IMG/VR virus record: IMGVR_UViG_3300037502_003770
Span: 186,001 to 250,000 of that record
DNA length: 64,000 nucleotides
Strand: one strand, 5' to 3'
Shown here: one piece after another, positions 1 through 64,000 of the stretch
How the letters are laid out: the number at the start of each line of letters is the position of its first letter
How positions within the stretch are numbered: position 1 is the stretch's first letter
Notes under the pieces: model-generated
The model's database searches: none
What the model was told of the DNA's origin: nothing
Seen by the model: only the letters and a program-made list of their open reading frames with translations
Translations under genes and position numbers: made by a program

Positions 1-408
1 ACAATTTTACCTGATATATTTTATCAAATACAAAAAGGTTTAGAACCAACAGATAAAAATATTTTAAGACCTATATTTCATGGTTATAGTAAACATAAAT
101 GGTTTAAAGCTTTATATGGTTATAGTGCAAATATACAAAAAGCTTTAACTAGAAATTCATTTAAAAAAATATATTATGAACAGTTTTTACAACCTAATTT
201 AGATAAAATAACTCTTTCTCAAGAATTTAAATCTAATTTAGAAAAATATTATTTAAGTGAAGAATACTCATTTATGGAAGTATCAAAAATAAGAATAAAA
301 GAAAATGATGTATGGAAAAAAGTAGATAATGACGAACCATATTCATTTAGTGAATTTAGTTATATAGATTATATAGAAGAATGGAAGAAATTGCAAATAA
401 AAAATTAA
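1..408 (+). CDS. Hypothetical protein, 5'-truncated by the window edge
   Basis: Frame 1 is open from base 1 (TILPDIFYQ...) to TAA at 406-408, overlapping the terminase start; not in the ORF track because it lacks a start in the window. Confidence 0.65.
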   Translation, partial: TILPDIFYQIQKGLEPTDKNILRPIFHGYSKHKWFKALYGYSANIQKALTRNSFKKIYYEQFLQPNLDKITLSQEFKSNLEKYYLSEEYSFMEVSKIRIKENDVWKKVDNDEPYSFSEFSYIDYIEEWKKLQIKN

Positions 409-2123
409 CAAAAGCTCAGATTACTGAAGAATTTATAAAAATTTCTTTGGATATAGAATATTTCGCTTTAAATTATTGTAAAGTAAAAGATAAAGCTAAA
501 GGTGTTATAGGTCCTTTTAAAGTTATGCCTACACAAAAAAAGGTTTTAAAAGCTTATATGGAAAATGATTATGTAGGTGTTTTAAAATATAGGCAAGGAG
601 GTATTACAACAGTAACTATTTTATATGTGTGTTGGTTAATTTGTACTCAAAATGATTTAAAAATTGCTATTGTTGCTGATAAACTTAAATTATCAATAAC
701 AGATATTGTAATGCCAATACATAATATGTTAATGGATTTACCAGAGTGGCTTAGACCCACTTTATCAATCGATAGACAAGAGTTAAAACAATATAGTAAT
801 GGATGTGTGCTAAAAGCAGTTGCAGCTTCTAAAGACGGTTTAAGAGGTATGTCTCCTGATTATTTAATAATTGATGAAGCAGCTTATTTACAATATGGTG
901 AAGCATTTTGGACATCAGCATCAGGTACATTATCTGTCGCAGGGAAATGTATTATGATTTCAACACCTAATGGTCAAGACCCTGTTTATTTTGCTCAATA
1001 TGAAGCATCAAGAATAGGTGAAAGCGGATTTCATTTTGTGGAAATTAAATGGTATGAAGATATAAGATTTAATAAAGGGTTAGTTTGGAAACAAGGTAAT
1101 GAAATTATGGTTGAAGGTGAGGAAGCATTAGATGAAACAAAATTTAATGAATATATACAACTAGGTTATAAAGCTTCTTCTCCTTGGTATGTTACTATGT
1201 GTAAAACTTATTTTGGTGATAAAAAACGTATTGCTCAAGAAATTGAAAATAGTTTTATTGGTTCAGGTGGTGCAATGATACATGATGAAGATTTAATTAG
1301 ACATGAAAGAATTGCAAAAACTTTTCCATTTAGAGAATTAAATAGAGAACCGAATTTATGGATTTTTGAAGACCCTATTCCAACAGAAGATTATGTATTA
1401 TCAGCTGACGTTGCATCTGGAGGAGAAGATTATTCAACTTTTCAGATAGTTAGAATAGATAAAGTTTCAGGAAAATTAATTCAAGTTGCAGAATATCAAA
1501 ATAAAGTAAAAAATGATGTTTTAGCTCCAACTGTTTTTGAATTTGGTAGATTATATAATTTTGCTTATCTTGTTGTCGATGTTACAGGTTCACATGGTTT
1601 ACCTTTAGTTGAAAGATTAATAGAATTAAAATATCCTAACCTTCATTATAGTGATTATTCAACATCAGCTATTTCTGAAAGAATAGAAGGTTTAGAAAGT
1701 TTTGATGGTAAAAAACCTGGTTTTATTGTAGGGGGTGGTCAAATTAGACAATTAATATTGGCTAAATTTGAAGAAATGGTAAGACTTGATACTTTACAAA
1801 TTAGGTCAGTTAGATTAATTTCAGAAATGAAAACATTTGTATGGATGCCTTCAAAAAATAGATATGACCACACAAGAACTAAACACGATGACTTATTATT
1901 TGCTATGGCAATAGCTTGTTATGTTGTTGAATATTCTATTATTAAAAGTAAAAATAATAAAGAAGGTGTTAAAAATATGTTGGATAGTTGGACTTTTGTT
2001 AGACAAGACGATATATATAGTAATAAGTGGATGAATCAAGATTCTTTTAATGAACAAAATATTAAAAAAGGAATTGATAGTGGTAGAAATAATAATTTAC
2101 CTGACCCATTCTTCTTTTTATAA
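381..2123 (+). CDS. terL: Terminase large subunit (T4 gp17-like)
   Basis: Walker A-like VLKYRQGGITT, Walker B YLIIDEAA, coupling motif ISTPNG, RNase H-like nuclease motifs SADVASG and HDDLLFA. Confidence 0.95.
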   Translation: MEEIANKKLTKAQITEEFIKISLDIEYFALNYCKVKDKAKGVIGPFKVMPTQKKVLKAYMENDYVGVLKYRQGGITTVTILYVCWLICTQNDLKIAIVADKLKLSITDIVMPIHNMLMDLPEWLRPTLSIDRQELKQYSNGCVLKAVAASKDGLRGMSPDYLIIDEAAYLQYGEAFWTSASGTLSVAGKCIMISTPNGQDPVYFAQYEASRIGESGFHFVEIKWYEDIRFNKGLVWKQGNEIMVEGEEALDETKFNEYIQLGYKASSPWYVTMCKTYFGDKKRIAQEIENSFIGSGGAMIHDEDLIRHERIAKTFPFRELNREPNLWIFEDPIPTEDYVLSADVASGGEDYSTFQIVRIDKVSGKLIQVAEYQNKVKNDVLAPTVFEFGRLYNFAYLVVDVTGSHGLPLVERLIELKYPNLHYSDYSTSAISERIEGLESFDGKKPGFIVGGGQIRQLILAKFEEMVRLDTLQIRSVRLISEMKTFVWMPSKNRYDHTRTKHDDLLFAMAIACYVVEYSIIKSKNNKEGVKNMLDSWTFVRQDDIYSNKWMNQDSFNEQNIKKGIDSGRNNNLPDPFFFL

Positions 2124-2130
2124 ATAATTT

Positions 2131-2137
2131 CTATTTA
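2131..2137 (+). promoter_or_regulatory. CTATTTA putative late promoter
   Basis: Exact heptamer 19 nt before ATG 2157; same motif recurs upstream of most virion genes. Confidence 0.6.
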
Positions 2138-2156
2138 AAAGAAAGAAGAATTTTTA

Positions 2157-3188
2157 ATGAAAAATTACGATAAGTTAAGTGATAATGAACATAAAATAGA
2201 TTTAATTTCTTTAAATGAATTTTTACTTGAGAAAGGAGATTCTTTTTTAAATAGAATAATTGAAACTCAAACAATAAAAAGAGAAGAAATTACAAAGGAA
2301 TTTTTTCAAGATAGATATGTATGGATATTTAAAGGAATTAAAGACCGTAGTGATTTTAATGGTGAAGATTTTCCATCAGAATGGTATACAGAAGGTATTA
2401 TAAATGGAATTATAAGAAGATTTGTTGATTATACTGAGTATGGTAGAATTAGTGAACATAAATTTTTATTATGTTTAAATTCAAAAATTCAAAATTATTA
2501 TTCTCTTTGCGAAAAAGCAGTTGATGATAATCCATTTAATATAGTATTAGTTGCTGAACGTGCTATTGATTATTCTCTTTGCGAAAAAGCAGTTAATGGA
2601 TATCCTAATGTTATAATAAGCATTATACCCGAAAAATTTAAAACATATTCATTATGGGAACTAGCTATTAGTAAAAATGGTTATTTATTAAAGGAAATAC
2701 CAAAAAATTTAATTGATTATTCTCTTTGTGAAAAAGCTATTAAAAATGATGTTGAAGCTTTACAGTTTGTACCAAAAAATATTGAGAATTATTATGATTT
2801 AGTAAAATTAACTTTTGAAAAGTCGAGTTATATAGTTGAAGCAGACTGGTTTCCAAAAGAATATATTTTGAAATTAATAAATGATGAGGATTACCCAAGT
2901 CGTAAAGAATATTTAACAAAACAATACTATTTAAAAGAAAATAACAACATGACAAAAAAAGATTTATTAATCGAGTTCATAAAAAAAGAAATAGCTAGAG
3001 TTTTAACCGAAGCAAAAAAATCAAAGAAAAAAGTTGGTCCCACAGGAAAAAAACTTATTAAAAGAAAAGATGGTTCTTATTCAGAAGAAGGTCTTTACGA
3101 TAATATCCGCAAAAACAAAGGTTCAGGAAAGAAACCAACCGCACAAATGAAAGCTCAAGAAAAGAAAATTAAAAAAGCAGAAAAATAA
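2157..3188 (+). CDS. DUF4116-like repeat protein (paralog family), in-frame fused to a basic C-terminal module
   Basis: N-cap IDLISLNEFLLEKGD, ~24-aa repeats IDYSLCEKAV...[IV]P, C-cap WFPKEYI; C-terminal 79 aa start at an internal ATG (2949). Confidence 0.75.
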   Translation: MKNYDKLSDNEHKIDLISLNEFLLEKGDSFLNRIIETQTIKREEITKEFFQDRYVWIFKGIKDRSDFNGEDFPSEWYTEGIINGIIRRFVDYTEYGRISEHKFLLCLNSKIQNYYSLCEKAVDDNPFNIVLVAERAIDYSLCEKAVNGYPNVIISIIPEKFKTYSLWELAISKNGYLLKEIPKNLIDYSLCEKAIKNDVEALQFVPKNIENYYDLVKLTFEKSSYIVEADWFPKEYILKLINDEDYPSRKEYLTKQYYLKENNNMTKKDLLIEFIKKEIARVLTEAKKSKKKVGPTGKKLIKRKDGSYSEEGLYDNIRKNKGSGKKPTAQMKAQEKKIKKAEK

Positions 3189-3189
3189 T

Positions 3190-3414
3190 ATGAAAAAATT
3201 ATTAGATATTTTATTTATTGGAAATATTGTATTAACATTAAAAAGAAATGTTAAACTTGGTATACCAAAAATTTCTTTATGGTTTATACTACCTTTAATA
3301 TTAATAGGATTATTTACTGTTGGAGTTGTATTTTCAGCTAGAATAATCCTATCTATTATATCATTAAGTGTATTTGTTTTTGGTTTATTTTATAATATTC
3401 GTTATATAAAATAA
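3190..3414 (+). CDS. Small membrane protein (two predicted TM segments)
   Basis: Hydrophobic stretches ISLWFILPLILIGLFTVGVVF and IILSIISLSVFVFGLFY; starts immediately after the upstream stop. Confidence 0.55.
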   Translation: MKKLLDILFIGNIVLTLKRNVKLGIPKISLWFILPLILIGLFTVGVVFSARIILSIISLSVFVFGLFYNIRYIK

Positions 3415-3415
3415 A

Positions 3416-3610
3416 TTACATCCATAAAGATTTACGATTCCAAAGATTTTTAAATAATCGAACCAAAGATGAGTTGACAATATTTTCAAACTCATCTTTG
3501 GTTTTTTTAGTCCCTATTTGTTTAGAAACTTCATCTTCAATCATTTTTTTATATGTATCTTTTATTTCAGATTTAATTTTATCTAACTCTTTTTTTGATA
3601 ATTCTGCCAT
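3416..3610 (-). CDS. Hypothetical protein downstream of portal
   Basis: Start overlaps the portal stop (TAATG at 3608-3612); charged helical 64-aa product. Confidence 0.65.
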   Translation of the reverse strand: MAELSKKELDKIKSEIKDTYKKMIEDEVSKQIGTKKTKDEFENIVNSSLVRLFKNLWNRKSLWM

Positions 3611-6015
3611 TATGTTATTCTTTTATTTAAAGTTTCATTTATTTTAAGTTTATTTAATTCTCTGAAAAAGATTTCATTCAAATTTTGGTTTTTATCTTCA
3701 GGTTCATTTTCTTGATTAGGAAGATTGTTTTGGTCAGGACCACCTAAACCTAAATCACCACCTCCGCCAGCAGGATTATTTAAATCAGGTGTACCACCTA
3801 AACCTAAATCACCGCCTCCAGTATCACCAAAACCTCCTGCACCACCGAAATCACCTCCAAGAGAAGCGCCTCCACCGAAGCCACCACCTCCACCAAAATC
3901 ACCCATACCCATATCACCGCCTTGTGGTTGTTGACCTTGAGTTTGGGTACTTGGTTTAATATCAAAACCAGCATTTTGGTATTTAATATATTTATCCATT
4001 AATTTAGATGATTTAATTAACATTGGTGCAGACTTTACTTCTTCACCTATTTTAGATTCAATAAATTGGTCCAAAATATCATCTAAAATATCTTCTTCCG
4101 ACATACCAAGTATTTCTTTTTTAGCTTTTGTTGTTGACATTGGCGCTAAACCATTAGCCCCTTGTTGTGTTGCTGAATTATATGCTGTTAATTTTTCATT
4201 CATATTAGCAATTTTCAACATTTCAGCTTGAGATGATGGGTTTTGCATTGTAATTGTAAAATTATCAATATTTTCTAAGAAATCCCCTCCCTTCAAAAAA
4301 AGATGTATAATTGCAATTTTATTTAATTCTGAAATTAAAGATTGTTGTATTCTATTAATTTTTCTTGCAAACCTTATGTCTAATATAGAAAGGTTTGTTC
4401 CACCCTTTTCCATAGAACCATCCGATGAAAACGCAAGAAATATTTTAGGAATACCTAAACCTGTAAATAATAAATCCCTGAAGTAAGAAACATCCATGAT
4501 TGCATCAAGATTTGAGTTTTGTGTAAATATTCCACAAGATAGTAAAAAGTTATGATAATCATGTTCTTCTTCATTACCATCGATTGTAAGTGTACCAGTA
4601 TCAATTTTATAATCTAAATCCTCAACTGAAATAACAGAAATATTTATTTCTTTATTAAAACTCCATAATGATTCATTAACTTCTAAATCTTTAGCTTCTT
4701 TAATACCATTAAATTTAGTTGGGAATTTATGGTCAGGTGTAGTAATAATTGTTTCACTATTATCTAAAGTAATTTTTACTACATCAGTATTTTTTCTTGT
4801 TACAGCAGCATTAGTAATTTTACCTGGTACTATTTCACCAGTTTCAGGATTAATACTATAAGTCCATAATTGTTTAGTTTTATCAGAATTAAATTCATCT
4901 ATAATTTCAGATAACATTAAACTTCTACCATCTAATAAATCTATTTTAGTATCTAAAGCTAGACAAGCACCAGGAAGAGTTTCTATTGGAGATGAAGCGT
5001 TATCACTTCTTGTTGGAATAAAAATATCTTCATCATTTGTTGCAACGTGATACTTCCAGTTATAATCACCAGTTTTAGGGTCAATTAATGGTTTTTTCTT
5101 TACTTTATTTGCAACCATTTGAACATAAGAACCTATATCTTCTGTAGGAATATTTCCAACATTTACTTTATAAATCCTTCTTTCAGCGGCTCTAGTAATT
5201 CTATATACTAACATAGAATCTTCCATCATACTAAGTATTCTCCAAATTCTTCTTACTTTATCTAAAACAGACATACCATAAGGCATCCTTCTATCATCAC
5301 CAAGTAATCTAAAGTGTGCTATTTGCCAGTGAGTAAATTGACTACTATCAATACCACCTTCAGTCATTTTATTTCTAAAATAAATATTAATATCTTCATT
5401 ACCATTACTATCTCTTTTAGTTTCTTCAACTCTTTCAATATTAATATTTGGTAATTGTTTTGCACCTGTTACACCTTCTTTATCATTTAAATTTAAATAA
5501 ACAAAATTATCGCCATATTTACACATGTTTCTTGCCCAGAATTGCAATGTAGTATTAACATCCAATACTTTATAAAAAAGATATTCTAATTCTTGTTTAA
5601 CTCTTTTATTATCAGAATAAATATTAATTACTTTACCATTATCGCCAATAGTTGTAGCTTCTTCTGATAATAAATCTAATGCAGAACCAATTATAGGATA
5701 TGATTCCATTAATTCAAAATCATAATATTGCATAATTCTATTAGATTCATAAGCTAATGAATTATTTCTATCTACTTTAATTAAGCTTTTATATTGATTA
5801 TCAAAAAATACACTTTGTTGATATGTTTTAACTTTTAATTCTAATTCTTCTTTTGTTTTAGCAATTATTTTATCTTTATCAACATCTACTTCATTTTGGT
5901 TTATTTTATTACCATTAATATCTTCTATATTTTTATTAACATATGAGGTACTACTAATGTTAGTAGGAAAAAGTAAATCACCTAATCTGTTAAATATCGT
6001 CTTGTTATTAGCCAT
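3610..6015 (-). CDS. Portal protein (T4 gp20-like), intein-containing, Gly-rich C-terminal tail
   Basis: gp20-like motifs QIAHFRLLGD, PYGMSVL, EDSMLVYRITRAAERRIYKVNVGN, EDIFIP, IETLPGA, GIPKIFL, DIRFARKINRIQ. Confidence 0.93.
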   Translation of the reverse strand: MANNKTIFNRLGDLLFPTNISSTSYVNKNIEDINGNKINQNEVDVDKDKIIAKTKEELELKVKTYQQSVFFDNQYKSLIKVDRNNSLAYESNRIMQYYDFELMESYPIIGSALDLLSEEATTIGDNGKVINIYSDNKRVKQELEYLFYKVLDVNTTLQFWARNMCKYGDNFVYLNLNDKEGVTGAKQLPNINIERVEETKRDSNGNEDINIYFRNKMTEGGIDSSQFTHWQIAHFRLLGDDRRMPYGMSVLDKVRRIWRILSMMEDSMLVYRITRAAERRIYKVNVGNIPTEDIGSYVQMVANKVKKKPLIDPKTGDYNWKYHVATNDEDIFIPTRSDNASSPIETLPGACLALDTKIDLLDGRSLMLSEIIDEFNSDKTKQLWTYSINPETGEIVPGKITNAAVTRKNTDVVKITLDNSETIITTPDHKFPTKFNGIKEAKDLEVNESLWSFNKEINISVISVEDLDYKIDTGTLTIDGNEEEHDYHNFLLSCGIFTQNSNLDAIMDVSYFRDLLFTGLGIPKIFLAFSSDGSMEKGGTNLSILDIRFARKINRIQQSLISELNKIAIIHLFLKGGDFLENIDNFTITMQNPSSQAEMLKIANMNEKLTAYNSATQQGANGLAPMSTTKAKKEILGMSEEDILDDILDQFIESKIGEEVKSAPMLIKSSKLMDKYIKYQNAGFDIKPSTQTQGQQPQGGDMGMGDFGGGGGFGGGASLGGDFGGAGGFGDTGGGDLGLGGTPDLNNPAGGGGDLGLGGPDQNNLPNQENEPEDKNQNLNEIFFRELNKLKINETLNKRIT
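4516..4965 (-). mobile_element. Mini-intein (150 aa, no homing endonuclease) in portal
   Basis: Begins CLALDTKI (Cys1, aa 351), block B TTPDHKF, block F/G HNFLLSCGIFTQN followed by Ser+1; inserted at LPGA|SNL. Confidence 0.92.
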
Positions 6016-6049
6016 AAATTTTTTATTATCAAATAATACTTATATTATA

Positions 6050-6056
6050 TAAATAG
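6050..6056 (-). promoter_or_regulatory. CTATTTA putative late promoter for portal
   Basis: TAAATAG on + strand, 34 nt upstream of the portal ATG; divergent copy at 6101-6107 serves ORF 6127. Confidence 0.6.
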
Positions 6057-6126
6057 TATTGTTAAAAATAACTATCTTTTTCTTAAATAGTAATTTCTTA
6101 CTATTTAGTAAAAACATTATTCTATA

Positions 6127-7398
6127 ATGAAATTTATTTATATAAAGAAAGAATTATCACCAAAAATATTTAATAACCAAAAAAATGTTAAAGCTATTAT
6201 AAGAAAGAAACTTATTGATTTAGCATATATGTATTTGAGAAACTATAATTTAAAAGATATAAAGGTTTTAGATATTAGAATGGTTGGTAGTTTATGTAAT
6301 TATAACTATAACGCTTCATCTGATTTAGATTTACATATAACAGTTGATTATAGTAAAATTTCTGATAATAAAGAGTTTGTTCTTGAATATTGTAAGACTT
6401 TAAGGAAGAATTGGTCTCAAAATAATAGAATTAAAATATACGGATTTCCTGTTGAAATCTTTATTGAAGATAAAAGTGTACCAATGAATGATAAAGGTGT
6501 ATATTCTTTATTAAAAAATAAATGGTTAAATGAACCAAAAAAAGTTTCAAGAGAAAAAATTAATTTAGATGATATAAAATCTTTATATATAAAATATAAA
6601 AGAACAATTAGAGATTTACTTAAAAGTGATGATATTAATGAATATAATAAATTTTCCGATGAATTAGGTTCTTTTAGAAAAAAAGGGTTATCTTCAGAAA
6701 AAGGTGAATATTCTGATGAAAATATTGTTTTTAAGTTATTAAGAAAATATAAAAAATTAGATTTAGTTACAAATAGAAAGAATAATCTTTTAAGAAGAAA
6801 ATATACTCTTAAAGAAGGTATTTTTAAAAAAGTAAAAAAACATTTAAAAGAAAGTGTTGTTTCATTAAATGGAAAATATAACTTAAAAAATATTACTAAA
6901 ATAAATACAAAAAATAATATAGATTTAGATTCTTTAAATAATTTTTTACTTGGGGAAGGTGATGATTTTTTAAATTTTTTATTAATGGTAAATGATTATA
7001 AAAAAAGGGATTATTCAAATAATAAAATACAAGAATATTATTTACGTGAAGCTTATTTTAAACCTTTACACCATACGTATCCTGAAGAATTATGGATGTA
7101 TTATTCATTTTGTGAAAGAGGTGTATCTATAAATGGTATGTGTTTAAAATATATACCTGAACAATTAAAAGATTATAATTTATGTAAAAAAGCTATTATT
7201 TCAGCACCTTTTGCATTAAATTATACACCTAAAACAATTGAAAATTATTATGAATTAGTAAAAATTGTTATGAGAGATTTAATTAAATTTAAAATGTACC
7301 GTAGAAGTATTATGTATAATTACGGTATAAGTGATGAATATATACCTCAATTAAAAAAAGATTTTCCTGAATATTTTAATCATGAAGATTATTCTTAA
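6127..7398 (+). CDS. Pol-beta-superfamily nucleotidyltransferase fused to a DUF4116-like repeat module
   Basis: MVGSLCNYNYNASSDLDLHI (GS...DxD) and third acidic residue in PVEIFIED; C-terminal third has IDLDSLNNFLLGEGD cap, KDYNLCKKAI repeats and EYIPQLKKDFP cap. Confidence 0.8.
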   Translation: MKFIYIKKELSPKIFNNQKNVKAIIRKKLIDLAYMYLRNYNLKDIKVLDIRMVGSLCNYNYNASSDLDLHITVDYSKISDNKEFVLEYCKTLRKNWSQNNRIKIYGFPVEIFIEDKSVPMNDKGVYSLLKNKWLNEPKKVSREKINLDDIKSLYIKYKRTIRDLLKSDDINEYNKFSDELGSFRKKGLSSEKGEYSDENIVFKLLRKYKKLDLVTNRKNNLLRRKYTLKEGIFKKVKKHLKESVVSLNGKYNLKNITKINTKNNIDLDSLNNFLLGEGDDFLNFLLMVNDYKKRDYSNNKIQEYYLREAYFKPLHHTYPEELWMYYSFCERGVSINGMCLKYIPEQLKDYNLCKKAIISAPFALNYTPKTIENYYELVKIVMRDLIKFKMYRRSIMYNYGISDEYIPQLKKDFPEYFNHEDYS

Positions 7399-7426
7399 AT
7401 AAAACTATTTAAATTAAAAGAATTAT

Positions 7427-8329
7427 ATGTCATTAGGTACAACTGGTATAGTAAAATCATCTACTGTAGATGTAAAAGATATTGAAATATTATATAGTTA
7501 TTCAGTTGATAGAACTGATAGTAATACAGTATTTACTAAAGTAGCGGATAGTTCTTCTTTTATAAGTAACATTTTTAGTCAAGATATAACAACTGAAAAA
7601 ATTCAAGGGTTATATCAATTAAAATTATCAAAAGATATTTTTAATAAAGTAGGAATTTATAATATATTAATTAGACCTAAGCAAATAAAACTCCCTATTT
7701 TAGATATAGGTATATTATCAGCTTTACCAAATGTAAAGGGTATAATTATTGATACAAATAATGAATTATTTATTAATGATGCTGAAAAATTATTATCAGG
7801 AGCTTTAACAGGTTATAGAATTGAATATATAAATACAGATAATTCTATTCAGTCAAATTTATTTAGAACGGTAACTTATTCTAATAGATGTGAACCTATT
7901 ATACAGAATCTACCTAATACAACAAATAAATCTGTTTCTTATAGATTAAATGATAATAGTGGATTACTTTTTTTAACAGTAACACCTTCTGTTAGTTCAT
8001 CTATTAAACCAAATTCAGAAATATTTATAGGTACACCAAATCAAAATATTATATTATCAAATACATTTTTTGACCCTTTATTTATTGAAATAGAGTTAAC
8101 AGAATATGATTTAGATACACTTGCTTTAGCTTTCTATGGTGAACAAACAAGAAGTACTCAAGACGGTGTAGTTACATATTATGATAAAGATAGAAATATT
8201 TATAAACAATTTACATTGTTTGAAATTAAAGATGAAAATAATACACCTTTATATGAAGTAAAAGAAGTTATTACTGATATAGATGAATCTAAATCATATG
8301 AAGCTATAACAAATGATATTATTAGGTAA
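7427..8329 (+). CDS. Hypothetical protein, probably virion-associated
   Basis: 300-aa ORF with CTATTTA at 7405-7411; beta-rich composition; no catalytic motif recognised. Confidence 0.7.
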   Translation: MSLGTTGIVKSSTVDVKDIEILYSYSVDRTDSNTVFTKVADSSSFISNIFSQDITTEKIQGLYQLKLSKDIFNKVGIYNILIRPKQIKLPILDIGILSALPNVKGIIIDTNNELFINDAEKLLSGALTGYRIEYINTDNSIQSNLFRTVTYSNRCEPIIQNLPNTTNKSVSYRLNDNSGLLFLTVTPSVSSSIKPNSEIFIGTPNQNIILSNTFFDPLFIEIELTEYDLDTLALAFYGEQTRSTQDGVVTYYDKDRNIYKQFTLFEIKDENNTPLYEVKEVITDIDESKSYEAITNDIIR

Positions 8330-9093
8330 TGAATAAATTACAAGAAAAAAGTGATGCACATAAAATAGATTTAGAATTGTTAAATAACTTCTTACTTGAG
8401 AAAGGGGATAATATGTTAGAGATGTTATTAATACGAAAATATATAATTCCTTTAGATTTAAAAAAAATAAAAATATATCTATCAATAGATGGTTGGTTAT
8501 TACAAGATATACCAGAAAAACATAAGACATATGAATTATGCAAAATAGCAGTCACTAAAACAGGAAATGCTATTTTGCACGTTCCTGAAAATTTAATAGA
8601 TTATAATCTTTGTGAAATAGCGGTTTTACAAAATGGGCGTTCATTAGATTACGTGCCTTATAAATTTAAAGATTATAATCTTTGTGAGAAAGCTGTTTCT
8701 AATTATGGTCATGCTATACAATATGTACCAAAAGAATTAATTGACTATTTTCTTTGTGAGAAAGCGGTTTCTACTCATGGTCAATCTTTAATGTATATTC
8801 CTAAAAAATTTATTGATTATCCGCTTTGTGAGAAAGCGGTTTCTAATGATGGTTGGGCTTTTCAACATGTACCAGAAAAATTTATAGATTACTCTTTAGT
8901 GAAATCTACTTATCAATATAGTATAGAAGCAATAAAACAAAACTGGTTTCCAAAGGAATATATACCTCAGTTAATAAAAGACTTCCCTGAACATAGAGAA
9001 TTTTTAGAAAACAGTTTACTTCAAGAATATATTTCCAAAGAAGTAAGAAAATTATTAAAAGAAACACTATTTACTAAAAAGAAATTATTATAA
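8329..9093 (+). CDS. DUF4116-like repeat protein (paralog family)
   Basis: N-cap IDLELLNNFLLEKGD, five clear 24-aa repeats (e.g. IDYPLCEKAVSNDGWAFQHVPEKF), C-cap WFPKEYIPQLIKDFP...EYISKEVRKLLKE. Confidence 0.8.
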   Translation: MNKLQEKSDAHKIDLELLNNFLLEKGDNMLEMLLIRKYIIPLDLKKIKIYLSIDGWLLQDIPEKHKTYELCKIAVTKTGNAILHVPENLIDYNLCEIAVLQNGRSLDYVPYKFKDYNLCEKAVSNYGHAIQYVPKELIDYFLCEKAVSTHGQSLMYIPKKFIDYPLCEKAVSNDGWAFQHVPEKFIDYSLVKSTYQYSIEAIKQNWFPKEYIPQLIKDFPEHREFLENSLLQEYISKEVRKLLKETLFTKKKLL

Positions 9094-9887
9094 TGGACAA
9101 AAATAAACTAATAGAACTGGTACAACAAATATATGGTTATTCAAAAATCATTGGTGAATCATTAAAAAACATTGGCGATGATGTAAGTAATTTACCTATT
9201 GATTTGGAGAATGATTTAAATTCTATTGTTTATCAATTAAAAGATTATAAAGAACAAATAGTAAAAAATCTATATGGTAGTAAATTAAATGAACTAGCAA
9301 AAAAGAAAAAAACTACCACACCTGTAGAAAAAGGTCCAGATATTGTAACAAAAGATAGACAACAAAATAAAGAAAGAACTAAACCTGTTCCTTTAACAGA
9401 TGAACAACTTAAAAAATATAAAATAGAGCTACAAAAATTTATTAACCAAAATACAAACGATATTGCTTCTTTAAAAGATATTTTTGATGATATATTTCTT
9501 ATATATGAAAGATACTCTAGTACAGAAAGTGATAAAATAGAAAATAATATTGATTTAAAAATAAACTATGTTAATCAGTTATTAACTTTAACAAATAATG
9601 CTATTGATATAATAAAAAGTTTAAAAAGTAAAAATAATGTATGTTTTTATTTATTCATGTATGATATATTAACTGATTCTTCAAATGATGATTCAACCTT
9701 TAAATTTAATGAATTTCTTTTCGCAATAAAATCTTTCTATAATAATTTAATTGCTCAAGATTTTTTTGAAAATAATAGAAAAATATATTCTGAATATAAA
9801 ATAATAAACTATAACGATTTCTTAGTTGCTCTTGAAAATTCTATTAATAGATTTGCAAACTTTAATGATTTAGATAATCGTTTTTAA
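9093..9887 (+). CDS. Hypothetical protein
   Basis: 264-aa helical ORF; CTATTTA at 9067-9073 inside the upstream gene's 3' end. Confidence 0.7.
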   Translation: MDKNKLIELVQQIYGYSKIIGESLKNIGDDVSNLPIDLENDLNSIVYQLKDYKEQIVKNLYGSKLNELAKKKKTTTPVEKGPDIVTKDRQQNKERTKPVPLTDEQLKKYKIELQKFINQNTNDIASLKDIFDDIFLIYERYSSTESDKIENNIDLKINYVNQLLTLTNNAIDIIKSLKSKNNVCFYLFMYDILTDSSNDDSTFKFNEFLFAIKSFYNNLIAQDFFENNRKIYSEYKIINYNDFLVALENSINRFANFNDLDNRF

Positions 9888-9914
9888 CAACTTTTCATTA
9901 ATAGTATGATATTT

Positions 9915-11117
9915 CTATCTTTTTGGTGTTAAAACCAATGGATTTACTACAAAACCCTCTACCCCATTTGTAAATACATTTGGGATTGCCTTTCTTAATA
10001 TATTATAAGAACCGTTAACATCAGCGTTTATTAACTTTCCTTCTTTTCCTTTTATTTTATATAATCCTCTACTTTTTCTATAACCACTAAAAGAATATTC
10101 TTCTTTACAATTTGGTTTGTATGTTGGTATATAATCTAAATTTAAAAAAGAAGCTTTACTGGTATAACTTTCTTCTTGAAGGATTACATCTATACCTTCC
10201 ATTTTACATTTATATTTTAACATTTCAATAAATGTATTATGCGGTATAAATTGAAAATTTTGATTACTTACTTTACCCATACTTGTGTCTTGTTTCCAAT
10301 TACAATTTTTACCTATAATTAATAGATAAACATTATTATTAACTAAATGATTCACTAGTAATTTACTACTTTTATGTAAATAATCTTTTATTTTATTGTT
10401 TCTTTTATTTGTTAATTTAATAGATTTTTTAGTTGTTTTATTTCCTATTAATTTACTTTTAGATTTATTATAATATTGATTTATAGATTTTAATGGTTTA
10501 CCGTTTATTATTATTGGTTTATATTCTTTTTTATTATATGTTATTGTTGCTAAATTATTTATACCAAGGTCTATTGACGCTATTAAATCTGATTTTATAT
10601 TATTTTTTTCTTTTTTTTCATAAACAACTTCTATTACATAATATTTATTTTTCGGTATTATACGAACTTCTTTTATTAATTTCCAATCTTTGATTTTAGT
10701 TTTTATTTTAATTTCACTTTTTGATAGTTTTATTAAACCAGTTTTTTTAAATTCTCTATATTCTAAAGCTTGAATACAGTACTTTACCATAAATCTTCCA
10801 TTTTTTTTATTTAAATATTTAGGTATTTTATTTTTAACATCTTTATTTTTAAGTAATTTAAAAAAAGATTTAAAATTTTTGTCTAATATTTTTATAACTT
10901 TACATGAAACTTTTGCTGGTAAACTCTTATATTCGTCTGTATTTTTTAATAAATGATAGTTTTTAAGTTCATTTAAATATTTATTATTTTCAAAAAAATA
11001 TTGTCTTATATTATATAAACCTTGATTATATAAATTTTTAGATAAAAAACATAGATTATCACATGTATTATAGTATTTATTATTTTCTTTAATTACATGT
11101 TGTTCTACTAGTATCAT
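9915..11117 (-). CDS. tnpB: TnpB RNA-guided nuclease, rearranged-RuvC type
   Basis: RuvC-I SIDLGINN, RuvC-II position has IIGKN (Gly for Glu), alternative Glu in QEESYTS ~46 aa later, RuvC-III INADVNGSYNI; no CxxC zinc finger; no tnpA nearby. Confidence 0.9.
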   Translation of the reverse strand: MILVEQHVIKENNKYYNTCDNLCFLSKNLYNQGLYNIRQYFFENNKYLNELKNYHLLKNTDEYKSLPAKVSCKVIKILDKNFKSFFKLLKNKDVKNKIPKYLNKKNGRFMVKYCIQALEYREFKKTGLIKLSKSEIKIKTKIKDWKLIKEVRIIPKNKYYVIEVVYEKKEKNNIKSDLIASIDLGINNLATITYNKKEYKPIIINGKPLKSINQYYNKSKSKLIGNKTTKKSIKLTNKRNNKIKDYLHKSSKLLVNHLVNNNVYLLIIGKNCNWKQDTSMGKVSNQNFQFIPHNTFIEMLKYKCKMEGIDVILQEESYTSKASFLNLDYIPTYKPNCKEEYSFSGYRKSRGLYKIKGKEGKLINADVNGSYNILRKAIPNVFTNGVEGFVVNPLVLTPKR

Positions 11118-11126
11118 TTATTAATA

Positions 11127-11174
11127 TTTTTATATTATTAAATAGTGTATTATTACTATTTAATAATATAAAAA
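11127..11174. repeat. Perfect 20-bp inverted repeat with 8-nt loop containing two opposed CTATTTA motifs
   Basis: 11127-11146 pairs base-for-base with 11155-11174. Confidence 0.9.
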
Positions 11175-11201
11175 ATATACTAGGACTGTTTATGTACGGT
11201 T

Positions 11202-11230
11202 AAAACGATTTCTTTTTAAGGAATCGTTTT
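11202..11230. terminator. Hairpin, possible intrinsic terminator
   Basis: AAAACGATT ... AATCGTTTT stem followed by a T-rich run. Confidence 0.45.
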
Positions 11231-11266
11231 CTTTTTAAAAATTATCTATTTAAATAAAAGAATTAT

Positions 11267-12058
11267 ATGTTAAATAATTTACAAGAAAAAAGTGATTTAA
11301 AACAAATAGATTTAGAATCTTTAAATAATTTTTTGCTTGAGAAAGGGGATAGTTTTTGTGATACTTTACTTCAAATAAAATCATATAAAAAAATTGATTA
11401 TTCATCAGATAATATACAAAAATATTATTATACATTAAAATTTAAGGATGTTAATTCTTTTCCAAAACAATTATGGTATCATGATTCTTTTTGTGAAAAA
11501 ATGTTGGGTAGAGACAGCGGAAATATAAAACTTATACCTAAAACTTCAAATAATTATTATAATTTTTGTAAAATGGCTGTTACTCATAATCCATTTAATA
11601 TAAAACATATTGATTCAGAGTTTATTGATTATAATCTTTGTAAGATTGCAGTATCAAATATTTATACAACTTTAAATTTAATACCAAAAAAATTTATTGA
11701 TTATAATCTTTGTAAGATTGCAGTATCAAATAATTATAGTAATTTACAGTATGTACCTAAAAATATTGAAAATTACTACCTTATTTGTTTATTAGCTGTA
11801 TATAAAAAGGGTTCAGCTTTAGAATTTGTCCCCAAAAATATAGATAAATATTACACAATATTAAAATTAGCTTTTGAAACTTATAGATATATAATTATAC
11901 AAGATTGGTTCCCAAAAGAATATATACCTCGATTAATAAAAGACTTTCCTGAAGATAAAGAATTTCTTGAGCGATATATTCTTAAAGAATATATTTCCAA
12001 AGAAGTAAAGAAATTTTTAAAAGAATACCTATTTAAAGAAAAATTATATGTTAAATAA
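11267..12058 (+). CDS. DUF4116-like repeat protein (paralog family)
   Basis: N-cap IDLESLNNFLLEKGD, repeats IDYNLCKIAVSN, C-cap WFPKEYIPRLIKDFP...LKEYISKEVKKFLKE; CTATTTA at 11246-11252. Confidence 0.8.
   Translation: MLNNLQEKSDLKQIDLESLNNFLLEKGDSFCDTLLQIKSYKKIDYSSDNIQKYYYTLKFKDVNSFPKQLWYHDSFCEKMLGRDSGNIKLIPKTSNNYYNFCKMAVTHNPFNIKHIDSEFIDYNLCKIAVSNIYTTLNLIPKKFIDYNLCKIAVSNNYSNLQYVPKNIENYYLICLLAVYKKGSALEFVPKNIDKYYTILKLAFETYRYIIIQDWFPKEYIPRLIKDFPEDKEFLERYILKEYISKEVKKFLKEYLFKEKLYVK
11621..11732 (+). repeat. Exact 40-bp direct repeat, period 72 bp
   Basis: tttattgattataatctttgtaagattgcagtatcaaata at 11621-11660 and 11693-11732. Confidence 0.9.
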
Positions 12059-12659
12059 TTTTGACAAACTATCTAATAATAATCATAATATTGATTTAAT
12101 CTCTTTAAATAAATTCTTACTTGAAAAAGGTGATAATTTTTTAGAAAATCTTATTGATAATAATAAATTTATAAAAAAAGAAGATATAACAAAAGAGTTT
12201 TTTCAAAAGAAATATCGAACAATATTTGATGGTATATTTAGTGTTGATGATAGTTTTTCTTTCACAGGAGAAGATTTTCCTGTTGAGTATTATAATGAAA
12301 AAATAATAAAAAATCTTGTTGAAGAATATAATAAGTTTGGTAAATATTTATTATTTTTAAATTCAAAATTAGATATATATTTTCAATTAGCTAAATATAC
12401 TATTACAACTAAGGCTTCTTGGATGTTAATATACATACCTAAAACAATAGAAAATTATTATTCTTTAGTAAAACTTGCATTTGAAAAAGATAATAATATA
12501 ATTAGAGAAGAATGGTTCCCAAAAGAATACATTCCTAAATTAATAAATGATTACCCTCAAAATACTGATTTTTTAAAGAAATATTTACTTAAAGAATATA
12601 TTTCCAAAGAAGTAAGAAAATTTTTAAAAGAATACTATTTAAATAAAAATAAACAATAA
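12048..12659 (+). CDS. DUF4116-like family paralog with few repeats
   Basis: IDLISLNKFLLEKGD and WFPKEYIPKLINDYP...LKEYISKEVRKFLKE caps; N-half closely resembles ORF 2157; CTATTTA at 12029-12035. Confidence 0.8.
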   Translation: MLNNFDKLSNNNHNIDLISLNKFLLEKGDNFLENLIDNNKFIKKEDITKEFFQKKYRTIFDGIFSVDDSFSFTGEDFPVEYYNEKIIKNLVEEYNKFGKYLLFLNSKLDIYFQLAKYTITTKASWMLIYIPKTIENYYSLVKLAFEKDNNIIREEWFPKEYIPKLINDYPQNTDFLKKYLLKEYISKEVRKFLKEYYLNKNKQ

Positions 12660-12673
12660 CAAAATATAATAAT

Positions 12674-13777
12674 ATGAAAAAATTATTAACAGAAGCAACA
12701 TTCAAACGATTAATAAAGACTTTTATTAATGAAGATATTAGTAAAGTTAAAAATGGTAAATTACTAAACTGGATTAAAACATTTAATCAAAAAGCTAACA
12801 CTAATTATGATGAAAATGAATTAGCAAATATTGTAATTGAATTTTCAGAACTTCAAGGTAAGGGCGGTTTAAAAATAAATAATACACCTGTTGATATTTT
12901 ATCTGTTAGAACTGATGAACAATTAAAACAAGTTATTGATGCTCTTCAAGCTGTTAGAAAAAAACAAGAATTAAAAAATCAAATTAAAGGTATGTCTGGT
13001 CAAAGAAGAACTACTACCCTTAAATTTAATGGTAGTTTTAAAGGTTTACCTAGTAAAGAAAAATTTCAATTGTTAAAACAGTATTGTGAAAAACCTTCTG
13101 ATTTATTTCCTGATAAAAAATATGTACCAATTCCAACTAACGAATTTAAATATATTGAAGATGCTTTCCAAACAAATGCTGATAGAGGTGCTTTAACAGC
13201 TTATGCTGTTTGGTATGTATTAATTTGTTTTAAAGGTTATAAAAGAGCTGAAGATGCTTCTATTATTAAAAAATTTATTGATATTTATAATGAATATAAA
13301 GCTCAATATCCTTTAGAAATTACAAAGATAAATACAAAACAAGAATTTGATGAATTTTATAATATTTCAGCAAAAATAAATAGTGAAAAATCTTCTGGTA
13401 ATATTTCAACATCTGGTTATGTTACTGAAATGGTTTCAAAATATCCTCAATTTTATAAAGGAGATTTTAGTGACCAAAAATACGGTCAAACATATGTTTA
13501 TTTTCAATTACCAAAAATAACAAAAGACCAAGTACAAGAATATGTTCCAGTTTTTAGAGATTTAGGTATGTGGACAACTTGGTGTGTGTCTGCTGGCTGG
13601 GATGATGAAGGTAAAACCGCAAGTGCAGATAATGTTGAGCGTTACGCCACTCAAGATATATTCAGTATTTTAATAAATAAAGCCGACCCAAAAAATTCTG
13701 TTAATGGTAAATTTGCTCTTAATTCTGCTGATAAAGATTTAAGAAATATTTCAGACCAAGGTGTTTTTGGTGGTTAA
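12674..13777 (+). CDS. Hypothetical protein, possible head-packaged protein
   Basis: N-terminus MKKLLTEATFKRLIKTFINED with [LI]xE motifs; CTATTTA at 12635-12641. Confidence 0.7.
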   Translation: MKKLLTEATFKRLIKTFINEDISKVKNGKLLNWIKTFNQKANTNYDENELANIVIEFSELQGKGGLKINNTPVDILSVRTDEQLKQVIDALQAVRKKQELKNQIKGMSGQRRTTTLKFNGSFKGLPSKEKFQLLKQYCEKPSDLFPDKKYVPIPTNEFKYIEDAFQTNADRGALTAYAVWYVLICFKGYKRAEDASIIKKFIDIYNEYKAQYPLEITKINTKQEFDEFYNISAKINSEKSSGNISTSGYVTEMVSKYPQFYKGDFSDQKYGQTYVYFQLPKITKDQVQEYVPVFRDLGMWTTWCVSAGWDDEGKTASADNVERYATQDIFSILINKADPKNSVNGKFALNSADKDLRNISDQGVFGG

Positions 13778-13811
13778 TAACTTTTTATTAATTATCTTTC
13801 TTTTTAAAATT

Positions 13812-13841
13812 GACTTCCTTTAATAAGGAGGTCTTTTTTTT
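13812..13841 (+). terminator. Intrinsic terminator
   Basis: GACTTCCTT-TAAT-AAGGAGGTC stem (one G-U) followed by T8. Confidence 0.75.
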
Positions 13842-13850
13842 GAAAGAATA

Positions 13851-13857
13851 CTATTTA
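13851..13857 (+). promoter_or_regulatory. CTATTTA putative late promoter for prohead protease
   Basis: 16 nt before ATG 13874, directly after a terminator. Confidence 0.65.
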
Positions 13858-13873
13858 AAATAAAAATAATATA

Positions 13874-14542
13874 ATGAGAAAATTAACATTATTAGAAGCG
13901 AATCAAGAAGGTTATGGATTATTAAAAGAATCTGATGCTGGTATTGTAGAAATAGAAAGAAATCAACACTTAATAAAAGAAAATTATAAGGACATGTTTT
14001 CTGATAATGGTAGTATATTTGTTAATTGTATTTTACAAAAAGCTGATACTCAAAATAGAAATGGTAGGATTTATCCAAAAAATATATTAGAAAAAGAAGT
14101 AAATAATTATATAAAATTAGTTAAAGAAAGAGCTTCACTTGGTGAAACCGACCACCCTGATACTGCTGTAGTTTCTTTAAATGACCCATCTCATTTAATA
14201 ACAAAAGTTTGGTGGGAAGGAAATACATTATTAGGGACATTAGAATTAATAACATCACCAGCATATATAGAAAGAAGAGATATTCAAGTTAAGGGTGATA
14301 TGATTGCAAATTTATTAAGTAAAGAAATTAAATTAGGCATTTCTTCAAGAGGTTTAGGTTCAGTAAAAAAAGTAAATGGTGCAAATATAGTACAAAGTGA
14401 TTTTGAATTAGTTTGTTTTGATATAGTATCATCACCATCAACTCCTGGTGCTTATTTATATCAAGAAACTATTAAACTTAATGAACAAGTAAATAAAATT
14501 AATAATAGTTTAAATAATAAATTAAAAAACTTTTTATCATAA
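13874..14542 (+). CDS. Prohead core protease (T4 gp21-like)
   Basis: QKADTQNRNGRIYP, LGETDHP (catalytic His), GISSRGLGS (catalytic Ser), FDIVSSPSTPGAY. Confidence 0.93.
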   Translation: MRKLTLLEANQEGYGLLKESDAGIVEIERNQHLIKENYKDMFSDNGSIFVNCILQKADTQNRNGRIYPKNILEKEVNNYIKLVKERASLGETDHPDTAVVSLNDPSHLITKVWWEGNTLLGTLELITSPAYIERRDIQVKGDMIANLLSKEIKLGISSRGLGSVKKVNGANIVQSDFELVCFDIVSSPSTPGAYLYQETIKLNEQVNKINNSLNNKLKNFLS

Positions 14543-14545
14543 AAA

Positions 14546-15730
14546 ATGATTACAATAAAAAGACTTAGTGAAGTAGAAAATTATAAAAAAGAAATAAGTA
14601 TTTTTTTATTAAAAGAAGAATCACCTGTTGTTGGGGATAAAAGACTTACAGGTAATGCAATATTACAATTTATAAAACCAATATATGATGCAAATAATTC
14701 TATTGTTTTATTAGATAATGAAAAAATAGTTGGTTGTTTAATAGGTGCAAAAGGTAATCAAACTTCACTTAAATCATATGGTTTAGATAATCAATTTAAT
14801 GTAGAAAATGAATTAAAAAATAATACTTTTATTGATTTTTTATATTTTTATATTGAAAAAGAATACAGAAAAGATAGGAATGATTATAAAATGTGTTTAT
14901 ACGCTTTTAATAATATTGTTAAAGGGAAATATAAATATATTACTATTGGTGTCGTTGATTCTATTAATACACATAATTATTGGCAGAAATTTTTTAAATT
15001 TAAATTATTATTTGATTTAGGTGGTGCAAAATATTATTACTTAGATACAGATACAATTTTAAAAGAATTTAAAATTCATAATAAAAATATTCTTTTAGAA
15101 AATAAAATTAGAACTTTAGTAAAAGAGTATATTAACCCTTATATGTTAAAGTCAAAATATCTTTCTCCTAAAGATGAAGATAAACCTTATCAAATAACAG
15201 ATAAAGAAAGAAATATTATTTCTAAATGGAGTGAACGTTCTTATAATAGAAATGGTATTAATGTTAGTTTTTATAATATTAATAAAGAAACTTTAAATTT
15301 AAATATTAGTAAAATTCCTATTTCTGCAAAAATTATTAAAGATAATAATACAAAAACAATGCAGTTTGCTGTTACTTATTCTTGTATTATTAATAATGAA
15401 AAAGAAGCTTTAATTACAGTAAGAAGTACAACTAAAAAAAGATTTAATGATAAAACAAAAATAACTTTTGTTTTATATGATAATTTTTTACTTACACCTA
15501 ATCCTGAATTAATTTTAATAAGTAAACCATATAGTAAATCAGGTAATAGTCGTCATAAATCTGATTTAATTAGTTTAATTAAAAATACAAGGGATTATTT
15601 ATCTAAAAGAATTAATAATATGTTAGAAAAGGGTAAATTATTACAACACCCTTTTACTAAAGAAGGAATTGATTTAGATGAATTTGATGATTTTTTTAAT
15701 ATAGACCTTTCAAATTACCATATTTCTTAA
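14546..15730 (+). CDS. Hypothetical protein with GNAT-like N-terminal domain
   Basis: KIVGCLIG...FLYFYIEKEYRK...NTHNYWQKF resembles the GNAT strand/motif A/motif B order; divergent. Confidence 0.5.
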   Translation: MITIKRLSEVENYKKEISIFLLKEESPVVGDKRLTGNAILQFIKPIYDANNSIVLLDNEKIVGCLIGAKGNQTSLKSYGLDNQFNVENELKNNTFIDFLYFYIEKEYRKDRNDYKMCLYAFNNIVKGKYKYITIGVVDSINTHNYWQKFFKFKLLFDLGGAKYYYLDTDTILKEFKIHNKNILLENKIRTLVKEYINPYMLKSKYLSPKDEDKPYQITDKERNIISKWSERSYNRNGINVSFYNINKETLNLNISKIPISAKIIKDNNTKTMQFAVTYSCIINNEKEALITVRSTTKKRFNDKTKITFVLYDNFLLTPNPELILISKPYSKSGNSRHKSDLISLIKNTRDYLSKRINNMLEKGKLLQHPFTKEGIDLDEFDDFFNIDLSNYHIS

Positions 15731-15759
15731 AATAAATACTATTTATAAATAAAATAAAA

Positions 15760-17208
15760 ATGAGCAAAAGTAAAATTATTAAAGATTCTATTATTGAAAT
15801 AGAAAATATTAAAGAAGAAGCTAAATTATTAGCTAAAGAAGAAATTTTAAACGAAGTTCAAGAATCAATAGAACAACGTACTAAACAATTATTTGAAGAA
15901 AAATTGAAAGCACTAGAAGAAAGTGAAGAACTTGATGAAGAATTTACTACTAGTGAAATAAATATAAATGAAGAAGATTGTGGTTGCGATGATAAAGATG
16001 AAAAACCACTTGAAGAAAAAATAAATAAAGAAAAAACAGATTTAAAAAATAAAATGAAAAAAAATAAACTAAATTTGAAAGAAGAAGAAATTTCTTTAGA
16101 TGAAATGTTTCATGATGATATGAATGAAGGTGAAAATGATGATATTGATATCGAAGCATTGCACCAAAGTGGTGAAATAAGTGATGAAGCTTATAATTTA
16201 TGGAAACAAACTTACGGTGATAAAAACAACAATAATAATATGCAAGAAATTGACGAAACTTGGGATGAAAATAGTCTAATGGAATTTTTAAACGAATTAG
16301 ATATGGAAGATGAAACCGAAGAAATGCCTTCTGATGAAGAAGATATGGAGGGTGATGTTGAAAATATTGAAGGAGAAGAATTACCATCAGAAGATGAATT
16401 AGATAATGAAGAAATACCTTCTGATGAAGAAGATATGGAAATGGATGATGAAGAATTTGATTTTGATGATATTGAATTTGATATTGAAGACGATATGGAA
16501 GGTGAAGATTTCTCTGATGAAGATATGGAAATGGGTGATGAAGAATTTGATTTTGATGAAGAAGAAGATGAACTTGAAGATATGGATTCAGAAGATATGA
16601 ATTTTGATTCAGAAGAAGAAGATTTAGAAGATATGGATAATATCGAAGGTGAAGATGAATTTGAAGAAATAGATGATTTGGAAGAAGCTTTAGCTTATCC
16701 TCATCAATTACATAAAAATGTGGGTGGTAAGAGCTTTCCACAAAGAGACGGTGCACCAGAAAGACGTTCTAATATGAACGAAGATATTAAGAGACTTAAA
16801 AAGTTAGTGGAATCTGTTGTAAATGAAAATAAGACCTTGAAATCTAAGGTACAAAAAACTGAGGCTCTTGAAGCTTTATTACAAGAAACAAAAAATAAAT
16901 TGTATGATACAATGGTATTAGCACAAAAAACTGTTTATGCGAATAAAGTTTTATTTGAAAATACTCTTACTAATGATGAAAAAGCTGAAGTAATGAAAGC
17001 TTTTAGTAAGGCTGGCTCTAAAGATGAAATTGTTTCATTAAATGAAAGTTTTAATTCTAAATTTAATGGTACTAAAAGAACACTTAATACTAGCATAAGT
17101 AAAGTAATTTCTACAAGTAAAGGTGTTTTAAAAGAACATACTATTAGTGATGAAGATTCAAATACTAGTCGTATGAAAAACCTAATAAATTACAAACCAA
17201 AAAAATAA
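15760..17208 (+). CDS. Prohead scaffolding/core protein
   Basis: Between protease and capsid genes; coiled-coil ends, long D/E-rich centre with repeats PSDEEDME and DEEFDFD; CTATTTA at 15739-15745. Confidence 0.8.
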   Translation: MSKSKIIKDSIIEIENIKEEAKLLAKEEILNEVQESIEQRTKQLFEEKLKALEESEELDEEFTTSEININEEDCGCDDKDEKPLEEKINKEKTDLKNKMKKNKLNLKEEEISLDEMFHDDMNEGENDDIDIEALHQSGEISDEAYNLWKQTYGDKNNNNNMQEIDETWDENSLMEFLNELDMEDETEEMPSDEEDMEGDVENIEGEELPSEDELDNEEIPSDEEDMEMDDEEFDFDDIEFDIEDDMEGEDFSDEDMEMGDEEFDFDEEEDELEDMDSEDMNFDSEEEDLEDMDNIEGEDEFEEIDDLEEALAYPHQLHKNVGGKSFPQRDGAPERRSNMNEDIKRLKKLVESVVNENKTLKSKVQKTEALEALLQETKNKLYDTMVLAQKTVYANKVLFENTLTNDEKAEVMKAFSKAGSKDEIVSLNESFNSKFNGTKRTLNTSISKVISTSKGVLKEHTISDEDSNTSRMKNLINYKPKK

Positions 17209-17251
17209 ATTAAAATTTTAGTAAATTATTGGAAAATTAAAAAATAATTTA

Positions 17252-17258
17252 CTATTTA
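17252..17258 (+). promoter_or_regulatory. CTATTTA putative late promoter for major capsid protein
   Basis: 25 nt before ATG 17284. Confidence 0.65.
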
Positions 17259-17283
17259 AAATAAAAATTAATAAAATTAAAAT

Positions 17284-19053
17284 ATGGAAACATTATTAAA
17301 TTCAGGTCTGGTTGGTAACATTGGACTTAAAAATTTACAAGAAAACCGCAAACTAATCGTTGAGCGTTGGGAACAAACTGAAATGCTTGATGGTCTTTCA
17401 GGTTCAGCAAAAGAAAATATTGCACAGTTATTTGAAAACCAAGCAAGTTATATGTTGAACGAATCAACTGTATCTGATAGTTCTGGTTCTTTTGAGACAG
17501 TTGCTTTCCCTATTGTTCGTAGGGTATTCCAAAAATTACTTGCAAATGAAATTGTATCAATTCAAGCTATGTCAGCCCCAATTGGTAGATTGTATTTCTT
17601 TAATCCAAAAGTTTCTGTTAGAAATGTTAATGGTAATATTCAAAGTCATACTTCTATGGATGGTGGTTATTCAAATGCTGCTACTAATTATATTGTTGAT
17701 GCTGCTACTGGTAGAAAAACGCTTGTTGCTGGTACTGATAACTTTAACAAAACTGGTGGTACTCAATATAGTTCAACTTCACTTTACGATTCATTCTATT
17801 CTACTGAATATAACGATGAAGGTACTGCTTTATTTGATTTAACAAGAGGTAAAATTTTTGTTCAAAACATTGTAGCCGTTCCAAGAAATAGTGTATTTAC
17901 TAATGGTGTAACAGAAAAATATCAAGTTAAATTAACTGGTTTTAGTTCAACTAGAGATGGTAGATTAGTAGGTCCTGTTGGTACTGTTGCTGATACAGAA
18001 GAATTCTTATCAAGCTTAAAAGTTACTTGTAATCAAAACTTATTTAATGGTCCAAGTTCAATTGCTTTCGCAAGTGGTACTACTTTGGATTTTAGAACTT
18101 TGGCTCAAGCTTACGGTAAGCCACTTGTTAAAAATGGTACTATTGAATTAGAAATTGATGTAACTGGTCCGTCTTTGACTTCAGGTTTATTTATTCCTTT
18201 GACCGCAGCTACAGGTACAACCGCAGCTTCAGGTGGTGGTACTCCAGTATTTAGTGCTTCATATTCAGTTTATTCTGATTTAGAAGAAGATAGCGAAATG
18301 GCAGAAGTAACTTTTGATTTAGATTTCGTAACTGTTGATGTAACTTCTCGTAAATTGAGAACTTCATTTACTCCTGAAATTCAGCAAGATGCAGCTGCTT
18401 TCCACAACATTGATGTTGAAGCTGAATTGACTGCAATGCTTTCTGAAACTATTTCAGCTGAAATTGATAGGGAAATTTTACGTGATTTGCGTAAAGGTGC
18501 AGCTTGGTCTACTTCATGGGATTATGCAGGTTATAGAAAATTAGTTGCAGCTGGTAGTGCAGTTGGTATTACTCAAAAAGATTATAATCAAGAATTAATT
18601 ACTAAAGTAAATGAACTTTCTTCTTTGATTATGAAAACAACTCTTAGAGGTGGTGCTAATTTCGTAGTAGTTTCTCCTGAAATCGCTGCTGTATTAAATA
18701 ACTTAGAATATTTCCACGTAACTGATGCTTCTCCAGAAGAAACTAAGTTCTCTATGGGTATCGAGAAAATTGGTTCAATTCAAGGTCGTTATACTGTTTA
18801 TGTAGATATGTATGCTCCAGCAGGTAAAATGTTGGTGGGACATAAGGGTGAAGGCATCTTCCACGCCGGGTTCGTATATGCGCCGTTTGTGCCATTATTA
18901 CTTTTCCCTGGTGTTACTAACCCTAACAACTTCTCAAAAGTATTAGGAATTATGACTAGATACGCTAAGAAAATGGTAAATAACCGTTTCTACGGTGTAG
19001 TAAACGTAAAAGGTTTAAATTATACACCAGTTTCAGAATTCTTAGGTGCTTAA
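17284..19053 (+). CDS. Major capsid protein (T4 gp23-like) with large insertion domain
   Basis: AFPIVRRVF, IVSIQAMSAPIG, RKLRTSFTPEIQQD, EIDREILRDL, GANFVVVSPE, GFVYAP.VP, GIMTRYA; probable maturation site MLNE|S. Confidence 0.96.
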   Translation: METLLNSGLVGNIGLKNLQENRKLIVERWEQTEMLDGLSGSAKENIAQLFENQASYMLNESTVSDSSGSFETVAFPIVRRVFQKLLANEIVSIQAMSAPIGRLYFFNPKVSVRNVNGNIQSHTSMDGGYSNAATNYIVDAATGRKTLVAGTDNFNKTGGTQYSSTSLYDSFYSTEYNDEGTALFDLTRGKIFVQNIVAVPRNSVFTNGVTEKYQVKLTGFSSTRDGRLVGPVGTVADTEEFLSSLKVTCNQNLFNGPSSIAFASGTTLDFRTLAQAYGKPLVKNGTIELEIDVTGPSLTSGLFIPLTAATGTTAASGGGTPVFSASYSVYSDLEEDSEMAEVTFDLDFVTVDVTSRKLRTSFTPEIQQDAAAFHNIDVEAELTAMLSETISAEIDREILRDLRKGAAWSTSWDYAGYRKLVAAGSAVGITQKDYNQELITKVNELSSLIMKTTLRGGANFVVVSPEIAAVLNNLEYFHVTDASPEETKFSMGIEKIGSIQGRYTVYVDMYAPAGKMLVGHKGEGIFHAGFVYAPFVPLLLFPGVTNPNNFSKVLGIMTRYAKKMVNNRFYGVVNVKGLNYTPVSEFLGA

Positions 19054-19078
19054 TCTATTAAAATAGGTTATTAAAACA

Positions 19079-19104
19079 AAAGGGTACTTTTTTAAGTACC
19101 CTTT
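19079..19104. terminator. Bidirectional terminator between convergent capsid and nuclease genes
   Basis: AAAGGGTACTT-TTTT-AAGTACCCTTT stem-loop. Confidence 0.75.
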
Positions 19105-20615
19105 GTTCTTTTATAGATAAGTGTTTCAAATTTTTCTTTATTTTTTTCAAAATCGTTTTTAAAAGTAAAAATTTGTTTACTATAAGTTTTATTTAAAAAT
19201 TTACATTGATTATTTACTTTACTATATGTAAATTTTGTTAATTTAGAAGCTTCAGTCATAGACCTATATTCTGCAATAATTTCTTTTGTCTCTAAATCAT
19301 ATAAATAAACAGGCATACTTTCACCGCTTAATAATTTACTTTCTTTTATTTTATTAATAGTTTCTTCATCTCTTTTTTTACCTTCCCAAAATTTAGGTGA
19401 ATTTTCTGATAACCATTTCTTTTGTTCTTCTGTTTTTGGTCTACCTAAAACTTTAGCTGCTTCACCACGTTTTACTCTTTTATCAACATGTTCTTTAGTT
19501 TGTTTTCTACCTAAACCAGCTTTAGACATCTTTTGTCTTGTTTCTTCTGAAATAATTTTATTTCTACCACCTAAATCAATATTATAACCTATGTTTCTAT
19601 CAGTAGAATTATATTCTTTTATATAAAAGATTTCTTTTTCATTTAGTTCATTAATATCATGAGTTTCGTAAATAACGTCAAATTTAAAGTTATCAAATCC
19701 ATATTTAATAATTGCATTTTTTAAATGCTCATTACATTTTAATCTTTTATAACATGTTATTCTATGTCTTAATAAACGATAAGTTTGTCCAATATAAATT
19801 TTACCATTAATTAAATTTGTTATTTTATAAATAAGACCAGGATTTCTTAAATTAAACCTTTCTATAATATCTTCTTTTTTAGGATAAGGTTTAATCATAT
19901 GTTTAATTTTCTCATAAAAATTTTTATTTTCATATTTATTACCTATAAAATAAAAATATCTACTTTTACGAAGTTGTGTATTAAATTTAGCGTTAGGGTA
20001 AACTTTCAATACATTTTCAACTGAACTAGAACCAATCTTTTTTCTTATAGTTTTTTCTGAATAAGCTTTCCCATCTATTATAATTTTCATTCTTTTTTTC
20101 TCATTACCATACTTGTCATAATTCCCTTCCATAAGACCTACATAATACCAATTGCATGATTGATAGATTATACCTATTTCACCAGCAAGAGCGTCTGTTG
20201 TGGCTGTAATGACCTTATAATCGGTGTTTTTCTTTAACAATTTACAAACTTTTGAAATAAAGAAAGATGCTGTATTAATAGGTGTCCAATGAAGACAAAC
20301 TCCTCTTGAAAGGAGGATTATTTTTTCAAAGAAATCATATTTTTTCCAATGGTCTTTATTTGCGGAATACTCATGAGAAAAAACAAGCACACCTCCAAGG
20401 TATTCAATATTATCAATATTAAAAAATATACCAAAATAGTATATATTATAAGGTGCTAAAGCTTTAAGGTATTCATATTCTTTAACAATATTTTCAGCTT
20501 CTAAACGAGTTATTTCTTTAATAACCGTATTTTTCAAAGAAGCTTTATTTTTATCAAAAGGAAGTATTTCTTCTAATTCTTTTTCTTTTCTAATTAGATA
20601 CTGATGGCAATCCAT
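19092..20615 (-). CDS. Fusion: Mom-like (GNAT-fold) DNA modification domain + GIY-YIG endonuclease with NUMOD3/IENR1-like DNA-binding tail
   Basis: aa 1-245: LSRGVCLHWTPINTASFFIS, TDALAGEIGIIYQSCNWYYVG, KSRYFYFIG...KPYPK (Mom-like); from aa 260: LIYKITNLINGKIYIGQT, LNEKEIFYI, GYN; ISEETRQKMSKA; PVYLYDL...YRSMTEAS. Confidence 0.85.
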   Translation of the reverse strand: MDCHQYLIRKEKELEEILPFDKNKASLKNTVIKEITRLEAENIVKEYEYLKALAPYNIYYFGIFFNIDNIEYLGGVLVFSHEYSANKDHWKKYDFFEKIILLSRGVCLHWTPINTASFFISKVCKLLKKNTDYKVITATTDALAGEIGIIYQSCNWYYVGLMEGNYDKYGNEKKRMKIIIDGKAYSEKTIRKKIGSSSVENVLKVYPNAKFNTQLRKSRYFYFIGNKYENKNFYEKIKHMIKPYPKKEDIIERFNLRNPGLIYKITNLINGKIYIGQTYRLLRHRITCYKRLKCNEHLKNAIIKYGFDNFKFDVIYETHDINELNEKEIFYIKEYNSTDRNIGYNIDLGGRNKIISEETRQKMSKAGLGRKQTKEHVDKRVKRGEAAKVLGRPKTEEQKKWLSENSPKFWEGKKRDEETINKIKESKLLSGESMPVYLYDLETKEIIAEYRSMTEASKLTKFTYSKVNNQCKFLNKTYSKQIFTFKNDFEKNKEKFETLIYKRTKGT

Positions 20616-20679
20616 ATATTTTTATTACAATTTATTTTATATTTAAACGGATTTATACTATTAAAACTGTCTTTTTTTG

Positions 20680-21414
20680 TTAAATTTTATTTGTATATTT
20701 AAGAATTTTTTCTATTAGGTCTTTTCTATATTGTATAGGATATACTTTTACATTACCATCATTTAATAAATGAAAAATACTTAATTTATCAATAGATACT
20801 TTTTCATTAAGTTCGGTCATATAAGCATAGATACTTAATTGCAGGGTATAAATACTTATTTCACAAGAAGGAAGTATTTCTAAGGGAGAAAGCATTGTTT
20901 GATTATAGTTATTATCTATTCTTAATTGTTTATTAGTTTTCCAATCTAGGATAGATACTTTATTATTCTTTTTATATACTTTAATATCGGCAGTACCAGC
21001 TAAACCAATATCTTTATTATGAATTTTTGATTCAGCTAGTACAAGTTCGCATCTTTCTTTAAGTTTTAAATTTTCTAAAAAATCAATATACTTTTGCATA
21101 ATATCTTTTTCAATAAAAGGATTTTCTTCAAAGGAATAAGAATCTTTTATAAGATATTCTTCTAATGTATTATGAATTAAAGTACCTTTATCTGTTGATT
21201 TTTTATTTTCTATTTTCCATTGATTTAATATTTCTTCTTTAGAAAGGTTAGTATATTTAGGGTTAGTTTTAGAATAAGCACATTTAGTTGACCAATAATC
21301 TTCATCAAAAGGTGTTTCAAATTGGTGAATAAAATTAGTTACTCTTTCATAGAGATTTCCTTCTTTATCTTGATACTTATTTAGTGTTTCATTTAAGAAT
21401 AGTTCGTTATTCAT
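20680..21414 (-). CDS. PD-(D/E)XK family exonuclease
   Basis: KGTLIH, AES, LAGTADI, ILDWKT, LQLSIY motifs in canonical order. Confidence 0.88.
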   Translation of the reverse strand: MNNELFLNETLNKYQDKEGNLYERVTNFIHQFETPFDEDYWSTKCAYSKTNPKYTNLSKEEILNQWKIENKKSTDKGTLIHNTLEEYLIKDSYSFEENPFIEKDIMQKYIDFLENLKLKERCELVLAESKIHNKDIGLAGTADIKVYKKNNKVSILDWKTNKQLRIDNNYNQTMLSPLEILPSCEISIYTLQLSIYAYMTELNEKVSIDKLSIFHLLNDGNVKVYPIQYRKDLIEKILKYTNKI

Positions 21415-21436
21415 TTAAGATAGATATTTATAAAAG

Positions 21437-21470
21437 AAAAACCATCTTTTTATTAGGAAAGATGGTTTTT
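21437..21470. terminator. Intrinsic terminator downstream of endolysin
   Basis: AAAAACCATCTTT ... AAAGATGGTTTTT stem. Confidence 0.7.
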
Positions 21471-21489
21471 TTAAAGAAGTTAATTTTAA

Positions 21490-22038
21490 TTAAAGTTTAA
21501 CATAAGTTGTACCAGAGATAAATTCTCTTTTATTTCTTTTTTCATTTAATTGAGATACTGTATGACCAAATGTTTTTTCAAAGTGTGGCGCATCTTTAAA
21601 TGATTTCCAATCTCCGCCCCATATCCAGTTATATTTTTTAAATACTTCAACAACTTCCATCCAATCAGGTTTTTTATCATTATCAAAATCTTTTCTCATA
21701 TCCCAAGATACTTCTTTATTATCAATTAATAAACAGAAATCTAAAGCAAGACCAAAGTTATGAATTGATTGCCATTCTCTAGCTCTTGTAACAACTTTAT
21801 TTTGAGCTGCGGTAATTGGTCCCATATTAGCAGCTTTTCTTAAAGAATTAACAGTTGTTAAATTTTGTCTTCCTTGAGCAAATAAGGCTCTTTGCTCAGC
21901 TTCGGTTCTTAGAGTATAAGTAAATCTTACTTCAGCTCTACCTGTTAATTTAGTACATATTTCTTTATATATTGTTTCAACTTCTTGTCTAACAGAAGGG
22001 TGAAGGGTTTGTATTCTTTGTAGAGTTATACTGTCCAT
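21490..22038 (-). CDS. Endolysin, M15 family L-Ala-D-Glu peptidase
   Basis: RTEAEQRALFAQGR, SIHNFGLALDF, WGGDW, DAPHFE; CTATTTA at 22057-22063 (minus). Confidence 0.92.
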   Translation of the reverse strand: MDSITLQRIQTLHPSVRQEVETIYKEICTKLTGRAEVRFTYTLRTEAEQRALFAQGRQNLTTVNSLRKAANMGPITAAQNKVVTRAREWQSIHNFGLALDFCLLIDNKEVSWDMRKDFDNDKKPDWMEVVEVFKKYNWIWGGDWKSFKDAPHFEKTFGHTVSQLNEKRNKREFISGTTYVKL

Positions 22039-22343
22039 AATAAAAATCTTTTATTATAAATAGTATTTATTACTAATTCAATTAATAATCTTATTTTAAA
22101 TTTAGATGTTTTTGGTATATCTCTGTAAGATACAGGTATTTTCTTATTTTTTATGATATAAAGTGTTAAATAATAATAAAACTTATAATTATAATATTTT
22201 TTATTTTGTATAAAGAAATAATATTCTGATGGTAGTAGACATTTTTTATTAGTATAAATATCTTTTAATTTTATATTAAAATATAAATAACATCTTTTAT
22301 TCTCAAGATAAATAAAGTTATCATTAAATAGAATTATATACAT
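22026..22343 (-). CDS. Small paralog-array protein
   Basis: N-terminus MYIILFNDNFIYLE shared with four neighbours. Confidence 0.65.
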   Translation of the reverse strand: MYIILFNDNFIYLENKRCYLYFNIKLKDIYTNKKCLLPSEYYFFIQNKKYYNYKFYYYLTLYIIKNKKIPVSYRDIPKTSKFKIRLLIELVINTIYNKRFLLWTV

Positions 22344-22364
22344 AAGTTTAATTAATATATTAAA

Positions 22365-22781
22365 TTACCAACGCTTACATAATTTATATTCTTCTATAAT
22401 TCTTTGTTTTAAATCAGAAGGTACAAAATTAATAAGGTCCTCATGAAATGGATAGTTGTCAAAATTAATTTTACAAATTTCATAATCTATGAAAGAATCG
22501 GGAACAAAATCAATACAAAAAATAGAATTTTTTACTAGTGTTTTATAAAAAATACGATTAATTTTAGTAGTATTAAATTGTAACATTGAAAAACTTATTG
22601 CTGAAATAATATAGTTATCTGATTTTGATAATGTTGTAAGCGTATTAAAATACATTGAAATAAAGTTTTTACAAACATTTATATTATCTATAATTTTTGT
22701 TCCGACTGGAAGGTTGAGTCTATCAAAATCAAAATATGTTTCCACATAAAAGAAATTATCATTAAATATATTTATTCTCAT
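22365..22781 (-). CDS. Small paralog-array protein
   Basis: MRINIFNDNFFYVE; C-terminal FVPDSFIDYEICK resembles a DUF4116-like repeat. Confidence 0.65.
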   Translation of the reverse strand: MRINIFNDNFFYVETYFDFDRLNLPVGTKIIDNINVCKNFISMYFNTLTTLSKSDNYIISAISFSMLQFNTTKINRIFYKTLVKNSIFCIDFVPDSFIDYEICKINFDNYPFHEDLINFVPSDLKQRIIEEYKLCKRW

Positions 22782-22993
22782 AAAATTAGATTTTGGTTAA
22801 AATAATATTGATATTTAATACGTGAAAGTTCTTTAAAACTATAAATACTAACAAGTCTTAATTTACTTTTTAAATCAAAGTTACAATAAAAACAAAAATC
22901 ATTAATTTTTAATTCTGTTGATAATGTAGCACCATATGAAGTTAACCATTCATTATAATAACGATTATTTTTAATTTGTATTGTTATTTTCAT
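22778..22993 (-). CDS. Hypothetical small protein
   Basis: Tightly packed in same-strand array; MKITI start. Confidence 0.5.
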   Translation of the reverse strand: MKITIQIKNNRYYNEWLTSYGATLSTELKINDFCFYCNFDLKSKLRLVSIYSFKELSRIKYQYYFNQNLIL

Positions 22994-22999
22994 TATTTG

Positions 23000-23206
23000 T
23001 TAAATAGGTTTATAATATTCATTAACAATAAAAATTTTATTAAAATAAGAATAAATATGTTCACAAATACCTGATTTATCATTAAAACTGGATAATGTAA
23101 TTGCAACAATATTCATTAAAAGTAAATTTGAAACCATACTTTTAGATGTTATATAATAATTCTCTCTATAACGAGAATTTACGTATAATTTAATATATAT
23201 TTCCAT
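23000..23206 (-). CDS. Hypothetical small protein
   Basis: MEIYI start shared with 23219-23410. Confidence 0.5.
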   Translation of the reverse strand: MEIYIKLYVNSRYRENYYITSKSMVSNLLLMNIVAITLSSFNDKSGICEHIYSYFNKIFIVNEYYKPI

Positions 23207-23218
23207 AATAAAAAGTCA

Positions 23219-23410
23219 TTAAATATAAAAATTATAAAAAGTAATTATAAACCTTTCATACGTATAATTTGTAAAAGTATTATTTATTCTTATAAATTGT
23301 TCTCCAATTAATTTTTTGTTAGATGAATATAATAAGTAACTAAAATTATTATTTCTTTTATCATATATTTCATTATAAGTTGTTATATTATTATTAATGT
23401 ATATTTCCAT
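23219..23410 (-). CDS. Hypothetical small protein
   Basis: MEIYI start; overlaps upstream stop. Confidence 0.5.
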   Translation of the reverse strand: MEIYINNNITTYNEIYDKRNNNFSYLLYSSNKKLIGEQFIRINNTFTNYTYERFIITFYNFYI

Positions 23411-23804
23411 AATTTGTTAATTTATTAAATAAATCTTCAGTATATAGATAATCTATATCATATTCTTTTTTTAATCTACGTCTAAGTCCCTTTGATAATT
23501 TTCTTAAATCAAAACCAAATCTTATCATATTATTATCATGTCTAACTTTTTCTTTAAAAAGTTCATATTTAAATTTAGATATTCTAGGTATATATTGAAG
23601 CATAATAAAATAACTATTTTTTATAATAAATGAAACAGCATAAAAGTAAATATTTTTATTACAATAATCTTTATTTGGTATAAAGTTTGCAACAAAATTA
23701 CCATTATAATTTTTATTATAAAATATATATCTATTAAAGTAATAATAGTTATTTAAGTTACTTTCAATATAAATATAGTTATCATCAAAAAGTATTATTT
23801 TCAT
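23394..23804 (-). CDS. Small paralog-array protein
   Basis: MKIILFDDNYIYIE; YIPRISKFKYEL. Confidence 0.65.
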   Translation of the reverse strand: MKIILFDDNYIYIESNLNNYYYFNRYIFYNKNYNGNFVANFIPNKDYCNKNIYFYAVSFIIKNSYFIMLQYIPRISKFKYELFKEKVRHDNNMIRFGFDLRKLSKGLRRRLKKEYDIDYLYTEDLFNKLTNYGNIH

Positions 23805-24311
23805 TTATATATGAATTTTATTTTCTAAATAATATGTATTGTCGTATGTACGATGTGTGAATATGTGAGTGTCTTTATGATTTTTTTCTATTTCATCTTT
23901 TACTAAGTAAAGTAGTTTTCTATTAATATATCTTACTTTTGTTCTAGTAGAATGATTAAAAACATCTTTATTTAAAAGACAAGCTATTACAGATAGTTCT
24001 AATTTATATATAGAATTATTAGGTATATGATTTACATAAAAACAATAATATCTTTTACTTTCAAAAACACTTATAGCTATTTTTTTATATAATTTATGGT
24101 TACATAAATCTTTATTTTCTAAAAAAACATAATCATAAAAACAATCTTTATTATTTCTTAATTTATCATCGTCATAATGAAAAAAACTATAATAATATTG
24201 AAGTGAATTTATATTACAAAATATATAACTTGTTCGTTTATTATCTTCAGTTATATGAAAATATTTATTTTCAATATAAATAATATTTTCGTTAAAAATG
24301 ATTATTCCCAT
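23805..24311 (-). CDS. Small paralog-array protein
   Basis: MGIIIFNENIIYIE; HIPNNSIYKLEL. Confidence 0.65.
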   Translation of the reverse strand: MGIIIFNENIIYIENKYFHITEDNKRTSYIFCNINSLQYYYSFFHYDDDKLRNNKDCFYDYVFLENKDLCNHKLYKKIAISVFESKRYYCFYVNHIPNNSIYKLELSVIACLLNKDVFNHSTRTKVRYINRKLLYLVKDEIEKNHKDTHIFTHRTYDNTYYLENKIHI

Positions 24312-24709
24312 ATATTTAATTTATATAAATCAGTTTTATATTTAACATTATATTCTTTTTTTAATTGTCTTATTAAACTAATAGAAATATAATCTAATAT
24401 TAGTTTATCTTTAAGAAAACAATATTTTACTAAATCATATTTATATTTATAAAATTCTGGAATATGATTGATAAAAGGAATATGATAATCAAGAAAGATT
24501 TTACATAAATTAAAAAAGAATTTATATTTCCAAAAATATATAGTTTTTAAAATTTTAGGTATATTGTAGTTATAAGTTTGTAAAGAGTTGTATAAATTTT
24601 TATCTTTACTAAGAACTGTATAGATATTAAAATATAAATTGTTAATATAATTATTATGTAAACCATCTTCTACATAAAGAAAATTATCTGTAATAATTTC
24701 TATTTTCAT
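24302..24709 (-). CDS. Small paralog-array protein
   Basis: MKIEIITDNFLYVE; HIPEFYKYKYDL. Confidence 0.65.
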   Translation of the reverse strand: MKIEIITDNFLYVEDGLHNNYINNLYFNIYTVLSKDKNLYNSLQTYNYNIPKILKTIYFWKYKFFFNLCKIFLDYHIPFINHIPEFYKYKYDLVKYCFLKDKLILDYISISLIRQLKKEYNVKYKTDLYKLNIWE

Positions 24710-25924
24710 TTAAAAACCTATTTTATTTTTTGATTTAGTAGGTATTTGAATATCATTCAAATCTTGATAATTAAATATATCTGAAAGGGCTGTCGCTTCT
24801 GTAAATTCTACATCATTTAATTTAAGTTCTTTTGCTACTTTATTTGCATATTCGGGTGTAAGTTTTTTAAATTCGTGTTGAATTTTTAATCTACCTGGTC
24901 TAGTAATAGCATCATCAATATTTTTAATATCAGTATTAAAAGTTAAAATAAATTTACAATTAACTACATCAGAAAGCATACCATCACCCATATTTAATAT
25001 TAAAGAAGTAGCGTTACCTGAATGATTTTCTTCTCTTGGTTTTATGATTTCTTCAGCATCTTCTACAATTATAATAGAATTAGCACATTCAGTAATAATA
25101 TAATGTAAACAAGAAGGGTCAGATAAATAAGGAACAAAATCTTTTGTTATTAAGAAAAAGTTTTTATTTATTAAAGAAGTTAAATATCTTAGGTAAGATG
25201 TTTTACCAGTACCTTTGTGCCCATGAATTAAATATAAACCACTATTATTATCTGATAAAGATTTAACTATCTTTTTGTGTTTATCGTTAAATCCTTCACC
25301 ATAATAAGTATTAAGATTTATTTTTAATCTTTTAATAGGGAATTTTCTACTATAAAAACCATTTTGCCCTTTAAGAATAAGATTTATTTTAGATTGTTTT
25401 CTTTTTGAAGAAGATTTATTCATTAAATCTTCAAAATATTTTATTAAAGTAAGATACTCTTCTTGTGAAAAGTTGTATAAATAAACTTCTTGATATTTAC
25501 GAATAATCTCTTTTTTATCATCCAAAGATATAGCGATTTCTAAAACTTTGTTAGGTCTTTCTTTACTATAGATATATCTTTTGATTTCTACATCATCTTC
25601 ATCTTCTGCATGTTCATCTTCGTATTCTTGTATAATTGAGGAAGGAGGTGAGATATTCTTACTATCTTTAATTTCAATATAACCAAAACTAGTATTCATT
25701 ATATCAGACATATTGAATTTTTCTGAAAGAAATTTCAAAAAATCTTTTAATTCTAAAGTAGGGATATCAGGTATATAAATCCTGTACCCTGAAAAGAATT
25801 CAGGGTCAGGATTTGAAAGACTATTTTTAATTACTAAATCATGGATAATACTAAAATGAGCATTAGTATGTGATAAATCATAACTTTTTTTAAGTATTTC
25901 ACTATTAATTTTATCTGTATTCAT
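24710..25924 (-). CDS. AAA+ ATPase
   Basis: Walker A GHKGTGKT, Walker B IIIVEDAE, second region of homology TFNTDIKNIDDAITRPGR. Confidence 0.92.
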   Translation of the reverse strand: MNTDKINSEILKKSYDLSHTNAHFSIIHDLVIKNSLSNPDPEFFSGYRIYIPDIPTLELKDFLKFLSEKFNMSDIMNTSFGYIEIKDSKNISPPSSIIQEYEDEHAEDEDDVEIKRYIYSKERPNKVLEIAISLDDKKEIIRKYQEVYLYNFSQEEYLTLIKYFEDLMNKSSSKRKQSKINLILKGQNGFYSRKFPIKRLKINLNTYYGEGFNDKHKKIVKSLSDNNSGLYLIHGHKGTGKTSYLRYLTSLINKNFFLITKDFVPYLSDPSCLHYIITECANSIIIVEDAEEIIKPREENHSGNATSLILNMGDGMLSDVVNCKFILTFNTDIKNIDDAITRPGRLKIQHEFKKLTPEYANKVAKELKLNDVEFTEATALSDIFNYQDLNDIQIPTKSKNKIGF

Positions 25925-25933
25925 ATTGTTTTA

Positions 25934-26167
25934 TTATTTAAGAAGTTCTAATATTTCTCTATATCTTTCCATTTTTTGTAATTCAAATATACTCATTTCT
26001 GAATCTAAAATATAAAATACTTTTATTAATAGTTCACTTTGTAATATATCTTTTTCTTTTCGTAGCCTTTCTTTCTCACTTATTACGCTACTAGCATCAC
26101 GAAATGAATCACAATAATTGATTGGTTTACCTTCATCACATGATATTTTTTTAAAATTGTTTTCCAT
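25934..26167 (-). CDS. Hypothetical protein
   Basis: 77-aa ORF filling the gap between pnkp and the ATPase. Confidence 0.6.
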   Translation of the reverse strand: MENNFKKISCDEGKPINYCDSFRDASSVISEKERLRKEKDILQSELLIKVFYILDSEMSIFELQKMERYREILELLK

Positions 26168-26172
26168 ATTTA

Positions 26173-28893
26173 TTATAATCTTGGGTCAATTTGTGATTCT
26201 TCTTTTAATTTTAAATGTAACTTACACATAAGGTTAAAATAATCTTTATTATCTATGTTTAAATCAGAGTATTTAATATCTAATAAACTTTTACTTAAAG
26301 AAAATTCTTCTATTGAAGTTCTAAGTTTTTTATTTATTGATTTTTTATTAAGTAATTTATTGTATTTAAATTCACTTAAATAATCATGACCATAAACAAT
26401 AGTTAGATAATTTTTATTTCTACATTTTAGATATGGAGCTATATTGTTATTATAGACATATTCAGGTTTAATTACAACACCTTCCATATTCTGATTTTGT
26501 GTAAGTATATTATAGAAGTTATTAATATTTGTTAATAAATCATTTTCATTATTAGTAATATTTTCTCCTTCAATAAACGCTTCACAAGTATTAGTATTTA
26601 AATCTGCAATAAGATATGTTTTTTGTTTTAAAACATTTGTAAAAATATCTATATTACTTTCAGAACTACTAATCATATTTTTTTCTTCTCCATTATTATA
26701 AACTATTTTTAAAATAGAGAATGGTTCAATAGTAGTTTCAACTTCTTTAGAATAAATATCTAATTGATTTTTATAATTTTGAAGTAAAGATTTATTTTCA
26801 TCAAGAGATAAATGTTGTTTATAATAATTTCTATAATTAGAATAAGTGTTGTTTATGTTATTACCTAATAAATCAGATAATTCTTTTTTATTACGGTCTT
26901 TACTGATAGTATTATAATCTACTGAATTAAAACTATCTTTTATTGAAGAGAATATTTTTTCAAATCCTGTTTTTTCTAAGAAAGTATTTTCTTCTTTAAT
27001 AACATTATAGTACTTATCAAAATTATTATCAATTAAACCATCACTTAATAAAGACCAAGGCAATAATTCACCATCTCCAATTATTAAGTTAATATTATTT
27101 TGTTTAAAATAATCTTCAGTAAAAATAGTATATAATTTAGAATAAACATTACTTAAATCTTTATTTTTAATAATAAAACCATTTCTACTAGTACAATAGT
27201 TTTTATCAGAGTTTTCAGGATTAAATAAATAGAAATTACATCTTGAACCCATATATTTAGGTTGTAGAATTAATTTATTAATATTTTTATTTCTAAAATA
27301 TTCAATACCTTCTTGTAATGATTCTATATCATTATCTAATTTATTAGTAGGAGACATTGTTCCACTAATAAAGTTTACTTTATTTAGATTAATAAGTCTT
27401 TTAATCTTATTTAAATCTTTAGAATCGATATATTCTGTATTAACATAATTACCTACTTCTTTAATTAAACTAAATAAAATTTCATTTTTATTTTCGTAAT
27501 TAGAATCTACCCAATTTATTAAAGGTTTAAAGCTTTTAAAAAGACTTATTGAAGATAATCTTTTACCATAAACAGAGCCAGTATCAATAAAAATTCTATT
27601 TTTATTAAGAGAAACCTCATAAAAATTAATATGTCCATTAATTACTTTAATAAACGAGTGTTCAGACGTTTTAAAGATAGGTGATAGTAATTCATTAATT
27701 AAATTATTAGTCGCCTCATAATCGATTTCTGTATCGTTTACGTAGATTTTCTTAGGATATCTGAAACCACCTTTAACTTGATTACTTATTGAAGTATTAT
27801 CTACCTTTAAAAGATACTTATTTTCACAAGGAGCGTGATTTAAAATAAAATAATCATTATATAAGAAAGGATAACAAATAGTATCAATAATTTCAAAGAA
27901 TTTATTTCTACATTCCTCATCAGATTGTAAATAAGGAATAGAACTAAATTTTTCTAAAACATCTTTTTCAGTATTATTAATTTCACCTTTTAAATATTTA
28001 TATACAAAATTTTCATGATTACCTAAAGTAATTTTAATATTATCTTTGTTTAAATATATAAAGTCAACTATTTCTTTAGTATTAAAACCTTTATCTACAA
28101 AATCACCTATTAAAACAATATTAGATTTTATTTCTTTACTAAAAGCTTCTTTAATTAAAGGTTGAATGATATTATTTTCATCTATTATAAACCCATTTTT
28201 TAGAATAAGTCTTTTTAATGAATCCACATCCTCATGCACATCACCAATAACAACATATTCTTCATCATTACTTAATTTATAAGTTTGATATTTATCATAA
28301 TCATCTATTACTATTTCAATATTTTGAAAACTTTCTAATGATTTTACTTTAAAAATAGAACCATATTTAGATTTACTTATATTTGTAGAAAGTTCTTTCT
28401 TTAATTTAAGAACATGGTCTGAAGTAGTTCTATTAGCTCTTTTTCTATGTTCTTCTGGATAATTACTTATATTAGAAAAATAATCATTTCTATTATTGTA
28501 ATCAAAAACAACTAATTTAAGATTATAATTATATTCTTTACAATAAGAAACAATACTTTCTCTAAAACGAGGGTCAATTGCGGTAGAATTAATAATTACT
28601 AAATCAGCATTATTTGGAAAAGAAAGAGTATTTTTTAATTTATCAAATAATAAATTAAATGGTTTACTTCCCATAGTAAGATATGTTTCATTAAATTTAT
28701 CATATTCATGTAAACTACCTAAAATTTCATTTCTAATATTATCAGTAGATAATACGTGTACATTTTTAAATTCTGGGTATTTTTCTTTTATTTGAGGAAG
28801 TAATACATTATTAGTAAAATAATCTTTTCCACAAGAAGAAGGTCCAACATACATTAATACTGTATGATATTTAAGATTAAGAATATTTTTCAT
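26173..28893 (-). CDS. pnkp: Polynucleotide kinase-phosphatase-ligase (bacterial Pnkp type)
   Basis: N-terminal P-loop GPSSCGK; metallophosphoesterase GDVHE, GDFVDKG, GNHE, GH, DTG; ligase motifs QPKYMGSR, DGELLPW, EGVVIKP, KCR; ends IDPRL. Confidence 0.9.
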   Translation of the reverse strand: MKNILNLKYHTVLMYVGPSSCGKDYFTNNVLLPQIKEKYPEFKNVHVLSTDNIRNEILGSLHEYDKFNETYLTMGSKPFNLLFDKLKNTLSFPNNADLVIINSTAIDPRFRESIVSYCKEYNYNLKLVVFDYNNRNDYFSNISNYPEEHRKRANRTTSDHVLKLKKELSTNISKSKYGSIFKVKSLESFQNIEIVIDDYDKYQTYKLSNDEEYVVIGDVHEDVDSLKRLILKNGFIIDENNIIQPLIKEAFSKEIKSNIVLIGDFVDKGFNTKEIVDFIYLNKDNIKITLGNHENFVYKYLKGEINNTEKDVLEKFSSIPYLQSDEECRNKFFEIIDTICYPFLYNDYFILNHAPCENKYLLKVDNTSISNQVKGGFRYPKKIYVNDTEIDYEATNNLINELLSPIFKTSEHSFIKVINGHINFYEVSLNKNRIFIDTGSVYGKRLSSISLFKSFKPLINWVDSNYENKNEILFSLIKEVGNYVNTEYIDSKDLNKIKRLINLNKVNFISGTMSPTNKLDNDIESLQEGIEYFRNKNINKLILQPKYMGSRCNFYLFNPENSDKNYCTSRNGFIIKNKDLSNVYSKLYTIFTEDYFKQNNINLIIGDGELLPWSLLSDGLIDNNFDKYYNVIKEENTFLEKTGFEKIFSSIKDSFNSVDYNTISKDRNKKELSDLLGNNINNTYSNYRNYYKQHLSLDENKSLLQNYKNQLDIYSKEVETTIEPFSILKIVYNNGEEKNMISSSESNIDIFTNVLKQKTYLIADLNTNTCEAFIEGENITNNENDLLTNINNFYNILTQNQNMEGVVIKPEYVYNNNIAPYLKCRNKNYLTIVYGHDYLSEFKYNKLLNKKSINKKLRTSIEEFSLSKSLLDIKYSDLNIDNKDYFNLMCKLHLKLKEESQIDPRL

Positions 28894-30206
28894 TATTTTT
28901 TTGTAATTAAAGCTACTTGCGTTGGTTGAATATTGTTTACTGTATCACCACAATAAGATATTTCTATATTGTATAAATTATTATCTATAATGTTAGATAA
29001 AAATGATTGAAATTCGATTTCATTAAATTCAAATTTATGGTCATGATGTCTACTATCAACATTATCATCAAATATATAAAATTGATTAAATGATTGATTA
29101 GGTGTTGTAATAACAAATTTATCAAAATTAATATTATCTACAACTTGTTTAATTAAATATTTAGCATCATCTATTTCTAAATGTTCTATAACTTCTGTTA
29201 AAAGAACATCCATTTTATTATTAGAAAATTCATTTTCTGTATAAATTTCAAGAAATTCTGAAATATCATTAAATAAGTAAACATAATCTTCTAGTTCTTT
29301 TTTTCTAATAGTATGTTTTAAATCTTCTATTATTTCAGAATCTTTATCAATAGAATAAATAACAAATTCTTTATTATCATTCTTTAATTGTTTACCATAT
29401 CTTGTTGAATAAAAGCCTTCACCACAACCTAAATCAATAAGTGATTTATCTAAAGTAATTATTTTACTAATATGGTTATATCTTTGAATATGTGTATCTC
29501 CTATTGAAAAATCATATTTATTAGTAGAAGATTCATCTAATATCTTTTTAAAATTAACGAATTTATTACTTGAACTAGATAAGAAATTCTTTTTATAAAG
29601 GTATCTTATAAAATAAGGAGAATCAATACTTACAATAAGTTTAAGATATTTTTCAACTAACTTATCATCAAAATAAATATCTTCTTTATTAATTAAAGTA
29701 GAAAAGATTGTAAATACTGTAGTAACAGATAATAAATATGTTAATGATTTATTTGTTGTAATAGTTACATTATAAATATCTTTACCTATTAAAGTAAAGT
29801 CAATTTTACTATTAGAAAAATACTTATTAAAAATAAGAAAATAGTCTTGGTAATCTAATTCATAACAGCTAAAAGTTATTGAATGTTGATAAATATCATC
29901 AATATCTTTTACGTTTTGTTTTCTTAAACTATCAGAAAGATATTCATTAATTAATGAATTATAACAAAAAGATGAACAATATTTATTAACAGATAAATAT
30001 TCAAAATCGGGATTACTTTTATCTTTAAAAGATATAGTATCAGGACTATCGGTAAAAAATATATTATACTGTGTATTTAAACCTTCAGTATAATATGCAA
30101 AAGAAAAACCTTCTCTAATAGATTTAATTAACGGTAAAGAAGAAGGGTTTTTATTTATTAAAAAAGATAACTCAGGGTTTGTTGAGTTTAATTGAAGAAA
30201 AGCCAT
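28893..30206 (-). CDS. hen1: 3'-terminal RNA ribose 2'-O-methyltransferase Hen1
   Basis: N-terminal LSFLINKNP (Hen1 ligase-activating domain), DLGCGEG, TEVIEHL, TTPN..FN, RHHDHKFEF; stop overlaps pnkp start (TAATG). Confidence 0.9.
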   Translation of the reverse strand: MAFLQLNSTNPELSFLINKNPSSLPLIKSIREGFSFAYYTEGLNTQYNIFFTDSPDTISFKDKSNPDFEYLSVNKYCSSFCYNSLINEYLSDSLRKQNVKDIDDIYQHSITFSCYELDYQDYFLIFNKYFSNSKIDFTLIGKDIYNVTITTNKSLTYLLSVTTVFTIFSTLINKEDIYFDDKLVEKYLKLIVSIDSPYFIRYLYKKNFLSSSSNKFVNFKKILDESSTNKYDFSIGDTHIQRYNHISKIITLDKSLIDLGCGEGFYSTRYGKQLKNDNKEFVIYSIDKDSEIIEDLKHTIRKKELEDYVYLFNDISEFLEIYTENEFSNNKMDVLLTEVIEHLEIDDAKYLIKQVVDNINFDKFVITTPNQSFNQFYIFDDNVDSRHHDHKFEFNEIEFQSFLSNIIDNNLYNIEISYCGDTVNNIQPTQVALITKK

Positions 30207-30260
30207 ATTTATATGTTTAATTTTAAACGATATAAATATTACTTTTAAACTTCATATATG

Positions 30261-30387
30261 TTAAATATTTAATGAATTAATTCTTTCATTTGAAAAATCA
30301 AAATAAGATTTAACTATTTCTGTACCTAAAAAATTTCTATTTAGTTTTTTTGATACATAACAAGTAGTACCTGTACCTGAAAATGGG
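30261..30387 (-). pseudogene. 3' fragment of DNA methyltransferase split by tnpB element
   Basis: Minus-strand translation PFSGTGTTCYVSKKLNRNFLGTEIVKSYFDFSNERINSLNI* (motif I FxGxG); rejoins in frame with 31849-32456. Confidence 0.9.
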
Positions 30388-31848
30388 TTAGAAACTGTTA
30401 ATTATTTTATATTCTTCTATTATACTTTATATCACTTTATCTTAATAAAAATAATTTTATTTTACTATTTATATTAAAATACTACCACTCTTTAAAATAT
30501 ATGTATTCTATTAAAGTAAGACTTTATTTAAATAAACAACAACAAGAAAAATTAGAAACAATTTTTGATGCTTGCCGTTTTACTTATAATAAAGCCCTTT
30601 CTCATAAAATAAATACTTATACTAATAGTAAAAAATCTTTATCAAAAAATGATATTTCTAAATATTATCATGGTTTTTTAAGAAAAGAATTTTCTTTTTT
30701 AAAAGATGTTAATACTAAAGTGGTTAAACAAAGTTTAAGAGATTTAGATAAAGCTTTTAAAAACTTTTTTAAAAATAATAAAGGATTTCCTAAATTTAAA
30801 AGTAAGAGAGAAAAAGAAAAGAAATGTAGATTTCCTAATGATGCTATTTCTAAGGAATTTTTATCAGAAGGGAAGTATTTAAATTTTATAAAAGGTTTAT
30901 ATAAAGTAAGGTTTAGATGTTCTAAAGAGTATTTAGAAATATTACAATCTATTAAAAGAGATGATGATATAGAAAATATAACTGTTACTAAGAAAAGAAG
31001 TGGTATTTATGAAGCTTCTATTTGTTTAAATAAATCTAAACCAAAAGGAAAGAAGTTAAAAGAGACTGATTCTATTATAGGAATAGATTTAGGTATTAAA
31101 GAATTATTAGTCCTTTCTGATGGAACTGTACATAAAAATAATAAATATTATTTAAAATCAGAAAAGAAATTAAAGAAATTACAAAGGAAGCTTTCTAAAA
31201 GTATAGAATGTTTTAAAGAGAGTAAGAACCCTAAGAGTAAATATTTTACTAAGAATAAAGGTAAAAATTTAGAAAAGAACAGATTAAAAGTAGCAAGACT
31301 TAATGAAAAGATAACAAACCAAAAAGATACTTATATTCATGAAATAACTTCTAAAATTATAAACGAAAACCAAGTTATAGTAATGGAAGATTTGAATGTA
31401 AGCGGTATGTTAAAAAATCATAAGTTAGCAAGGTCAATTCAAAATGTTTCTTTTTCTGAAATAAAGAGACAATTACAATATAAATCGTCTTTTTATGGAA
31501 GAGAATTTATTTTAATAGATAGGTTCTTTCCTTCAAGTAAGACTTGTTCTTGCTGTGGAAATAAGAAGAAAGATTTAAAATTAAGTGACCGAGTATATAA
31601 ATGTAATAATCCTTCATGCGGAATAGAAATCGATAGAGATTTAAATGCAGCGATAAACATTCGCAACGAAGGTATAAGAATAATGAATAACAGAAATGTT
31701 ATTTCAAAAAGTAGGGGTCCGTTGCTCCGAACATAACGCTTGTGGACTATCCTCTATCGGGGTTATAATTGCAATATATTATAATTAGATATGATAGGTT
31801 GAAACAAGAAAACGGTATTATATGAAAGTATAATATTTATTATAACGG
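30388..31848 (+). mobile_element. Non-autonomous IS607-like tnpB element (1461 bp)
   Basis: Left flank ends TGGG, right end ends GG; removal restores TTTGACCCATTT (F-D-P-F) on minus; 11-bp subterminal inverted match tattatacttt (30418-30428) / aaagtataata (31825-31835); no tnpA. Confidence 0.85.
30501..31736 (+). CDS. tnpB: TnpB RNA-guided nuclease, canonical RuvC
   Basis: N-terminal HTH (KVRLYLNKQQ...CRFTYN), GIDLG, VMEDL, CSCCG...CNNPSCG zinc finger, DRDLNAAINI; CTATTTA at 30465-30471. Confidence 0.95.
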   Translation: MYSIKVRLYLNKQQQEKLETIFDACRFTYNKALSHKINTYTNSKKSLSKNDISKYYHGFLRKEFSFLKDVNTKVVKQSLRDLDKAFKNFFKNNKGFPKFKSKREKEKKCRFPNDAISKEFLSEGKYLNFIKGLYKVRFRCSKEYLEILQSIKRDDDIENITVTKKRSGIYEASICLNKSKPKGKKLKETDSIIGIDLGIKELLVLSDGTVHKNNKYYLKSEKKLKKLQRKLSKSIECFKESKNPKSKYFTKNKGKNLEKNRLKVARLNEKITNQKDTYIHEITSKIINENQVIVMEDLNVSGMLKNHKLARSIQNVSFSEIKRQLQYKSSFYGREFILIDRFFPSSKTCSCCGNKKKDLKLSDRVYKCNNPSCGIEIDRDLNAAINIRNEGIRIMNNRNVISKSRGPLLRT

Positions 31849-31868
31849 TCAAAAATTAAATCACCTTC
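31711..31868 (+). ncRNA. Putative omegaRNA (scaffold to 31848 plus flank-derived guide)
   Basis: GC-richer structured stretch overlapping the tnpB 3' end (gtaggggtccgttgctccgaacataacgcttgtggac...gaaacaagaa) up to the element's right end; boundaries inferred. Confidence 0.5.
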
Positions 31869-32456
31869 ATTAGAAAAATTTGTTATAATCTTTTCAACTA
31901 ATTCTTCTGGAAAAACGGCTGAATGTTCTTTAAGAACTTTTTTTCCTCTATTAATTTTCCAAGTATCTGATAATTCACCTCTTTTAAAATTAACTTTATC
32001 AAATTGTCTACTTATTGAATTACTAGAATCAAATATTAAAATTAACTCGCTTTGTCTATTTAAAACACCTGGTAACATAGATGGTTGACCATGCCCTTTA
32101 TCCCAAACAATAATATCTTTTAATTGTTCAGCAAATTCACCTATAAGTTTAAAAAATGCTCTTTTAGAACCTGTAACTATTTGAATATTATAAAATATAA
32201 TTTTACTAGTTCTTAATAATTCAGTTAAAATTGATTTATGTAATTCATAAAAATCATCTATAGGTAAATCATCATTAAAACCAACATATTTTGTAGAAAA
32301 ACCCTTTTCTTTATAACTTCTTTTAACATATTTATCACCTCTAATACGAAGATTCATATTATAAGGTGGGGATGTTATAACTACATCAATTTCTTTGTCT
32401 TGTATTTCTTTTAATATATCTAAACAATTTTGATTATATATTTTATTAATTTCCAT
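31849..32456 (-). pseudogene. 5' fragment of beta-class N4C/N6A DNA methyltransferase (ORF track 31818-32456)
   Basis: Motif IV VITSPPYN near the N-terminus, HSAVFPEELV, then GDLIFD| truncated just before motif I by the insertion. Confidence 0.9.
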
Positions 32457-32482
32457 AAGAATAATATTTTATATTCTTACTT

Positions 32483-32893
32483 TTAAATTTCATATATGTT
32501 AATATCAGGTTTTGTTCTTGTAAACATTTTTCTTAATCTACCAGCCATCGCATTTGCCTCATCTTCTATTGGTCCACCAATATCAGGTATTTCATTATAT
32601 TTATCTAATTCACCTGTTTCATCTTGCATTTGATGAGTTAATTCATGTGCAATAGTTGTTAAAATATCACTAAAACCTCTACCTTCATATCTAACATATG
32701 TTTTATATTGTGAAGGTGTATAACCTCCAGTAGACATCTGTTTTACGTAATCTTGTTTCTTAGGTAAAAATGTTATTTCACTATCTTTTTTTAAAGAAAG
32801 TTCTTCAAAACAAAATTTAATAAATTCTTCAAATAACTCTTTTTTAAATGAATCAACTTCTAAAGACTTGTGATATTTTATTGTAATTTTCAT
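32483..32893 (-). CDS. Putative zincin-like metallopeptidase
   Basis: TIAHELTHQMQ (HExxH) and downstream EDEAN. Confidence 0.65.
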   Translation of the reverse strand: MKITIKYHKSLEVDSFKKELFEEFIKFCFEELSLKKDSEITFLPKKQDYVKQMSTGGYTPSQYKTYVRYEGRGFSDILTTIAHELTHQMQDETGELDKYNEIPDIGGPIEDEANAMAGRLRKMFTRTKPDINIYEI

Positions 32894-32906
32894 ATTAATA
32901 AATAGT

Positions 32907-33221
32907 TTATATTTTAAAAATCTTCATATTAATAAATGAGTTTATTCCAATAGAAAAAATAATATAAAAGAAACTTATTTTAAAGAATAATAAATTTACT
33001 AAAGTAAAGAATATTAGATTAAACCAAAAACCAAAACAAATAGGACATAAACCTAAAGGTTTAACTAATTTAGGATATTTAGTTTCTAATTGTAATAAAA
33101 TTTTATAATACCAATCAAATATATTTCCATCATTAAAACAAAAATCAATGAAGTAAATATAACAACTAGATATAAAACTAATAAAAATAACTATAAAAAT
33201 ATTAAATAATATTATTTCCAT
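32907..33221 (-). CDS. Membrane protein with CxxC
   Basis: Hydrophobic segments flanking LGLCPICFGFW. Confidence 0.6.
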   Translation of the reverse strand: MEIILFNIFIVIFISFISSCYIYFIDFCFNDGNIFDWYYKILLQLETKYPKLVKPLGLCPICFGFWFNLIFFTLVNLLFFKISFFYIIFSIGINSFINMKIFKI

Positions 33222-33291
33222 AATAATTATCTTTTTGGTTTAGTAGAACCACAGTTACATGGTTTTTTTGAAAATAATTTTTCCATAAGAA

Positions 33292-33780
33292 TTAAGCGTT
33301 TATTATATTAAAGTAATTTTGAATATCATCAGAAGAATTTATTAATGATATATTATGTATTATATTAAAAACTGATATTGGTGAAGTATCTATTTCTATT
33401 TTTTCTATTGTTTTTTTTTCTAAGAAATATTCATTTTCTAAGAAAATATCACTAATATTTTCACTATTTATATTAGATGAATTATATTCATAAATAGTTC
33501 CATTATAGTTAATAATATTTTCTGAATAATAGATATTATTTATAGTATAATTAATATCACCTGTTGATTCATTATAAAATGTTATACCTTCAATATCAGT
33601 TGATATAGCATCATAATATTTTATTAATTGAATTAATTTGCTTTGAAAGGTAATACCTGTTATAGTATTTTGATTTATATAATTAATATCTGAAACAAGA
33701 GATTCGTCTAAAGGATTGTATTCTCCTAGAAATTCTATTGTTTTCTTTAAGTGAATGGTTTTATATAAATCCTTTTCCAT
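33292..33780 (-). CDS. Hypothetical protein
   Basis: 162-aa ORF; CTATTTA (minus) at 33803-33809. Confidence 0.65.
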   Translation of the reverse strand: MEKDLYKTIHLKKTIEFLGEYNPLDESLVSDINYINQNTITGITFQSKLIQLIKYYDAISTDIEGITFYNESTGDINYTINNIYYSENIINYNGTIYEYNSSNINSENISDIFLENEYFLEKKTIEKIEIDTSPISVFNIIHNISLINSSDDIQNYFNIINA

Positions 33781-33846
33781 TAAATAATTAACTTATTTCT
33801 AATAAATAGATTTTTTTTACTATTTATAATAAAATATTTTATTAAT

Positions 33847-34029
33847 ATGATTAATAAAGAACAAAAAGATAAAATGAAGTTTTTATTGAATCTTAAAACT
33901 TTAGGTAAGACTGATGATTATTCAACAATTAAATCTAAAGAAGAAAAAGAAAAGGAAACTCATATTAATGAAGCTAGAGAGCTAATTAATAGTCAATTAG
34001 AATTATTAAATTTAATATCAAAAAATTAA
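33847..34029 (+). CDS. Hypothetical small protein
   Basis: CTATTTA at 33820-33826, divergent from 33803-33809. Confidence 0.6.
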   Translation: MINKEQKDKMKFLLNLKTLGKTDDYSTIKSKEEKEKETHINEARELINSQLELLNLISKN

Positions 34030-34036
34030 AAAAAAA

Positions 34037-34258
34037 ATGGCAAAATCGCAAGTAAAAAAAATTGGTGAAGAAGTTAGACCAAGTATGGAAGCTAGAAATG
34101 AATATCAAGATTCATTTGAATATAATAGTTCATCACCTAATATAATCTCACCTATCGGTAAAGATACTATTGGTAATGCTGATGATATTAAAGCTAGAAC
34201 ATCACAATTAGCTAGAAATAAATATAATACTGGTACAGAGTATTCCGTAGAAGACTAA
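34037..34258 (+). CDS. Hypothetical small protein
   Basis: Co-oriented, tightly spaced 73-aa ORF. Confidence 0.65.
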   Translation: MAKSQVKKIGEEVRPSMEARNEYQDSFEYNSSSPNIISPIGKDTIGNADDIKARTSQLARNKYNTGTEYSVED

Positions 34259-34264
34259 TATTAA

Positions 34265-34798
34265 ATGAAAAAAAATACTTTAAATGAAGTAATCTATAAA
34301 CAAATAATAAAGGAGCTTTTATTAGAAGCTACTCAGGAATATATTATTAAAATGATAAAATCCGCAATTAAAAGTAGAAGAATATGGATTATTGATTATA
34401 AAGGTGAGAAAAAAATTGGTGCTGATGGTAAAGCTACTTGGAAAGTGTTACCAGGAAAAAGATATGTTGAAATTTACGCTTTAGGTACAATTAAAAATAG
34501 TAAAGAAGGTAAACTAGCTGTTAGAGCTTGGATAAGACCAGTATCAGTTAGTAGAACACCAAGAGGTTATGATACACAGGGTCAAAATACTGGTGAATAT
34601 CATCCTGATAAATTAAAACACAGACCAGGTTGGAGACTTTTTAGAGTAGATAGAATTATATCTATAACACCAACTATTCAATATTCAGAAGGATTCCCAC
34701 CTAAGTATAATCCTAATGATAAACAATTAAATATAATAATGTCAATGGATAAAAATTACACAGTAAATTATCCAATGAAACAAAAAAATAAATTATAA
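34265..34798 (+). CDS. WYL-like domain protein
   Basis: IWIIDYKG...GKRYVEIYALG...LAVRAW...GWRLFRVDRI pattern. Confidence 0.6.
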   Translation: MKKNTLNEVIYKQIIKELLLEATQEYIIKMIKSAIKSRRIWIIDYKGEKKIGADGKATWKVLPGKRYVEIYALGTIKNSKEGKLAVRAWIRPVSVSRTPRGYDTQGQNTGEYHPDKLKHRPGWRLFRVDRIISITPTIQYSEGFPPKYNPNDKQLNIIMSMDKNYTVNYPMKQKNKL

Positions 34799-34816
34799 TA
34801 AAAAAAATAAATTTTT

Positions 34817-35614
34817 ATGGAAGAAAATTATAATGATAATATATCAAAAGAAGCTTTGCCAGCTGTTGATATGAGTAAACTTTTTAAAAAAATACCAGGA
34901 ATTGCAAAGGCAAAAGAAATTACGGCTACAGCTGAATTAATTAACCCAACTAAAACTTCAATAAATGAAGCTGTTTTTACTAAAACAGAATATGTTGATG
35001 AAACTACTACTGATAATAGTTATGATGAATATTATGAAAGAGGTTTTGACCCAATGAGTGAATATAAAAGAAGATTTTCAACTCAAACAGAAAGACAACC
35101 ATCTAAATTTAATACACAATCTAAAGGTGATATAGCAAAATCAAAAGATATTAATGAAAGTAAAAATTTACTCGAAACAATGAGAGCTAATGGTGGGTTA
35201 AAGGGTATTTTAGAAAATACATCAGTACAACCAAAACATAATGAAATACCTGTTGACCCAAGAATTGCAAAACTTATTGCTCAAGGTAAATTTACTGAAG
35301 CTAAAAAATTAAATGAAGAATTATTAAATAATGTTAGTAAAATAACTGTTAATAAAACTAATACAAAAAAGAGAGAAGATATTTTAAATGAAATTAAATC
35401 TTCTCAAAAAAATATTCCTTCTGTTAGTAAAAGTGTTTTAAGTGAAGCTGAAATTAAAAATATAGTATTAAAAACTGTAGTAAATGATGTTTTTGATAAT
35501 AAAAAAATTGATAAAATTATAACTGAAAAAGTAGAAAAACTTTTTGAGAATAAAATAAATGAAATGGTAAATCGAAAACTATCAATAGCTTTAAAAAAGA
35601 TACTAAGTAAATAA
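34817..35614 (+). CDS. Hypothetical protein
   Basis: 265-aa charged ORF with many [LI]xE motifs. Confidence 0.7.
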   Translation: MEENYNDNISKEALPAVDMSKLFKKIPGIAKAKEITATAELINPTKTSINEAVFTKTEYVDETTTDNSYDEYYERGFDPMSEYKRRFSTQTERQPSKFNTQSKGDIAKSKDINESKNLLETMRANGGLKGILENTSVQPKHNEIPVDPRIAKLIAQGKFTEAKKLNEELLNNVSKITVNKTNTKKREDILNEIKSSQKNIPSVSKSVLSEAEIKNIVLKTVVNDVFDNKKIDKIITEKVEKLFENKINEMVNRKLSIALKKILSK

Positions 35615-35616
35615 AG

Positions 35617-35646
35617 AAAAACTCCTGATATTATTCAGGAGTTTTT
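35617..35646. terminator. Bidirectional terminator
   Basis: AAAAACTCCTGA ... TCAGGAGTTTTT between convergent genes. Confidence 0.8.
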
Positions 35647-35649
35647 ATT

Positions 35650-36138
35650 TTAGTAGTTTAATTCGCAAAAATCAGGTTGTATTGTTAATTTAAGTTTTTG
35701 TAAAGCATCAGAATCATAACTTTGATTACCAAAATCTGCACTAGTAATCATACATTGATACATTGTCCATTTTTGTACACCTACACCTGTAGGGTCTAAA
35801 GAAATTAATTGTAAATTCTTTTTATAACCAGCAGCGTAACCCATTCTACCTGTTAAACTTTCAGCATGTAATCTTACCCATTCCATAAGTTTTTGTGAAG
35901 CTGAAGGTCCAATTGTATCAATAAATTCTATATCAAAAGATGACCAAGTATACTGACCAGCTACATAGAACTTTGTATTTTGATACGGTACTTCTACTGA
36001 ATTAATTGTTATATTAGGTTTTTTTGTCATCTGAACTAGCCACGATTCAATATTTAATTCAGATGGGAATAACAACTCAAACCTATTTTCTCTTAAAAGT
36101 TCCGATTGTATCGGAGTTGGTCTTAATAATGTAGCCAT
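35650..36138 (-). CDS. Tail tube protein (T4 gp19-like)
   Basis: NRFELLFP, WVRLHAESLTGRMGYAAGYKKN, LDPTG, KWT; directly downstream of sheath; CTATTTA (minus) at 36171-36177. Confidence 0.88.
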   Translation of the reverse strand: MATLLRPTPIQSELLRENRFELLFPSELNIESWLVQMTKKPNITINSVEVPYQNTKFYVAGQYTWSSFDIEFIDTIGPSASQKLMEWVRLHAESLTGRMGYAAGYKKNLQLISLDPTGVGVQKWTMYQCMITSADFGNQSYDSDALQKLKLTIQPDFCELNY

Positions 36139-36191
36139 ATTTTTATAATTTTATTTGTTTTTATTTATTATAAATAGTATATAAATAAAAA

Positions 36192-36217
36192 AACCGTAAG
36201 AATTTAATCTTACGGTT
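36192..36217 (-). terminator. Intrinsic terminator after tail sheath
   Basis: AACCGTAAGA ... TCTTACGGTT stem with T-run on the minus strand. Confidence 0.7.
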
Positions 36218-36238
36218 AAAAATAATTTATTTATTTTA

Positions 36239-39200
36239 TTAAGCTTCGGTAAAACTTACTGAATTATCAGAAGGTGTTAATATAAAATCAATACCAATTT
36301 CTTCTAAAGCTGATGTAGGTGTTAATTTAATTTGGAAAAATAACTGACCTCTATCAATAGTTTCAGGAGTATTATTTGGTGAATATACTACACTAAATCT
36401 TCTTAAACCTCTATCTCTTTTAATTTGTTCAAAAATAGGGTTTACTTTATCTAAGAATTGTTGACCTGCAACTTCATCATTTTGTTCAAATAGTAATGTT
36501 CTACTAATTTCTTTTACTACTTGTTTTGCGTATAACATTAAACGTCTTACGTTAATTTTATTCAATAATGAATTATCGCTAACTGGACCTCTTAAAGTTC
36601 TTTGACCAAAAATATCTAAACCAACATTTGTAAATTTAGCAATCGGGTTAATTCTACCTTGTTGTAAAATATCTCTATCAGCTTCGGTAAATGTTTTTCT
36701 AACATTAATACCTTGAGTAAGTAGACCTCTAGTTAAACCAGCAGGAGCAAACCAAGGAGCATTAGTTTTATCAGTTAAAGCAATTACTCTAGCAACTTCA
36801 CCTGTAGGTGGAATATAGATATTAGTTTTAGTTAATGAATCAACTATTTTAATCCAAGAATAATATGTAGCACCATAAGAAGTATTAATACTAGTACTAT
36901 CTAATAAACCAACAATTTCATTAGCTAAATTAGGTGAACTTGGTAAATCAGGAGCATCAATTAAATATAAACAATCTTGTCTTTCATTTTCAATCATAGA
37001 AATAACTTCACTAACTAAAGATTCATTATCACTAAAATTAACGCCTGGAGTCATTAATATATTAATTAAAGAAGCTTCTGAATTAGCATACTCTCTATAA
37101 CCCAATAAATAAGCATAATAATCAGAAGTACTAAAACCATTAACAGCACCTACTTTAAATAAATCAGTATTTGTTCTATTACTTCTATAAATATCCCAAC
37201 CATCAAAACCACCATAAGATAATACGGTAAATTTACGAGCAGCTTTATTTGAATATGTGCCAGATAAAACATCAGTTGAATTTCTAATCGCACCAGTACC
37301 TACTGTAAAAGTAGTTGTAGTTACACCTGTAGCATTTACATCTAAGTGGAAGCCATTAGTAGTAGCAATTGATTGTGAACTATTTGTTACACCAATATAT
37401 TTTAAAATATCAGAATCAACATTTTTTGAAGTGAATGTACTTGTATTAAAAGCTTTTTCTGAAATACCTAAATATGTTCTGTTAATATTATCGCTTGTAG
37501 AATAAGATGTTTTATACAACATATCTAAAGGTAATAGTGTTGAATCAATGTTAGAATAATTTCTTATTTTATAACCTTCAAAACCACAAGGATAAGAAGT
37601 TTGACTAAAATTAACTGGTAAAACAATATAAACATATTTAGAAACAATATCATACATTGTAGAATTTAAATCATTTTCTAAAACACAACCTATTTTCTTA
37701 CCAATGAAATTGTTAACACTTTCATTCATTGTACATTTAGAGAATTGTTCTAAAATAACAGGGTTTTCATCAGTATCATTAAAATCACGAATTACAACAT
37801 CAAATTCACCTGTAGATGGTTCAATATTTGTAATAGATATTTTAATTTCTTTATTAGCTGCATCACCATCAGAAATGTTTACAAATTTAAATAACCTTTT
37901 AACAGTATTTCCTTGTAATTCACTTACAACAAAAGGAGTTTCAGGTGTTTTATATTGTGTATTAAAATCTTTAAATTGATTATTATCAAGTAAAGTTAAT
38001 TTACTAGGAACATCTAAATAAAAAGTATTATTCTCAATAGATTTTCTAATATAATTAGTATATACATTTTCAAGAATTAATTTTTTATTAGAAGAAAGCG
38101 ATTTACTTAAAACTTTTTCAATATAATTAGATTTACTAGGGTCTAAACTACATACATAAGTTTCAGTACCAAAAGAACCATTAGCTGTTAAAGTAAAATC
38201 ACCAAATGCTTTATTTGTTGAATTACTAATTGTTACGGTATTAACATCAAAAATTAAGTTATTAGCTGAATAAGAAGCATTACTTCTTAAAGTCGCTACA
38301 ACTTTATATTTGGCAGGTGTAATAATAGCAGCTCTTGAATATAATACATTATATTCTTGTAAATCACCAATCTTTAAATTATTTACTAAAGAACCTAAAT
38401 TCTTAAAGTTATAACTTCTCTTAACCGTAACATTATTTACATAAGTTGATGAGTCTGAATAACCACTATCTGAAATAGTAAATGCGCTTGAAATTAGATT
38501 AGTACTTAAATTTAAACCATCACTCGGAATTGATAAAATACCAGTATTATTATCGTAAATAAATGATTTACCAGTAAATGAAGTAACAGTATCAGTAAAC
38601 TGACTAGTAGTTACAGCACTAATATTATTAAGAGTATTAACAATATATACTACTGTTGGTTTATTAGTTTGACTACTATAATAATTTACGCTATTATAAT
38701 TATTATTTAATGGGTCTTGATAACCCATAAAAATATCATTACTAGGATAAAATGAATTTAAAGTTGTGGAACTATATCCAATACTGTTATTATAAACCAC
38801 TATTTTACTTGTAGTTGTATCAATATTAATATTAGAACTTGTTACACCTGTAATTCTAGTTATAAATTCTGATACTGGGAAATAGTTTGTATTATCAAAA
38901 AAACCAGTCCTAAATATATCAAAACTATTAATACTAGGTATATAAGCAAGTAAAAAAGTGGGTTGAATAGTAACAGTAGTAGATGTTAAAGTTACCGCTG
39001 ATATATTAGTAAATGAAGTTGAACTATTAAATGTTCTAGTGGTTGCTGTATAATCTAAAGTTGAACTTACAACATCAGTTACATTATTAAAAATAAATTG
39101 TTTTCCTAATGCAGTAAATTTAGTTTTAGGTGAATTAATAGTAAATGAACCATCACTAACAGCAGGTGATACATTACTACCTGAATTAACACTATTAAAA

Positions 39201-39676
39201 TTAATATTAGAATAAGTAGTAGAATCTATTACTAATTCATTACTAGTATTTAAAGTAAATTGTTTTGATAAAGATACGACATCTTGAGCATCAATATTAG
39301 TTGTAGAACTCATAGTAGGTGTTGAATCAACCCCAGTTGGAATAGATAATGTCCATACTTTACCAGCATTATAACCACTCAAACCTAATACTCTAGTAAT
39401 ATATAATTGATTACCTTCTTCTAAATATTGGTCAGCATAGTATTGACCCAAATATTTTAAATTATTACCTATTTTTTCAGGTGTAGTCTGACCAAAAACA
39501 GAAGTTTTTTCTGTTTGATTTTTTAAAAAGATTCTTTCAAACGCAGGTCCTTTAGGAAATTCACCTACAATAGCTGCGGTAGTTACACCAAGCTGTTCAA
39601 CTCTATTAGCTGTTAAATCGGTTTCCCTTATTTTAACGCCTGGCGATTGAAAATTAAATTCATTATTTGTTGCCAT
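36239..39676 (-). CDS. Tail sheath protein (T4 gp18-like) with large S/T/N-rich insertion
   Basis: SPGVKIRETD, APWFAPAGLTRG, RINPI, GQRTL, INVRRL, LLFEQND; CTATTTA (minus) at 39695-39701. Confidence 0.93.
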   Translation of the reverse strand: MATNNEFNFQSPGVKIRETDLTANRVEQLGVTTAAIVGEFPKGPAFERIFLKNQTEKTSVFGQTTPEKIGNNLKYLGQYYADQYLEEGNQLYITRVLGLSGYNAGKVWTLSIPTGVDSTPTMSSTTNIDAQDVVSLSKQFTLNTSNELVIDSTTYSNINFNSVNSGSNVSPAVSDGSFTINSPKTKFTALGKQFIFNNVTDVVSSTLDYTATTRTFNSSTSFTNISAVTLTSTTVTIQPTFLLAYIPSINSFDIFRTGFFDNTNYFPVSEFITRITGVTSSNINIDTTTSKIVVYNNSIGYSSTTLNSFYPSNDIFMGYQDPLNNNYNSVNYYSSQTNKPTVVYIVNTLNNISAVTTSQFTDTVTSFTGKSFIYDNNTGILSIPSDGLNLSTNLISSAFTISDSGYSDSSTYVNNVTVKRSYNFKNLGSLVNNLKIGDLQEYNVLYSRAAIITPAKYKVVATLRSNASYSANNLIFDVNTVTISNSTNKAFGDFTLTANGSFGTETYVCSLDPSKSNYIEKVLSKSLSSNKKLILENVYTNYIRKSIENNTFYLDVPSKLTLLDNNQFKDFNTQYKTPETPFVVSELQGNTVKRLFKFVNISDGDAANKEIKISITNIEPSTGEFDVVIRDFNDTDENPVILEQFSKCTMNESVNNFIGKKIGCVLENDLNSTMYDIVSKYVYIVLPVNFSQTSYPCGFEGYKIRNYSNIDSTLLPLDMLYKTSYSTSDNINRTYLGISEKAFNTSTFTSKNVDSDILKYIGVTNSSQSIATTNGFHLDVNATGVTTTTFTVGTGAIRNSTDVLSGTYSNKAARKFTVLSYGGFDGWDIYRSNRTNTDLFKVGAVNGFSTSDYYAYLLGYREYANSEASLINILMTPGVNFSDNESLVSEVISMIENERQDCLYLIDAPDLPSSPNLANEIVGLLDSTSINTSYGATYYSWIKIVDSLTKTNIYIPPTGEVARVIALTDKTNAPWFAPAGLTRGLLTQGINVRKTFTEADRDILQQGRINPIAKFTNVGLDIFGQRTLRGPVSDNSLLNKINVRRLMLYAKQVVKEISRTLLFEQNDEVAGQQFLDKVNPIFEQIKRDRGLRRFSVVYSPNNTPETIDRGQLFFQIKLTPTSALEEIGIDFILTPSDNSVSFTEA

Positions 39677-39815
39677 TATTTATAATTTTTATTATAAATA
39701 GTAAAACAAACTCAGCTTTTCTGAAAAAAATAAAAAACCACAAGATAAAATCTTATGGTTTTAATAACTAATAAACATTATGAGTAAAATAATATTTACA
39801 AAAATAAATATTAAA

Positions 39816-40460
39816 TTATGAGAACTGAGTTAAATTAGGTGGTGAATAACTTTTACTTTTGATTACTTTACCGTATTCATTTTTCAAAGCTTTACCATTT
39901 TCTAATTTACTCATATTTGAGCGATGAACTTCTTCAAAGGCTTCATTAAATTGTGGGAATAATTTAGTACCTAAATCATATATTTCTAAAATAAATTTAT
40001 TTAATACATAAAAAAGTTCTTTTGAAGATTTTTTCTCATTAATACTTAATTTAGTATCATTATTCATATACGTAATTAGATTATTATATATTATATCTAA
40101 ATATTTATAATTAGAATAAATATAAATTTCACTTAATTTTTTATCATCTAATGATAAGGATTGATTTAAGTAAAGAGGTTTATATCCAAAAGAAGCTAAT
40201 GTACCTAAAGAAACATAAATTAAATCAAGTAAAGCGTCTAGTTCTTCAGTTCTTGTTTCAGAAGAAATTAATTCATCAAATTCTTCTTTTATTAAAGAAG
40301 TTCTCAATTGAAGAGTTTCTCTATCTATTTCAGATAGAGTTTTTTGTGTAGTATTTACTTCTTGGTCGCAAGCTTGCATAAAAGCAACTACACTATCGTA
40401 CATTGAATTTATTGTATTGTGAGTTTCTTGTTCAAATTCAAATCTATATTTTGTATTCAT
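39816..40460 (-). CDS. MazG-like/PRA-PH-like nucleotide pyrophosphohydrolase
   Basis: LIKEEFDEL, ELDALLDLIYV, FEEVHRSNMSK, GKVIK..Y.PPNL. Confidence 0.85.
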   Translation of the reverse strand: MNTKYRFEFEQETHNTINSMYDSVVAFMQACDQEVNTTQKTLSEIDRETLQLRTSLIKEEFDELISSETRTEELDALLDLIYVSLGTLASFGYKPLYLNQSLSLDDKKLSEIYIYSNYKYLDIIYNNLITYMNNDTKLSINEKKSSKELFYVLNKFILEIYDLGTKLFPQFNEAFEEVHRSNMSKLENGKALKNEYGKVIKSKSYSPPNLTQFS

Positions 40461-40463
40461 AAA

Positions 40464-40739
40464 TTATATTAAGTTTAAAAGTTTTTTTATTTTATAAAGT
40501 AATGTTTTTTTAATTTTATTTTCTTCTTGTTCTTTTATTATTATTTCTTTAATAATATCAGGTTTTTGTATAATAAGTTTTTTTGCAAAAGTAGATTTAT
40601 ATTTATCAATATTTTCATCTATTTTTTCAATATTATCTTCATAATTAATATACTCCATATCGGTAGTAATATTTAATTCATTAATAGCTTCAACTATTTC
40701 ATCATCAATTTCTACAATTTTTTTATTAGTTTTATTCAT
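40464..40739 (-). CDS. Hypothetical protein
   Basis: Same-strand packed ORF. Confidence 0.6.
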   Translation of the reverse strand: MNKTNKKIVEIDDEIVEAINELNITTDMEYINYEDNIEKIDENIDKYKSTFAKKLIIQKPDIIKEIIIKEQEENKIKKTLLYKIKKLLNLI

Positions 40740-41061
40740 ATTCTAAATTTATATCGGTTTCTATTTTATCTAAAAGGTCTTTCATATCTTCTATTTCTTT
40801 TAGAATTGATTTTGAATCATCAATATTATTTTCTTCTAATGAAAATTGATTAATTACAACTAATTGATTATTATTCAACCAATTTTTTTCTATTATAGAA
40901 TCTATTTCATTAATGTTAATATTTTTTGATACATAATAATCATATATATCATTATATAAATACACAGGTTTATTATACTTACCTGCTGTTGTCGTTAATT
41001 GTTTAATCATAATATTATATAAAAGAGTTCTCAAACATTTTATAAAGTGATAAAAAATCAA
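40732..41061 (-). CDS. Hypothetical protein (true start may be internal)
   Basis: Same-strand packed ORF overlapping neighbours. Confidence 0.5.
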   Translation of the reverse strand: MIFYHFIKCLRTLLYNIMIKQLTTTAGKYNKPVYLYNDIYDYYVSKNININEIDSIIEKNWLNNNQLVVINQFSLEENNIDDSKSILKEIEDMKDLLDKIETDINLEYE

Positions 41062-41473
41062 GTAAAATTACTTCATCTTTTTCTTTAAAAAATGAAAAAT
41101 AATAGATAAAAACCGTTACATCGTTATAGTAAGAAGGTTTATTATCAAAGAAATTAACCAAATAATAATTATATAAGTAATTGTATAATTCTTTTGTTGG
41201 CTCAAATTTAATATTTACTAAAAGTAAATCGTTTTTGGTTTTATTTAAACACCATTTAAAATGTCCCTCAATATCATTATCATTTTTTAAATAATCTGGA
41301 CCAAAAAATGTATTATGTAAATAATATAATAATTTTGTAACTACATCTTTATAAAGATTGCAATTGTATAAGTTGATATTATTTTTAATATAAAGGTCAA
41401 GGAGTTTATTCTCTTTACTACCTTGACCCCTACTTACTATATTATCATTTTTATTCATATTTTCTTTTATCAT
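41015..41473 (-). CDS. Hypothetical protein
   Basis: 152-aa ORF. Confidence 0.55.
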   Translation of the reverse strand: MIKENMNKNDNIVSRGQGSKENKLLDLYIKNNINLYNCNLYKDVVTKLLYYLHNTFFGPDYLKNDNDIEGHFKWCLNKTKNDLLLVNIKFEPTKELYNYLYNYYLVNFFDNKPSYYNDVTVFIYYFSFFKEKDEVILLDFLSLYKMFENSFI

Positions 41474-41533
41474 TTAAATATATATAGTTTATGTATTTAT
41501 ATACTTTAAAAGAAAATATTATTAAAGTATATG

Positions 41534-43495
41534 TTATTTTATTTTTTTATTAATAGTTTTTTTACTATCATATTTATCGTAGTTATGGTTAACTAGTTGT
41601 TTAAACTTACTACTACTTTCTTTTAATAGTGTTAAATTTTTATTATCTTTTTCGTAATAAATTTTACCTGTTTCTTGATTATAAAAATATTGATTATCAA
41701 AATTAACTTTAGTATCTTCATTTATTGGTGTTACTAATTCTAATTTAATAAACTCATCTTTATTAATAAATTTATTTTGTCTAATATTATCTTTACTTTC
41801 AGTAATAAATTCTTTTTGTTTAATATCATTTATAAAATAAAAGGTAATTAATTCAGAAGATTCATCTAATTTAGGTTTAGGTAAATTAGTATTCATTCTT
41901 CCTGGAGGTGTATTTGGTTGATTTAAACGTTTTTTCTCATCACGTCTTTTTTTACCTTGATTATATAAATCATCACCCATATATTTTTTACTATTCTTTT
42001 CCCATTCTTTATTAGGATATGTAGGTTCTAAGTCTTCAAGACCTCTATGTACAACTTCTAAATATTCTTTATTATTATCAGTATTATCAATTGCTTTTCT
42101 TAAAACATTTAATTTTTTACTATCTTTATCATAATCATGTTCAAATTCTATACTTTCAGTAGAACCTGATTTTCTATTAATCATTTTTTGTACACCTTTA
42201 TTTAAATCTTTAAAATAAGTCTTACTATTCTTTGAATTTTCTTTATTGATTTTATCTATGTTTTTAAGAAAAGGATGTTTAGTTTCTTCATTCATATATA
42301 AAGAATTAATTTCACTCATTAAAGATTCAGCATCTAAAATTTGTTTATCAATATCTGATGTATTATCAGAAAACTTACCATTTTCAATACCTGTATAAAT
42401 ATCATTAATTTCATCATCTGAACAATAAACTAAGTCTGTTTCAGAATATTCATCTGAATTTGATAAAATAAAATTTATTTTACCTTTTCTACTTTCAATA
42501 TGATGTTCATCTATATTATTTGAATAATTTTCATTTAAAAAATTATCAACTTCATTAATATTAGAAATATCTATATTTTTAAAGTATTTTTCTTGTATTT
42601 GTTTTCTACTAACGATACTCATATCTTTATTTATTTGTTTACTTTTTATTTTATCTACTATTTTATTTTTTGGGTCAAACATATCTTGACCTTTACTTAA
42701 ATTAAATACACCCCTCATTAAAGGAAATCCACTACCACCAAAAACAGAAGCAGTTGTTGTAGTTTCGGTTAATTCATTAGAAGAATTTATTTTTTCATAA
42801 AAATAATTTTCATCAATTTCTCTAATTAATTTAAATCCTAATTTTTCTAAAACTTTTTTATAAATATTGTGTTTTTTATCTGTTGAACTGTATGATAAAT
42901 TCTTAATATTTTCTTTTTTAATAGTATAATTTAATACGTCAATAATAAATTTAAATACTTTATATTGTTCAAATTTATTAGTCTCGTTTGGACTATCATT
43001 ATAATAAAATTTAAATGTTAGTGTATTTTTATTAATTTTTAATTTTATTTGATAATCATCTATTACTATATCTTTCTCTATAGTACCATATTCATTTTCT
43101 CTATTATTATAATTATATTGTGATATTATCTCATCATTAATTGAACCGTAATCTTTTGTAGGGTCCATTATTTCTTTAAGAGAAGAAGTTTTTTTATTTC
43201 TTTCTTTCTCTTGGTCAACAATATTTTTTATCGAAATATATAATTGAAAAATATCAGGATTATTCTTAACATATTTGTTATATAATATAGTATTAATTAC
43301 TTCATTCCAATGATAACCATATAGCGCAGCAGAAGTTCTAACCAAATGTTCATACTTAGCTTTAATTTGAGGAACATATTCTAATAGAGTTTCCATAGAT
43401 AAAAGATTAAACAATTTATCTTTTTTCAAAGACTTTTTCTTTTTCTTCTTAACTCTAAGTATTTGAGTAGATATTGGTATATTACTATAAGACAT
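41534..43495 (-). CDS. Hypothetical multi-module protein, possibly head-associated
   Basis: 653 aa; CTATTTA (minus) at 43520-43526; NELTETTTTAS and several [LI]xE motifs. Confidence 0.7.
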   Translation of the reverse strand: MSYSNIPISTQILRVKKKKKKSLKKDKLFNLLSMETLLEYVPQIKAKYEHLVRTSAALYGYHWNEVINTILYNKYVKNNPDIFQLYISIKNIVDQEKERNKKTSSLKEIMDPTKDYGSINDEIISQYNYNNRENEYGTIEKDIVIDDYQIKLKINKNTLTFKFYYNDSPNETNKFEQYKVFKFIIDVLNYTIKKENIKNLSYSSTDKKHNIYKKVLEKLGFKLIREIDENYFYEKINSSNELTETTTTASVFGGSGFPLMRGVFNLSKGQDMFDPKNKIVDKIKSKQINKDMSIVSRKQIQEKYFKNIDISNINEVDNFLNENYSNNIDEHHIESRKGKINFILSNSDEYSETDLVYCSDDEINDIYTGIENGKFSDNTSDIDKQILDAESLMSEINSLYMNEETKHPFLKNIDKINKENSKNSKTYFKDLNKGVQKMINRKSGSTESIEFEHDYDKDSKKLNVLRKAIDNTDNNKEYLEVVHRGLEDLEPTYPNKEWEKNSKKYMGDDLYNQGKKRRDEKKRLNQPNTPPGRMNTNLPKPKLDESSELITFYFINDIKQKEFITESKDNIRQNKFINKDEFIKLELVTPINEDTKVNFDNQYFYNQETGKIYYEKDNKNLTLLKESSSKFKQLVNHNYDKYDSKKTINKKIK

Positions 43496-43528
43496 TATTT
43501 ATATAAGTAAATTTAAATATAAATAGTA

Positions 43529-43552
43529 AAACCGTAAAATATTTTACGGTTT
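43529..43552. terminator. Perfect 24-bp palindrome, probable terminator
   Basis: aaaccgtaaaatattttacggttt; stem resembles the hairpin at 36192. Confidence 0.65.
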
Positions 43553-43575
43553 ATAATAAAATCAAATAATTTTTA

Positions 43576-44913
43576 TTAATCATATGAATGACAAGTAGAT
43601 TTATTTTTATCACATATATCTAATTTGGAACTTAATTTAGTATATTTTGGTTTTTGTTCACTATTAGTTTTATTTTTTGCAATAACTCTCATTTTATTTC
43701 TATCTTGCGAAACTTGTACCCATTTATGATATGAACCATCTTTAATAATAAAACCATTTATTTCAATAGGTTCACTTTGCCCCATAGAATTAGATTTATA
43801 TTTTAGAGGTATATTACTTTTTTGTAATTTTTGAATATACCAATCTAAATAACCATCTTTATTTCTTTTAGAAACCCATCTATGAGTTGGATTATTTTTA
43901 CTATATACTGTATCGCCTTCATTATTGGGTTCATAATTTGGGAATCCATTTTCGATTTTATCTTTTGTTATAAACGTTGTATCTGAATTTTTACTAATAC
44001 TAGGTGCTACAGATGATTGATTAAAACCACCATAACTCTGTGCATTAGCCTGATTATTCATACCTAATAAAGAAGATGCTGCTAATGCAGTACCAGCTAA
44101 AGCTGATTTCCATCCTTCATTAAGTTCTTCTTTTTTAAAGTAAATTTCTATTAATTTTTCAAGTTTATCTAACTGAGAAGAATCACTATTTTCAAAAAGA
44201 TGATTAATTTTTTTAGAAATACTTTCTTTCTTTTTAGATTTAATTACTTCTTCTTTTAAGATAGATTTTACCTCTCTTTCAATAAATTCGTTTAGTGATA
44301 TTTTTTTCATAATTTGTTTTTCGTATATTAATTGTTCTAATTTTTCATAATTTATATTTAAAGCATCTAATGCAATTTGTACTTCTTTTAAACATTCTTT
44401 TCTACCACCACCAAAAAGTATTACATTATTAACAGACATATCATTAATAAAATCCATCAACTCAGGTATATGAATATAACCACGTTCACTACTTAAAAAA
44501 TCAATTATTTCTTCACTTGTTAAATCATTTTCTTTTTTAAATTGATTCCATTTTGATTTATTTAAATCACGTGCATCATTAATAGTATTTTTGTACATAA
44601 ATCTAACTAAAGCAATAATATCGCTATGGTCAATATTACTATCCATACAGTCACGAAAAAAAGCATACCCTTTATCATAAAATTTAATACTTTCAAGACA
44701 CTCTTCATCAGCACCTTTTTCATATAACCAATGAATATATTCTGATTCAGTTTCAAAACCCATAGAATCACCATTATAAAATAATACTATTTTATTAGTG
44801 GAATAATTTTTATTTAAAAAATTAATAAAATTTCTAATCATTTCTCTCCCAATATATTGTTCATATGCTGGTTGTATATCAATGGAGAAAATAACTCTAT
44901 TATTGTAATTCAT
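43576..44913 (-). CDS. Isochorismatase/cysteine-hydrolase-like domain plus C-terminal module with hydrophobic leader
   Basis: IFSIDIQP...ILFGGGRKECL..V..AL pattern; linker LNEFIEREVKSILKEE; LNE-GWKSALAGTALAASSLLG; CTATTTA (minus) at 44928-44934. Confidence 0.55.
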   Translation of the reverse strand: MNYNNRVIFSIDIQPAYEQYIGREMIRNFINFLNKNYSTNKIVLFYNGDSMGFETESEYIHWLYEKGADEECLESIKFYDKGYAFFRDCMDSNIDHSDIIALVRFMYKNTINDARDLNKSKWNQFKKENDLTSEEIIDFLSSERGYIHIPELMDFINDMSVNNVILFGGGRKECLKEVQIALDALNINYEKLEQLIYEKQIMKKISLNEFIEREVKSILKEEVIKSKKKESISKKINHLFENSDSSQLDKLEKLIEIYFKKEELNEGWKSALAGTALAASSLLGMNNQANAQSYGGFNQSSVAPSISKNSDTTFITKDKIENGFPNYEPNNEGDTVYSKNNPTHRWVSKRNKDGYLDWYIQKLQKSNIPLKYKSNSMGQSEPIEINGFIIKDGSYHKWVQVSQDRNKMRVIAKNKTNSEQKPKYTKLSSKLDICDKNKSTCHSYD

Positions 44914-44948
44914 TTTATATTTTATATTAAATAGAAAAAGTCGTAATT

Positions 44949-45200
44949 TTATTTACGACTTTCATCAATCTTTTTCTGCATTTTATCTATTTTTTCAATT
45001 TCTAAATCCATATAATATTGTTTATATGGAACACCCATTGTTTTAATATCTTGATAACTATATCCACATTCACTTACTAAAAAATGTATTTGTTTGTGAA
45101 GAAGTTCTTTATATTCATACGTATTATATGGGGAATAAACGACCTCCAAAGTTAATGGGACTAAAAAAGCTTTCTCCTGTGGATGGACTAACAAACTCAT
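44949..45200 (-). CDS. Small ORF overlapping the gp26-like gene; candidate frameshift extension
   Basis: Overlaps 45124-45894 by 77 nt in the +1 frame; protein-like part LHKQIHFLV...YSYQDIKTM begins near the upstream stop. Confidence 0.55.
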   Translation of the reverse strand: MSLLVHPQEKAFLVPLTLEVVYSPYNTYEYKELLHKQIHFLVSECGYSYQDIKTMGVPYKQYYMDLEIEKIDKMQKKIDESRK

Positions 45201-45894
45201 AGTTGTAGTCTACCCCAGGTGTTACCTCGTTAATATATTGTTGTAATTCAAGACTATCAGAAGGTTTCATAGTTCTAACAAAATTTAATATATATAATTT
45301 ATCCCTATTACCATTAATTTCCATTATAGAATTAGTATAAAATTCAGTAATAAAATTTTTAACACCACCTCTTAAAGCAGCATTACTTTCAGATTTTTTT
45401 CTAACTTGATTAAACTCATTTCCTGAAAGTAATCTAAATTTAATAGTATCTTTTTTTGAAGGTAAAATAAAAGTAAATTCGTTTTTTTCATCAGGGACTA
45501 CAGTTAATTCTTTAAATTTTAAATTAAATAAATCAACTTTTGTATTAAAAGCTTTTCTTTCAGGGTCAAAAATATCAATAACATTAACATCAAAAATGTT
45601 TCCATATCCACTACAACGTAAATGTATTAATAACCAATCTTTATCACCATTAATTAATTCATCAACGTTAATATCTTTATCAATTATTTTTTTCTTTAAT
45701 AAAACATCAAATGCTTTATCTGAACGAACCAAAGATTCTGTTGTTAATATATCTTCATCTTCAGTAACTAAATCAGATATATGTACTTCACTTTTTTTAT
45801 GTGAATATAGTAAACCTTTGCTTGGTATTTGAACTAAATCACTATTAATTTTAAATTCATTATTGGTATTACCTAAAAATGTATTATTTTCCAT
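45124..45894 (-). CDS. T4 gp26-like baseplate hub/tail assembly chaperone
   Basis: VQIPSKGLLY, LVTEDEDIL, GDKDWLLIHLR, YG; CTATTTA (minus) at 45917-45923. Confidence 0.7.
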   Translation of the reverse strand: MENNTFLGNTNNEFKINSDLVQIPSKGLLYSHKKSEVHISDLVTEDEDILTTESLVRSDKAFDVLLKKKIIDKDINVDELINGDKDWLLIHLRCSGYGNIFDVNVIDIFDPERKAFNTKVDLFNLKFKELTVVPDEKNEFTFILPSKKDTIKFRLLSGNEFNQVRKKSESNAALRGGVKNFITEFYTNSIMEINGNRDKLYILNFVRTMKPSDSLELQQYINEVTPGVDYNYEFVSPSTGESFFSPINFGGRLFPI

Positions 45895-45967
45895 ATGTAA
45901 AAAGATTATTTTATTTTAAATAGTTCAAAATAAAAGAATAAATCTATTTATATAAAAATATATTTAG

Positions 45968-48301
45968 ATGTCAAGGATTACATATATAAAATTAAATGAA
46001 GATGTTAGACAGTTTCCTAATACAGAAGCGGTTTTTTCAGGAAGTTCATCTTTTATTCAAGGAATTAAAGTTAAAAATATTGAAATTGACCCAACATTAA
46101 ATCCTACTTATGGAGATGGTTTATATTTTGATGGTGTTAAATTTATATCTTCTCCAATGACTTCGTATCAAGATGAAATTGTAAATGGTATGAATGTTAC
46201 AGTTGACGATGATAATGCTTTAATTTTAAATATATCAGCTGGAGCATTTAAATTAAAAGGTATAAATTACCCTTTTACTGGTCAATCAGTTACTTTAAAT
46301 ACTGGTGATACAATAAATCCGAGATTTGATATTATATATGTAAATTCAGCTTCAACAATAAATATTTTACAAGGGACACCTTCTCCTTCACCTGCTTTAC
46401 CAACTTTAAGTAATGATTTTTTGGAAGTATCAATCATATTTATTACACCAGGTTATTTTTCAGGTTCAACTGGTACTACTATTGTAAATAATAATCAAAA
46501 CGCTGTAATTGGTGTCCCTGAAGATGGTACTTATTCTGATGGTTTGTTTACTGATTTTACACCAGCTACACCGATAGGAATTCCAATAGATAGATTTAAT
46601 GAAGTTTTGTTAGCTTTAGCACCTTCGCCAGCGCCAAATTTATATGAATTAAATACTGTAACATCACATCCAAGTGCTAGATTATCTTTTGGTACAAGTA
46701 AACCAATATCAGGATATAGTAATGTTACAGGTGTAACATCTTTATCACCAGTAGATGTAAATGGTGATTTTATTAATTCTGGTTATAGAAAAGGTGTATT
46801 TAGAAATTCACCTTCAAATATAATTTTTAATTTAAATGATATTGTAACACAAACAAGTGGATATAGTGGTAAATCTTTTAATGAAGGTAATTTAGGTATA
46901 TTAAATTTATATTTAAATGGTTTAATTATTAATACTTTAAATTTAACACTAAATACAGGTGCGACAAGTAATTCACAAAATAATACAACTATAAGTGCTT
47001 CAAGTGTAACTAATATTAAATCTAATACTGGTGCTGATTTTAAATTATTTAAATATAGAACAGGTACAGTTACTTTAAATCGTGATTCTTGGCAAAATGG
47101 TTATAATTATTGTAAAGTAGAACATGTAATAGATAATATAGTAAGGTCAACAAATTTTGTAGATTTTATTCATGACCACACATCTATATCAGATAATAAT
47201 TTAGTTGTAAGTAATACTTCTTTAACAAGAAATTCTTTACTTGGAGAAAGATATTTATCTGGTATAAAATATAATACTGGTGCAACATTTACTTATGATT
47301 GTACGATTGGTAATTATTATAAAAATGTTTATCCTGCAAGTAGTGTAACCGATGCTTTTAGATTTAATTTAACTAATGTATCTACTTTAAATTCTTCGAT
47401 AGTATTAAGTGGAACAGGTTTAACTTCTTCAATTACAGGTAATAGTACAAATATTATTTCAGCACAAACAATTACTACTGATAGTAATAGTCATTTAGCT
47501 AATGTAAGATTAATTGGAAATTATAGAACTTTACCAACAGCTACTTTACTTGGAAGTGGTACTAGTTTAAGTATGAGTATTAGTACTAATCACCCATTAA
47601 AAAATAATTTGTCTAATAGTAATCCACTTTCATTAAATAATTTTCTTATATTTAACCCTTCGTTAGTAAATACTAATAGTACAGAATATTTTTCTGATGA
47701 AAGTTATAGATTAATTAATAGAGATTATACAGATAATGGAATAAATTATTCTACAATAACAGGAAGTTCATTTTTTGATAGTACTTTATCTATTATAACA
47801 GGTACTAACCAAACGAATAATTTATTATGTTATAATAATAGATTATATTATCCAAAAAATTCTGATATTCCAAATAACGGTGATTTTAATAATAGTAATT
47901 TAGTTAATAGTGAATTTTCTTTAAATCCAGATTATTCTTCACAAACAGCTGATTCTGTATATTATAGAATATTTAAAAAAACAACACCTGCTTCAGTAAG
48001 TAATTTTACTTTTCAAATAAGTGGTGTTAATAGTACAGCTTCTAATAATGGAAGTATTTCTAATAATATAATAGCTCTTGAGTGCGTTATAATTAAAACT
48101 ACAGGTGTAAGAACTCAGGTATTAAATTTAAGTACTACAAATACAGGTGGTTATAGTATAGTAGGTACTTTTTCATTTAATAATATAAACACTTTTTCAT
48201 TAGGTAGTGATAATATAAATGAAAATGATATTTTAGTATTTAGATTAGGAGCAACACAAAATTGGACTGGGTATGTTTCTATGATTAATTTTAATTTATA
48301 A
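45968..48301 (+). CDS. Virion structural protein (tail/fibre-associated, S/T/N/G-rich)
   Basis: 777 aa beta-rich; CTATTTA at 45944-45950; no enzyme motif. Confidence 0.65.
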   Translation: MSRITYIKLNEDVRQFPNTEAVFSGSSSFIQGIKVKNIEIDPTLNPTYGDGLYFDGVKFISSPMTSYQDEIVNGMNVTVDDDNALILNISAGAFKLKGINYPFTGQSVTLNTGDTINPRFDIIYVNSASTINILQGTPSPSPALPTLSNDFLEVSIIFITPGYFSGSTGTTIVNNNQNAVIGVPEDGTYSDGLFTDFTPATPIGIPIDRFNEVLLALAPSPAPNLYELNTVTSHPSARLSFGTSKPISGYSNVTGVTSLSPVDVNGDFINSGYRKGVFRNSPSNIIFNLNDIVTQTSGYSGKSFNEGNLGILNLYLNGLIINTLNLTLNTGATSNSQNNTTISASSVTNIKSNTGADFKLFKYRTGTVTLNRDSWQNGYNYCKVEHVIDNIVRSTNFVDFIHDHTSISDNNLVVSNTSLTRNSLLGERYLSGIKYNTGATFTYDCTIGNYYKNVYPASSVTDAFRFNLTNVSTLNSSIVLSGTGLTSSITGNSTNIISAQTITTDSNSHLANVRLIGNYRTLPTATLLGSGTSLSMSISTNHPLKNNLSNSNPLSLNNFLIFNPSLVNTNSTEYFSDESYRLINRDYTDNGINYSTITGSSFFDSTLSIITGTNQTNNLLCYNNRLYYPKNSDIPNNGDFNNSNLVNSEFSLNPDYSSQTADSVYYRIFKKTTPASVSNFTFQISGVNSTASNNGSISNNIIALECVIIKTTGVRTQVLNLSTTNTGGYSIVGTFSFNNINTFSLGSDNINENDILVFRLGATQNWTGYVSMINFNL

Positions 48302-48332
48302 TTAGTACTATTTATATTTAAAATATATAATA

Positions 48333-50276
48333 ATGGCATTATCAGGTAATACTAAAGCGGAAATAGGTTTTAAAAAGGCTGTTGGTGTAGCTAATACACA
48401 ATATTCTAATACTGTTGCTAGAGCGTTTAATGAAGAATCTATAAAAACAGCACCTTCTTTGAGTAGTTTTACTATTTTTGGTGAAGAAATTAATCAAAAC
48501 ATATTAAATGGTTATTCAGGTGATACTAATAGTAATGTAGGTATAGGTCTTTATTATACTGATAATGTAGTTGAGAAATTAAGACTTCCTTTAGATATAG
48601 ATACTTCTACAAATATAGGTTTAGGTCAATCACAAGCATATTACGCAAAATTACCTTCTTCTTATAGTGGAATTACTTCTTTTAGTGGAGGTACATTACT
48701 AAAAGATACATTAGGTAAATTACAAATTGTTCCACCTTTATTTGGGAATGGTTATGATTATTTATTATTAGATACACAAGCAAATGTTATACCAAAACTA
48801 TCATCTATTGATTGGTATTTAGACCCTTATAATGGTGTTTTATTTATACAATCACCACCACAAAATTTTGATTCAAATAATTTAAGACCAGGTTTTATAG
48901 AATGTTTTATTTATGCTGGTAAAATGTTAAATGAAGTAAGTCCGACAGGTTCTACAGGTGGAAACGCTTTTATTAGTAATGAATCATATAATCCTACAAC
49001 ATGGTCAGGAGATACTATATCAGGTGCTACAAGACAAGCTTTATATAATATTATAAGAACTACTTTAACAGGTTCTAGTGGGGGTGGAAACGCTTTTATT
49101 AGTAATGAATCATATAATCCTACAACATGGTCAGGAGATACTATATCAGGTGCTACAAGACAAGCTTTATATAATAAAATTAATTTAGATAATAATAATT
49201 TTATTAATTTTACAGCGAGTACAAATAGTAGGTTTAATGAAATTAATACATATACTAGTAATACTCAAACTTTATTAAATAATATTCAAACAAATAATAT
49301 TACTGGAAGTACAAATACAAACAGTAATATAAGTATTTTATCAGGTAAAACAAATAATAATTTAATATTTAGAACATTTACTGGTTTTTCAGGTATAAAT
49401 TTAAATATTGGTCCATTAAATGAAACGATTCAAATATCACCTGATTATGGTACTGGAAGTACTCAAATAGCTAGAGGAAATCATACTCACAGACCTATAG
49501 ATTTAGACTACCCAGTATTTAGTCAACCAGTTGTAAGTGGTACATCTATAGATTTTAATAATGAAGTTACAACTATTCAATTAGCTTCTAATCAAGAAAT
49601 TACTATAACAGGTTTTACAAATTTTAAACCAGGTAAATCAACTTTAATTTATGTATCTGGTCAACCTATAACTGAAACAAGTTTGAATTACTATTCAATG
49701 ATAGGTGATAGTATTTATTATGGTTACTACGTTGGTGATGTTAACATAGCTGGTAATCACCCAACATTTACACTAACATTCACAAATAATACTGTAAATA
49801 ATACAATAATAGGACAAGGAAATGTTTTAAAAGTTTTAAATAGTAATAATTTAGGTAATAGTGTAATTAATTTAACTGTAACAACACTTATGACTTCAAA
49901 TCAAGTTTCTACTATAACTGTTACAGCTAATACATCAGGTTTAGCTACAGCTAATGTTATACCTTTAATAAATACTAGCGGATTTACTAATTTTAATACT
50001 TTAAATATTATTAATAATAGATTAATTTATACAAACCAATCAATTTATAGAATAATTTCTGTTACAGATTTAGAATACAGATTTAGAGTTAATAATAGTA
50101 TATCTACATTACCATTGATTAATAATATAATATACAACACAAATAATATATTATTTAATATACCATCGTTAAATTTAATTGTTGATGGTGAATATATTAA
50201 TGGTAGTAATTCACTTATACAAATTACATGTATTAATAATAATACTTTTTTAATATCATATAGAAATAATATATAA
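48333..50276 (+). CDS. Virion structural protein, fibre-like
   Basis: 647 aa; CTATTTA at 48308-48314; internal 31-aa duplication. Confidence 0.65.
   Translation: MALSGNTKAEIGFKKAVGVANTQYSNTVARAFNEESIKTAPSLSSFTIFGEEINQNILNGYSGDTNSNVGIGLYYTDNVVEKLRLPLDIDTSTNIGLGQSQAYYAKLPSSYSGITSFSGGTLLKDTLGKLQIVPPLFGNGYDYLLLDTQANVIPKLSSIDWYLDPYNGVLFIQSPPQNFDSNNLRPGFIECFIYAGKMLNEVSPTGSTGGNAFISNESYNPTTWSGDTISGATRQALYNIIRTTLTGSSGGGNAFISNESYNPTTWSGDTISGATRQALYNKINLDNNNFINFTASTNSRFNEINTYTSNTQTLLNNIQTNNITGSTNTNSNISILSGKTNNNLIFRTFTGFSGINLNIGPLNETIQISPDYGTGSTQIARGNHTHRPIDLDYPVFSQPVVSGTSIDFNNEVTTIQLASNQEITITGFTNFKPGKSTLIYVSGQPITETSLNYYSMIGDSIYYGYYVGDVNIAGNHPTFTLTFTNNTVNNTIIGQGNVLKVLNSNNLGNSVINLTVTTLMTSNQVSTITVTANTSGLATANVIPLINTSGFTNFNTLNIINNRLIYTNQSIYRIISVTDLEYRFRVNNSISTLPLINNIIYNTNNILFNIPSLNLIVDGEYINGSNSLIQITCINNNTFLISYRNNI
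48957..49176 (+). repeat. Exact 94-bp direct repeat, period 126 bp
   Basis: 48957-49050 identical to 49083-49176 (GGNAFISNESYNPTTWSGDTISGATRQALYN twice). Confidence 0.95.
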
Positions 50277-50278
50277 TT

Positions 50279-53200
50279 ATGAATGAAATTATTAAAAATA
50301 ATGATAACATATATATGTATCCATTAAACGGTAACAATAGTTATTTTTTATTAAATAAAACTGAAAAAACTATAAAACCTATAACAAATACTAGTAATTT
50401 TAATAACGAATTTAATCTATTAAATTTTTGGTTTCAATTTGATGTAAATAATTTTAATACTGAACAAACTATTATATCTTTATCGGGTGAAATTAATAGT
50501 GCTTCTGGTTTAAGGATTTATAAAGATACTGATAATATTATTAAAGTAAGAGTATCAACAGATTTGGGTGGTGGTCAAACATATATTAAAGTGAATAATT
50601 TAATTACCGCAACATTTAATAAATTATATTGTATAATATTACATAGGGATACTGTTGGTTATAAAATTGTAATAATGTATGATAATATTATTTATAATAC
50701 TTCAGTTTTTAGACAAACTATTATAAATAATAATAATATAAGATTTGATAATACTAATAGTAACATAAATAATACAAGTAATTTTTTATCATTTAATATC
50801 TTTACTAGATATATATTTGGTTCAAATATAGGTGGTATTACTAATATTTTTAATGAAAATAGCCCAAATATCTCTAATAATATACCAGGGGTAAGTAATT
50901 TTATTGTTAATCACTCAATAAATTTATTATCCCAAACTACTAATATGGTAGGTTTTATAAGTAATATTAATTTCATTAAATTATATTACAATAATAATAT
51001 TACAATAGATAATAAAACATTATTTAATGAAATATATAATATACTCTATAATAATAATATACCTAAAAAACTTAATAATATTAATAAATATAATTTAGGT
51101 AAATTAGAGTTTGATTTTGATAAAAATATTAAAATTAATGAAAATTTATTTATACATAAACAAAACATTGATGTAATAAATGTTAATCGTGAACAAGGTA
51201 CTTTAGATTATAACACATATATAAATAGAAATAAATATTTTGGTACAATAAATAACACTTCGATTGATAAAAGACCTATGTATTTTTATGATACTAATCC
51301 AGATGCAAATTTAAGTAATTATATATATCCTGAAATGGGTAATATAGTAATAAATAATTTATTAACTGGTTCAACATCAACTATTAGTAATTTTAATATA
51401 AAAGATAAAGATAATAATACTTTATTACATAATAATATAAATAATATTACAATTAATAATTCAAATATTACAGACTCGACTATTAGTGGTTCCGTTTATA
51501 ATTTTATAATTAGAAATATACCAGCAAATAACTCATTATGGAAATTAGATTATACATTTATACCGTTAGATAATAATAGAGTTTCACCAAATTTTTGGTT
51601 TAACAATGCAAGATTATCTGATTTTGTATTTGAACATACTAATCAATTAGGTAAGTTAAATATACAATATTTATCATTAAGTAATAATAATTTCGCTTCT
51701 ACATCTAAAACTACAATAAAAACACTTTTTCATGAAAAAAATAATATTACATTTGATAATTTATATATTAATAATAGTATAATAAGATTTGATGAAAATA
51801 TTAATTCAAGTTACAGTATTAATACAGCTAATATTAATTTAAATAATAATTTAAGAAATTCAACAGGTACATATTCTTTTAATAATAACCATTTAACACC
51901 TATAGGTAATAGTGCTTTTACTGTAAATTTTAGTGGTAATTGTACTAATTTTTATTGGGAAAATAATAATTTAACTAAAATAGAAGGTCAAGGTGTTGTT
52001 GATTTAAATTTTGTTTTTACACCAGTAACACAAAAACAATTAGGTTTATTTAATGTTAATAACTCAAATATAAGAAGTTTAACATTAACATCTACAAGAA
52101 GTGATTCAACATTAATTAATAATTCAACAACTAACGGATTTAATATATCTAATAACTTATATAATACAGGTTTTACTGAATTTTTTAATACATTATCTTT
52201 AAATAATTTCAATAATTTAGACCAGTTAAATATTAGTAATTCAGGTTTATATGGTTCTTTTGATTGGAATAATTACAGTATTAGGCAAAGATTTGGTAAT
52301 TTTAATAATGCTAATAGTACATTAAATTTTGGTTTAAATACATTCCATAGATTTATATCTTTACCATCAGCTAGAACACTAAATTTTACTACAACAAATG
52401 ATTATAGTTTAAATAATTTTAAATTAGAAACTTCTCAAATAGATTCAAGAAATTATACTGGTACTACATTATCTTTTTCAAGTAATAGTTGTACTTTTTT
52501 AAATGTTGATGATAATGATATTAAAGAAAGAATCACATTTTCAAGTAATGTAAATAATTTAAGTATAAATAATCCTGATTCAAATGTATTATCTTTTACT
52601 GGTTCACCTAAATATACATATCAATTAGAATTTAATCAACCAAATTTATTAAATTTAACTACATTAGATTTATCACCAAAATTTCCTACAAATCCAATTT
52701 ATAATACATGTTATTTTAATGGTAATTTAATATTTAATAATTCATTATATTCAACAAGTTATAATATTAATACTTCAAATGTTGGTTATAATCAATACTT
52801 CTTATCAGGAAATACGTTTTTACAAAATACTGTTGGTTTAATTATACCTCAAAATATTACAGGTAATAGTATTAATTTTATTGGTTCAACTGGAATACAT
52901 TTGAATAATTTAACAGGAAATACCACTTTAATATTAAATTCTTCTAATTCAAATTTAACTGGTATTACATTTCAAACAGCTGGTACTTGTACTATTACTT
53001 CGTTTAATATATCTAATACACCTATATTAAATTTAAATATACCTAGTAATAATAGAATATCTTCAGGTGTATTTAACGCAGTAAATTTACCATATATTAA
53101 TTCAAATACTGGTTATACATTTCCTTTGGGTGATATTATACAATCACTTACAATAAATATAGGTTCAACAATTCAAACATCTACATTTGTATTAAATAAT

Positions 53201-53581
53201 TCTTCACAATTACAAAATGTTTTTAGCGGTAATACTTATTATTTAAATCAACAAATGGAACCTATACAAGTATTAAACCATTTAGAAAAAATATATAATA
53301 ATGGTGTACCTTATACTGGTACTGGTTGGCAATTTGGTACTAGTACAGTACAAACATCAGTAAAAACATTAAATATTAATACATTTAAAATAACCAATAA
53401 AGCTTTATCATCAATACCAACTGGTTTTACATTTAATGGTTCAGATGGTACGTTTACTACACCTAATTCACCAGCTAATATATTAACTAGGATTGGCGAG
53501 CTTCGTTATGTTTTAACAACACAAAGAGCGTCAGGTGGTACATCTACAAATTTAAGATATAGATGGTTTATAAATTTATAA
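50279..53581 (+). CDS. Large Asn-rich virion protein with LRR/beta-solenoid-like segments; candidate receptor-binding protein
   Basis: 1100 aa; recurring LxL/IxxNx[LI] segments (LSLSNNNF, FYWENNNL, LNISNSGL, FNISNTPI). Confidence 0.55.
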   Translation: MNEIIKNNDNIYMYPLNGNNSYFLLNKTEKTIKPITNTSNFNNEFNLLNFWFQFDVNNFNTEQTIISLSGEINSASGLRIYKDTDNIIKVRVSTDLGGGQTYIKVNNLITATFNKLYCIILHRDTVGYKIVIMYDNIIYNTSVFRQTIINNNNIRFDNTNSNINNTSNFLSFNIFTRYIFGSNIGGITNIFNENSPNISNNIPGVSNFIVNHSINLLSQTTNMVGFISNINFIKLYYNNNITIDNKTLFNEIYNILYNNNIPKKLNNINKYNLGKLEFDFDKNIKINENLFIHKQNIDVINVNREQGTLDYNTYINRNKYFGTINNTSIDKRPMYFYDTNPDANLSNYIYPEMGNIVINNLLTGSTSTISNFNIKDKDNNTLLHNNINNITINNSNITDSTISGSVYNFIIRNIPANNSLWKLDYTFIPLDNNRVSPNFWFNNARLSDFVFEHTNQLGKLNIQYLSLSNNNFASTSKTTIKTLFHEKNNITFDNLYINNSIIRFDENINSSYSINTANINLNNNLRNSTGTYSFNNNHLTPIGNSAFTVNFSGNCTNFYWENNNLTKIEGQGVVDLNFVFTPVTQKQLGLFNVNNSNIRSLTLTSTRSDSTLINNSTTNGFNISNNLYNTGFTEFFNTLSLNNFNNLDQLNISNSGLYGSFDWNNYSIRQRFGNFNNANSTLNFGLNTFHRFISLPSARTLNFTTTNDYSLNNFKLETSQIDSRNYTGTTLSFSSNSCTFLNVDDNDIKERITFSSNVNNLSINNPDSNVLSFTGSPKYTYQLEFNQPNLLNLTTLDLSPKFPTNPIYNTCYFNGNLIFNNSLYSTSYNINTSNVGYNQYFLSGNTFLQNTVGLIIPQNITGNSINFIGSTGIHLNNLTGNTTLILNSSNSNLTGITFQTAGTCTITSFNISNTPILNLNIPSNNRISSGVFNAVNLPYINSNTGYTFPLGDIIQSLTINIGSTIQTSTFVLNNSSQLQNVFSGNTYYLNQQMEPIQVLNHLEKIYNNGVPYTGTGWQFGTSTVQTSVKTLNINTFKITNKALSSIPTGFTFNGSDGTFTTPNSPANILTRIGELRYVLTTQRASGGTSTNLRYRWFINL

Positions 53582-53610
53582 TACTATTTATAAATATAAT
53601 TCTAAATAAA

Positions 53611-54015
53611 ATGAAATTAAAAAAATATAAAAGGTTAGATAAAACATCTAAAATAGAAGAAGGTTTGATAGACCCTGAAACATTTTCTTATAATAGAAGT
53701 AGTGTTCCATCAGACGGAACTGCCGAAATTAAATCTATTAAGACAACTGATGATTTAGCAAATATGACTAAGCAAGGACCTGATTTATATTTTAATTATT
53801 ATGGTACAAATGCTATGGGTTCGAGAGCTATCTTCTTTGAAGAAGAGGATTTAGTAAATGAAGAATTAATAGATAAAGATGATAATATTGATGAAGAAAT
53901 GTTAAAACTAATAGATAAAATTGGTGATTATTTAGAAACATACGAAGGTAATAAAAAACAAAAATTAAATAAGATATTAAAAAATATATCAAATAAAATA
54001 AAAGAAACTTTATGA
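53611..54015 (+). CDS. Hypothetical protein (start revised from 53563)
   Basis: CTATTTA at 53584-53590 sits 20 nt before ATG 53611, favouring that start. Confidence 0.65.
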   Translation: MKLKKYKRLDKTSKIEEGLIDPETFSYNRSSVPSDGTAEIKSIKTTDDLANMTKQGPDLYFNYYGTNAMGSRAIFFEEEDLVNEELIDKDDNIDEEMLKLIDKIGDYLETYEGNKKQKLNKILKNISNKIKETL

Positions 54016-54404
54016 TAAACAAAGAAATTTTAATAGAAATTAATAATGATTATAAAATCAAATTCTATAATAAAAGTAATGAATTAAATAAATATTTAAG
54101 GAATAACTATATTTATGATGTAAAATTATTTTCTTTAAATGAGAGTACTAATATTTTTGATTTAAAAAAATATTTAAAAAAATATAATATAAATTATAAA
54201 TTTGATTTTACTAAAAATACTGTTATTTTATTAAACCCAGATAATGATGGTTTATATTTAATAATTAATAGATTTAAAAATGAAATTACTAATTATTTTA
54301 AATACGATTTTAAATTAGGTTTAGAAGAAAAAACAAAAGAAACAATACTAGAAAATCATGTCAAACTCAAATTTATATCAAAATCTATCTTTAAAAATTC
54401 CTAG
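54012..54404 (+). CDS. Hypothetical protein
   Basis: ATGA overlap with upstream gene. Confidence 0.6.
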   Translation: MINKEILIEINNDYKIKFYNKSNELNKYLRNNYIYDVKLFSLNESTNIFDLKKYLKKYNINYKFDFTKNTVILLNPDNDGLYLIINRFKNEITNYFKYDFKLGLEEKTKETILENHVKLKFISKSIFKNS

Positions 54405-55179
54405 TAATATATTAGGTTATATTGAAAAAATAAAAGAAAATAATCCTAATCATAACGGTATTAAGAGAGCTAATTATTTATTAGATAATAAAGAATTATC
54501 ATATAGTAATGCTAAAAGAATAAAAAATTATTTTGATAGTTATAATAACTCTGAAGATAAAGATGAGATTACATATAATTTGTATGGTGGTGATTTAATG
54601 AAAAATTTTTTAAATCATAATTTAAAAATTAATAGAAAAAATGATAATACTATAAAAAATGTTAAAGGTTTGGTAGATAATAATTCACATAGAAAAAGAA
54701 AACCTGTTGATTCAAAAGTAAAAATAAATAATAATTTTAAGAAAAATGATTTTATTAGGGATTTAAAACCTAAAACAAATCTTTTTGAAAATGATAATTT
54801 ATATGAAAATTCATCTACAATTGTAGTAATTAGAAATACTGAAGGTAAAATACTTTTTTTAAGAAGAGCTGATGATGATTATTGGATGAAATCTCATTGG
54901 GGTTATCCTGGTGGAATGATTGATGAGGGTGAAACACCTATTCAGGCGGCTATTAGAGAAACTTATGAAGAAGCTGGTTTAGTTGTTTCTGATATTAAAT
55001 TTGTAACAGAATTATCATCAAATGGAACAAAACTTTATATTTTTAAAGGAACTACTGAAAATGAAAATGTTAAAATTTCACATGAACATTCAGAATATAA
55101 ATGGATTTCTATTGAAGAAATAAATAATTTAGATAAGAAAACACCTAATATCGAAAGAATAGCTATTCTAACTAGATAA
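54358..55179 (+). CDS. Nudix hydrolase with N-terminal extension
   Basis: Nudix box GGMIDEGETPIQAAIRETYEEAGL, WGYPGG, SHEHSEYKW. Confidence 0.9.
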   Translation: MSNSNLYQNLSLKIPSNILGYIEKIKENNPNHNGIKRANYLLDNKELSYSNAKRIKNYFDSYNNSEDKDEITYNLYGGDLMKNFLNHNLKINRKNDNTIKNVKGLVDNNSHRKRKPVDSKVKINNNFKKNDFIRDLKPKTNLFENDNLYENSSTIVVIRNTEGKILFLRRADDDYWMKSHWGYPGGMIDEGETPIQAAIRETYEEAGLVVSDIKFVTELSSNGTKLYIFKGTTENENVKISHEHSEYKWISIEEINNLDKKTPNIERIAILTR

Positions 55180-58100
55180 AAGGTGTCTTTATTAAAAATG
55201 TATTTGAGTAACTATATGTGGTTGCTGTTGTATTAAAACTACTTAGGTAGTTTTTTTCTATTTTAACTCTATATAAATATTGTTCACCTAAAGTAAGTGG
55301 TGTATTATTAAAATTAATAGAATCGCTAAAATTATTCAAATTATTTACTGGAATTGTTCTAGTTAATGAATATAAAGTACTACCTGTTAAAGTGGTATTA
55401 TTTTTATTATAAAATTCATGGGTATAATTTACAACATATTTATTAGAATAACTTTCATTAATATTAAAATTAAATGTAAAAGGATTTGAAGGTATATTTA
55501 CGTTTGTAAAACTATCATTAACAGTAAATATTCTATATGTAATAGAAAAATTACTATTAAGAGTTGGTATAAAATTCAATAAAATTCTATTACTAGATAA
55601 ATTATAATCTGAATTATTAGATAAAGTCAAACCATTATAAGATATAATAACATCATCATTTCCAAATATTGTATTATTTAATAAAAGAATATATTTTTCT
55701 AGTGTATTATCAAATATTATATTACTTGATACACCTGTATAAAATATATTTTCAGTAACAAAATTATTACTATTACCGTTAGTTAAATAACTTATATTTA
55801 AAACATCTTGATTAGGTATAAGAGTTTTAAATAAAATTTTATAATTGGTGTTTTGATAATCTACATTAGCGATACTAGTATCTTTAACATATTCAAAATC
55901 TTTCGCATATGTTAGACCATTTATATTAACAATAATATCACCAACAGGAATAAAACTTAAAGTAAAACTAGTTGTATTAATATTAATGGGAATAACTTCA
56001 TTATATAAAGTACTGTTACTATTTACAGATTGCGTTTGATTATCAAAATCTAAAATAGCTCTACTAGGGTTTACGGTTGTAATTAAATAATAATCTAAAT
56101 TATCTTCATATACTACAGGAGCGGATATACTATTGGTAATATTACTTCCAGTAAATTGTAAATTTTTATTGTAATAAAGTTCTTTATTCTTATAAAATTC
56201 ATTATTAAAGTATATATTTTCATAGAAATTTTCATATGTATTAAACGGTGTTATTCTTGTAATAGTATTAGATGACGGTTGATTAATAAAATATGTATAT
56301 TTTTGTTTTATTAAAAATTCATTATCTAATAATTCATAATTATTTGTAATATTGATTCCTGTATTACCAGTAATATATAAATTATTAGTAATTGTAGGTG
56401 TAGTATTAAATGAATTAGTTTGTTCGTTAAACTTATAATATAATAAATCTAATTTAGTATTGTTATAATTATTACCACTAAAATTGAAATATAATACAGG
56501 GTTAGGATTAACAGATAAATTATGAATATAATTATTATTTGTAACAGCAGATTTAGTTATACCAGTGAACATAAAATTATATCTATTAAATATATTATTA
56601 TTAAAATTAATATTTTTATATGTATTTTTTAAAGTAAAATTACTTTTATTAAAAGAATCATTATCTAAACTAGGTGTATCTTTATCAAAAGAATCACCTT
56701 CAAAAGATAGAATTGGTATTTCTTGAATAATCTCTTTTTCATAAGATGAATCTATTGTGATAATATTTATATCATCAGAAATTTCAATAGGTTGAATATT
56801 TAAAAATTCACTACCATCATCGATGCCATGTTTATATTGAAACTTTTGTTGAGTAAAGATTGTATTTTTTATAATAGTTCCTTTACTTACTATAGTAGTG
56901 GGTGATATAAATCTTTTCACTAGGTTTTCCCATTTAAGATTTATTTTATTTATAAAGGATAATATATTTTCGTAAGTATATTTATTACCATTATCATTAT
57001 TTAAATAATCTTCATATACTTTATATAAACTAGGATAATGTTCACCTGTTTCAGAATAAATTACTTTTCTATTCTTAACAGATATATTTTTATTTAAAAC
57101 ATCTTTCAAATACTGATTAAATGTTATACCAGTAGAATTTACTTTATAAACATCATTTTCAATTAAATTAGCAATATTATAAAAAATATCAACTTCTTTT
57201 GTATTAATAACAGCTTTACTTTCTTTTTGATAAAAAGTATTATTTGTTAAAGAACTAAATGTTACTGAAGATAAATTATAAACCCAAGATTTTTTATTAT
57301 CAATAGTTTTATTTATTTTAAAACCTATATTTTTATGATTTTCAAAATATAATTCAGGGTTAACATAATCATATTGTTGAAAATAAAATTCTTGGTTATC
57401 TCTTGGAAATAACGGATAATTTTCATTATCTATAATAGGTTCACCAAAAGGAGATATTTGTTGTTCTGTTAAATCATTGATATTAACTAATTTATCTGTT
57501 AGATAAACATATTCATTTAATTGTAATAAAGCTTCTGGCGCACCAATAAAATTAAATAAACCTTTAATTACATTAGATGTACCCTTATATTTTAAAAACC
57601 AATTAGTATTGATAATTAATCTTCTCCAAAATTCTATATTTATTTCAGAAGTAGTTTTTTGAGTATTATCATTTAAATCAAAATCAAATAAATTATTAAT
57701 TATAACATCATCATCTAAAATACTTTCATATTCCCATCCTAATTCAGTTGCTAAATTTTTAACAAGTAAATCTGGGATATTTTCTATTTTATCATAAGAA
57801 ACATTTTTAATATAGGTTAAAGAATCTATAAATACTTTTACATCATCTACTAATCTACCATATGTATTTAATAATTTCTTTATTACACTATTATTAGTTC
57901 TATCAAATAATAATATGTTTTCAGGTACTAATAATCTTAAAATTAAATTACTTTTTAAATCATCATAAATTTTTGCGATAGATAATAAATTATTAACATA
58001 ATCAGTAAATCTAATACCATCAATATCAATATTATATCCATCACTTGTTAACCATATAAAATCTTTAAAAATAAATTCATAATCATTTAAATCTTCATTA

Positions 58101-58924
58101 AAGATAGGTACTTCAAAAGTAGATAAATACTTTGGTGATGTTTCTAATGATAATAAATGTTTTTCTAAAGAAGAAAAAACTCTATTATATATTTCATAAA
58201 ATTTATTATCAGTTAATTTAATATGAAATGATAAACTAACAGTTTTAAAACTAGGATTATTAAATAAATTACCTTCTACCGAAATATTTACATATCCACC
58301 TTGTTTATTATTAGTAATACCAGTAAAGTCTTTTAATTTATACGTCTGATTATTTAATAGTACTTCATAATTTTTATAATTTACAGTAATATCTCTTTCA
58401 TCTAAAAAGTCTGATTTGTTACTATAAATATTTATATTAAAATTATTAACAATATAATAAGAAGGTATTCTAAAAGAAGTAATATTATTTTGTGAATCAT
58501 ATATAATATCAAAAATATTATTAATAATGTTTTCTTCAAATACATTACTAATATAGAGTGAACCTGGAAATTTATTTATACAATTATTAATTGCTGTTCT
58601 AAAACTTTCATGTAATGAAGAAAAATATGAATAATTAGATAATTTTCTTTTATCGTTATTAATAGTTATTTTTTGAGTAAAAAGATTTATATTTTTAACC
58701 TCAGAAATATTATTAATATTAAAATCTAATAAAGATACAAATTTATCATCATCATTTGATTGAGATAACCTATATTTGTTTTCATCAAAATTTCTTGTTA
58801 TATTTGTTGTTACCTTAAATGTACCTAAATCAAATACTGTACTAGAAAATGGTGAATTAAATAAATTACCATTCGGTTGTTTATCAACAATATTTTTACC
58901 ACCTATCGATACAAATTTTTTCAC
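55172..58924 (-). CDS. Large baseplate/tail structural protein (GTG start)
   Basis: 1250 aa; WFLKYKGT...LFNFIGAP...LNEY wedge-like segment; CTATTTA (minus) at 58945-58951. Confidence 0.6.
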   Translation of the reverse strand: MKKFVSIGGKNIVDKQPNGNLFNSPFSSTVFDLGTFKVTTNITRNFDENKYRLSQSNDDDKFVSLLDFNINNISEVKNINLFTQKITINNDKRKLSNYSYFSSLHESFRTAINNCINKFPGSLYISNVFEENIINNIFDIIYDSQNNITSFRIPSYYIVNNFNINIYSNKSDFLDERDITVNYKNYEVLLNNQTYKLKDFTGITNNKQGGYVNISVEGNLFNNPSFKTVSLSFHIKLTDNKFYEIYNRVFSSLEKHLLSLETSPKYLSTFEVPIFNEDLNDYEFIFKDFIWLTSDGYNIDIDGIRFTDYVNNLLSIAKIYDDLKSNLILRLLVPENILLFDRTNNSVIKKLLNTYGRLVDDVKVFIDSLTYIKNVSYDKIENIPDLLVKNLATELGWEYESILDDDVIINNLFDFDLNDNTQKTTSEINIEFWRRLIINTNWFLKYKGTSNVIKGLFNFIGAPEALLQLNEYVYLTDKLVNINDLTEQQISPFGEPIIDNENYPLFPRDNQEFYFQQYDYVNPELYFENHKNIGFKINKTIDNKKSWVYNLSSVTFSSLTNNTFYQKESKAVINTKEVDIFYNIANLIENDVYKVNSTGITFNQYLKDVLNKNISVKNRKVIYSETGEHYPSLYKVYEDYLNNDNGNKYTYENILSFINKINLKWENLVKRFISPTTIVSKGTIIKNTIFTQQKFQYKHGIDDGSEFLNIQPIEISDDINIITIDSSYEKEIIQEIPILSFEGDSFDKDTPSLDNDSFNKSNFTLKNTYKNINFNNNIFNRYNFMFTGITKSAVTNNNYIHNLSVNPNPVLYFNFSGNNYNNTKLDLLYYKFNEQTNSFNTTPTITNNLYITGNTGINITNNYELLDNEFLIKQKYTYFINQPSSNTITRITPFNTYENFYENIYFNNEFYKNKELYYNKNLQFTGSNITNSISAPVVYEDNLDYYLITTVNPSRAILDFDNQTQSVNSNSTLYNEVIPININTTSFTLSFIPVGDIIVNINGLTYAKDFEYVKDTSIANVDYQNTNYKILFKTLIPNQDVLNISYLTNGNSNNFVTENIFYTGVSSNIIFDNTLEKYILLLNNTIFGNDDVIISYNGLTLSNNSDYNLSSNRILLNFIPTLNSNFSITYRIFTVNDSFTNVNIPSNPFTFNFNINESYSNKYVVNYTHEFYNKNNTTLTGSTLYSLTRTIPVNNLNNFSDSINFNNTPLTLGEQYLYRVKIEKNYLSSFNTTATTYSYSNTFLIKTPFI

Positions 58925-58952
58925 TTAGTAAATCCTATTTTTAGTAAATAGA

Positions 58953-59444
58953 TTATATAATTTTTTTAATTATTAGATTTAAAAAAGAATTTACATTTGA
59001 AGTAAGACCTTTAAAGAAATAAATCATATTATTAGTTTGTTTATAATTACCTTTTAAATTATAACCTGTAATATTTCTGTTATTAAAGTAAAGTAATTTA
59101 TTAGTATCTTCTGTATTTTTAAAAATTTCAACTATATCCTCTTTATCTACTTCAATAAAATCGGTTTTATAATTTTCACCATTAGCTAAAAATTTGGTAT
59201 TAACAAAACCACCACCTAAAGGTCTATCATTATCTTTTAAACGTTCACCAAAAGTAAAATGGTCGCATACTCTATTTCTTCTATCTTTTCTTTTTGTCCT
59301 ATATAAAAATTGAGGGAAATATAAAGTAAAATTTAACCAAGCGTTACTAATACCGTTACTATTAATAACAACAGTATCTTCATTAGTAATTAATATTCGT
59401 AAATTATCTATTACTGAAGGTATTGGATTGAGTGGGTTAGACAT
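58953..59444 (-). CDS. Hypothetical virion protein
   Basis: Starts 1 nt after the upstream stop. Confidence 0.6.
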   Translation of the reverse strand: MSNPLNPIPSVIDNLRILITNEDTVVINSNGISNAWLNFTLYFPQFLYRTKRKDRRNRVCDHFTFGERLKDNDRPLGGGFVNTKFLANGENYKTDFIEVDKEDIVEIFKNTEDTNKLLYFNNRNITGYNLKGNYKQTNNMIYFFKGLTSNVNSFLNLIIKKII

Positions 59445-59445
59445 A

Positions 59446-61830
59446 TTATTCTAAAGTTAAAGTAGGGTCTATGTAGAAAGTAATTTGGGTTTGTTCAATA
59501 AGTATATTATTGGTGATAGGATTTGTACTTGTATTAGTCATTCTATAACCGTAATGATAGGCTGTTCGTTTTATATTATCAAGTTCAGTTGAACCTGTAA
59601 TAGTTGAAATTCTATTAGGAAGATTAGTATTTTTATCACTTCTACCTATATCTCTATATTGTCTAAAAGTTGTTTTATAATTATTCAAAACAGTATTACT
59701 GGTAAGCGTATAATTCGTACTATAAAGACTTTCTAAGCTATCCAAATAAATTCCATAGTAATTACTACCATCTAAAGCCAGAGTATTTAAATAATCGTTG
59801 TAAGGGTTATTTTCAGTATTAGTTCTGTTTAATATAGTAAAATCTCTTCTATTATAAATTAATTGGTCAATACAAATAAAAACTAAACTATAAAAATTTG
59901 CATAAGCGTTTACTAAATTTAAAGTATTATCAATTACAGGAGTTGGTAAATTCTCATTTGGTAAAATACCATCAGGGTCAAAATTATTTTCAATAACATA
60001 ATCATAACCTAATATAATTTCTTTATTAGAAATTGAAGAATTAACATTTAAAATTAAACCTGTATTAGTATTAAAATTTGTATTACTATCGTTTTTTACT
60101 GGTATATGACAAGCTACACTATATATTTTATTATTTTTAAAAATACTATGTTGTGCAATCCATTTTTTTACATTATTTTCATTACCATTTTCTTTATTAT
60201 TATAATCAAAAGATTGAGGAATTTTTAATTTGATGGTTCCAACTCTGTCTTGTGTTCTTGGATTAGGTAAATCGGTATTTGGTTCAACTATCATATACCC
60301 CCTAAATTCAGAAAATATACCAGTATCATCAGAACTTTCTATTATATTACCTTCTTCATCTGTAATAACTTTTTTTCTATTAGATAAACCTATAACAATA
60401 AAACGACCACTTTCATCTAAAACTAAATAATCTTTATTTTCTTTTAAAAGAGTAATATCATCATCAATATTTAAATTATCAGTAAAACTAGTATTACCTA
60501 ATCTAAATTGTTCTAAAGTATTTTCATCTAAATCAGTAGACATAGATAATACATTTATTTTTAAATTAGTATCTCTATGAGTTTCAATATTTAATTTATT
60601 AGTAAAACCATCATTAGGAGCAGAATCTAACGCATCTTCCATTGAACATTTATTAGTTCTACCATGATTTATAATATCATAGACATTTAAATCATATTTA
60701 TCACCATCTAAATCACAATAATCATTTTTTGTTTTAAATTTAAAAAAAGGTATAATGTTTTTTATTTTAAGACCAAAATAAAACCCAAATCTAAATCTTT
60801 TAAAATCTATTCTATAATCTAATGTTATTACACCATCATCGTCTCTTATATTTCTATCAGCTAACGAACCAACACCCCTACTTATACATAAATTTCTTAA
60901 TCCATAATGAAATCTAAAACCTATTCTATCACCCCAATAATTATCTTTACCCATCATAATAGTTGAACCGAAAATAGTAAAATATGGTTTAATATTTTCC
61001 GTAAGAAAAATATCTTTTCTTGAAATACCTATTTCATTTAAATCAGTATCTTGTGTCCATAAAGGTTGTATATTTACAGAAAGATTCTGACTTATAATAT
61101 TAGGCATTTTTTCAAGTTCATTTTGTTTTATTAAAGAAGAACCGTTTTCAGAAAAAAGATTTTCATTCATACCATTAATTCTTGACATAATTAAAGGATG
61201 TGTTGAAAATTGACCAATATCAGTTAAATCTAAATCATAATGTAATATATAATTACCAATAGGAACACCAAATAACATAAAATCACCTGATTCATTAGTT
61301 ACAGTAGTATATTTTAAATATTTATCGAATACATATAAATAACTTTCATTTGAAAGTAATTCTTCTTTAACAGGTAAAGAACCTACAGGGGTTTTAGGTT
61401 TAAATCCAATACCATAATCGTTATTAAGAAAACCAGTATGTTTATTATATGTTGAATTTTTAGGTAATAAATTATATCTTTTACCAGTAAAATCTTTATC
61501 GTAAACAGTTTCAAAAGGGTAATTAGAAATTGCTTCAATAATTTTAATATTATCAATATTAGTTGAATCTATATTTTTATCATCTTCATCTAAAGGTATA
61601 AATAATGATATTTTTACATTAGGAATACCTGTACCACCATTCGCTAAAACTCTACCAACTAAACAACCATAATCAGATGTAAAAATTCTATAAATATCAG
61701 ATTGTGATATTTTTAAAGAAAGAATATTTAGATAATTAAACGTATTTTTTAAATGTACTTTTATATATTGTTCATTATCAGATACTTTTGTCCTAATTCT
61801 TATATCATCAGTTGTTATGTTGTTTTTCAT
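59446..61830 (-). CDS. Large virion structural protein
   Basis: 794 aa; YGCLVGRV..NGGTGIPNVKISLF and TNESGDFMLFGVPIG resemble a carboxypeptidase-regulatory/prealbumin-like beta domain. Confidence 0.6.
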   Translation of the reverse strand: MKNNITTDDIRIRTKVSDNEQYIKVHLKNTFNYLNILSLKISQSDIYRIFTSDYGCLVGRVLANGGTGIPNVKISLFIPLDEDDKNIDSTNIDNIKIIEAISNYPFETVYDKDFTGKRYNLLPKNSTYNKHTGFLNNDYGIGFKPKTPVGSLPVKEELLSNESYLYVFDKYLKYTTVTNESGDFMLFGVPIGNYILHYDLDLTDIGQFSTHPLIMSRINGMNENLFSENGSSLIKQNELEKMPNIISQNLSVNIQPLWTQDTDLNEIGISRKDIFLTENIKPYFTIFGSTIMMGKDNYWGDRIGFRFHYGLRNLCISRGVGSLADRNIRDDDGVITLDYRIDFKRFRFGFYFGLKIKNIIPFFKFKTKNDYCDLDGDKYDLNVYDIINHGRTNKCSMEDALDSAPNDGFTNKLNIETHRDTNLKINVLSMSTDLDENTLEQFRLGNTSFTDNLNIDDDITLLKENKDYLVLDESGRFIVIGLSNRKKVITDEEGNIIESSDDTGIFSEFRGYMIVEPNTDLPNPRTQDRVGTIKLKIPQSFDYNNKENGNENNVKKWIAQHSIFKNNKIYSVACHIPVKNDSNTNFNTNTGLILNVNSSISNKEIILGYDYVIENNFDPDGILPNENLPTPVIDNTLNLVNAYANFYSLVFICIDQLIYNRRDFTILNRTNTENNPYNDYLNTLALDGSNYYGIYLDSLESLYSTNYTLTSNTVLNNYKTTFRQYRDIGRSDKNTNLPNRISTITGSTELDNIKRTAYHYGYRMTNTSTNPITNNILIEQTQITFYIDPTLTLE

Positions 61831-61862
61831 AAAAAATCTATTTATTTATATATTAAAAGAAA

Positions 61863-63290
61863 ATGGATATTCAATCTCAGTTTATATTAAATAGATTTAA
61901 AAATAAAAATTCAATAGATAAGGATTTTAATTTAAATGGTTATTTAAAAAATACAACAGCATCATTAAATGATGTTGATATGAATACTATTATAAATCTT
62001 AATGATTTTTTTAATAAGAAAAGAAATCTTACTTTAGATTATAAAATATATGGTACATTAAATAATTCAGAAAATTTTCTTTATAATAAAAAAATTAACC
62101 CTTCTAGTATAAGTGATTTCTTAAAAGATACTGATTTTTTTTATGATGAAGATAATTTAGAAAATTCAAATTATGATATTTATAATCAATTTAATTATTA
62201 TATCGTATATCCAAGTAATTATAAATTGGTAGATTCAGATAATAATTATTTTCAAGTGCAATATAAAAAATTATCAGTTAATAATGATTTTAAAATACTA
62301 GATTGTTCATATTCTAATGATATTTACAATGGTAAAATATATAATTATATTATAAATAATGATATTAATATAAAAGATAAATATACTTATTTAGAAAAAT
62401 ATGAAAAAGAAATACCATTAACTGATTTATATTTATATATCGAACCAAAAAATTATACTTCTTTTAATGAAAGAGTTTTTAAAAATTATAATACTTATAA
62501 TAAAAGTTTTTCAGCTTTAACAACAGGATTTAATAATGTTACATCTATTACAACTACATTACTTAATATAATTAAACCATCAAATTTTAGTATATCAGAA
62601 TTTAAAACATTTTATGAGAAAAAATTATTAACATTTTTTAACTTATTTAATTTAGAATTAAATGATATTAATTTTCAAATATTAAAAGAGTTTTTAATAA
62701 ATTATATAGATACATCTGATAATAGATTTTTTGATAAGTCATTATTTTATAAAGAAAATGACGTTTTAAATGGAGAAGTTTATTTTTTTAATGAAGATGA
62801 TTATAGTTTTTCATTAGTTCAAGAACAATATTATTCAATAAAAAATAAAATACAAGATGATTTAATTAATGAAAATAAATATACAGCTTACACTTATAAT
62901 ATAGTAAATAATAAAGTAGAAACTGAATTTGAATTTAAATATAAACCATTTTATCCAATAAATATTAGGAAGTTTTCAAATTATCTTGAAACAATTTATA
63001 TATCAGGAATTAATAATACAATTATACCTGATTATAGTATTAAAAATGAAACATATTATCTATGGAGAGATTTATTGGATATTGGTTTTATTGAACAAGA
63101 TGAAAATGATACTAACGGTGTAGATTACCCTTTTATAAATCAAAAACATTATTTATATAATAATATAAATATACAAGTACTACCTGATTTGTCAGATAGA
63201 AATACAATAATTTTATTTAAAGATTTACTTAGTAATAAAACTATTACAAAAGAAATTAATGAACTTAACATAGGTAATTTTATATGTTAA
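61863..63290 (+). CDS. Hypothetical virion protein
   Basis: 475 aa; CTATTTA at 61838-61844. Confidence 0.65.
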   Translation: MDIQSQFILNRFKNKNSIDKDFNLNGYLKNTTASLNDVDMNTIINLNDFFNKKRNLTLDYKIYGTLNNSENFLYNKKINPSSISDFLKDTDFFYDEDNLENSNYDIYNQFNYYIVYPSNYKLVDSDNNYFQVQYKKLSVNNDFKILDCSYSNDIYNGKIYNYIINNDINIKDKYTYLEKYEKEIPLTDLYLYIEPKNYTSFNERVFKNYNTYNKSFSALTTGFNNVTSITTTLLNIIKPSNFSISEFKTFYEKKLLTFFNLFNLELNDINFQILKEFLINYIDTSDNRFFDKSLFYKENDVLNGEVYFFNEDDYSFSLVQEQYYSIKNKIQDDLINENKYTAYTYNIVNNKVETEFEFKYKPFYPINIRKFSNYLETIYISGINNTIIPDYSIKNETYYLWRDLLDIGFIEQDENDTNGVDYPFINQKHYLYNNINIQVLPDLSDRNTIILFKDLLSNKTITKEINELNIGNFIC

Positions 63291-64000
63291 AATTAAAAGA
63301 TAAAAATAAAGTAATTAACTTTACATTAACTAAAAAAAATGAAAAAGTATCTTCTAAAGAAGATTATAATTCTTATATAAATAAAGTTTCAGAAGAAAAT
63401 ATTATATTTCCAAAAGATGAAGAAATTACATTATTTTATCCTGAAGATAATTTTAATATTATACCATTTTATAAAACAAACAATAGTGATTTTTTATCAT
63501 TTAATACATACACTTCAATATTATATAATGAAAATGAATTAAAATATATTAATGATAATTTAAAGACTTCATATTATATTTTTTCAATATATGATAATTA
63601 TGATAGTAATAACCAAAAATTATTAAATCAATTTAAAATTAATGCTGGTGAGAAAGGTACGTATAATATTGTTAATCAACTTATAACTCCTAGATTAAAA
63701 TATTTTAATAATCAAGGTTTAACTAAATCTTTTAATGTTTTACCTATACCAATAGATAAACTGAAAAATAACACTATTTATTTAAAAATAGTGTTTTTTA
63801 ATTCAAAAAATGGTTTGTTTACTTATTTCAATAATAGTAGTCAAATTTTAACAACTGAGGAAAAAAATTATATAACAACAATAATTAATCCTATAAATAA
63901 AACCTATACTTTTAATAGTAACACTATTGAAATTACCCAATCTTCTATTAAAGATAGTTTTATTTATGAAAATAATAAATTAAATACCAATAAGAATACT
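63284..64000 (+). CDS. Hypothetical protein, 3'-truncated by the window edge
   Basis: ATG at 63284 overlapping upstream stop; the portions translated (start and last ~220 nt) are open and in the same frame (MLKLKDKNK...YLKIVFFNSKNG...). Confidence 0.65.
   Translation, partial: MLKLKDKNKVINFTLTKKNEKVSSKEDYNSYINKVSEENIIFPKDEEITLFYPEDNFNIIPFYKTNNSDFLSFNTYTSILYNENELKYINDNLKTSYYIFSIYDNYDSNNQKLLNQFKINAGEKGTYNIVNQLITPRLKYFNNQGLTKSFNVLPIPIDKLKNNTIYLKIVFFNSKNGLFTYFNNSSQILTTEEKNYITTIINPINKTYTFNSNTIEITQSSIKDSFIYENNKLNTNKNT

What the first reader, a model, noticed from the sequence alone, without database searches (positions are those of the whole stretch)
19092..20615. Mom-like DNA-modifying enzyme fused to a GIY-YIG homing-type endonuclease
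Seen: one uninterrupted 507-aa frame. aa 1-245 carry Mom-like motifs through the family-typical end RYFYFIG...PYPK; aa 260 onward carry GIY-YIG (IYKITN...KIYIGQT...E...N) with NUMOD3- and IENR1-like DNA-binding segments. Known: Mu Mom is a GNAT-fold enzyme that hypermodifies adenine and blocks restriction; GIY-YIG/NUMOD proteins are phage homing endonucleases. Inference: a single-chain modify-and-cut unit. It could protect its own DNA while cutting unmodified competitor or host DNA (a phage-borne restriction-modification analogue), or be a selfish nuclease that spreads by carrying an anti-restriction benefit. I do not recall this fusion being characterised; novelty needs a database check.
Basis: partly seen in the sequence, partly recalled or inferred. 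Interest (0 to 1): 0.82.

Follow-up and report, generated by a model that had tools for sequence, protein, structure and literature searches.

The report
Mom–GIY-YIG nuclease fusion beside capsid gene
A jumbo phage encodes one protein that joins a Mom-type DNA-marking enzyme to a complete I-TevI-type homing nuclease; the fusion is real and conserved in over 100 uncultured phages, sits in a fast-changing slot after the capsid gene, and is a new variant of a modifier-plus-nuclease pairing predicted in 2021 but never tested.

Summary
Window 19092-20615 (minus strand) is one 507-aa ORF. It holds a full-length Mom domain (aa 1-246, ending at Mu Mom's own C-terminal PYPK), a short linker, a GIY-YIG domain (aa 260-350), NUMOD3-like repeats and a NUMOD1 helix-turn-helix.

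- **Structure:** AlphaFold/Foldseek gives Mu Mom (8bv8) and the I-TevI catalytic domain as best matches.
- **Family:** More than 100 metagenomic clusters share the fusion. All GIY-YIG catalytic residues and four Mom catalytic residues are kept, but Mom R151 and H58 are not. dN/dS is 0.14-0.18 for the two catalytic domains.
- **Location:** In 13 of 13 loci the gene lies just after the terminator of the T4-type capsid gene, in either orientation and sometimes in tandem.
- **Turnover:** A sister phage lacks it cleanly. Elsewhere the same nuclease chassis carries a second Mom-like GNAT domain ("X"). X is also the C-terminal domain of Hef-like, Vsr-type homing endonucleases.

My best reading is a homing-type cassette whose Mom domain protects the carrier's DNA. 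No activity has been shown. Iyer et al. 2021 already described Mom-REase fusions in jumbo phages with the same modify-and-cut logic, so this is a new variant, not a new kind.

The parts
19092..20615 (-). Whole fusion ORF: 507 aa plus stop codon
   Evidence: ORF list and sequence. Domain scans. Structure model with mean pLDDT 85.4.
19878..20615 (-). Mom-family GNAT domain, aa 1-246, ending in PYPK
   Evidence: Pfam PF25680 at E 5e-23. Foldseek top hit is Mu Mom 8bv8, E 2e-9, target TM 0.70. Mu R111, S124, D149 and Y159 align with R104, S117, D141 and Y151, which are kept in at least 118 of 121 fused sequences; R151 aligns with L143 and H58 with E48, so these are not kept. dN/dS 0.14 against L001.
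19839..19877 (-). Inter-domain linker, aa 247-259; only 2-4 aa long in most relatives
   Evidence: Gap-rich columns in the family alignment. Low pLDDT block at about aa 250-260. In L002 and L004 the Mom HMM match ends 2-4 aa before the GIY-YIG match starts.
19566..19838 (-). GIY-YIG catalytic domain, aa 260-350
   Evidence: Pfam PF01541. Profile hit to I-TevI 1ln0/1mk0 at E 8e-9. Foldseek target TM 0.78-0.80, rmsd about 2 A. Y263, Y274, E328 and N345 are invariant and R280 is at least 90% conserved across 82 fusions. dN/dS 0.18.
19317..19565 (-). NUMOD3-like repeat linker, aa 351-433
   Evidence: Weak NUMOD3 hit at aa 352-366. NUMOD3 is among the precomputed Pfam families of many relatives. 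pLDDT is 50-70 here, so the region is probably flexible.
19095..19316 (-). NUMOD1 helix-turn-helix DNA-binding module (aa 434-467) and C-terminal tail (aa 468-507)
   Evidence: Pfam NUMOD1 at E 7e-6. Model pLDDT 84-93. This is the least conserved part of the family at 50% mean identity. dN/dS is 0.47 over aa 351-507.
19079..19104 (.). Bidirectional intrinsic terminator shared with the convergent capsid gene; it overlaps the last codons and stop codon of the fusion
   Evidence: Terminator-like on both strands. RNA fold -16.1 kcal/mol, z -4.7. An equivalent hairpin follows the MCP stop in all carrier loci and in the empty locus L041.
17284..19053 (+). T4-type (Gp23) major capsid gene. Its 3' end marks the slot where the fusion family always sits, and it is the candidate target region
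   Evidence: phrog_138 at E 2e-66. Gp23 Pfam assignments in relatives. Adjacency in 13 of 13 loci.
20680..21414 (-). PD-(D/E)XK exonuclease gene directly upstream on the same strand, probably co-transcribed with the fusion in this lineage
   Evidence: phrog_298. Pfam PDDEXK_1. In L001 its stop lies 3 nt from the fusion start. A terminator-like hairpin at 21437-21470 lies upstream of it.

Best explanation
The ORF is a genuine single-chain fusion. It joins a Mom-family GNAT domain, of the kind that hypermodifies adenine in DNA, to a complete I-TevI-type GIY-YIG endonuclease with catalytic domain, NUMOD3-like linker and NUMOD1 helix-turn-helix.

It belongs to a large family known only from metagenomes. 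The family behaves like a free-standing homing-endonuclease cassette. It occupies the slot just after the terminator of the T4-type major capsid gene in one clade of jumbo phages.

Proposed mechanism:
1. The C-terminal DNA-binding module docks the protein at a specific site, most likely in or near the conserved 3' part of the capsid gene.
2. The GIY-YIG domain cuts that site in related co-infecting genomes that lack the cassette or the mark. Recombinational repair then copies the cassette in, which is homing or marker exclusion.
3. The Mom domain modifies adenines in the carrier's own DNA, at the nuclease's target and possibly genome-wide. The carrier is therefore not cut and may also gain anti-restriction protection.

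Shown here: domain identities and folds, conserved catalytic residues, purifying selection, conservation of the fusion, fixed location, presence/absence between sisters, and module exchange.

Inferred: both enzymatic activities, the target site, and that the modification blocks cleavage.
For: - **Domains and folds:**
- **Catalytic residues:** the GIY-YIG set is invariant or nearly so in 82 fusions. Mom R104, S117, D141 and Y151 are kept in at least 118 of 121 sequences.
- **Selection:** dN/dS is 0.14 (Mom), 0.18 (GIY-YIG) and 0.47 (DNA-binding part).
- **Family:** the 120 best hits are almost all Mom+GIY-YIG, at 43-91% identity and about 93% coverage. The three parts co-vary, Spearman about 0.74.
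- **Homing-cassette behaviour:**
  - 13 of 13 loci lie at the capsid gene's 3' end, right after its terminator. The gene is co-directional in most and convergent in the window/L001 and independently in L284.
  - Tandem copies or mixed arrays occur in L004, L201, L283 and L134.
  - There is a clean 1.9-kb versus 0.24-kb indel, with no remnant, between the sister phages L121 and L041, whose MCPs are 88% identical.
  - Phages with 80-91% identical MCPs carry slot genes that are only 50-75% identical or of a different architecture.
- **Functional coupling:**
  - The same GIY+DBD chassis carries either Mom or a second GNAT domain, X. X-fused forms are nested at 3 or more places among Mom-fused forms.
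  - 16 of the 23 closest chassis representatives carry one of the two domains.
  - X's best PDB match is also Mu Mom, and GNAT Pfam models hit X.
  - X is the C-terminal domain of Hef-like proteins with zinc fingers and a Vsr-like nuclease. Those proteins sit in the same slot (L283) and occur at 927 places in 385 isolate phage records.
- **Literature:** Hef-type proteins belong to the Vsr-like EDxHD homing endonuclease family, and U5 Hef cleaves nrdB (PMC3239194, PMC2988022).
Against: - No activity, target site or DNA modification has been observed.
- Mu Mom R151 is essential in Mu, and H58 and W48 are important there, but none is conserved in this subfamily.
- On the capsid tree all carriers fall in one well-supported group. 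Vertical inheritance of a lineage-specific gene therefore explains much of the fixed location.
- There is only one filled/empty sister pair.
- 7 of the 23 closest chassis relatives have no GNAT domain, so the nuclease does not need one.
- Ordinary free-standing homing endonucleases achieve self-immunity through target-sequence differences, so a protective modification is not required.
- The profile-profile test did not link X to Mom by sequence.
Confidence: 0.45

Rival explanations
1. It is a general restriction-modification analogue, as Iyer et al. 2021 proposed for Mom-REase fusions. Mom modifies the phage genome globally. The fused nuclease degrades unmodified host DNA or any superinfecting phage DNA at many sites. 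There is no homing and no specific target near the capsid gene.
For: A published prediction exists for the sister architecture (PMC7824862). Both catalytic centres are conserved. Across the deepest split the fusion is about as conserved as the capsid protein, at 51-52% against 53-55% identity, which suits a useful phage gene. From memory, T4 EndoII is a GIY-YIG enzyme that attacks unmodified host DNA.
Against: - The nuclease part is a complete I-TevI-type enzyme with a long-site DNA-binding module.
- It has a fixed intergenic slot, occurs in both orientations and in tandem arrays, is cleanly absent from a sister phage, and turns over quickly. These are hallmarks of homing cassettes.
- The DNA-binding part diversifies, and a ~575-aa length class matches the DNA-binding profile only in part. 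That suggests changing specific targets.
- No PADLOC model matches.
Confidence: 0.2
2. The Mom-type domain is not a DNA modifier here. It has been recruited as an accessory module of the homing endonuclease, for example for DNA binding or base flipping, dimerisation or regulation. The same would apply to domain X in Hef-like enzymes.
For: - R151, which is essential in Mu, and H58 are not conserved.
- In the four X-GIY proteins the position that appears to match Mom S124 is N rather than S. This is by eye and has not been verified structurally.
- Mu Mom binds dsDNA and forms dimers.
- Hef-type proteins are treated in the literature simply as homing endonucleases.
Against: R104, S117, D141 and Y151 are equivalents of residues whose mutation abolishes or strongly reduces Mu Mom activity. 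They are kept in at least 118 of 121 fusions and in all stand-alone relatives examined. The Mom half is under the strongest purifying selection, dN/dS 0.14. Stand-alone Mom genes at 40-49% identity exist in related phages.
Confidence: 0.12
3. It is a historical accident without functional coupling. A free-standing GIY-YIG homing gene landed just downstream of a phage mom gene, the stop codon was lost, and the fused gene has since been inherited as a unit. Mom acts as an ordinary anti-restriction enzyme and the nuclease as an ordinary selfish element.
For: Stand-alone Mom and stand-alone chassis relatives both exist. The Mom domain ends at its natural C-terminus, followed by a complete nuclease. 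Carriers form one capsid clade.
Against: - One accident does not explain exchange of Mom for another Mom-like GNAT domain at 3 or more positions on the same chassis.
- It does not explain why Mom-type GNAT domains are also fused to Vsr-like nucleases, both in the same slot and across hundreds of phages.
- It does not explain the published Mom-REase fusions.
- The linker is only 2-4 aa in most members.
- All parts co-vary.
Confidence: 0.1
4. The fusion is an assembly or frameshift artefact, or a hidden intron or intein separates two genes.
For: None found. Raw reads could not be inspected; only contigs were available.
Against: Independent assemblies span the junction without indels. More than 100 clusters from many samples and sources share the architecture. 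No Rfam family matches in 17000-23000, even at E up to 1. The Mom profile is complete before the junction and the GIY-YIG domain starts right after it.
Confidence: 0.01

Closest known systems
Phage Mu Mom (PDB 8bv8; PF25680), the tRNA-Gly-dependent adenine N6 hypermodifying GNAT
   Same: It is the best structural match (E 2e-9), and the Pfam score is well above cutoff. Equivalents of R111, S124, D149 and Y159 are present. There is an insertion in the region of Mu's HTH-like insert, and the C-terminal PYPK is identical.
   Different: Sequence identity is about 20%. R151, H58, W48 and W181 are not conserved. No com-like regulator was seen. The domain is fused to a nuclease, whereas Mu Mom is a 241-aa stand-alone protein. 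The co-substrate and product are unknown here.
I-TevI and the T4 Seg free-standing GIY-YIG homing endonucleases
   Same: - The catalytic domain superposes at about 2 A.
- The Y, Y, R, E, N set is kept.
- The layout is catalytic domain, then NUMOD linker, then helix-turn-helix.
- TIGR01453 scores above cutoff.
- The gene is free-standing and intergenic next to a conserved essential gene, with presence/absence between relatives.
   Different: It carries a 246-aa Mom domain at its N-terminus. It is not inside an intron. The I-TevI zinc finger is from memory and was not tested here. The target and any homing are untested.
Jumbo-phage Mom-REase fusions predicted by Iyer, Anantharaman, Krishnan, Burroughs and Aravind 2021 (PMC7824862)
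   Same: A Mom-family GNAT domain is fused to an endonuclease domain in T4-related jumbo phages. The proposed logic of protecting self and attacking others is the same. The zinc-finger/Vsr-like/X proteins found here in the same slot probably correspond to that class.
   Different: The nuclease here is GIY-YIG, not REase/PD-(D/E)XK fold, and GIY-YIG is not mentioned in that paper. The Mom domain here is canonical PF25680 and N-terminal. The homing-cassette behaviour and the capsid-gene slot were not found in the passages I searched.
Hef-type (EDxHD, Vsr-like) homing endonucleases: U5 Hef, Hef-like genes of Campylobacter phages, AR9/PBS1
   Same: Their C-terminal domain X replaces Mom on the same GIY-YIG chassis, and X's best PDB match is Mu Mom. 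They occupy the same capsid-adjacent slot in L283. They are an accepted homing endonuclease family.
   Different: The nuclease fold is different, the domain order is reversed (nuclease first, GNAT last), and DNA binding is by zinc fingers. I could not read the original Hef paper, so whether U5 Hef itself carries X was not verified.
Type IIC/IIG single-chain restriction-modification enzymes such as MmeI and BcgI (from memory)
   Same: One polypeptide combines a DNA-modifying domain, a nuclease domain and a specificity module. Modified DNA is protected and unmodified DNA is cut.
   Different: Those enzymes use SAM-dependent methyltransferase and PD-(D/E)XK domains and are cellular defence genes. 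This protein has a GNAT and a GIY-YIG domain on a phage, and no methyltransferase domain is present.

Membership tests
Mom family (PF25680) | Sequence match to the family profile above the curated threshold, over the full length | tested here: met
   82.2 bits against a cutoff of 27.1, covering profile positions 3-202 of 202. phrog_1384 at E 4e-25.
Mom family (PF25680) | GNAT fold with Mu Mom as the nearest solved structure | tested here: met
   Foldseek against PDB: 8bv8 ranks 1-2, E 2e-9, target TM 0.66-0.70. Generic GNATs follow at E 1e-3 or weaker. The model's pLDDT is about 90 in this half.
Mom family (PF25680) | Catalytic residues R111, S124, D149 and Y159 (Mu numbering) | tested here: met
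   They align with R104, S117, D141 and Y151, and are conserved in 118-121 of 121 fused sequences. Their roles are taken from PMC13219725.
Mom family (PF25680) | R151 (essential in Mu) and H58 | tested here: not met
   R151 aligns with L143, a variable position (A, M or S) in the family. H58 aligns with a conserved E48. The same holds for the stand-alone phage Moms in the fetched loci.
Mom family (PF25680) | HTH-like insertion (Mu residues 175-209) required for activity | tested here: inconclusive
   The aligned region is present, is 11 aa longer, and contains helices at 187-194 and 199-205 in the model. No residue-level superposition was done, and W181 is not conserved.
Mom family (PF25680) | Post-replicative N6-adenine hypermodification of dsDNA using Gly-tRNA-Gly | not testable with these tools
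   This needs LC-MS or SMRT sequencing of DNA exposed to the enzyme.
GIY-YIG homing endonucleases (I-TevI type) | GIY-YIG catalytic domain with the conserved Y, Y, R, E, N residues | tested here: met
   PF01541 scores 27.2 against 22.6. TIGR01453 scores 89.9 against 56. Y263, Y274, E328 and N345 are invariant and R280 is at least 90% conserved. Target TM 0.78-0.80 to 1mk0/1ln0.
GIY-YIG homing endonucleases (I-TevI type) | C-terminal modular DNA-binding region (NUMOD repeats and helix-turn-helix) | tested here: met
   NUMOD1 scores 26.7 against 22.8. NUMOD3 is sub-threshold in this protein but is among the precomputed Pfam families of many relatives.
GIY-YIG homing endonucleases (I-TevI type) | Selfish-element genomic signature: intron-borne, or free-standing between conserved genes with presence/absence among close relatives | tested here: met
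   The gene is free-standing after the capsid terminator in 13 of 13 loci. There is a clean indel between L121 and L041. The slot turns over. It is not intron-borne. Caveat: there is only one empty-site pair, and carriers form one clade.
GIY-YIG homing endonucleases (I-TevI type) | Site-specific cleavage of a cassette-free allele, and gene conversion (homing) | not testable with these tools
   This needs cleavage mapping and phage crosses.
Jumbo-phage Mom-REase fusions (Iyer et al. 2021) | Mom-family GNAT domain fused to an endonuclease in a jumbo phage | tested here: met
   The window is part of a 312,694-bp IMG/VR contig. The domains are as given above.
Jumbo-phage Mom-REase fusions (Iyer et al. 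2021) | Nuclease partner of the REase (PD-(D/E)XK) fold | tested here: not met
   The partner here is GIY-YIG. The REase/Vsr-like partner occurs in the related zinc-finger/Vsr/X proteins.
Type IIC/IIG single-chain R-M enzymes | SAM-dependent DNA methyltransferase domain in the same chain as the nuclease | tested here: not met
   No methyltransferase family was detected. No PADLOC model matches.

The most novel reading that the evidence does not exclude
Mom-type GNAT domains may be a general, previously unrecognised self-immunity module of phage homing endonucleases. The fused enzyme would hypermodify an adenine inside its own recognition or cleavage site, so the carrier genome cannot be cut although it keeps the intact target sequence. 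This would explain why Mom or its cousin X recurs on GIY-YIG and Vsr-like nucleases (PHROGs label some X carriers HNH, a domain I did not confirm), and why several such cassettes stack in one slot beside the capsid gene. It would also mean that the many 'Hef-like homing endonucleases' of Campylobacter, AR9/PBS1 and T4-like phages write site-specific DNA hypermodifications.
Probability: 0.25. Interest if true: 0.8.

Novelty: new variant of a known kind. Interest (0 to 1): 0.6.

Why it matters
If the two halves work together, this is a compact, single-chain system that writes a bulky adenine mark and cuts DNA lacking it. It would be built from two small, well-understood folds that had not been reported together.

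It would give a simple experimental handle on three questions:
- How free-standing homing endonucleases avoid cutting their own genome.
- Whether Mom-type chemistry can be aimed at specific sites by a fused DNA-binding module.
- What the widespread, unexplained C-terminal domain of Hef-like homing endonucleases does in many cultured phages.

It also shows that the region just after the capsid gene of a clade of uncultured jumbo phages is a hotspot where such cassettes compete. That bears on phage-phage exclusion and on mosaic evolution of head genes.

If the halves are independent, the finding is an ordinary anti-restriction gene hitch-hiking on an ordinary selfish nuclease.

Tried and rejected
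- **Hidden intron or RNA element at the junction:** Rfam at E up to 1 over 17000-23000 found nothing.
- **Close relatives among cultured phages:** there was no DNA match, and no record covered both halves by tblastn.
- **X as a sequence-detectable Mom relative:** hhalign of X profiles (4 and 46 sequences) against the fusion profile was negative. Profile search of PDB with X found nothing. The X HMM against Mu Mom gave only 1.1 bits, although the catalytic motifs lined up. The link rests on Foldseek ranking and GNAT Pfam hits.
- **Defence-system membership:** no PADLOC hits.
- **Promoters:** sigma-70-like sites were no more frequent than in shuffles, so no promoter is claimed.
- **tRNA-Gly or any tRNA near the gene:** none in the window.
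- **Further Mom, X or GIY-YIG genes in the window:** none.
- **The original Hef paper (PMC1275590):** not held, so Hef's own domain content and self-protection data could not be checked.
- **Scattered carriers on the capsid tree:** I considered and rejected this as evidence of mobility. They form one group, so the mobility argument rests on within-clade turnover instead.
- **Raw reads:** none were available; only Logan contigs could be laid on the stretch.
Full report
**1. The observation**

Window 19092-20615 holds one uninterrupted ORF of 507 codons on the minus strand, with an ATG start.

Domain hits:
- Pfam places a complete Mom domain (PF25680, profile positions 3-202 of 202, E 5e-23) at aa 31-246.
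- A GIY-YIG domain lies at aa 260-338.
- A sub-threshold NUMOD3 motif lies at aa 352-366.
- NUMOD1 lies at aa 434-467.
- NCBIfam's 'group I intron endonuclease' model TIGR01453 covers aa 262-472.
- PHROGs gives 'Mom-like DNA modification protein' plus 'homing endonuclease'.

An alignment that includes Mu Mom, fetched as L281, shows that Mu Mom's natural C-terminus (PYPK) aligns with window aa 243-246. The Mom domain is therefore complete before a 13-aa linker and the first GIY-YIG strand.

**2. Is the fusion real?**

- Rfam finds no intron or other RNA family in 17000-23000, even at E up to 1.
- The probable source run contains a 15.5-kb contig identical to 18900-20800.
- An independent run from another study contains a single contig crossing the junction, with substitutions but no indels. 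These are assembled contigs, not raw reads.
- A search of 5.8 billion proteins returned 297 significant hits among the scored candidates. The best 120 all carry Mom and almost all carry GIY-YIG, with lengths mostly 480-510 aa, 43-91% identity and about 93% coverage.

This is a conserved protein family, not an accident of one assembly.

**3. Fold and catalytic residues**

An AlphaFold2 model built on 82 family members has mean pLDDT 85.4.

Foldseek against PDB:
- The Mu Mom crystal structure 8bv8 ranks first (E 2e-9, target TM 0.70).
- The I-TevI catalytic domain follows (1mk0/1ln0, target TM 0.78-0.80, rmsd about 2 A).

Across 82 fusions, GIY-YIG residues Y263, Y274, E328 and N345 are invariant, and R280 is at least 90% conserved.

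The 2026 mechanism paper (PMC13219725) shows that Mu Mom transfers glycine from Gly-tRNA-Gly to adenine N6. It reports that R111, S124 and R151 are essential, that D149A greatly reduces activity, and that Y159, H58, Y59, W48 and W181 are important.

In the window protein:
- R111, S124, D149 and Y159 correspond to R104, S117, D141 and Y151. These are kept in at least 118 of 121 fused sequences.
- R151 aligns with a variable position (L143).
- H58 aligns with a conserved glutamate.
- The two tryptophans are not kept.

The Mom domain is probably active, but its chemistry may differ from Mu's.

**4. Selection and co-evolution**

Against the closest relative with DNA (L001; 87% protein identity), dN/dS is 0.14 for Mom, 0.18 for GIY-YIG and 0.47 for the DNA-binding part.

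Across 94 full-length members, pairwise identities of the three parts co-vary to the same degree (Spearman 0.73-0.75), with a few recombinant outliers.

In most members the linker is only 2-4 residues.

**5. Genomic setting**

The window is part of a 312,694-bp IMG/VR contig, i.e. a jumbo phage, and has 23% GC.

The local gene order is:
- prohead protease
- an acidic scaffold-like protein
- the T4-type major capsid gene on the plus strand
- the fusion, a PD-(D/E)XK exonuclease and an M15 endolysin, all convergent on the minus strand

The capsid gene and the fusion share a bidirectional terminator at 19079-19104.

In all 13 fusion-bearing loci with enough flank, the fusion lies immediately at the 3' end of the capsid gene, just beyond its terminator:
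- It is co-directional in L002, L003, L004, L121-L124, L201, L282 and L283.
- It is convergent in the window (also fetched as locus L005), in L001, and independently in L284.

L004 carries two different Mom-GIY genes in tandem.

**6. Presence, absence and turnover**

Eighty IMG/VR loci chosen only by capsid similarity (44-51% identity) have no Mom gene within 8 kb.

On a capsid tree:
- The carriers form one well-supported group.
- The 80 others form a separate clade.

The slot is therefore a feature of one phage lineage, not something scattered by frequent long-range transfer.

Inside that lineage the content changes quickly:
- L041 is sister to the carrier L121 (capsid 88% identical, flanks syntenic) but has 240 nt of unrelated sequence in place of L121's 1.9-kb cassette. 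The break begins about 50 nt after the capsid stop, and there is no remnant.
- Phages with 80-91% identical capsid proteins carry slot genes that are only 50-75% identical or of another architecture.

**7. A second N-terminal domain on the same chassis**

In L132, L133, L134 and the first gene of L201, a roughly 505-aa protein sits in the same slot. Its GIY-YIG+DBD half is 40-51% identical to the window's. Its N-terminal 260 aa ('X') do not match Mom by HMM or by hhalign.

What X is:
- Acetyltransf_1/7/10 models hit X in several homologues, and one hit is above threshold.
- A confident model (pLDDT 91.6) has Mu Mom as its best PDB match (E 5e-6), closely followed by generic GNATs.
- A weak profile alignment puts Mom's R111, D149, R151 and Y159 in register with X's conserved motifs.

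On a tree of the C-terminal halves, X-fused proteins are nested at three or more well-supported places among Mom-fused ones.

An exhaustive search with the C-half alone found only 22 representatives at E 1e-30 or better. Among the 23 closest, 11 carry X, 5 carry Mom and 7 carry neither.

**8. X elsewhere**

X occurs at 43-65% identity in more than 200 clusters. It is mostly the C-terminal domain of 540-590-aa proteins with BED, C2H2 or Ros/MucR zinc fingers and a Vsr-like REase_MTES_1575 nuclease domain.

One such protein lies between the capsid gene and a Mom-GIY gene in L283.

In cultured phages X is found at 927 places in 385 records. These are annotated as Hef-like or HNH homing endonucleases, with 10-11 copies in Campylobacter phages and copies in Bacillus phages AR9 and PBS1.

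Hef-type proteins belong to the Vsr-like EDxHD homing endonuclease family (PMC3239194), and U5 Hef cleaves nrdB (PMC2988022).

**9. Prior art**

Iyer et al. [quoted passage not shown] They predict these to be the restriction component, with momylation protecting phage DNA while the nuclease attacks host or superinfecting DNA. GIY-YIG is not mentioned in that paper.

The 2026 Mom paper mentions no fusions. My literature searches found no description of Mom+GIY-YIG. The finding is a new variant of a known, predicted but untested kind.

**10. Interpretation**

The nuclease half has every computational hallmark of a free-standing homing endonuclease. The genomic behaviour of the gene fits that.

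Mom-type GNAT domains are also paired repeatedly with two unrelated nuclease folds. They are exchanged on one chassis, and their catalytic residues are conserved. A mere hitch-hiking accident does not explain this well.

The reading that accounts for both sets of facts is a homing or exclusion nuclease whose fused Mom-type domain marks the carrier's DNA so that it is not cut. A genome-wide anti-restriction benefit is possible as well. I give this 0.45.

Rivals:
- a general restriction-like weapon (0.2)
- a non-catalytic accessory role for the GNAT domain (0.12)
- an uncoupled historical fusion (0.1)
- an artefact (0.01)

Nothing here measures modification, cleavage or their interdependence. 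The decisive experiments are simple and are listed separately.

Noticed in passing
L121:2797-4704 (+) and L134:14085-16022 (-): The prohead protease gene of two related phages is about 635-646 aa instead of about 230 aa. The two protease halves are separated by an in-frame insert of about 380 aa. The insert gives an Intein_splicing hit (E 2e-6) that is below the Pfam cutoff. It is probably an intein, and so another selfish element in the head-gene module.
   Followed up: partly
L134:9203-10636 (-): A 478-aa protein with two tandem GIY-YIG domains followed by the family's DNA-binding region sits directly next to the capsid gene, beside an X-GIY gene.
   Followed up: partly
L283:6001-7659 (+): A Hef-like protein with zinc fingers and domain X (P0174) lies between the capsid gene and a Mom-GIY gene. 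In this member only the Ros/MucR zinc finger is on record; the Vsr-like domain was seen in its homologues. Different nuclease/GNAT cassettes therefore stack in one slot. Several other jumbo contigs hold both protein types, judging by shared contig lengths.
   Followed up: partly
window 19339-19451: In the independent run X2, the contig matching this gene has a 113-nt block of the same length but too diverged to align. The block lies inside the NUMOD3-like linker coding region and is flanked by well-matching sequence. This looks like a local mosaic or recombination patch in the DNA-binding part.
   Followed up: no
L132:7206-7990, L133:7200-7990, L134:7212-7995, L201:5452-6230: In the four X-GIY proteins, the position that appears to correspond to Mom's catalytic S124 reads N (GIFNKLL). 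In Hef-like X domains the consensus reads S (GIASKLL). This was judged by eye from the alignments and has not been verified by structural superposition. It could mean that the X domain of the X-GIY proteins is inactive.
   Followed up: no
window 15760-17208 (+): A 482-aa, extremely acidic (D/E-rich, repetitive) protein lies between the prohead protease and the capsid gene. It has no PHROG or Pfam match. Its position suggests a scaffold protein.
   Followed up: no
window 22026-23206 (-): A run of small ORFs (68-138 aa) rich in N, Y, K and I lies downstream of the endolysin. One of them (22365-22781) has no PHROG match; the others were not searched.
   Followed up: no
window 20300-20317: A short GC-rich inverted repeat inside the Mom coding region scores as terminator-like on both strands. 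It may be chance or an internal attenuator.
   Followed up: no
L038 (316-kb IMG/VR contig), 2165-13300: Four separate GIY-YIG ORFs lie within about 11 kb of another jumbo-phage contig. This shows how densely such nuclease genes populate these genomes.
   Followed up: no
L203-L206, L218, L224, L251 (Acidobacteria and Bryobacterales MAG contigs): Mom-domain ORFs in these bacterial MAGs are unusually long (427-753 codons stop-to-stop), with the Mom domain at either end and extra unidentified regions. These may be further Mom fusion architectures in cellular genomes.
   Followed up: no

Follow-up and report, generated by a model that had tools for sequence, protein, structure and literature searches.

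A divergent phage-encoded Hen1-Pnkp pair with a deviant kinase P-loop, predicted to repair and modify RNA

Phage T4 uses polynucleotide kinase (Pnk) and RNA ligase 1 (Rnl1) to repair tRNA cut by the PrrC anticodon nuclease, thereby countering a host defence. This pathway has no methylation step, which leaves the repaired tRNA open to renewed cleavage. Bacterial Pnkp-Hen1 homologues also repair colicin-cut tRNA in vitro, and their products resist recleavage (PMC4411300). The biochemistry and structure of these enzymes are known in great detail, while their natural role and in vivo substrates are still unknown (PMC4411300). Homologues of PNKP and Hen1 have already been mentioned in a phage, XacN1, in a 2018 paper (PMC5852040). 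Here we describe a hen1-pnkp pair from a 312,694-bp IMG/VR virus record with a CheckV completeness of 96%.

We analyzed a 64,000-nucleotide stretch of this record, hereafter the window, in which the two genes lie on the minus strand. The gene identities, domain content, coordinates and gene overlap proposed in an earlier note on this DNA were all borne out by the open reading frames, Pfam matches and a direct reading of the sequence (Table 1). The junction sequence is AAAAAATAATGAAA on the minus strand, so the last A of the hen1 TAA stop codon is also the first base of the pnkp ATG, and this overlap suggests that the genes are translationally coupled. The window also encodes a portal protein, a major head protein, a tail sheath protein and an endolysin. 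The pair therefore resides in a phage genome, as the same note had held. The phage is tailed, 313 kb in size and of freshwater or subsurface origin.

Table 1. Coordinates of the genes, domains and motifs of the hen1-pnkp locus, numbered from the first letter of the window.
Feature	Position	Strand	Basis or remark
hen1	28893..30206	(-)	437 aa; ORF call, Pfam, PDB match
Hen1 N-terminal domain, residues 4-226	29529..30197	(-)	PF22032; predicted ligase-activating module
Hen1 methyltransferase domain, residues 238-436	28899..29495	(-)	TIGR04074 match; aligns with C. thermocellum Hen1 3jwg
Hen1 SAM motif DLGCGEG	29415-29435	(-)	
Hen1 metal motif EVIEH	29181-29195	(-)	
Hen1 metal motif RHHDHKFE	29028-29051	(-)	
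hen1 stop / pnkp start overlap TAATG	28891..28895	(-)	1 base; direct sequence read
pnkp	26173..28893	(-)	906 aa; kinase-phosphatase-ligase, single polypeptide; ORF call, Pfam and NCBIfam
Polynucleotide 5'-kinase domain, residues 1-200	28294..28893	(-)	AF2 model, PDB fold match
Walker A / P-loop GPSSCGKD, residues 17-24	28822..28845	(-)	Asp24 replaces usual Ser/Thr
D-x-x-R motif STDNIR	28732-28749	(-)	
Binuclear metallophosphoesterase (2',3'-phosphatase) domain, residues ~205-465	27499..28281	(-)	Metallophos; 4j6o alignment
Pnkp-type RNA ligase (adenylyltransferase) domain, residues ~495-906	26176..27411	(-)	PF16542, PDB match
Ligase motif I KYMGSR	27241-27258	(-)	

The phage Hen1 has the organization expected of a bacterial Hen1, with a Hen1_N domain (PF22032, E 3e-53) followed by a SAM-dependent methyltransferase that also matches Methyltransf_31. 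Its best relative in the PDB is a Hen1 protein, 4xrp_C, which aligns over the full length (E 7.4e-41). Residues E338, E341, H342 and H390 are invariant in the homologue alignment, and we take them, from Hen1 structures, to be the Glu/Glu/His/His ligands of the catalytic metal.

Pnkp retains the signatures of all three domains, with one departure in the kinase. The phosphatase domain matches Metallophos (E 2.4e-6), and alignment to 4j6o places the phosphatase motifs GDVH, GDFVDKG, GNHE, GH and DTG on essential residues of C. thermocellum (Cth) Pnkp: D218, H220, D264, N292, H293, H421 and D437 correspond to Cth D187, H189, D233, N263, H264, H376 and D392. The essential Asp/His/Asn set of the bacterial binuclear metallophosphoesterase is thus present, and the position of Cth Arg237 is occupied by Lys, which is the norm throughout the divergent clade described below. 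The ligase domain matches PNKP_ligase (PF16542) with an E-value of 6.6e-24 and the Rnl chain 4xrp_B with an E-value of 2.3e-45; the motif I lysine is found in KYMGS(R), and SRNG, ELLPWS and EGVVIKP are aligned as well.

The Pfam AAA_33 match to Pnkp is weak, and T4 Pnk matches the kinase part alone with an E-value of only 0.04. An AF2 model of the N-terminal kinase domain (pLDDT 89.6) found C. thermocellum Pnk (CthPnk) structures 4jt2, 4gp7 and 4gp6 as its closest folds in the PDB (E 7e-10, TMt 0.72-0.79). D51 and R54 of the Asp-x-x-Arg motif, whose roles in the CthPnk kinase have been described (PMC3902929), are invariant in the family alignment. The fold and this motif are those of the N-terminal 5'-kinase of bacterial Pnkp. 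However, the P-loop reads GPSSCGKD where bacterial Pnkp has the canonical GxxxxGK[S/T], which substantiates the aspartate pointed out in the earlier note.

We also modeled the ligase portion of Pnkp (residues 470-906) together with the N-terminal half of Hen1 (residues 1-235). The complex scored 0.73, compared to 0.01 for the best control; that mark is attained by 51 of 78 solved complexes and also by 2 of 108 mismatched pairs. The predictor may, however, have memorised solved homologous complexes (4XRP and 4E6N), which could account for the score. In the model, Hen1 residues 1-77 and 113-146 contact the ligase insertion region at residues 622-693. The prediction supports binding of the Hen1 N-terminal domain to the ligase insertion domain and agrees with the published mechanism, in which this part of Hen1 activates the ligase (PMC4411300).

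The earlier note had likened the genes to bacterial Pnkp-Hen1. The architecture is indeed the same, but the pair falls far below the NCBIfam equivalog cut-offs: Pnkp scores 138.5 bits against a TIGR04075 cut-off of 750, and Hen1 scores 78.9 against a TIGR04074 cut-off of 340, with the methyltransferase half alone matched. By these scores, the phage pair is a divergent Hen1-Pnkp subfamily that stands apart from the canonical equivalog. This divergent clade is common to Bacillales and at least 22 viral contigs from IMG/VR. A scan of IMG/VR recovered 22 further full-length viral hen1 loci; in 21 of them the neighbouring gene is a pnkp (in some cases truncated by the contig end) or a ligase. Many of the 22 contigs carrying the module are 130-504 kb in length. 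Searches with tblastn revealed Hen1 together with a Pnkp-type ligase in five records of cultured phages, which represent four distinct phages (Xanthomonas XacN1, Stenotrophomonas CM1/RAS14, Vibrio RYC and vB_VpaM_sm033). The locus is therefore not a first: homologues were mentioned in the XacN1 paper, and roughly two dozen large phage genomes besides this one carry the pair. In a phylogeny with bacterial copies, which the earlier note had proposed as a check, both trees placed the pair among further viral copies. Divergence among the viral sequences is deep, and the Bacillales form a shallow crown.

Based on these features, we propose that hen1 and pnkp are probably a working version, in a phage, of the Hen1-Pnkp module for RNA repair and modification, with enzymatic activities and an RNA substrate predicted from sequence homology. 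A transesterifying nuclease would cut RNA, most likely tRNA, to leave 2',3'-cyclic phosphate and 5'-OH ends. The Pnkp phosphatase domain would then open and remove the cyclic phosphate, and the kinase domain would phosphorylate the 5'-OH. Hen1 would methylate the 2'-OH of the 3'-terminal nucleotide before the ligase domain, unlocked by the N-terminal domain of Hen1, sealed the break. The resulting junction would lack the 2'-OH on which recleavage depends. Such a module would most likely serve a lytic jumbo phage by keeping translation running while tRNA or rRNA is under attack from host defences or competing ribotoxins, and the counter-defence role against host anticodon nucleases inferred in the earlier note is plausible.

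We considered whether the pair could instead be a passenger with no role in the phage, either a cassette acquired horizontally from bacteria or a piece of DNA that is itself bacterial or results from misassembly. A TnpB insertion sequence lies directly upstream of the genes, and the nearest named homologues are chromosomal in Paenibacillus, Listeria and Bacillus, as a passenger would predict. Yet the pair shares at most 40% identity with any bacterial copy, has the same GC content as the remaining phage genome (~20%), shares the window with phage structural genes and clusters with viral copies, as noted above. An independent sister contig (L004), which comes from a 97%-identical phage, has the same synteny but lacks the insertion sequence. 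Moreover, comparison with this sister shows that hen1 and pnkp are under purifying selection at a dN/dS of ~0.1 (0.08 and 0.12, respectively), values that derive from a single close phage pair with few substitutions. These observations largely refute the idea of a passenger, which we regard as highly improbable. A functional module could also act in housekeeping RNA end-modification that is independent of host nuclease attack, for example by 2'-O-methylating the 3' ends of phage or host RNAs to guard them against tailing and exonucleases, or by joining such RNAs after processing. Eukaryotic Hen1 stabilises small RNAs, and the still unknown substrates of the bacterial enzymes leave room for a role of this kind. 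In addition, the phage genome carries six tRNA genes and another RNA ligase, whose N terminus has an OB fold, which together suggest a broader RNA metabolism. Against this, the full healing-and-sealing set is what breaks with cyclic phosphate and 5'-OH ends require, and the T4 precedent is one of counter-defence. Hen1-gated ligation is furthermore specific to repair with immunisation (PMC4411300), and we consider a housekeeping function unlikely.

The P-loop raises a more serious alternative. GKD is confined to the source phage and its sister among 138 homologues, whereas the other 136 have GK[S/T]. The equivalent of Asp24 in CthPnk, Ser22, is the sole protein ligand of Mg, and alanine scanning showed that the enzyme cannot do without it (PMC3902929). 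Because Asp24 replaces this residue, the 5'-kinase step may be lost or altered. If the change abolished 5'-phosphorylation, then the kinase domain could have been kept for dimerisation or scaffolding, and the pair would heal 3' ends, methylate, and either ligate 5'-phosphate substrates or rely on a host kinase. CthPnk homodimerises through its kinase domain (PMC3902929), and thus selection on the domain need not imply catalysis. Of the three domains of the phage Pnkp, the kinase also shows the highest dN/dS in the same close pair with few substitutions (0.23, compared to 0.08 for the phosphatase and 0.12 for the ligase), though this value is still well below 1. The other catalytic residues (K23, D51, R54 and R111) are all retained, and the Asp carboxylate could itself ligate Mg. 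Finally, we found no second polynucleotide kinase in the phage genome, and therefore a dead kinase would break the repair of 5'-OH ends made by ribotoxins. T4-type Pnk in particular was not detected in the genome by tblastn with the T4-like Pnk of RYC (best E 0.39). The PF09511 profile for Rnl1 had zero matches in the phage genome and likewise zero in the control genomes, so this search is no proof that Rnl1 is absent. Taken together, an inactive or altered kinase is a possibility to be reckoned with, though we lean against it. The system had been described as complete in the earlier note; all of its domains are present, but completeness hinges on the GKD kinase working.

It is conceivable, albeit rather doubtful, that the divergent clade is primarily a counter-defence module of large phages, with phages as its main reservoir, Bacillales and Capnocytophaga-type systems as offshoots, and methylation of the repaired junctions giving host tRNAs permanent resistance to anticodon nucleases in the course of infection. 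On this view, phages carry the module in at least three architectures, namely a fused kinase-phosphatase-ligase, Rnl with a Hen1::T4-Pnk fusion, and a kinase with Hen1 and a lone ligase. Equally tentative is the suggestion that GKD marks a retuning of the kinase, for example in its use of metal or NTP, and no defect.

Returning to the proposed repair module, its phage setting offers a testable role for Pnkp-Hen1, which would be to undo the tRNA or rRNA cleavage of abortive infection and block recleavage. The module recurs across large phages in several architectures, and genetics should be possible because it is present in four distinct phages that are in culture and whose hosts are known or named. 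The change from Ser/Thr to Asp at a Mg-binding position of the P-loop is in effect a natural experiment on how the kinase works. The significance of the locus is tempered by the presence of such genes in a phage having been in print since 2018, and by the functions being deduced from homology.

Compared to canonical bacterial systems, the phage pair has the same gene order with overlapping ends, as in actinobacterial operons. Pnkp is likewise a single kinase, binuclear metallophosphatase and ligase polypeptide whose kinase fold is closest to CthPnk, and Hen1 likewise joins an N-terminal domain, predicted to bind the ligase, to a C-terminal Mn-type 2'-O-methyltransferase. It differs in being phage-encoded, in sharing only ~19-20% identity with the canonical Pnkp copies sampled, and in carrying Lys and Asp at the positions of C. 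thermocellum Arg237 and Ser22. The closest named full-length homologues are instead found in Bacillales (Paenibacillus, Brevibacillus, Listeria, Bacillus and Enterococcus); they align along 100% of their length at 33-40% identity. These pairs, annotated as "metallophosphoesterase" and "class I SAM-dependent methyltransferase", have the same order and architecture (a 421-aa hen1 followed by an 861-aa pnkp), with overlapping ends in Paenibacillus, and share the clade signatures GDxxDKG and KYMGSR. Unlike the phage pair, they are chromosomal and have a normal GK[S/T] P-loop.

Among solved structures, the Rnl and Hen1 subunits of the Capnocytophaga gingivalis Pnkp1-Rnl-Hen1 heterohexamer (4XRP, 4XRU) come closest to the phage ligase domain and to the phage Hen1, respectively. 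In that system Rnl is separate and Pnkp1 is T4-like, whereas the phage fuses its ligase to a kinase and a calcineurin-type phosphatase rather than using three proteins, and Pnkp1 (4xrp_A) was not among the matches listed when the PDB was searched with the whole phage Pnkp. A Capnocytophaga-like three-part layout, Rnl followed by a Hen1::T4-type Pnk fusion, occurs in Vibrio phage RYC and in one IMG/VR locus (L016). The cultured phages resemble the present phage in that Hen1 adjoins a Pnkp-type ligase, but in all five records the tblastn match spans the ligase part of pnkp only, and none is annotated as Hen1-Pnkp. Their annotation shows a stand-alone ligase of ~350-400 aa in both XacN1 and RYC; XacN1 encodes its AAA_33 kinase separately, with no phosphatase detected alongside, and RYC has Hen1 fused to T4-type Pnk. 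T4 Pnk and Rnl1 offer the functional parallel of a phage that heals and seals tRNA cut by a host suicide nuclease, but with unrelated enzymes (a HAD-type phosphatase and Rnl1), and the block to recleavage predicted for the Hen1-Pnkp pair would lie beyond the reach of this classical pathway.

The hen1 and pnkp genes are carried by G000, a 312,694-bp IMG/VR virus record with an estimated completeness of 96% (CheckV), which is a contractile-tailed jumbo phage; the window spans positions 186001-250000 of this record. The earlier note had placed the pair on a phage, and this setting is correct because portal, major head protein, tail sheath and M15 endolysin genes share the window. An exonuclease, a Mom-like protein and a DNA methyltransferase are also encoded there. 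GC content is ~22% over the genome and the window and ~20% at the hen1-pnkp locus. The sequencing runs that hold this DNA are subsurface, aquatic, freshwater, lake and wastewater metagenomes, and subsurface is the likely source.

The junction sequence (AAAAAATAATGAAA) shows that the hen1 stop and the pnkp start have one base in common. Shine-Dalgarno-like motifs were found upstream of 1.7% of 295 ORFs across the whole of G000, compared to 7.7% at random positions, and leaders are A-rich and G-poor throughout, including those of hen1 and pnkp. This scarcity suggests a host that initiates translation without Shine-Dalgarno pairing, perhaps Bacteroidota-like, and makes reinitiation at the TAATG overlap plausible for pnkp. 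A scan for promoter-like sites returned 51 against 52.3 expected, with no terminators, and is uninformative in DNA of 20% GC.

Coordinates of the locus, its neighbors and the comparison loci (window positions unless a record is named; L-numbers are viral or phage loci)
Feature	Position	Strand	Description
hen1	28893-30206	-	437-aa ORF
hen1 leader	30207-30230		A-rich, G-poor
pnkp	26173-28893	-	906-aa ORF, downstream of hen1
AAA ATPase	24710-25924		downstream of the pair
Mom-like/GIY-YIG ORF	19092-20615	-	507 aa
TnpB-only element	30395-31846		IS200/IS605-type, 1,452 bp
TnpB ORF	30501-31736	+	
Methyltransferase fragments	31818-32456 and ~30262-30394	-	flank the TnpB element
Second RNA ligase	L037:1033-2085 = G000:C1 ~95891-96943	+	350 aa, outside window
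tRNA genes	G000:C1 298301-300754 and 77672-77746		ARAGORN, beyond window
Split pnkp	L012:7354-11473		kinase ORF ~250 aa, phosphatase-ligase ORF 646 aa
Split pnkp	L009:7344-10280		kinase ORF ~250 aa, phosphatase-ligase ORF 646 aa
Rnl + Hen1::T4-type Pnk	L003:3983-7287 (Vibrio phage RYC)		717-aa fusion
Rnl + Hen1::T4-type Pnk	L016:4636-8130		709-aa fusion
Long single ORFs	L028:5231-7759, L032:3736-7710, L034:4681-7065		794-1324 aa

The first protein contains Hen1_N (PF22032, E 3e-53) at residues 4-226, together with a SAM methyltransferase domain of class I that has the motifs DLGCGEG, EVIEH and RHHDHKFE; E338, E341, H342 and H390 do not vary across 12 aligned sequences, cultured-phage copies among them. 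The second protein combines a weak AAA_33-like P-loop with Metallophos (E 2.4e-6) and PNKP_ligase (PF16542, E 6.6e-24) domains. Alignment to the solved Clostridium thermocellum (Cth) phosphatase domain pairs D218, H220, D264, N292, H293, H421 and D437 with the essential Cth residues D187, H189, D233, N263, H264, H376 and D392, and places Lys at the position of Cth Arg237. In the ligase, KYMGSR (motif I), SRNG, ELLPWS, EGVVIKP and the LKCRN region match up with Rnl of PDB 4XRP. Scores against the NCBIfam models bacter_Hen1 (78.9 bits) and bacter_Pnkp (138.5 bits) fall far under the equivalog cut-offs of 340 and 750, respectively. Judged by sequence, the pair belongs to a divergent, largely phage-associated clade, across which GDxxDKG is the rule; canonical copies have GDxVDRG.

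The kinase is the main uncertainty. Residues 1-210, modeled with AF2 (pLDDT 89.6), have C. thermocellum polynucleotide kinase (CthPnk) as their top PDB match (E 7e-10, TMt 0.72-0.79), with PFKFB kinases and T4 Pnk ranking below the CthPnk structures, and the family alignment shows no variation at K23, at D51 and R54 (Asp-x-x-Arg, here STDNIR) or at R111. Next to the P-loop lysine is Asp24 (GPSSCGKD), the oddity to which the earlier note had drawn attention. The equivalent CthPnk residue, Ser22, is the sole protein ligand of the catalytic Mg and is reported to be essential by alanine scanning (PMC3902929). We surveyed this position in 121 database sequences, the query among them, and in a further 17 pnkp copies taken from the fetched loci, of which one is from Paenibacillus and 16 are from viral contigs. 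Ser or Thr follows the lysine in 136 of the 138, and Asp occurs only in this phage and the sister phage with 97% identity. Aspartate at the Mg-ligand position may inactivate the kinase or retune it, and this single unusual residue merits bench attention. Were the kinase dead, 5'-OH ends could not be repaired unless a host enzyme assisted. No second polynucleotide kinase was found in G000: the sole other match in an AAA_33 search was an AAA+ ATPase, and tblastn detected neither a T4-type Pnk nor an XacN1-type kinase.

The sister phage contig L004, from a JGI metagenome, has identical gene order and proteins that are 97-98% identical. Nei-Gojobori comparison of this single pair gave dN/dS values of 0.08 for hen1 and 0.12 for whole pnkp, with 0.23, 0.08 and 0.12 for its kinase, phosphatase and ligase domains. 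Every part of both genes is thus under purifying selection, although changes per domain are few (9 synonymous and 9 non-synonymous in the kinase). We also modeled the ligase (residues 470-906) in complex with Hen1-N (residues 1-235). The model scored 0.73 compared to 0.01 for the best control; of the 78 solved complexes, 51 attained this mark, as did 2 of the 108 mismatched pairs. The predicted contacts join ligase residues 622-693 to Hen1 residues 1-77 and 113-146, consistent with the published account of Hen1-N holding the ligase insertion domain open (PMC4411300). Because homologous complexes have already been solved, this pass reflects likeness more than independent proof.

At the DNA level the locus matched none of the 50,697 phage records searched, and relatives emerged only from protein-level searches. 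By tblastn, Hen1 adjoins a Pnkp-type ligase in five cultured phage records (Xanthomonas XacN1, Stenotrophomonas CM1 and RAS14, Vibrio RYC and vB_VpaM_sm033). A pattern-based scan of IMG/VR with a Hen1 alignment recovered at least 22 full-length hen1 loci, and many of the contigs that carry them are 130-504 kb long. At 17 loci, hen1 is followed on the same strand by a complete kinase-phosphatase-ligase set, with an extra gene between them in a few; two of these, L009 and L012, encode the kinase apart from the phosphatase-ligase. Within the ~1.4-kb gap in L012, the opposite strand carries a 348-aa ORF that may be a mobile element. L010, a giant-virus-binned contig, encodes the full pnkp on the strand opposite to hen1, and the L011 contig ends inside pnkp. 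L016 resembles RYC: in both, Rnl is followed by a Hen1::T4-type Pnk fusion, and GenBank labels the fusion 'polynucleotide kinase' only; the RYC C-terminus matches T4 Pnk (3.5e-26) and Pnkp1 (8e-18). L019 and L025 have a lone ligase like XacN1, which has a separate AAA_33 kinase besides, and no partner for hen1 was detected at the L014 locus. Long single ORFs in L028, L032 and L034 weakly match the Hen1 methyltransferase and then the Pnkp ligase domain, and may represent a more distant kind of methyltransferase-ligase fusion.

The earlier note had allowed that interest would drop if such pairs were already common and described in phages. This holds only weakly. They are described, once in print: the 2018 XacN1 genome paper lists ORF197 as a PNKP and ORF198 as a homologue of Hen1, with reference to the bacterial repair complex (PMC5852040), so the present pair is not a first. 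They are also rare, with five carriers among 50,697 cultured records and at least 22 loci among 2.9 million IMG/VR contigs. No functional study of phage Hen1-Pnkp came up when full-text literature was searched for Hen1 together with phage terms, and the topic has hardly been explored.

Quick maximum-likelihood trees of Hen1 and Pnkp, in which bacterial diversity is undersampled, both separate the canonical bacterial sequences by a very long branch. The copies studied here cluster with other viral copies and the Bacillales form one shallow crown, with no firm branching order at the deep forks. As drawn, the Bacillales are nested inside phage diversity; we discarded this nesting because a single viral clade is also compatible with the data by the AU test (p 0.52), and transfer may have run in either direction.

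Several neighboring features were noted. The TnpB element (PF07282, PF01385, PF12323) sits just upstream of hen1, inside an N6/N4 DNA methyltransferase gene that is split into a 212-aa truncated ORF and a ~40-codon C-terminal remnant; in L004 the 244-aa gene is whole and lacks the element. Elsewhere, G000 encodes a TnpB paralogue with 77% identity. Searches with TnpB homologues yielded no host, the matches being metagenome proteins, one MAG labeled 'bacterium' and the same-phage paralogue. The Mom-like ORF (PF25680, E 5e-23, residues 31-246) carries a GIY-YIG and NUMOD1 homing-endonuclease module at residues 260-467, and may be a genuine fusion or an in-frame endonuclease insertion. The AAA ATPase and small nearby ORFs were rejected as conserved partners, as their conservation extends to the sister contig but to none of the other viral loci.

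G000 has two unrelated RNA-sealing enzymes, because an Rnl2/Rnl5-like ligase, which has an OB fold (PF21189) at its N-terminus and matches the RNA_ligase domain (PF09414, E 6e-14), is encoded in addition to the pnkp ligase. RtcB was not found in G000; an Rnl1 search had no match there or in any control genome, and is uninformative on absence. Only six tRNA genes are present: two Met(CAT), Asn(GTT), Glu(TTC), Asp(GTC) and one left unassigned by ARAGORN. Colicin E5-type targets include Asn and Asp tRNAs.

The best-supported reading is that the pair would form a working repair-and-immunise module like the bacterial systems, acting through phosphatase, kinase, 2'-O-methylation by Hen1 and Hen1-gated ligation. 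A lytic phage could use such a module against RNA-cutting defences or toxins; this putative counter-defence role is inferred from homology, the T4 Pnk/Rnl1 precedent and recurrence in large phages. The observation made in the earlier note is confirmed, and its interpretation is supported in part, with function argued from homology. A housekeeping role in RNA end modification is a less likely alternative. That the genes are a passenger or an artefact is unlikely given their purifying selection, and the matching GC, the independent syntenic sister contig and the structural genes in the window led us to reject misassembly or bacterial contamination. We favor the repair-and-immunise module, and the cultured carrier phages offer a tractable way to address the purpose of Pnkp-Hen1, a question that has long been open.

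Among solved systems, the nearest relatives are the Rnl (E 2.3e-45) and Hen1 (E 7.4e-41, full length) of Capnocytophaga gingivalis Pnkp1-Rnl-Hen1, and C. thermocellum is much more distant (ligase domain, E 7e-11; Hen1 methyltransferase domain, E 3e-12). Full-length homologues with 33-40% identity are plentiful in Paenibacillus, Brevibacillus, Listeria, Bacillus and Enterococcus among the matches listed, and the Bacillales copies are labeled 'metallophosphoesterase' and 'class I SAM-dependent methyltransferase'. Paenibacillus sp. UNCCL117 has hen1 (421 aa) followed by pnkp (861 aa), the order found in the phage, and the canonical operons of Kribbella, Rhodococcus and a Dormiibacterota MAG also run from hen1 to pnkp with overlapping ends. 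The two-gene set of RYC and L016 corresponds to the parts list of the three-protein Capnocytophaga complex.

What the first reader, a model, noticed from the sequence alone, without database searches (positions are those of the whole stretch)
30261..32456. IS607-like tnpB element splits a DNA methyltransferase at its SAM-binding motif; ends, TAM and guide are readable
Seen: deleting 30388-31848 yields ...GDLIFD-PFSGTGTT...SLNI*, a 244-aa beta-class methyltransferase. Junctions on +: aaaaTGGG|ttagaaac...tataacGG|tcaaaaattaaatcacc. Both halves are free of stops, suggesting a recent event. Known: IS607 serine transposases recombine at a GG core, and a TGGG TAM was reported (from memory) for a Clostridium botulinum IS607 TnpB. 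Inference: the omegaRNA guide is TCAAAAATTAAATCACC..., which with TGGG targets exactly the intact methyltransferase allele, so the element can cut empty-site relatives and drive loss of methylation through the population.
Basis: partly seen in the sequence, partly recalled or inferred. Interest (0 to 1): 0.72.

Follow-up and report, generated by a model that had tools for sequence, protein, structure and literature searches.

The report
Guide-RNA transposon splitting a phage methylase
A 1,461-base transposon remnant carrying an RNA-guided nuclease gene (tnpB) sits inside a DNA methylase gene of a 313-kb T4-like phage, and near-identical wild phages keep the uninterrupted gene, so this is a well-documented natural example of a known kind of selfish element.

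Summary
Window 30388-31848 is a 1,461-bp insert in a minus-strand PF01555 DNA methyltransferase gene. Removing it restores a 244-aa frame.

A syntenic relative (L087, 97% identical) carries exactly that intact gene, with the site ...AAAATGGG|TCAAAAATTAAATCACCTTC. Contigs from three public metagenomes show the same 1,461-bp skip. One sample holds both the filled and the empty form.

The insert is a tnpA-less IS607-type element:
- It lies between GG dinucleotides and follows a TGGG.
- Its left end resembles the left ends of relatives.
- Its tnpB is intact, with the D-E-D residues and zinc finger.
- Its guide-RNA scaffold is RAGATH-18-like and ends in ...AACGG at 31848, as in relatives that sit beside an IS607 transposase.

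Cutting of empty sites and homing remain inference.

Three corrections:
- The genome has no serine recombinase.
- It keeps an intact 87%-identical methylase paralog. That copy carries TGGG but has four guide mismatches, so loss of methylation is doubtful.
- Two further tnpB copies (one in this genome, one in a relative) lack canonical ends.

This is a new member of a known kind.

The parts
30261..30387 (-). C-terminal fragment of the split DNA methyltransferase (PFSGTGTT...SLNI*, motif I / SAM-binding). It has no start codon of its own: an in-frame stop lies 5 codons upstream, inside the insert.
   Evidence: It is identical to the ortholog L087 over this whole stretch.
30384..30387 (+). TGGG next to the left end: the predicted TAM and IS607 target motif. 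Its last GG is the recombination core dinucleotide.
   Evidence: It is preserved in the empty alleles.
30388..31848 (+). Non-autonomous (tnpA-less) IS607-type element, 1,461 bp. The boundary is ambiguous by 3 nt (GGT).
   Evidence: The joint skipping 1,461 nt appears in three metagenomes. The window minus this stretch aligns colinearly with L087.
30388..30500 (+). Left end (113 bp). Its terminal motif TTAGAAACTGTTAAT resembles the left ends of related tnpB elements that follow ..GG.
   Evidence: L010 AGGG|TTATGAACTGTTATC, L014 GGGGG|TGCTAAACAGTTAAC, L016 TTGG|TAGTTCATTTAATTATTAT.
30463..30473 (+). TACTATTTATA, a phage promoter-like motif 27 nt upstream of the tnpB ATG. It is the first conserved block shared by tnpB copies A, B and C.
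   Evidence: The genome has 20 copies against 4.6 expected, and 19 lie 12-32 nt before an ATG, including the tail sheath gene.
30501..31736 (+). tnpB, 411 aa, intact. It has the HTH, the RuvC residues D196, E296 and D380, and the zinc finger C349/C352/C368/C373.
   Evidence: Pfam PF12323, PF01385 and PF07282. NCBIfam guided_TnpB scores 297.9 bits against a cut-off of 100. PDB matches are 8iaz and ISDra2 TnpB. dN/dS against copies B and C is 0.45-0.46.
31714..31810 (+). Guide-RNA (omegaRNA/reRNA) scaffold core: a 5' hairpin at 31714-31728 and a RAGATH-18-like motif at 31739-31810.
   Evidence: The Rfam RAGATH-18 match is 28.8 bits, below the gathering score of 44.9, E 0.015. Of the 19 consensus pairs, 12 show compensatory changes across 7 homologs.
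31811..31848 (+). Scaffold 3' tail and right end: a 10-bp hairpin with a GAAA loop (31814-31837), then ...TTATTATAACGG.
   Evidence: The hairpin is. Homologous tails ending ...GAACGG at 41-47 nt occur in L003, L005, L010, L014, L016 and L042. The published scaffold end ...UCGG is.
31849..31868 (+). Predicted 20-nt guide, and the target in empty alleles: TCAAAAATTAAATCACCTTC.
   Evidence: It follows the ...ACGG end directly. It matches perfectly after TGGG in L087 and in the X4 contig, which has 0 differences over 31847-31972. The only exact match in the own genome is preceded by AACGG.
31849..32456 (-). N-terminal fragment of the methyltransferase (motif IV TSPPY and the target-recognition part). 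As it stands it encodes a 212-aa truncated product with 9 residues read from the insert.

Best explanation
Window 30388-31848 is a non-autonomous IS607-family insertion sequence. It has a left end, a phage-type promoter motif, an intact tnpB and a guide-RNA scaffold, but no tnpA.

Shown: it was inserted at a TGGG site, by GG-core recombination without target duplication, into one of two paralogous beta-class DNA methyltransferase genes of a 313-kb T4-like jumbo phage. The insertion is young and polymorphic, because filled and empty alleles coexist in nature.

Inferred mechanism: tnpB and the downstream RNA are transcribed from the internal promoter-like motif. The RNA is processed into a scaffold that ends ...AACGG at 31848, followed by a roughly 20-nt guide copied from the flanking methylase sequence (31849 onward). 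The TnpB-RNA complex would cut any co-infecting genome that carries TGGG followed by that sequence, which is the uninterrupted allele. The filled allele is spared because the same target is preceded there by ACGG. In a recombination-proficient T4-like phage the break would be repaired from the filled genome, copying the element in (non-restorative homing), or the competitor genome would simply be damaged.

The original insertion needed a serine recombinase supplied in trans. The cost to the phage is probably buffered by the intact paralog.
For: - Exact empty sites: L087 and joints in runs X1, X2 and X4, with filled and empty forms both present in X1.
- GG at both junctions and TGGG on the left, matching the published specificity of CboTnpA_S and CboTnpB.
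- The scaffold tail ending ...ACGG is homologous to the tails of relatives.
- Relatives with 48% identical TnpB lie directly downstream of an IS607 transposase: L003, NF033518 at 187 bits against a cut-off of 110. L042 is similar.
- tnpB is intact, with catalytic and zinc residues invariant across 20 homologs, and is under purifying selection.
- The RNA stems covary.
- The self target is preceded by AACGG. The only other GGG-flanked near-match is the paralog, with 4 mismatches. ISFba1 IS607 TnpB is reported to be sensitive to single mismatches (abstract).
- A 262-nt difference-free tract surrounds the junction, against a 2.9% background.
- The phage promoter-like motif lies inside the element.
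Against: - There are no RNA or cleavage data. No run identified as RNA was listed, though RNA runs were not specifically searched for.
- The Rfam RAGATH-18 match is below the curated threshold, and the relatives gave no match at E <= 0.01.
- The 3' tail is 38 nt, against about 64 nt in the structurally characterised ISFba1 RNA, so the architecture is not identical.
- No tnpA is present in the genome.
- The empty allele in X1 carries a linked SNP (30344 G>A) that X4 also has. It is therefore a separate lineage, not evidence of ongoing excision.
- Sister copies B and C keep intact tnpB genes without canonical ends. TnpB may therefore be kept for something other than homing at this site.
Confidence: 0.72

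Rival explanations
1. Dead insertion. The element is a stranded relic that got into the methylase gene once, through a trans-acting recombinase. It no longer makes a working nuclease-RNA complex. The filled/empty polymorphism is neutral or mildly deleterious drift with no drive.
For: No tnpA is present in the genome. The RAGATH-18 match is sub-threshold. The 3' tail is shorter than in the characterised ISFba1 RNA. Filled and empty alleles have similar depth in X1, and only empty alleles appear in X2 and X4.
Against: The 411-aa ORF is intact in a 23% GC genome. Catalytic and zinc residues are conserved. dN/dS is 0.28-0.46 among the three copies. The RNA stems covary and the tail and ...ACGG end are conserved.
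Confidence: 0.2
2. The guide starts at 31813, not 31849. The scaffold would end where copies A, B and C stop being alike (...GAAACAAGAAAA). The 36 nt up to 31848 would be an old guide and flank carried along from an earlier site.
For: A, B and C are alignable only over 30463-31812. The insert junction lies 36 nt beyond the shared core in A, at most 35 nt beyond it in B, and 8-13 nt in C.
Against: Six more distant relatives, including true IS607 elements with TnpA, share a homologous 41-47-nt tail after the same motif. It consists of a hairpin and TAAGTTTTnTTGAACGG. Copy A's tail (...TAATATTTATTATAACGG) fits it and ends exactly at the methylase junction. The published IS607 scaffold ends ...UCGG. 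In ISFba1 a 3' flank separates RAGATH-18 from the guide. B and C are better read as copies with damaged or missing ends.
Confidence: 0.05
3. The insert is an IStron or intron-like element that is spliced out of the methylase transcript, so the methylase stays functional.
For: IS607-type tnpB elements fused to group I introns exist in Clostridia, and their splice sites coincide with the transposon ends. Both halves of the gene are still open.
Against: tnpB and its RNA lie on the strand opposite to the methylase. Rfam finds no intron in 29500-33000 at E <= 1. The left end is only 113 bp. The open halves are explained by the youth of the insertion, given 98.1% identity to the intact ortholog.
Confidence: 0.02

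Closest known systems
IS607-family TnpB elements of Clostridium botulinum (CboIStron; Zedaveinyte et al., bioRxiv 10.1101/2023.11.20.567912)
   Same: Insertion follows 5'-TGGG-3' with a GG core at both junctions. The scaffold ends ...CGG directly before the guide. Self is told from non-self at TAM position -3 (here ACGG against TGGG). TnpB is proposed to cut the empty site and so keep or spread the element.
   Different: There is no group I intron and no tnpA_S in the element or the genome. The host is a lytic-type T4-like jumbo phage, not a bacterial chromosome. The element is antisense to the gene it interrupts, so it cannot be removed at the RNA level. An internal phage promoter-like motif is present.
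RAGATH-18 reRNA-guided IS607 TnpBs (ISFba1; Ren et al., Cell Res 2024, PMC11061315; the closest natural solved chain here, 8iaz, E 3e-49, is deposited as 'Transposase' and may be this protein, which I did not check)
   Same: It is a compact TnpB of about 400 aa with RuvC D-E-D residues. Its RNA has a 5' hairpin, a RAGATH-18-type motif, a 3' flank and a guide. Its TAM is G-rich and contains GG.
   Different: The RAGATH-18 match is below Rfam's threshold. The 3' flank is 38 nt rather than about 64 nt. The inferred TAM is TGGG rather than AGGAG or GAGGG.
Free-standing and intron-borne homing endonucleases of T4-like phages (Seg, Mob, I-TevI), and 'transposon non-restorative homing' as framed in the OMEGA review (PMC13565253)
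   Same: The predicted behaviour matches: cut the allele that lacks the element in a co-infecting phage, then let recombinational repair copy the element in along with its flanks.
   Different: Recognition would be by guide RNA plus TAM, not by protein. The element interrupts a coding sequence without any splicing rescue.

Membership tests
IS607 family insertion sequence | Encodes a serine-recombinase TnpA (MerR-type HTH plus resolvase domain) | tested here: not met
   No ORF lies between the left end and tnpB. PF00239 finds nothing in the whole 312,694-bp genome at E <= 1, while the control genomes do match. Relatives do have it: L003 matches NF033518 at 187 bits, and L042 has it too. The element is therefore a non-autonomous derivative, not a complete IS607.
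IS607 family insertion sequence | Integration at a GG core dinucleotide, GG at both junctions, no target-site duplication | tested here: met
   The junctions read ..TGGG|TTAG.. and ..AACGG|TCAA... The empty site is TGGG|TCAA in L087 and in three metagenomes, with a 3-nt ambiguity.
IS607 family insertion sequence | Target and TAM motif 5'-TGGG-3' next to the left end | tested here: met
   The motif is present at 30384-30387 and is retained in the empty alleles. Whether this TnpB actually uses it as a TAM cannot be tested with these tools.
TnpB RNA-guided endonuclease (OMEGA) | HTH, OrfB_IS605 (RuvC) and zinc-ribbon TNB domains with the D-E-D catalytic triad | tested here: met
   Pfam E-values are 4.7e-13, 1.2e-16 and 1e-21. 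NCBIfam guided_TnpB scores 297.9 bits against a cut-off of 100. The IS607_TnpB model scores 179.8 bits and the IS200_TnpB model 318.6 bits, both below their cut-offs. D196, E296, D380 and the four cysteines are invariant in 20 homologs.
RAGATH-18 RNA (Rfam RF03064) | Scores at or above the gathering threshold of the covariance model | tested here: not met
   The score is 28.8 bits against a gathering score of 44.9 (E 0.015), over the full model 1-71. Ten related loci gave no match at E <= 0.01. The outer stem and the GGA...GAUGAAaCAAGAA ends are shared and the stems covary. It works like RAGATH-18 but is not a certified member.
IStron (IS plus group I intron) | A group I intron in the element, on the same strand as the interrupted gene | tested here: not met
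   No intron match was found. The element is antisense to the methylase.
Beta-class N6/N4 DNA methyltransferase (PF01555) | Motif IV (S/D)PPY upstream of motif I FxGxG, and a match to the family model | tested here: met
   PF01555 scores 63.9 bits against a cut-off of 26.7. TSPPY lies in the N part and PFSGTGTT in the C part. Base specificity was not determined. The only full-length solved matches are cytosine-N4 enzymes at E 1.5e-6, whereas source annotations of homologs say adenine-specific.

The most novel reading that the evidence does not exclude
A transposon-derived tnpB cassette has become wired to a phage promoter in a jumbo T4-like phage lineage. It now behaves as an RNA-guided homing endonuclease that spreads between co-infecting phages. 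Copy A is caught in the act, with filled and empty alleles in the same sample. The end-less copies B and C would be the next stage: free-standing cassettes bounded by promoter motifs, moved by phage recombination rather than by transposition, and perhaps kept for competition between phages.
Probability: 0.3. Interest if true: 0.65.

Novelty: new member of a known kind. Interest (0 to 1): 0.45.

Why it matters
RNA-guided homing by TnpB has been shown in bacteria with engineered assays. Its spread between co-infecting phages has so far been only a proposed category. This locus offers a natural test case in which everything can be read from sequence: the ends, the TAM, the guide, a perfectly matching empty allele in a 97%-identical relative, and both alleles in one sample. 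Allele frequencies and flanking co-conversion tracts could therefore be followed in existing metagenomes. It also shows how, in a very AT-rich genome, a G-rich target motif pushes insertions into conserved Pro/Gly codons of enzymes. Finally, it shows how a paralog that differs at four guide positions can coexist with the element.

Tried and rejected
- Close DNA relatives: none in the phage record collection (megablast), and no exact matches in IMG/VR or in JGI metagenome contigs for the empty-site pattern. The relatives were reached instead through protein clusters and Logan contigs.
- Guide at 31813: I first suspected that the guide starts at 31813, because copies A, B and C align only up to 31812. 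I rejected this after more distant IS607 relatives showed a conserved tail ending ...ACGG.
- Copy B: its tail may end in GCTCGG. Those six bases are also the first six of an intact tRNA-Glu gene, so this stays unresolved. No relative of that tRNA region was found.
- Left-end similarity by blastn-short was uninformative in this AT-rich DNA. The short shared terminal motif was seen by eye.
- The IStron/intron reading was rejected on strand and on the Rfam result.
- Assembly chimera was rejected, because independent contigs cross both junctions.
- The 'moraphage' paper could not be tied to this genome.
- No structure or complex prediction was run. They would not change the verdict.
Full report
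**Context.** The window is bases 186001-250000 of a single 312,694-bp viral contig that is 96% complete by CheckV. GC is about 17-29%. The window encodes a T4-type portal protein, a Gp23-type major capsid protein and a tail sheath. This is a T4-like jumbo phage. The closest cellular homologs of its methylase carry Bacteroidetes and Flavobacterium names, which hints at the host phylum.

On the minus strand a PF01555 DNA methyltransferase (63.9 bits) begins at 32456 and runs to ...NFSNEGDLIFD at 31849, then continues for 9 junk codons. The rest of the protein (PFSGTGTT...SLNI*) lies at 30387-30261. It is preceded by an in-frame stop and has no start codon. Between the two parts, on the plus strand, lies a 411-aa tnpB (30501-31736) with HTH_OrfB_IS605, OrfB_IS605 and Cas12f1-like TNB domains. 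Removing 30388-31848 restores a 244-aa frame.

**Natural empty sites exist and match exactly.**
- The 90%-identity protein cluster of the truncated N fragment holds a 244-aa member, P0241.
- P0241 is encoded on L087, a 20.7-kb contig with the same gene order: sheath ... 136-aa gene, methylase, Hen1, Pnkp.
- The L087 gene differs from the rejoined window gene at 14 of 735 nt and 3 aa. Its site reads ...CCTGAAAATGGG|TCAAAAATTAAATCACCTTCATTAGAAAAA, identical to the window with the insert removed.
- With the insert deleted, 6,040 nt of the window align to L087 in one ungapped-at-the-junction match at 97.1% identity.
- Logan contigs of three public runs show a joint 30385->31847 that skips 1,461 nt. 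X2 gives an 848-nt contig. X4 gives a contig at depth 217 with no depth over tnpB. X1 gives a contig at depth 15.6.
- X1 also holds the filled form at depth 17, so the two alleles coexist in one sample.
- The X1 empty allele carries a linked SNP (30344 G>A) that is shared with X4. It is therefore a separate lineage, not a fresh excision product.
- Contigs of X1 and X3 cross the left junction (X3 by only 6 nt), and an X3 contig crosses the right junction, all without differences. The insertion is not an assembly artefact.

**The insertion is young.** The nearest differences to L087 lie at 30250 and 31974. That leaves a 262-nt identical tract around the junction against a 2.9% background. Only 3 of the 14 differences in the gene change the protein.

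**What the insert is.**
- Both junctions carry GG, the left flank reads TGGG, and nothing is duplicated.
C. botulinum IS607-type TnpA_S integrates at 5'-TGGG-3' with a strict GG. CboTnpB needs a TGGG TAM. The guide-RNA scaffold ends ...UCGG, and position -3 separates TAM from self.
- Homologs of this TnpB at 48% identity sit directly behind an IS607 transposase: L003, NF033518 at 187 bits. L042 is similar.
- The element's first bases (TTAGAAACTGTTAAT) resemble the starts of related tnpB-only elements that follow ..GG.
- The element itself has no tnpA, and neither does the genome. It is a non-autonomous IS607 derivative.

**Where the guide starts.**
- Rfam gives a full-length but sub-threshold RAGATH-18 match at 31739-31810 (28.8 against 44.9 bits). 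That motif is reported to accompany only IS607 TnpBs.
Copy B lies at genome 299.2-300.6 kb, between tRNA-Met and tRNA-Glu, and its TnpB is 77% identical. Copy C lies on the related contig L001 and its TnpB is 76% identical. Both align with copy A only over 30463-31812.
- Six more distant relatives settle the question. After the same ...GAUGAAaCAAGAA they carry a 41-47-nt tail, made of a hairpin and TAAGTTTTnTTGAACGG. Copy A's 38-nt tail (hairpin 31814-31837, then TAATATTTATTATAACGG) is homologous and ends exactly at the methylase junction.
- In the characterised ISFba1 RNA a 3' flank likewise separates RAGATH-18 from the guide.
- The scaffold stems covary: 12 of 19 pairs show compensatory changes.

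**Is the nuclease likely to work?**
- The ORF is intact. D196, E296, D380 and the four zinc cysteines are invariant among 20 homologs.
- The best natural solved matches are 8iaz ('Transposase', 384 aa) and ISDra2 TnpB.
- dN/dS among copies A, B and C is 0.28-0.46.
- In the phage's own genome the only perfect target is the self site, which is preceded by AACGG.

**Corrections to the interpretation.**
1. The genome keeps an intact 246-aa paralog at 92743-93483. Its protein is 87% identical, and dN/dS against the split copy is 0.19. Near-identical phages carry it too.
2. The paralog's site is ATGGG|TCATATATTAAATCATTTTC, with four mismatches to the guide at positions 4, 6, 16 and 17. It probably escapes cutting and probably still methylates, so 'loss of methylation' is doubtful.
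3. The split copy lies in a Pnkp-Hen1-methylase island that the relative L001 lacks altogether.
4. The hit on the SAM motif is most simply explained by the scarcity of G-rich sites. There are 428 TGGG sites in 313 kb, and this one is created by the Asp-Pro codons.

**A phage-specific feature.** The block shared by A, B and C begins with TACTATTTATA. That motif occurs 20 times in the genome against 4.6 expected. In 19 cases it lies 12-32 nt before an ATG, including the sheath gene and other structural genes. tnpB thus seems to be driven by a phage promoter.

**Copies B and C.**
- Copy C's empty site lies in this window at about 22066-22070.
- Copy C lacks the canonical ends and the scaffold tail, and it carries an extra 86-aa ORF with no family match.
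- Both copies look like cassettes moved by recombination rather than by transposition.

**Mechanism (inferred).** The complex of TnpB and guide RNA would cut uninterrupted alleles (TGGG plus guide match) in co-infecting phages. Recombinational repair from the filled genome would then copy the element in. This is the 'transposon non-restorative homing' already framed in a 2026 review. No RNA or cleavage data were available. No run identified as RNA was listed, though RNA runs were not specifically searched for.

**Verdict.** It is a new, unusually well-documented member of a known kind.

Noticed in passing
own genome 299204-300602 (outside the window): A second tnpB copy (B; 417 aa, 77% identical) lies between tRNA-Met (299118-299192) and tRNA-Glu (300597-300669) in a small tRNA cluster. 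It has no canonical left end. Its possible right end, ...ATGCTCGG, coincides with the first six bases of the intact tRNA-Glu.
   Followed up: partly
window 22066-22070, compared with L001:4887-6513: This intergenic spot lies between the M15-peptidase-like gene (21490-22038, minus strand) and a 138-aa gene. It is the empty site of a third tnpB copy (C, 76% identical) in a related phage. That insert has no GG junctions, lacks the scaffold tail, and brings an extra 86-aa ORF with no family match.
   Followed up: partly
own genome 142252-143319 (outside the window): A third, distant tnpB-like reading frame (37% identical over 397 aa by tblastn).
   Followed up: no
window 26173-30206 (minus strand): A bacterial-type RNA repair pair. 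Pnkp (906 aa) has kinase, phosphatase and ligase domains. Hen1 (437 aa) has Hen1_N and a methyltransferase domain. They sit directly beside the split methylase. The island is present in relative L087 but absent from relative L001.
   Followed up: partly
window 3610-6015 (minus strand): The T4-type portal gene (801 aa) contains an intein splicing domain (PF14890, residues about 367-596). This is another selfish element in the same window.
   Followed up: no
20 sites in the genome, e.g. window 15737, 22065, 30463, 33818, 36179, 39703, 48306: The motif TACTATTTATA is about four times over-represented. It almost always lies 12-32 nt upstream of a start codon, including those of structural genes, so it is probably a phage promoter element.
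   Followed up: partly
own genome 92743-93483; L084-L086: An intact paralog of the split methylase is conserved at 98% nucleotide identity in contigs from several other samples. Its TGGG site differs from the element's guide at four positions.
   Followed up: yes
window 19092-20615 (minus strand); ortholog L001:7953-9479: The 507-aa gene next to the major capsid gene has an ortholog with precomputed Mom and weak GIY-YIG Pfam hits. It may be a DNA-modification or endonuclease fusion. I did not check this in the window itself.
   Followed up: no
run X2, a 3,248-nt contig laid on window 30460-31854: Another tnpB copy, about 91% identical and apparently keeping the canonical right end, sits at a different site in a 2025 aquatic metagenome whose phage has the empty methylase allele.
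   Followed up: no
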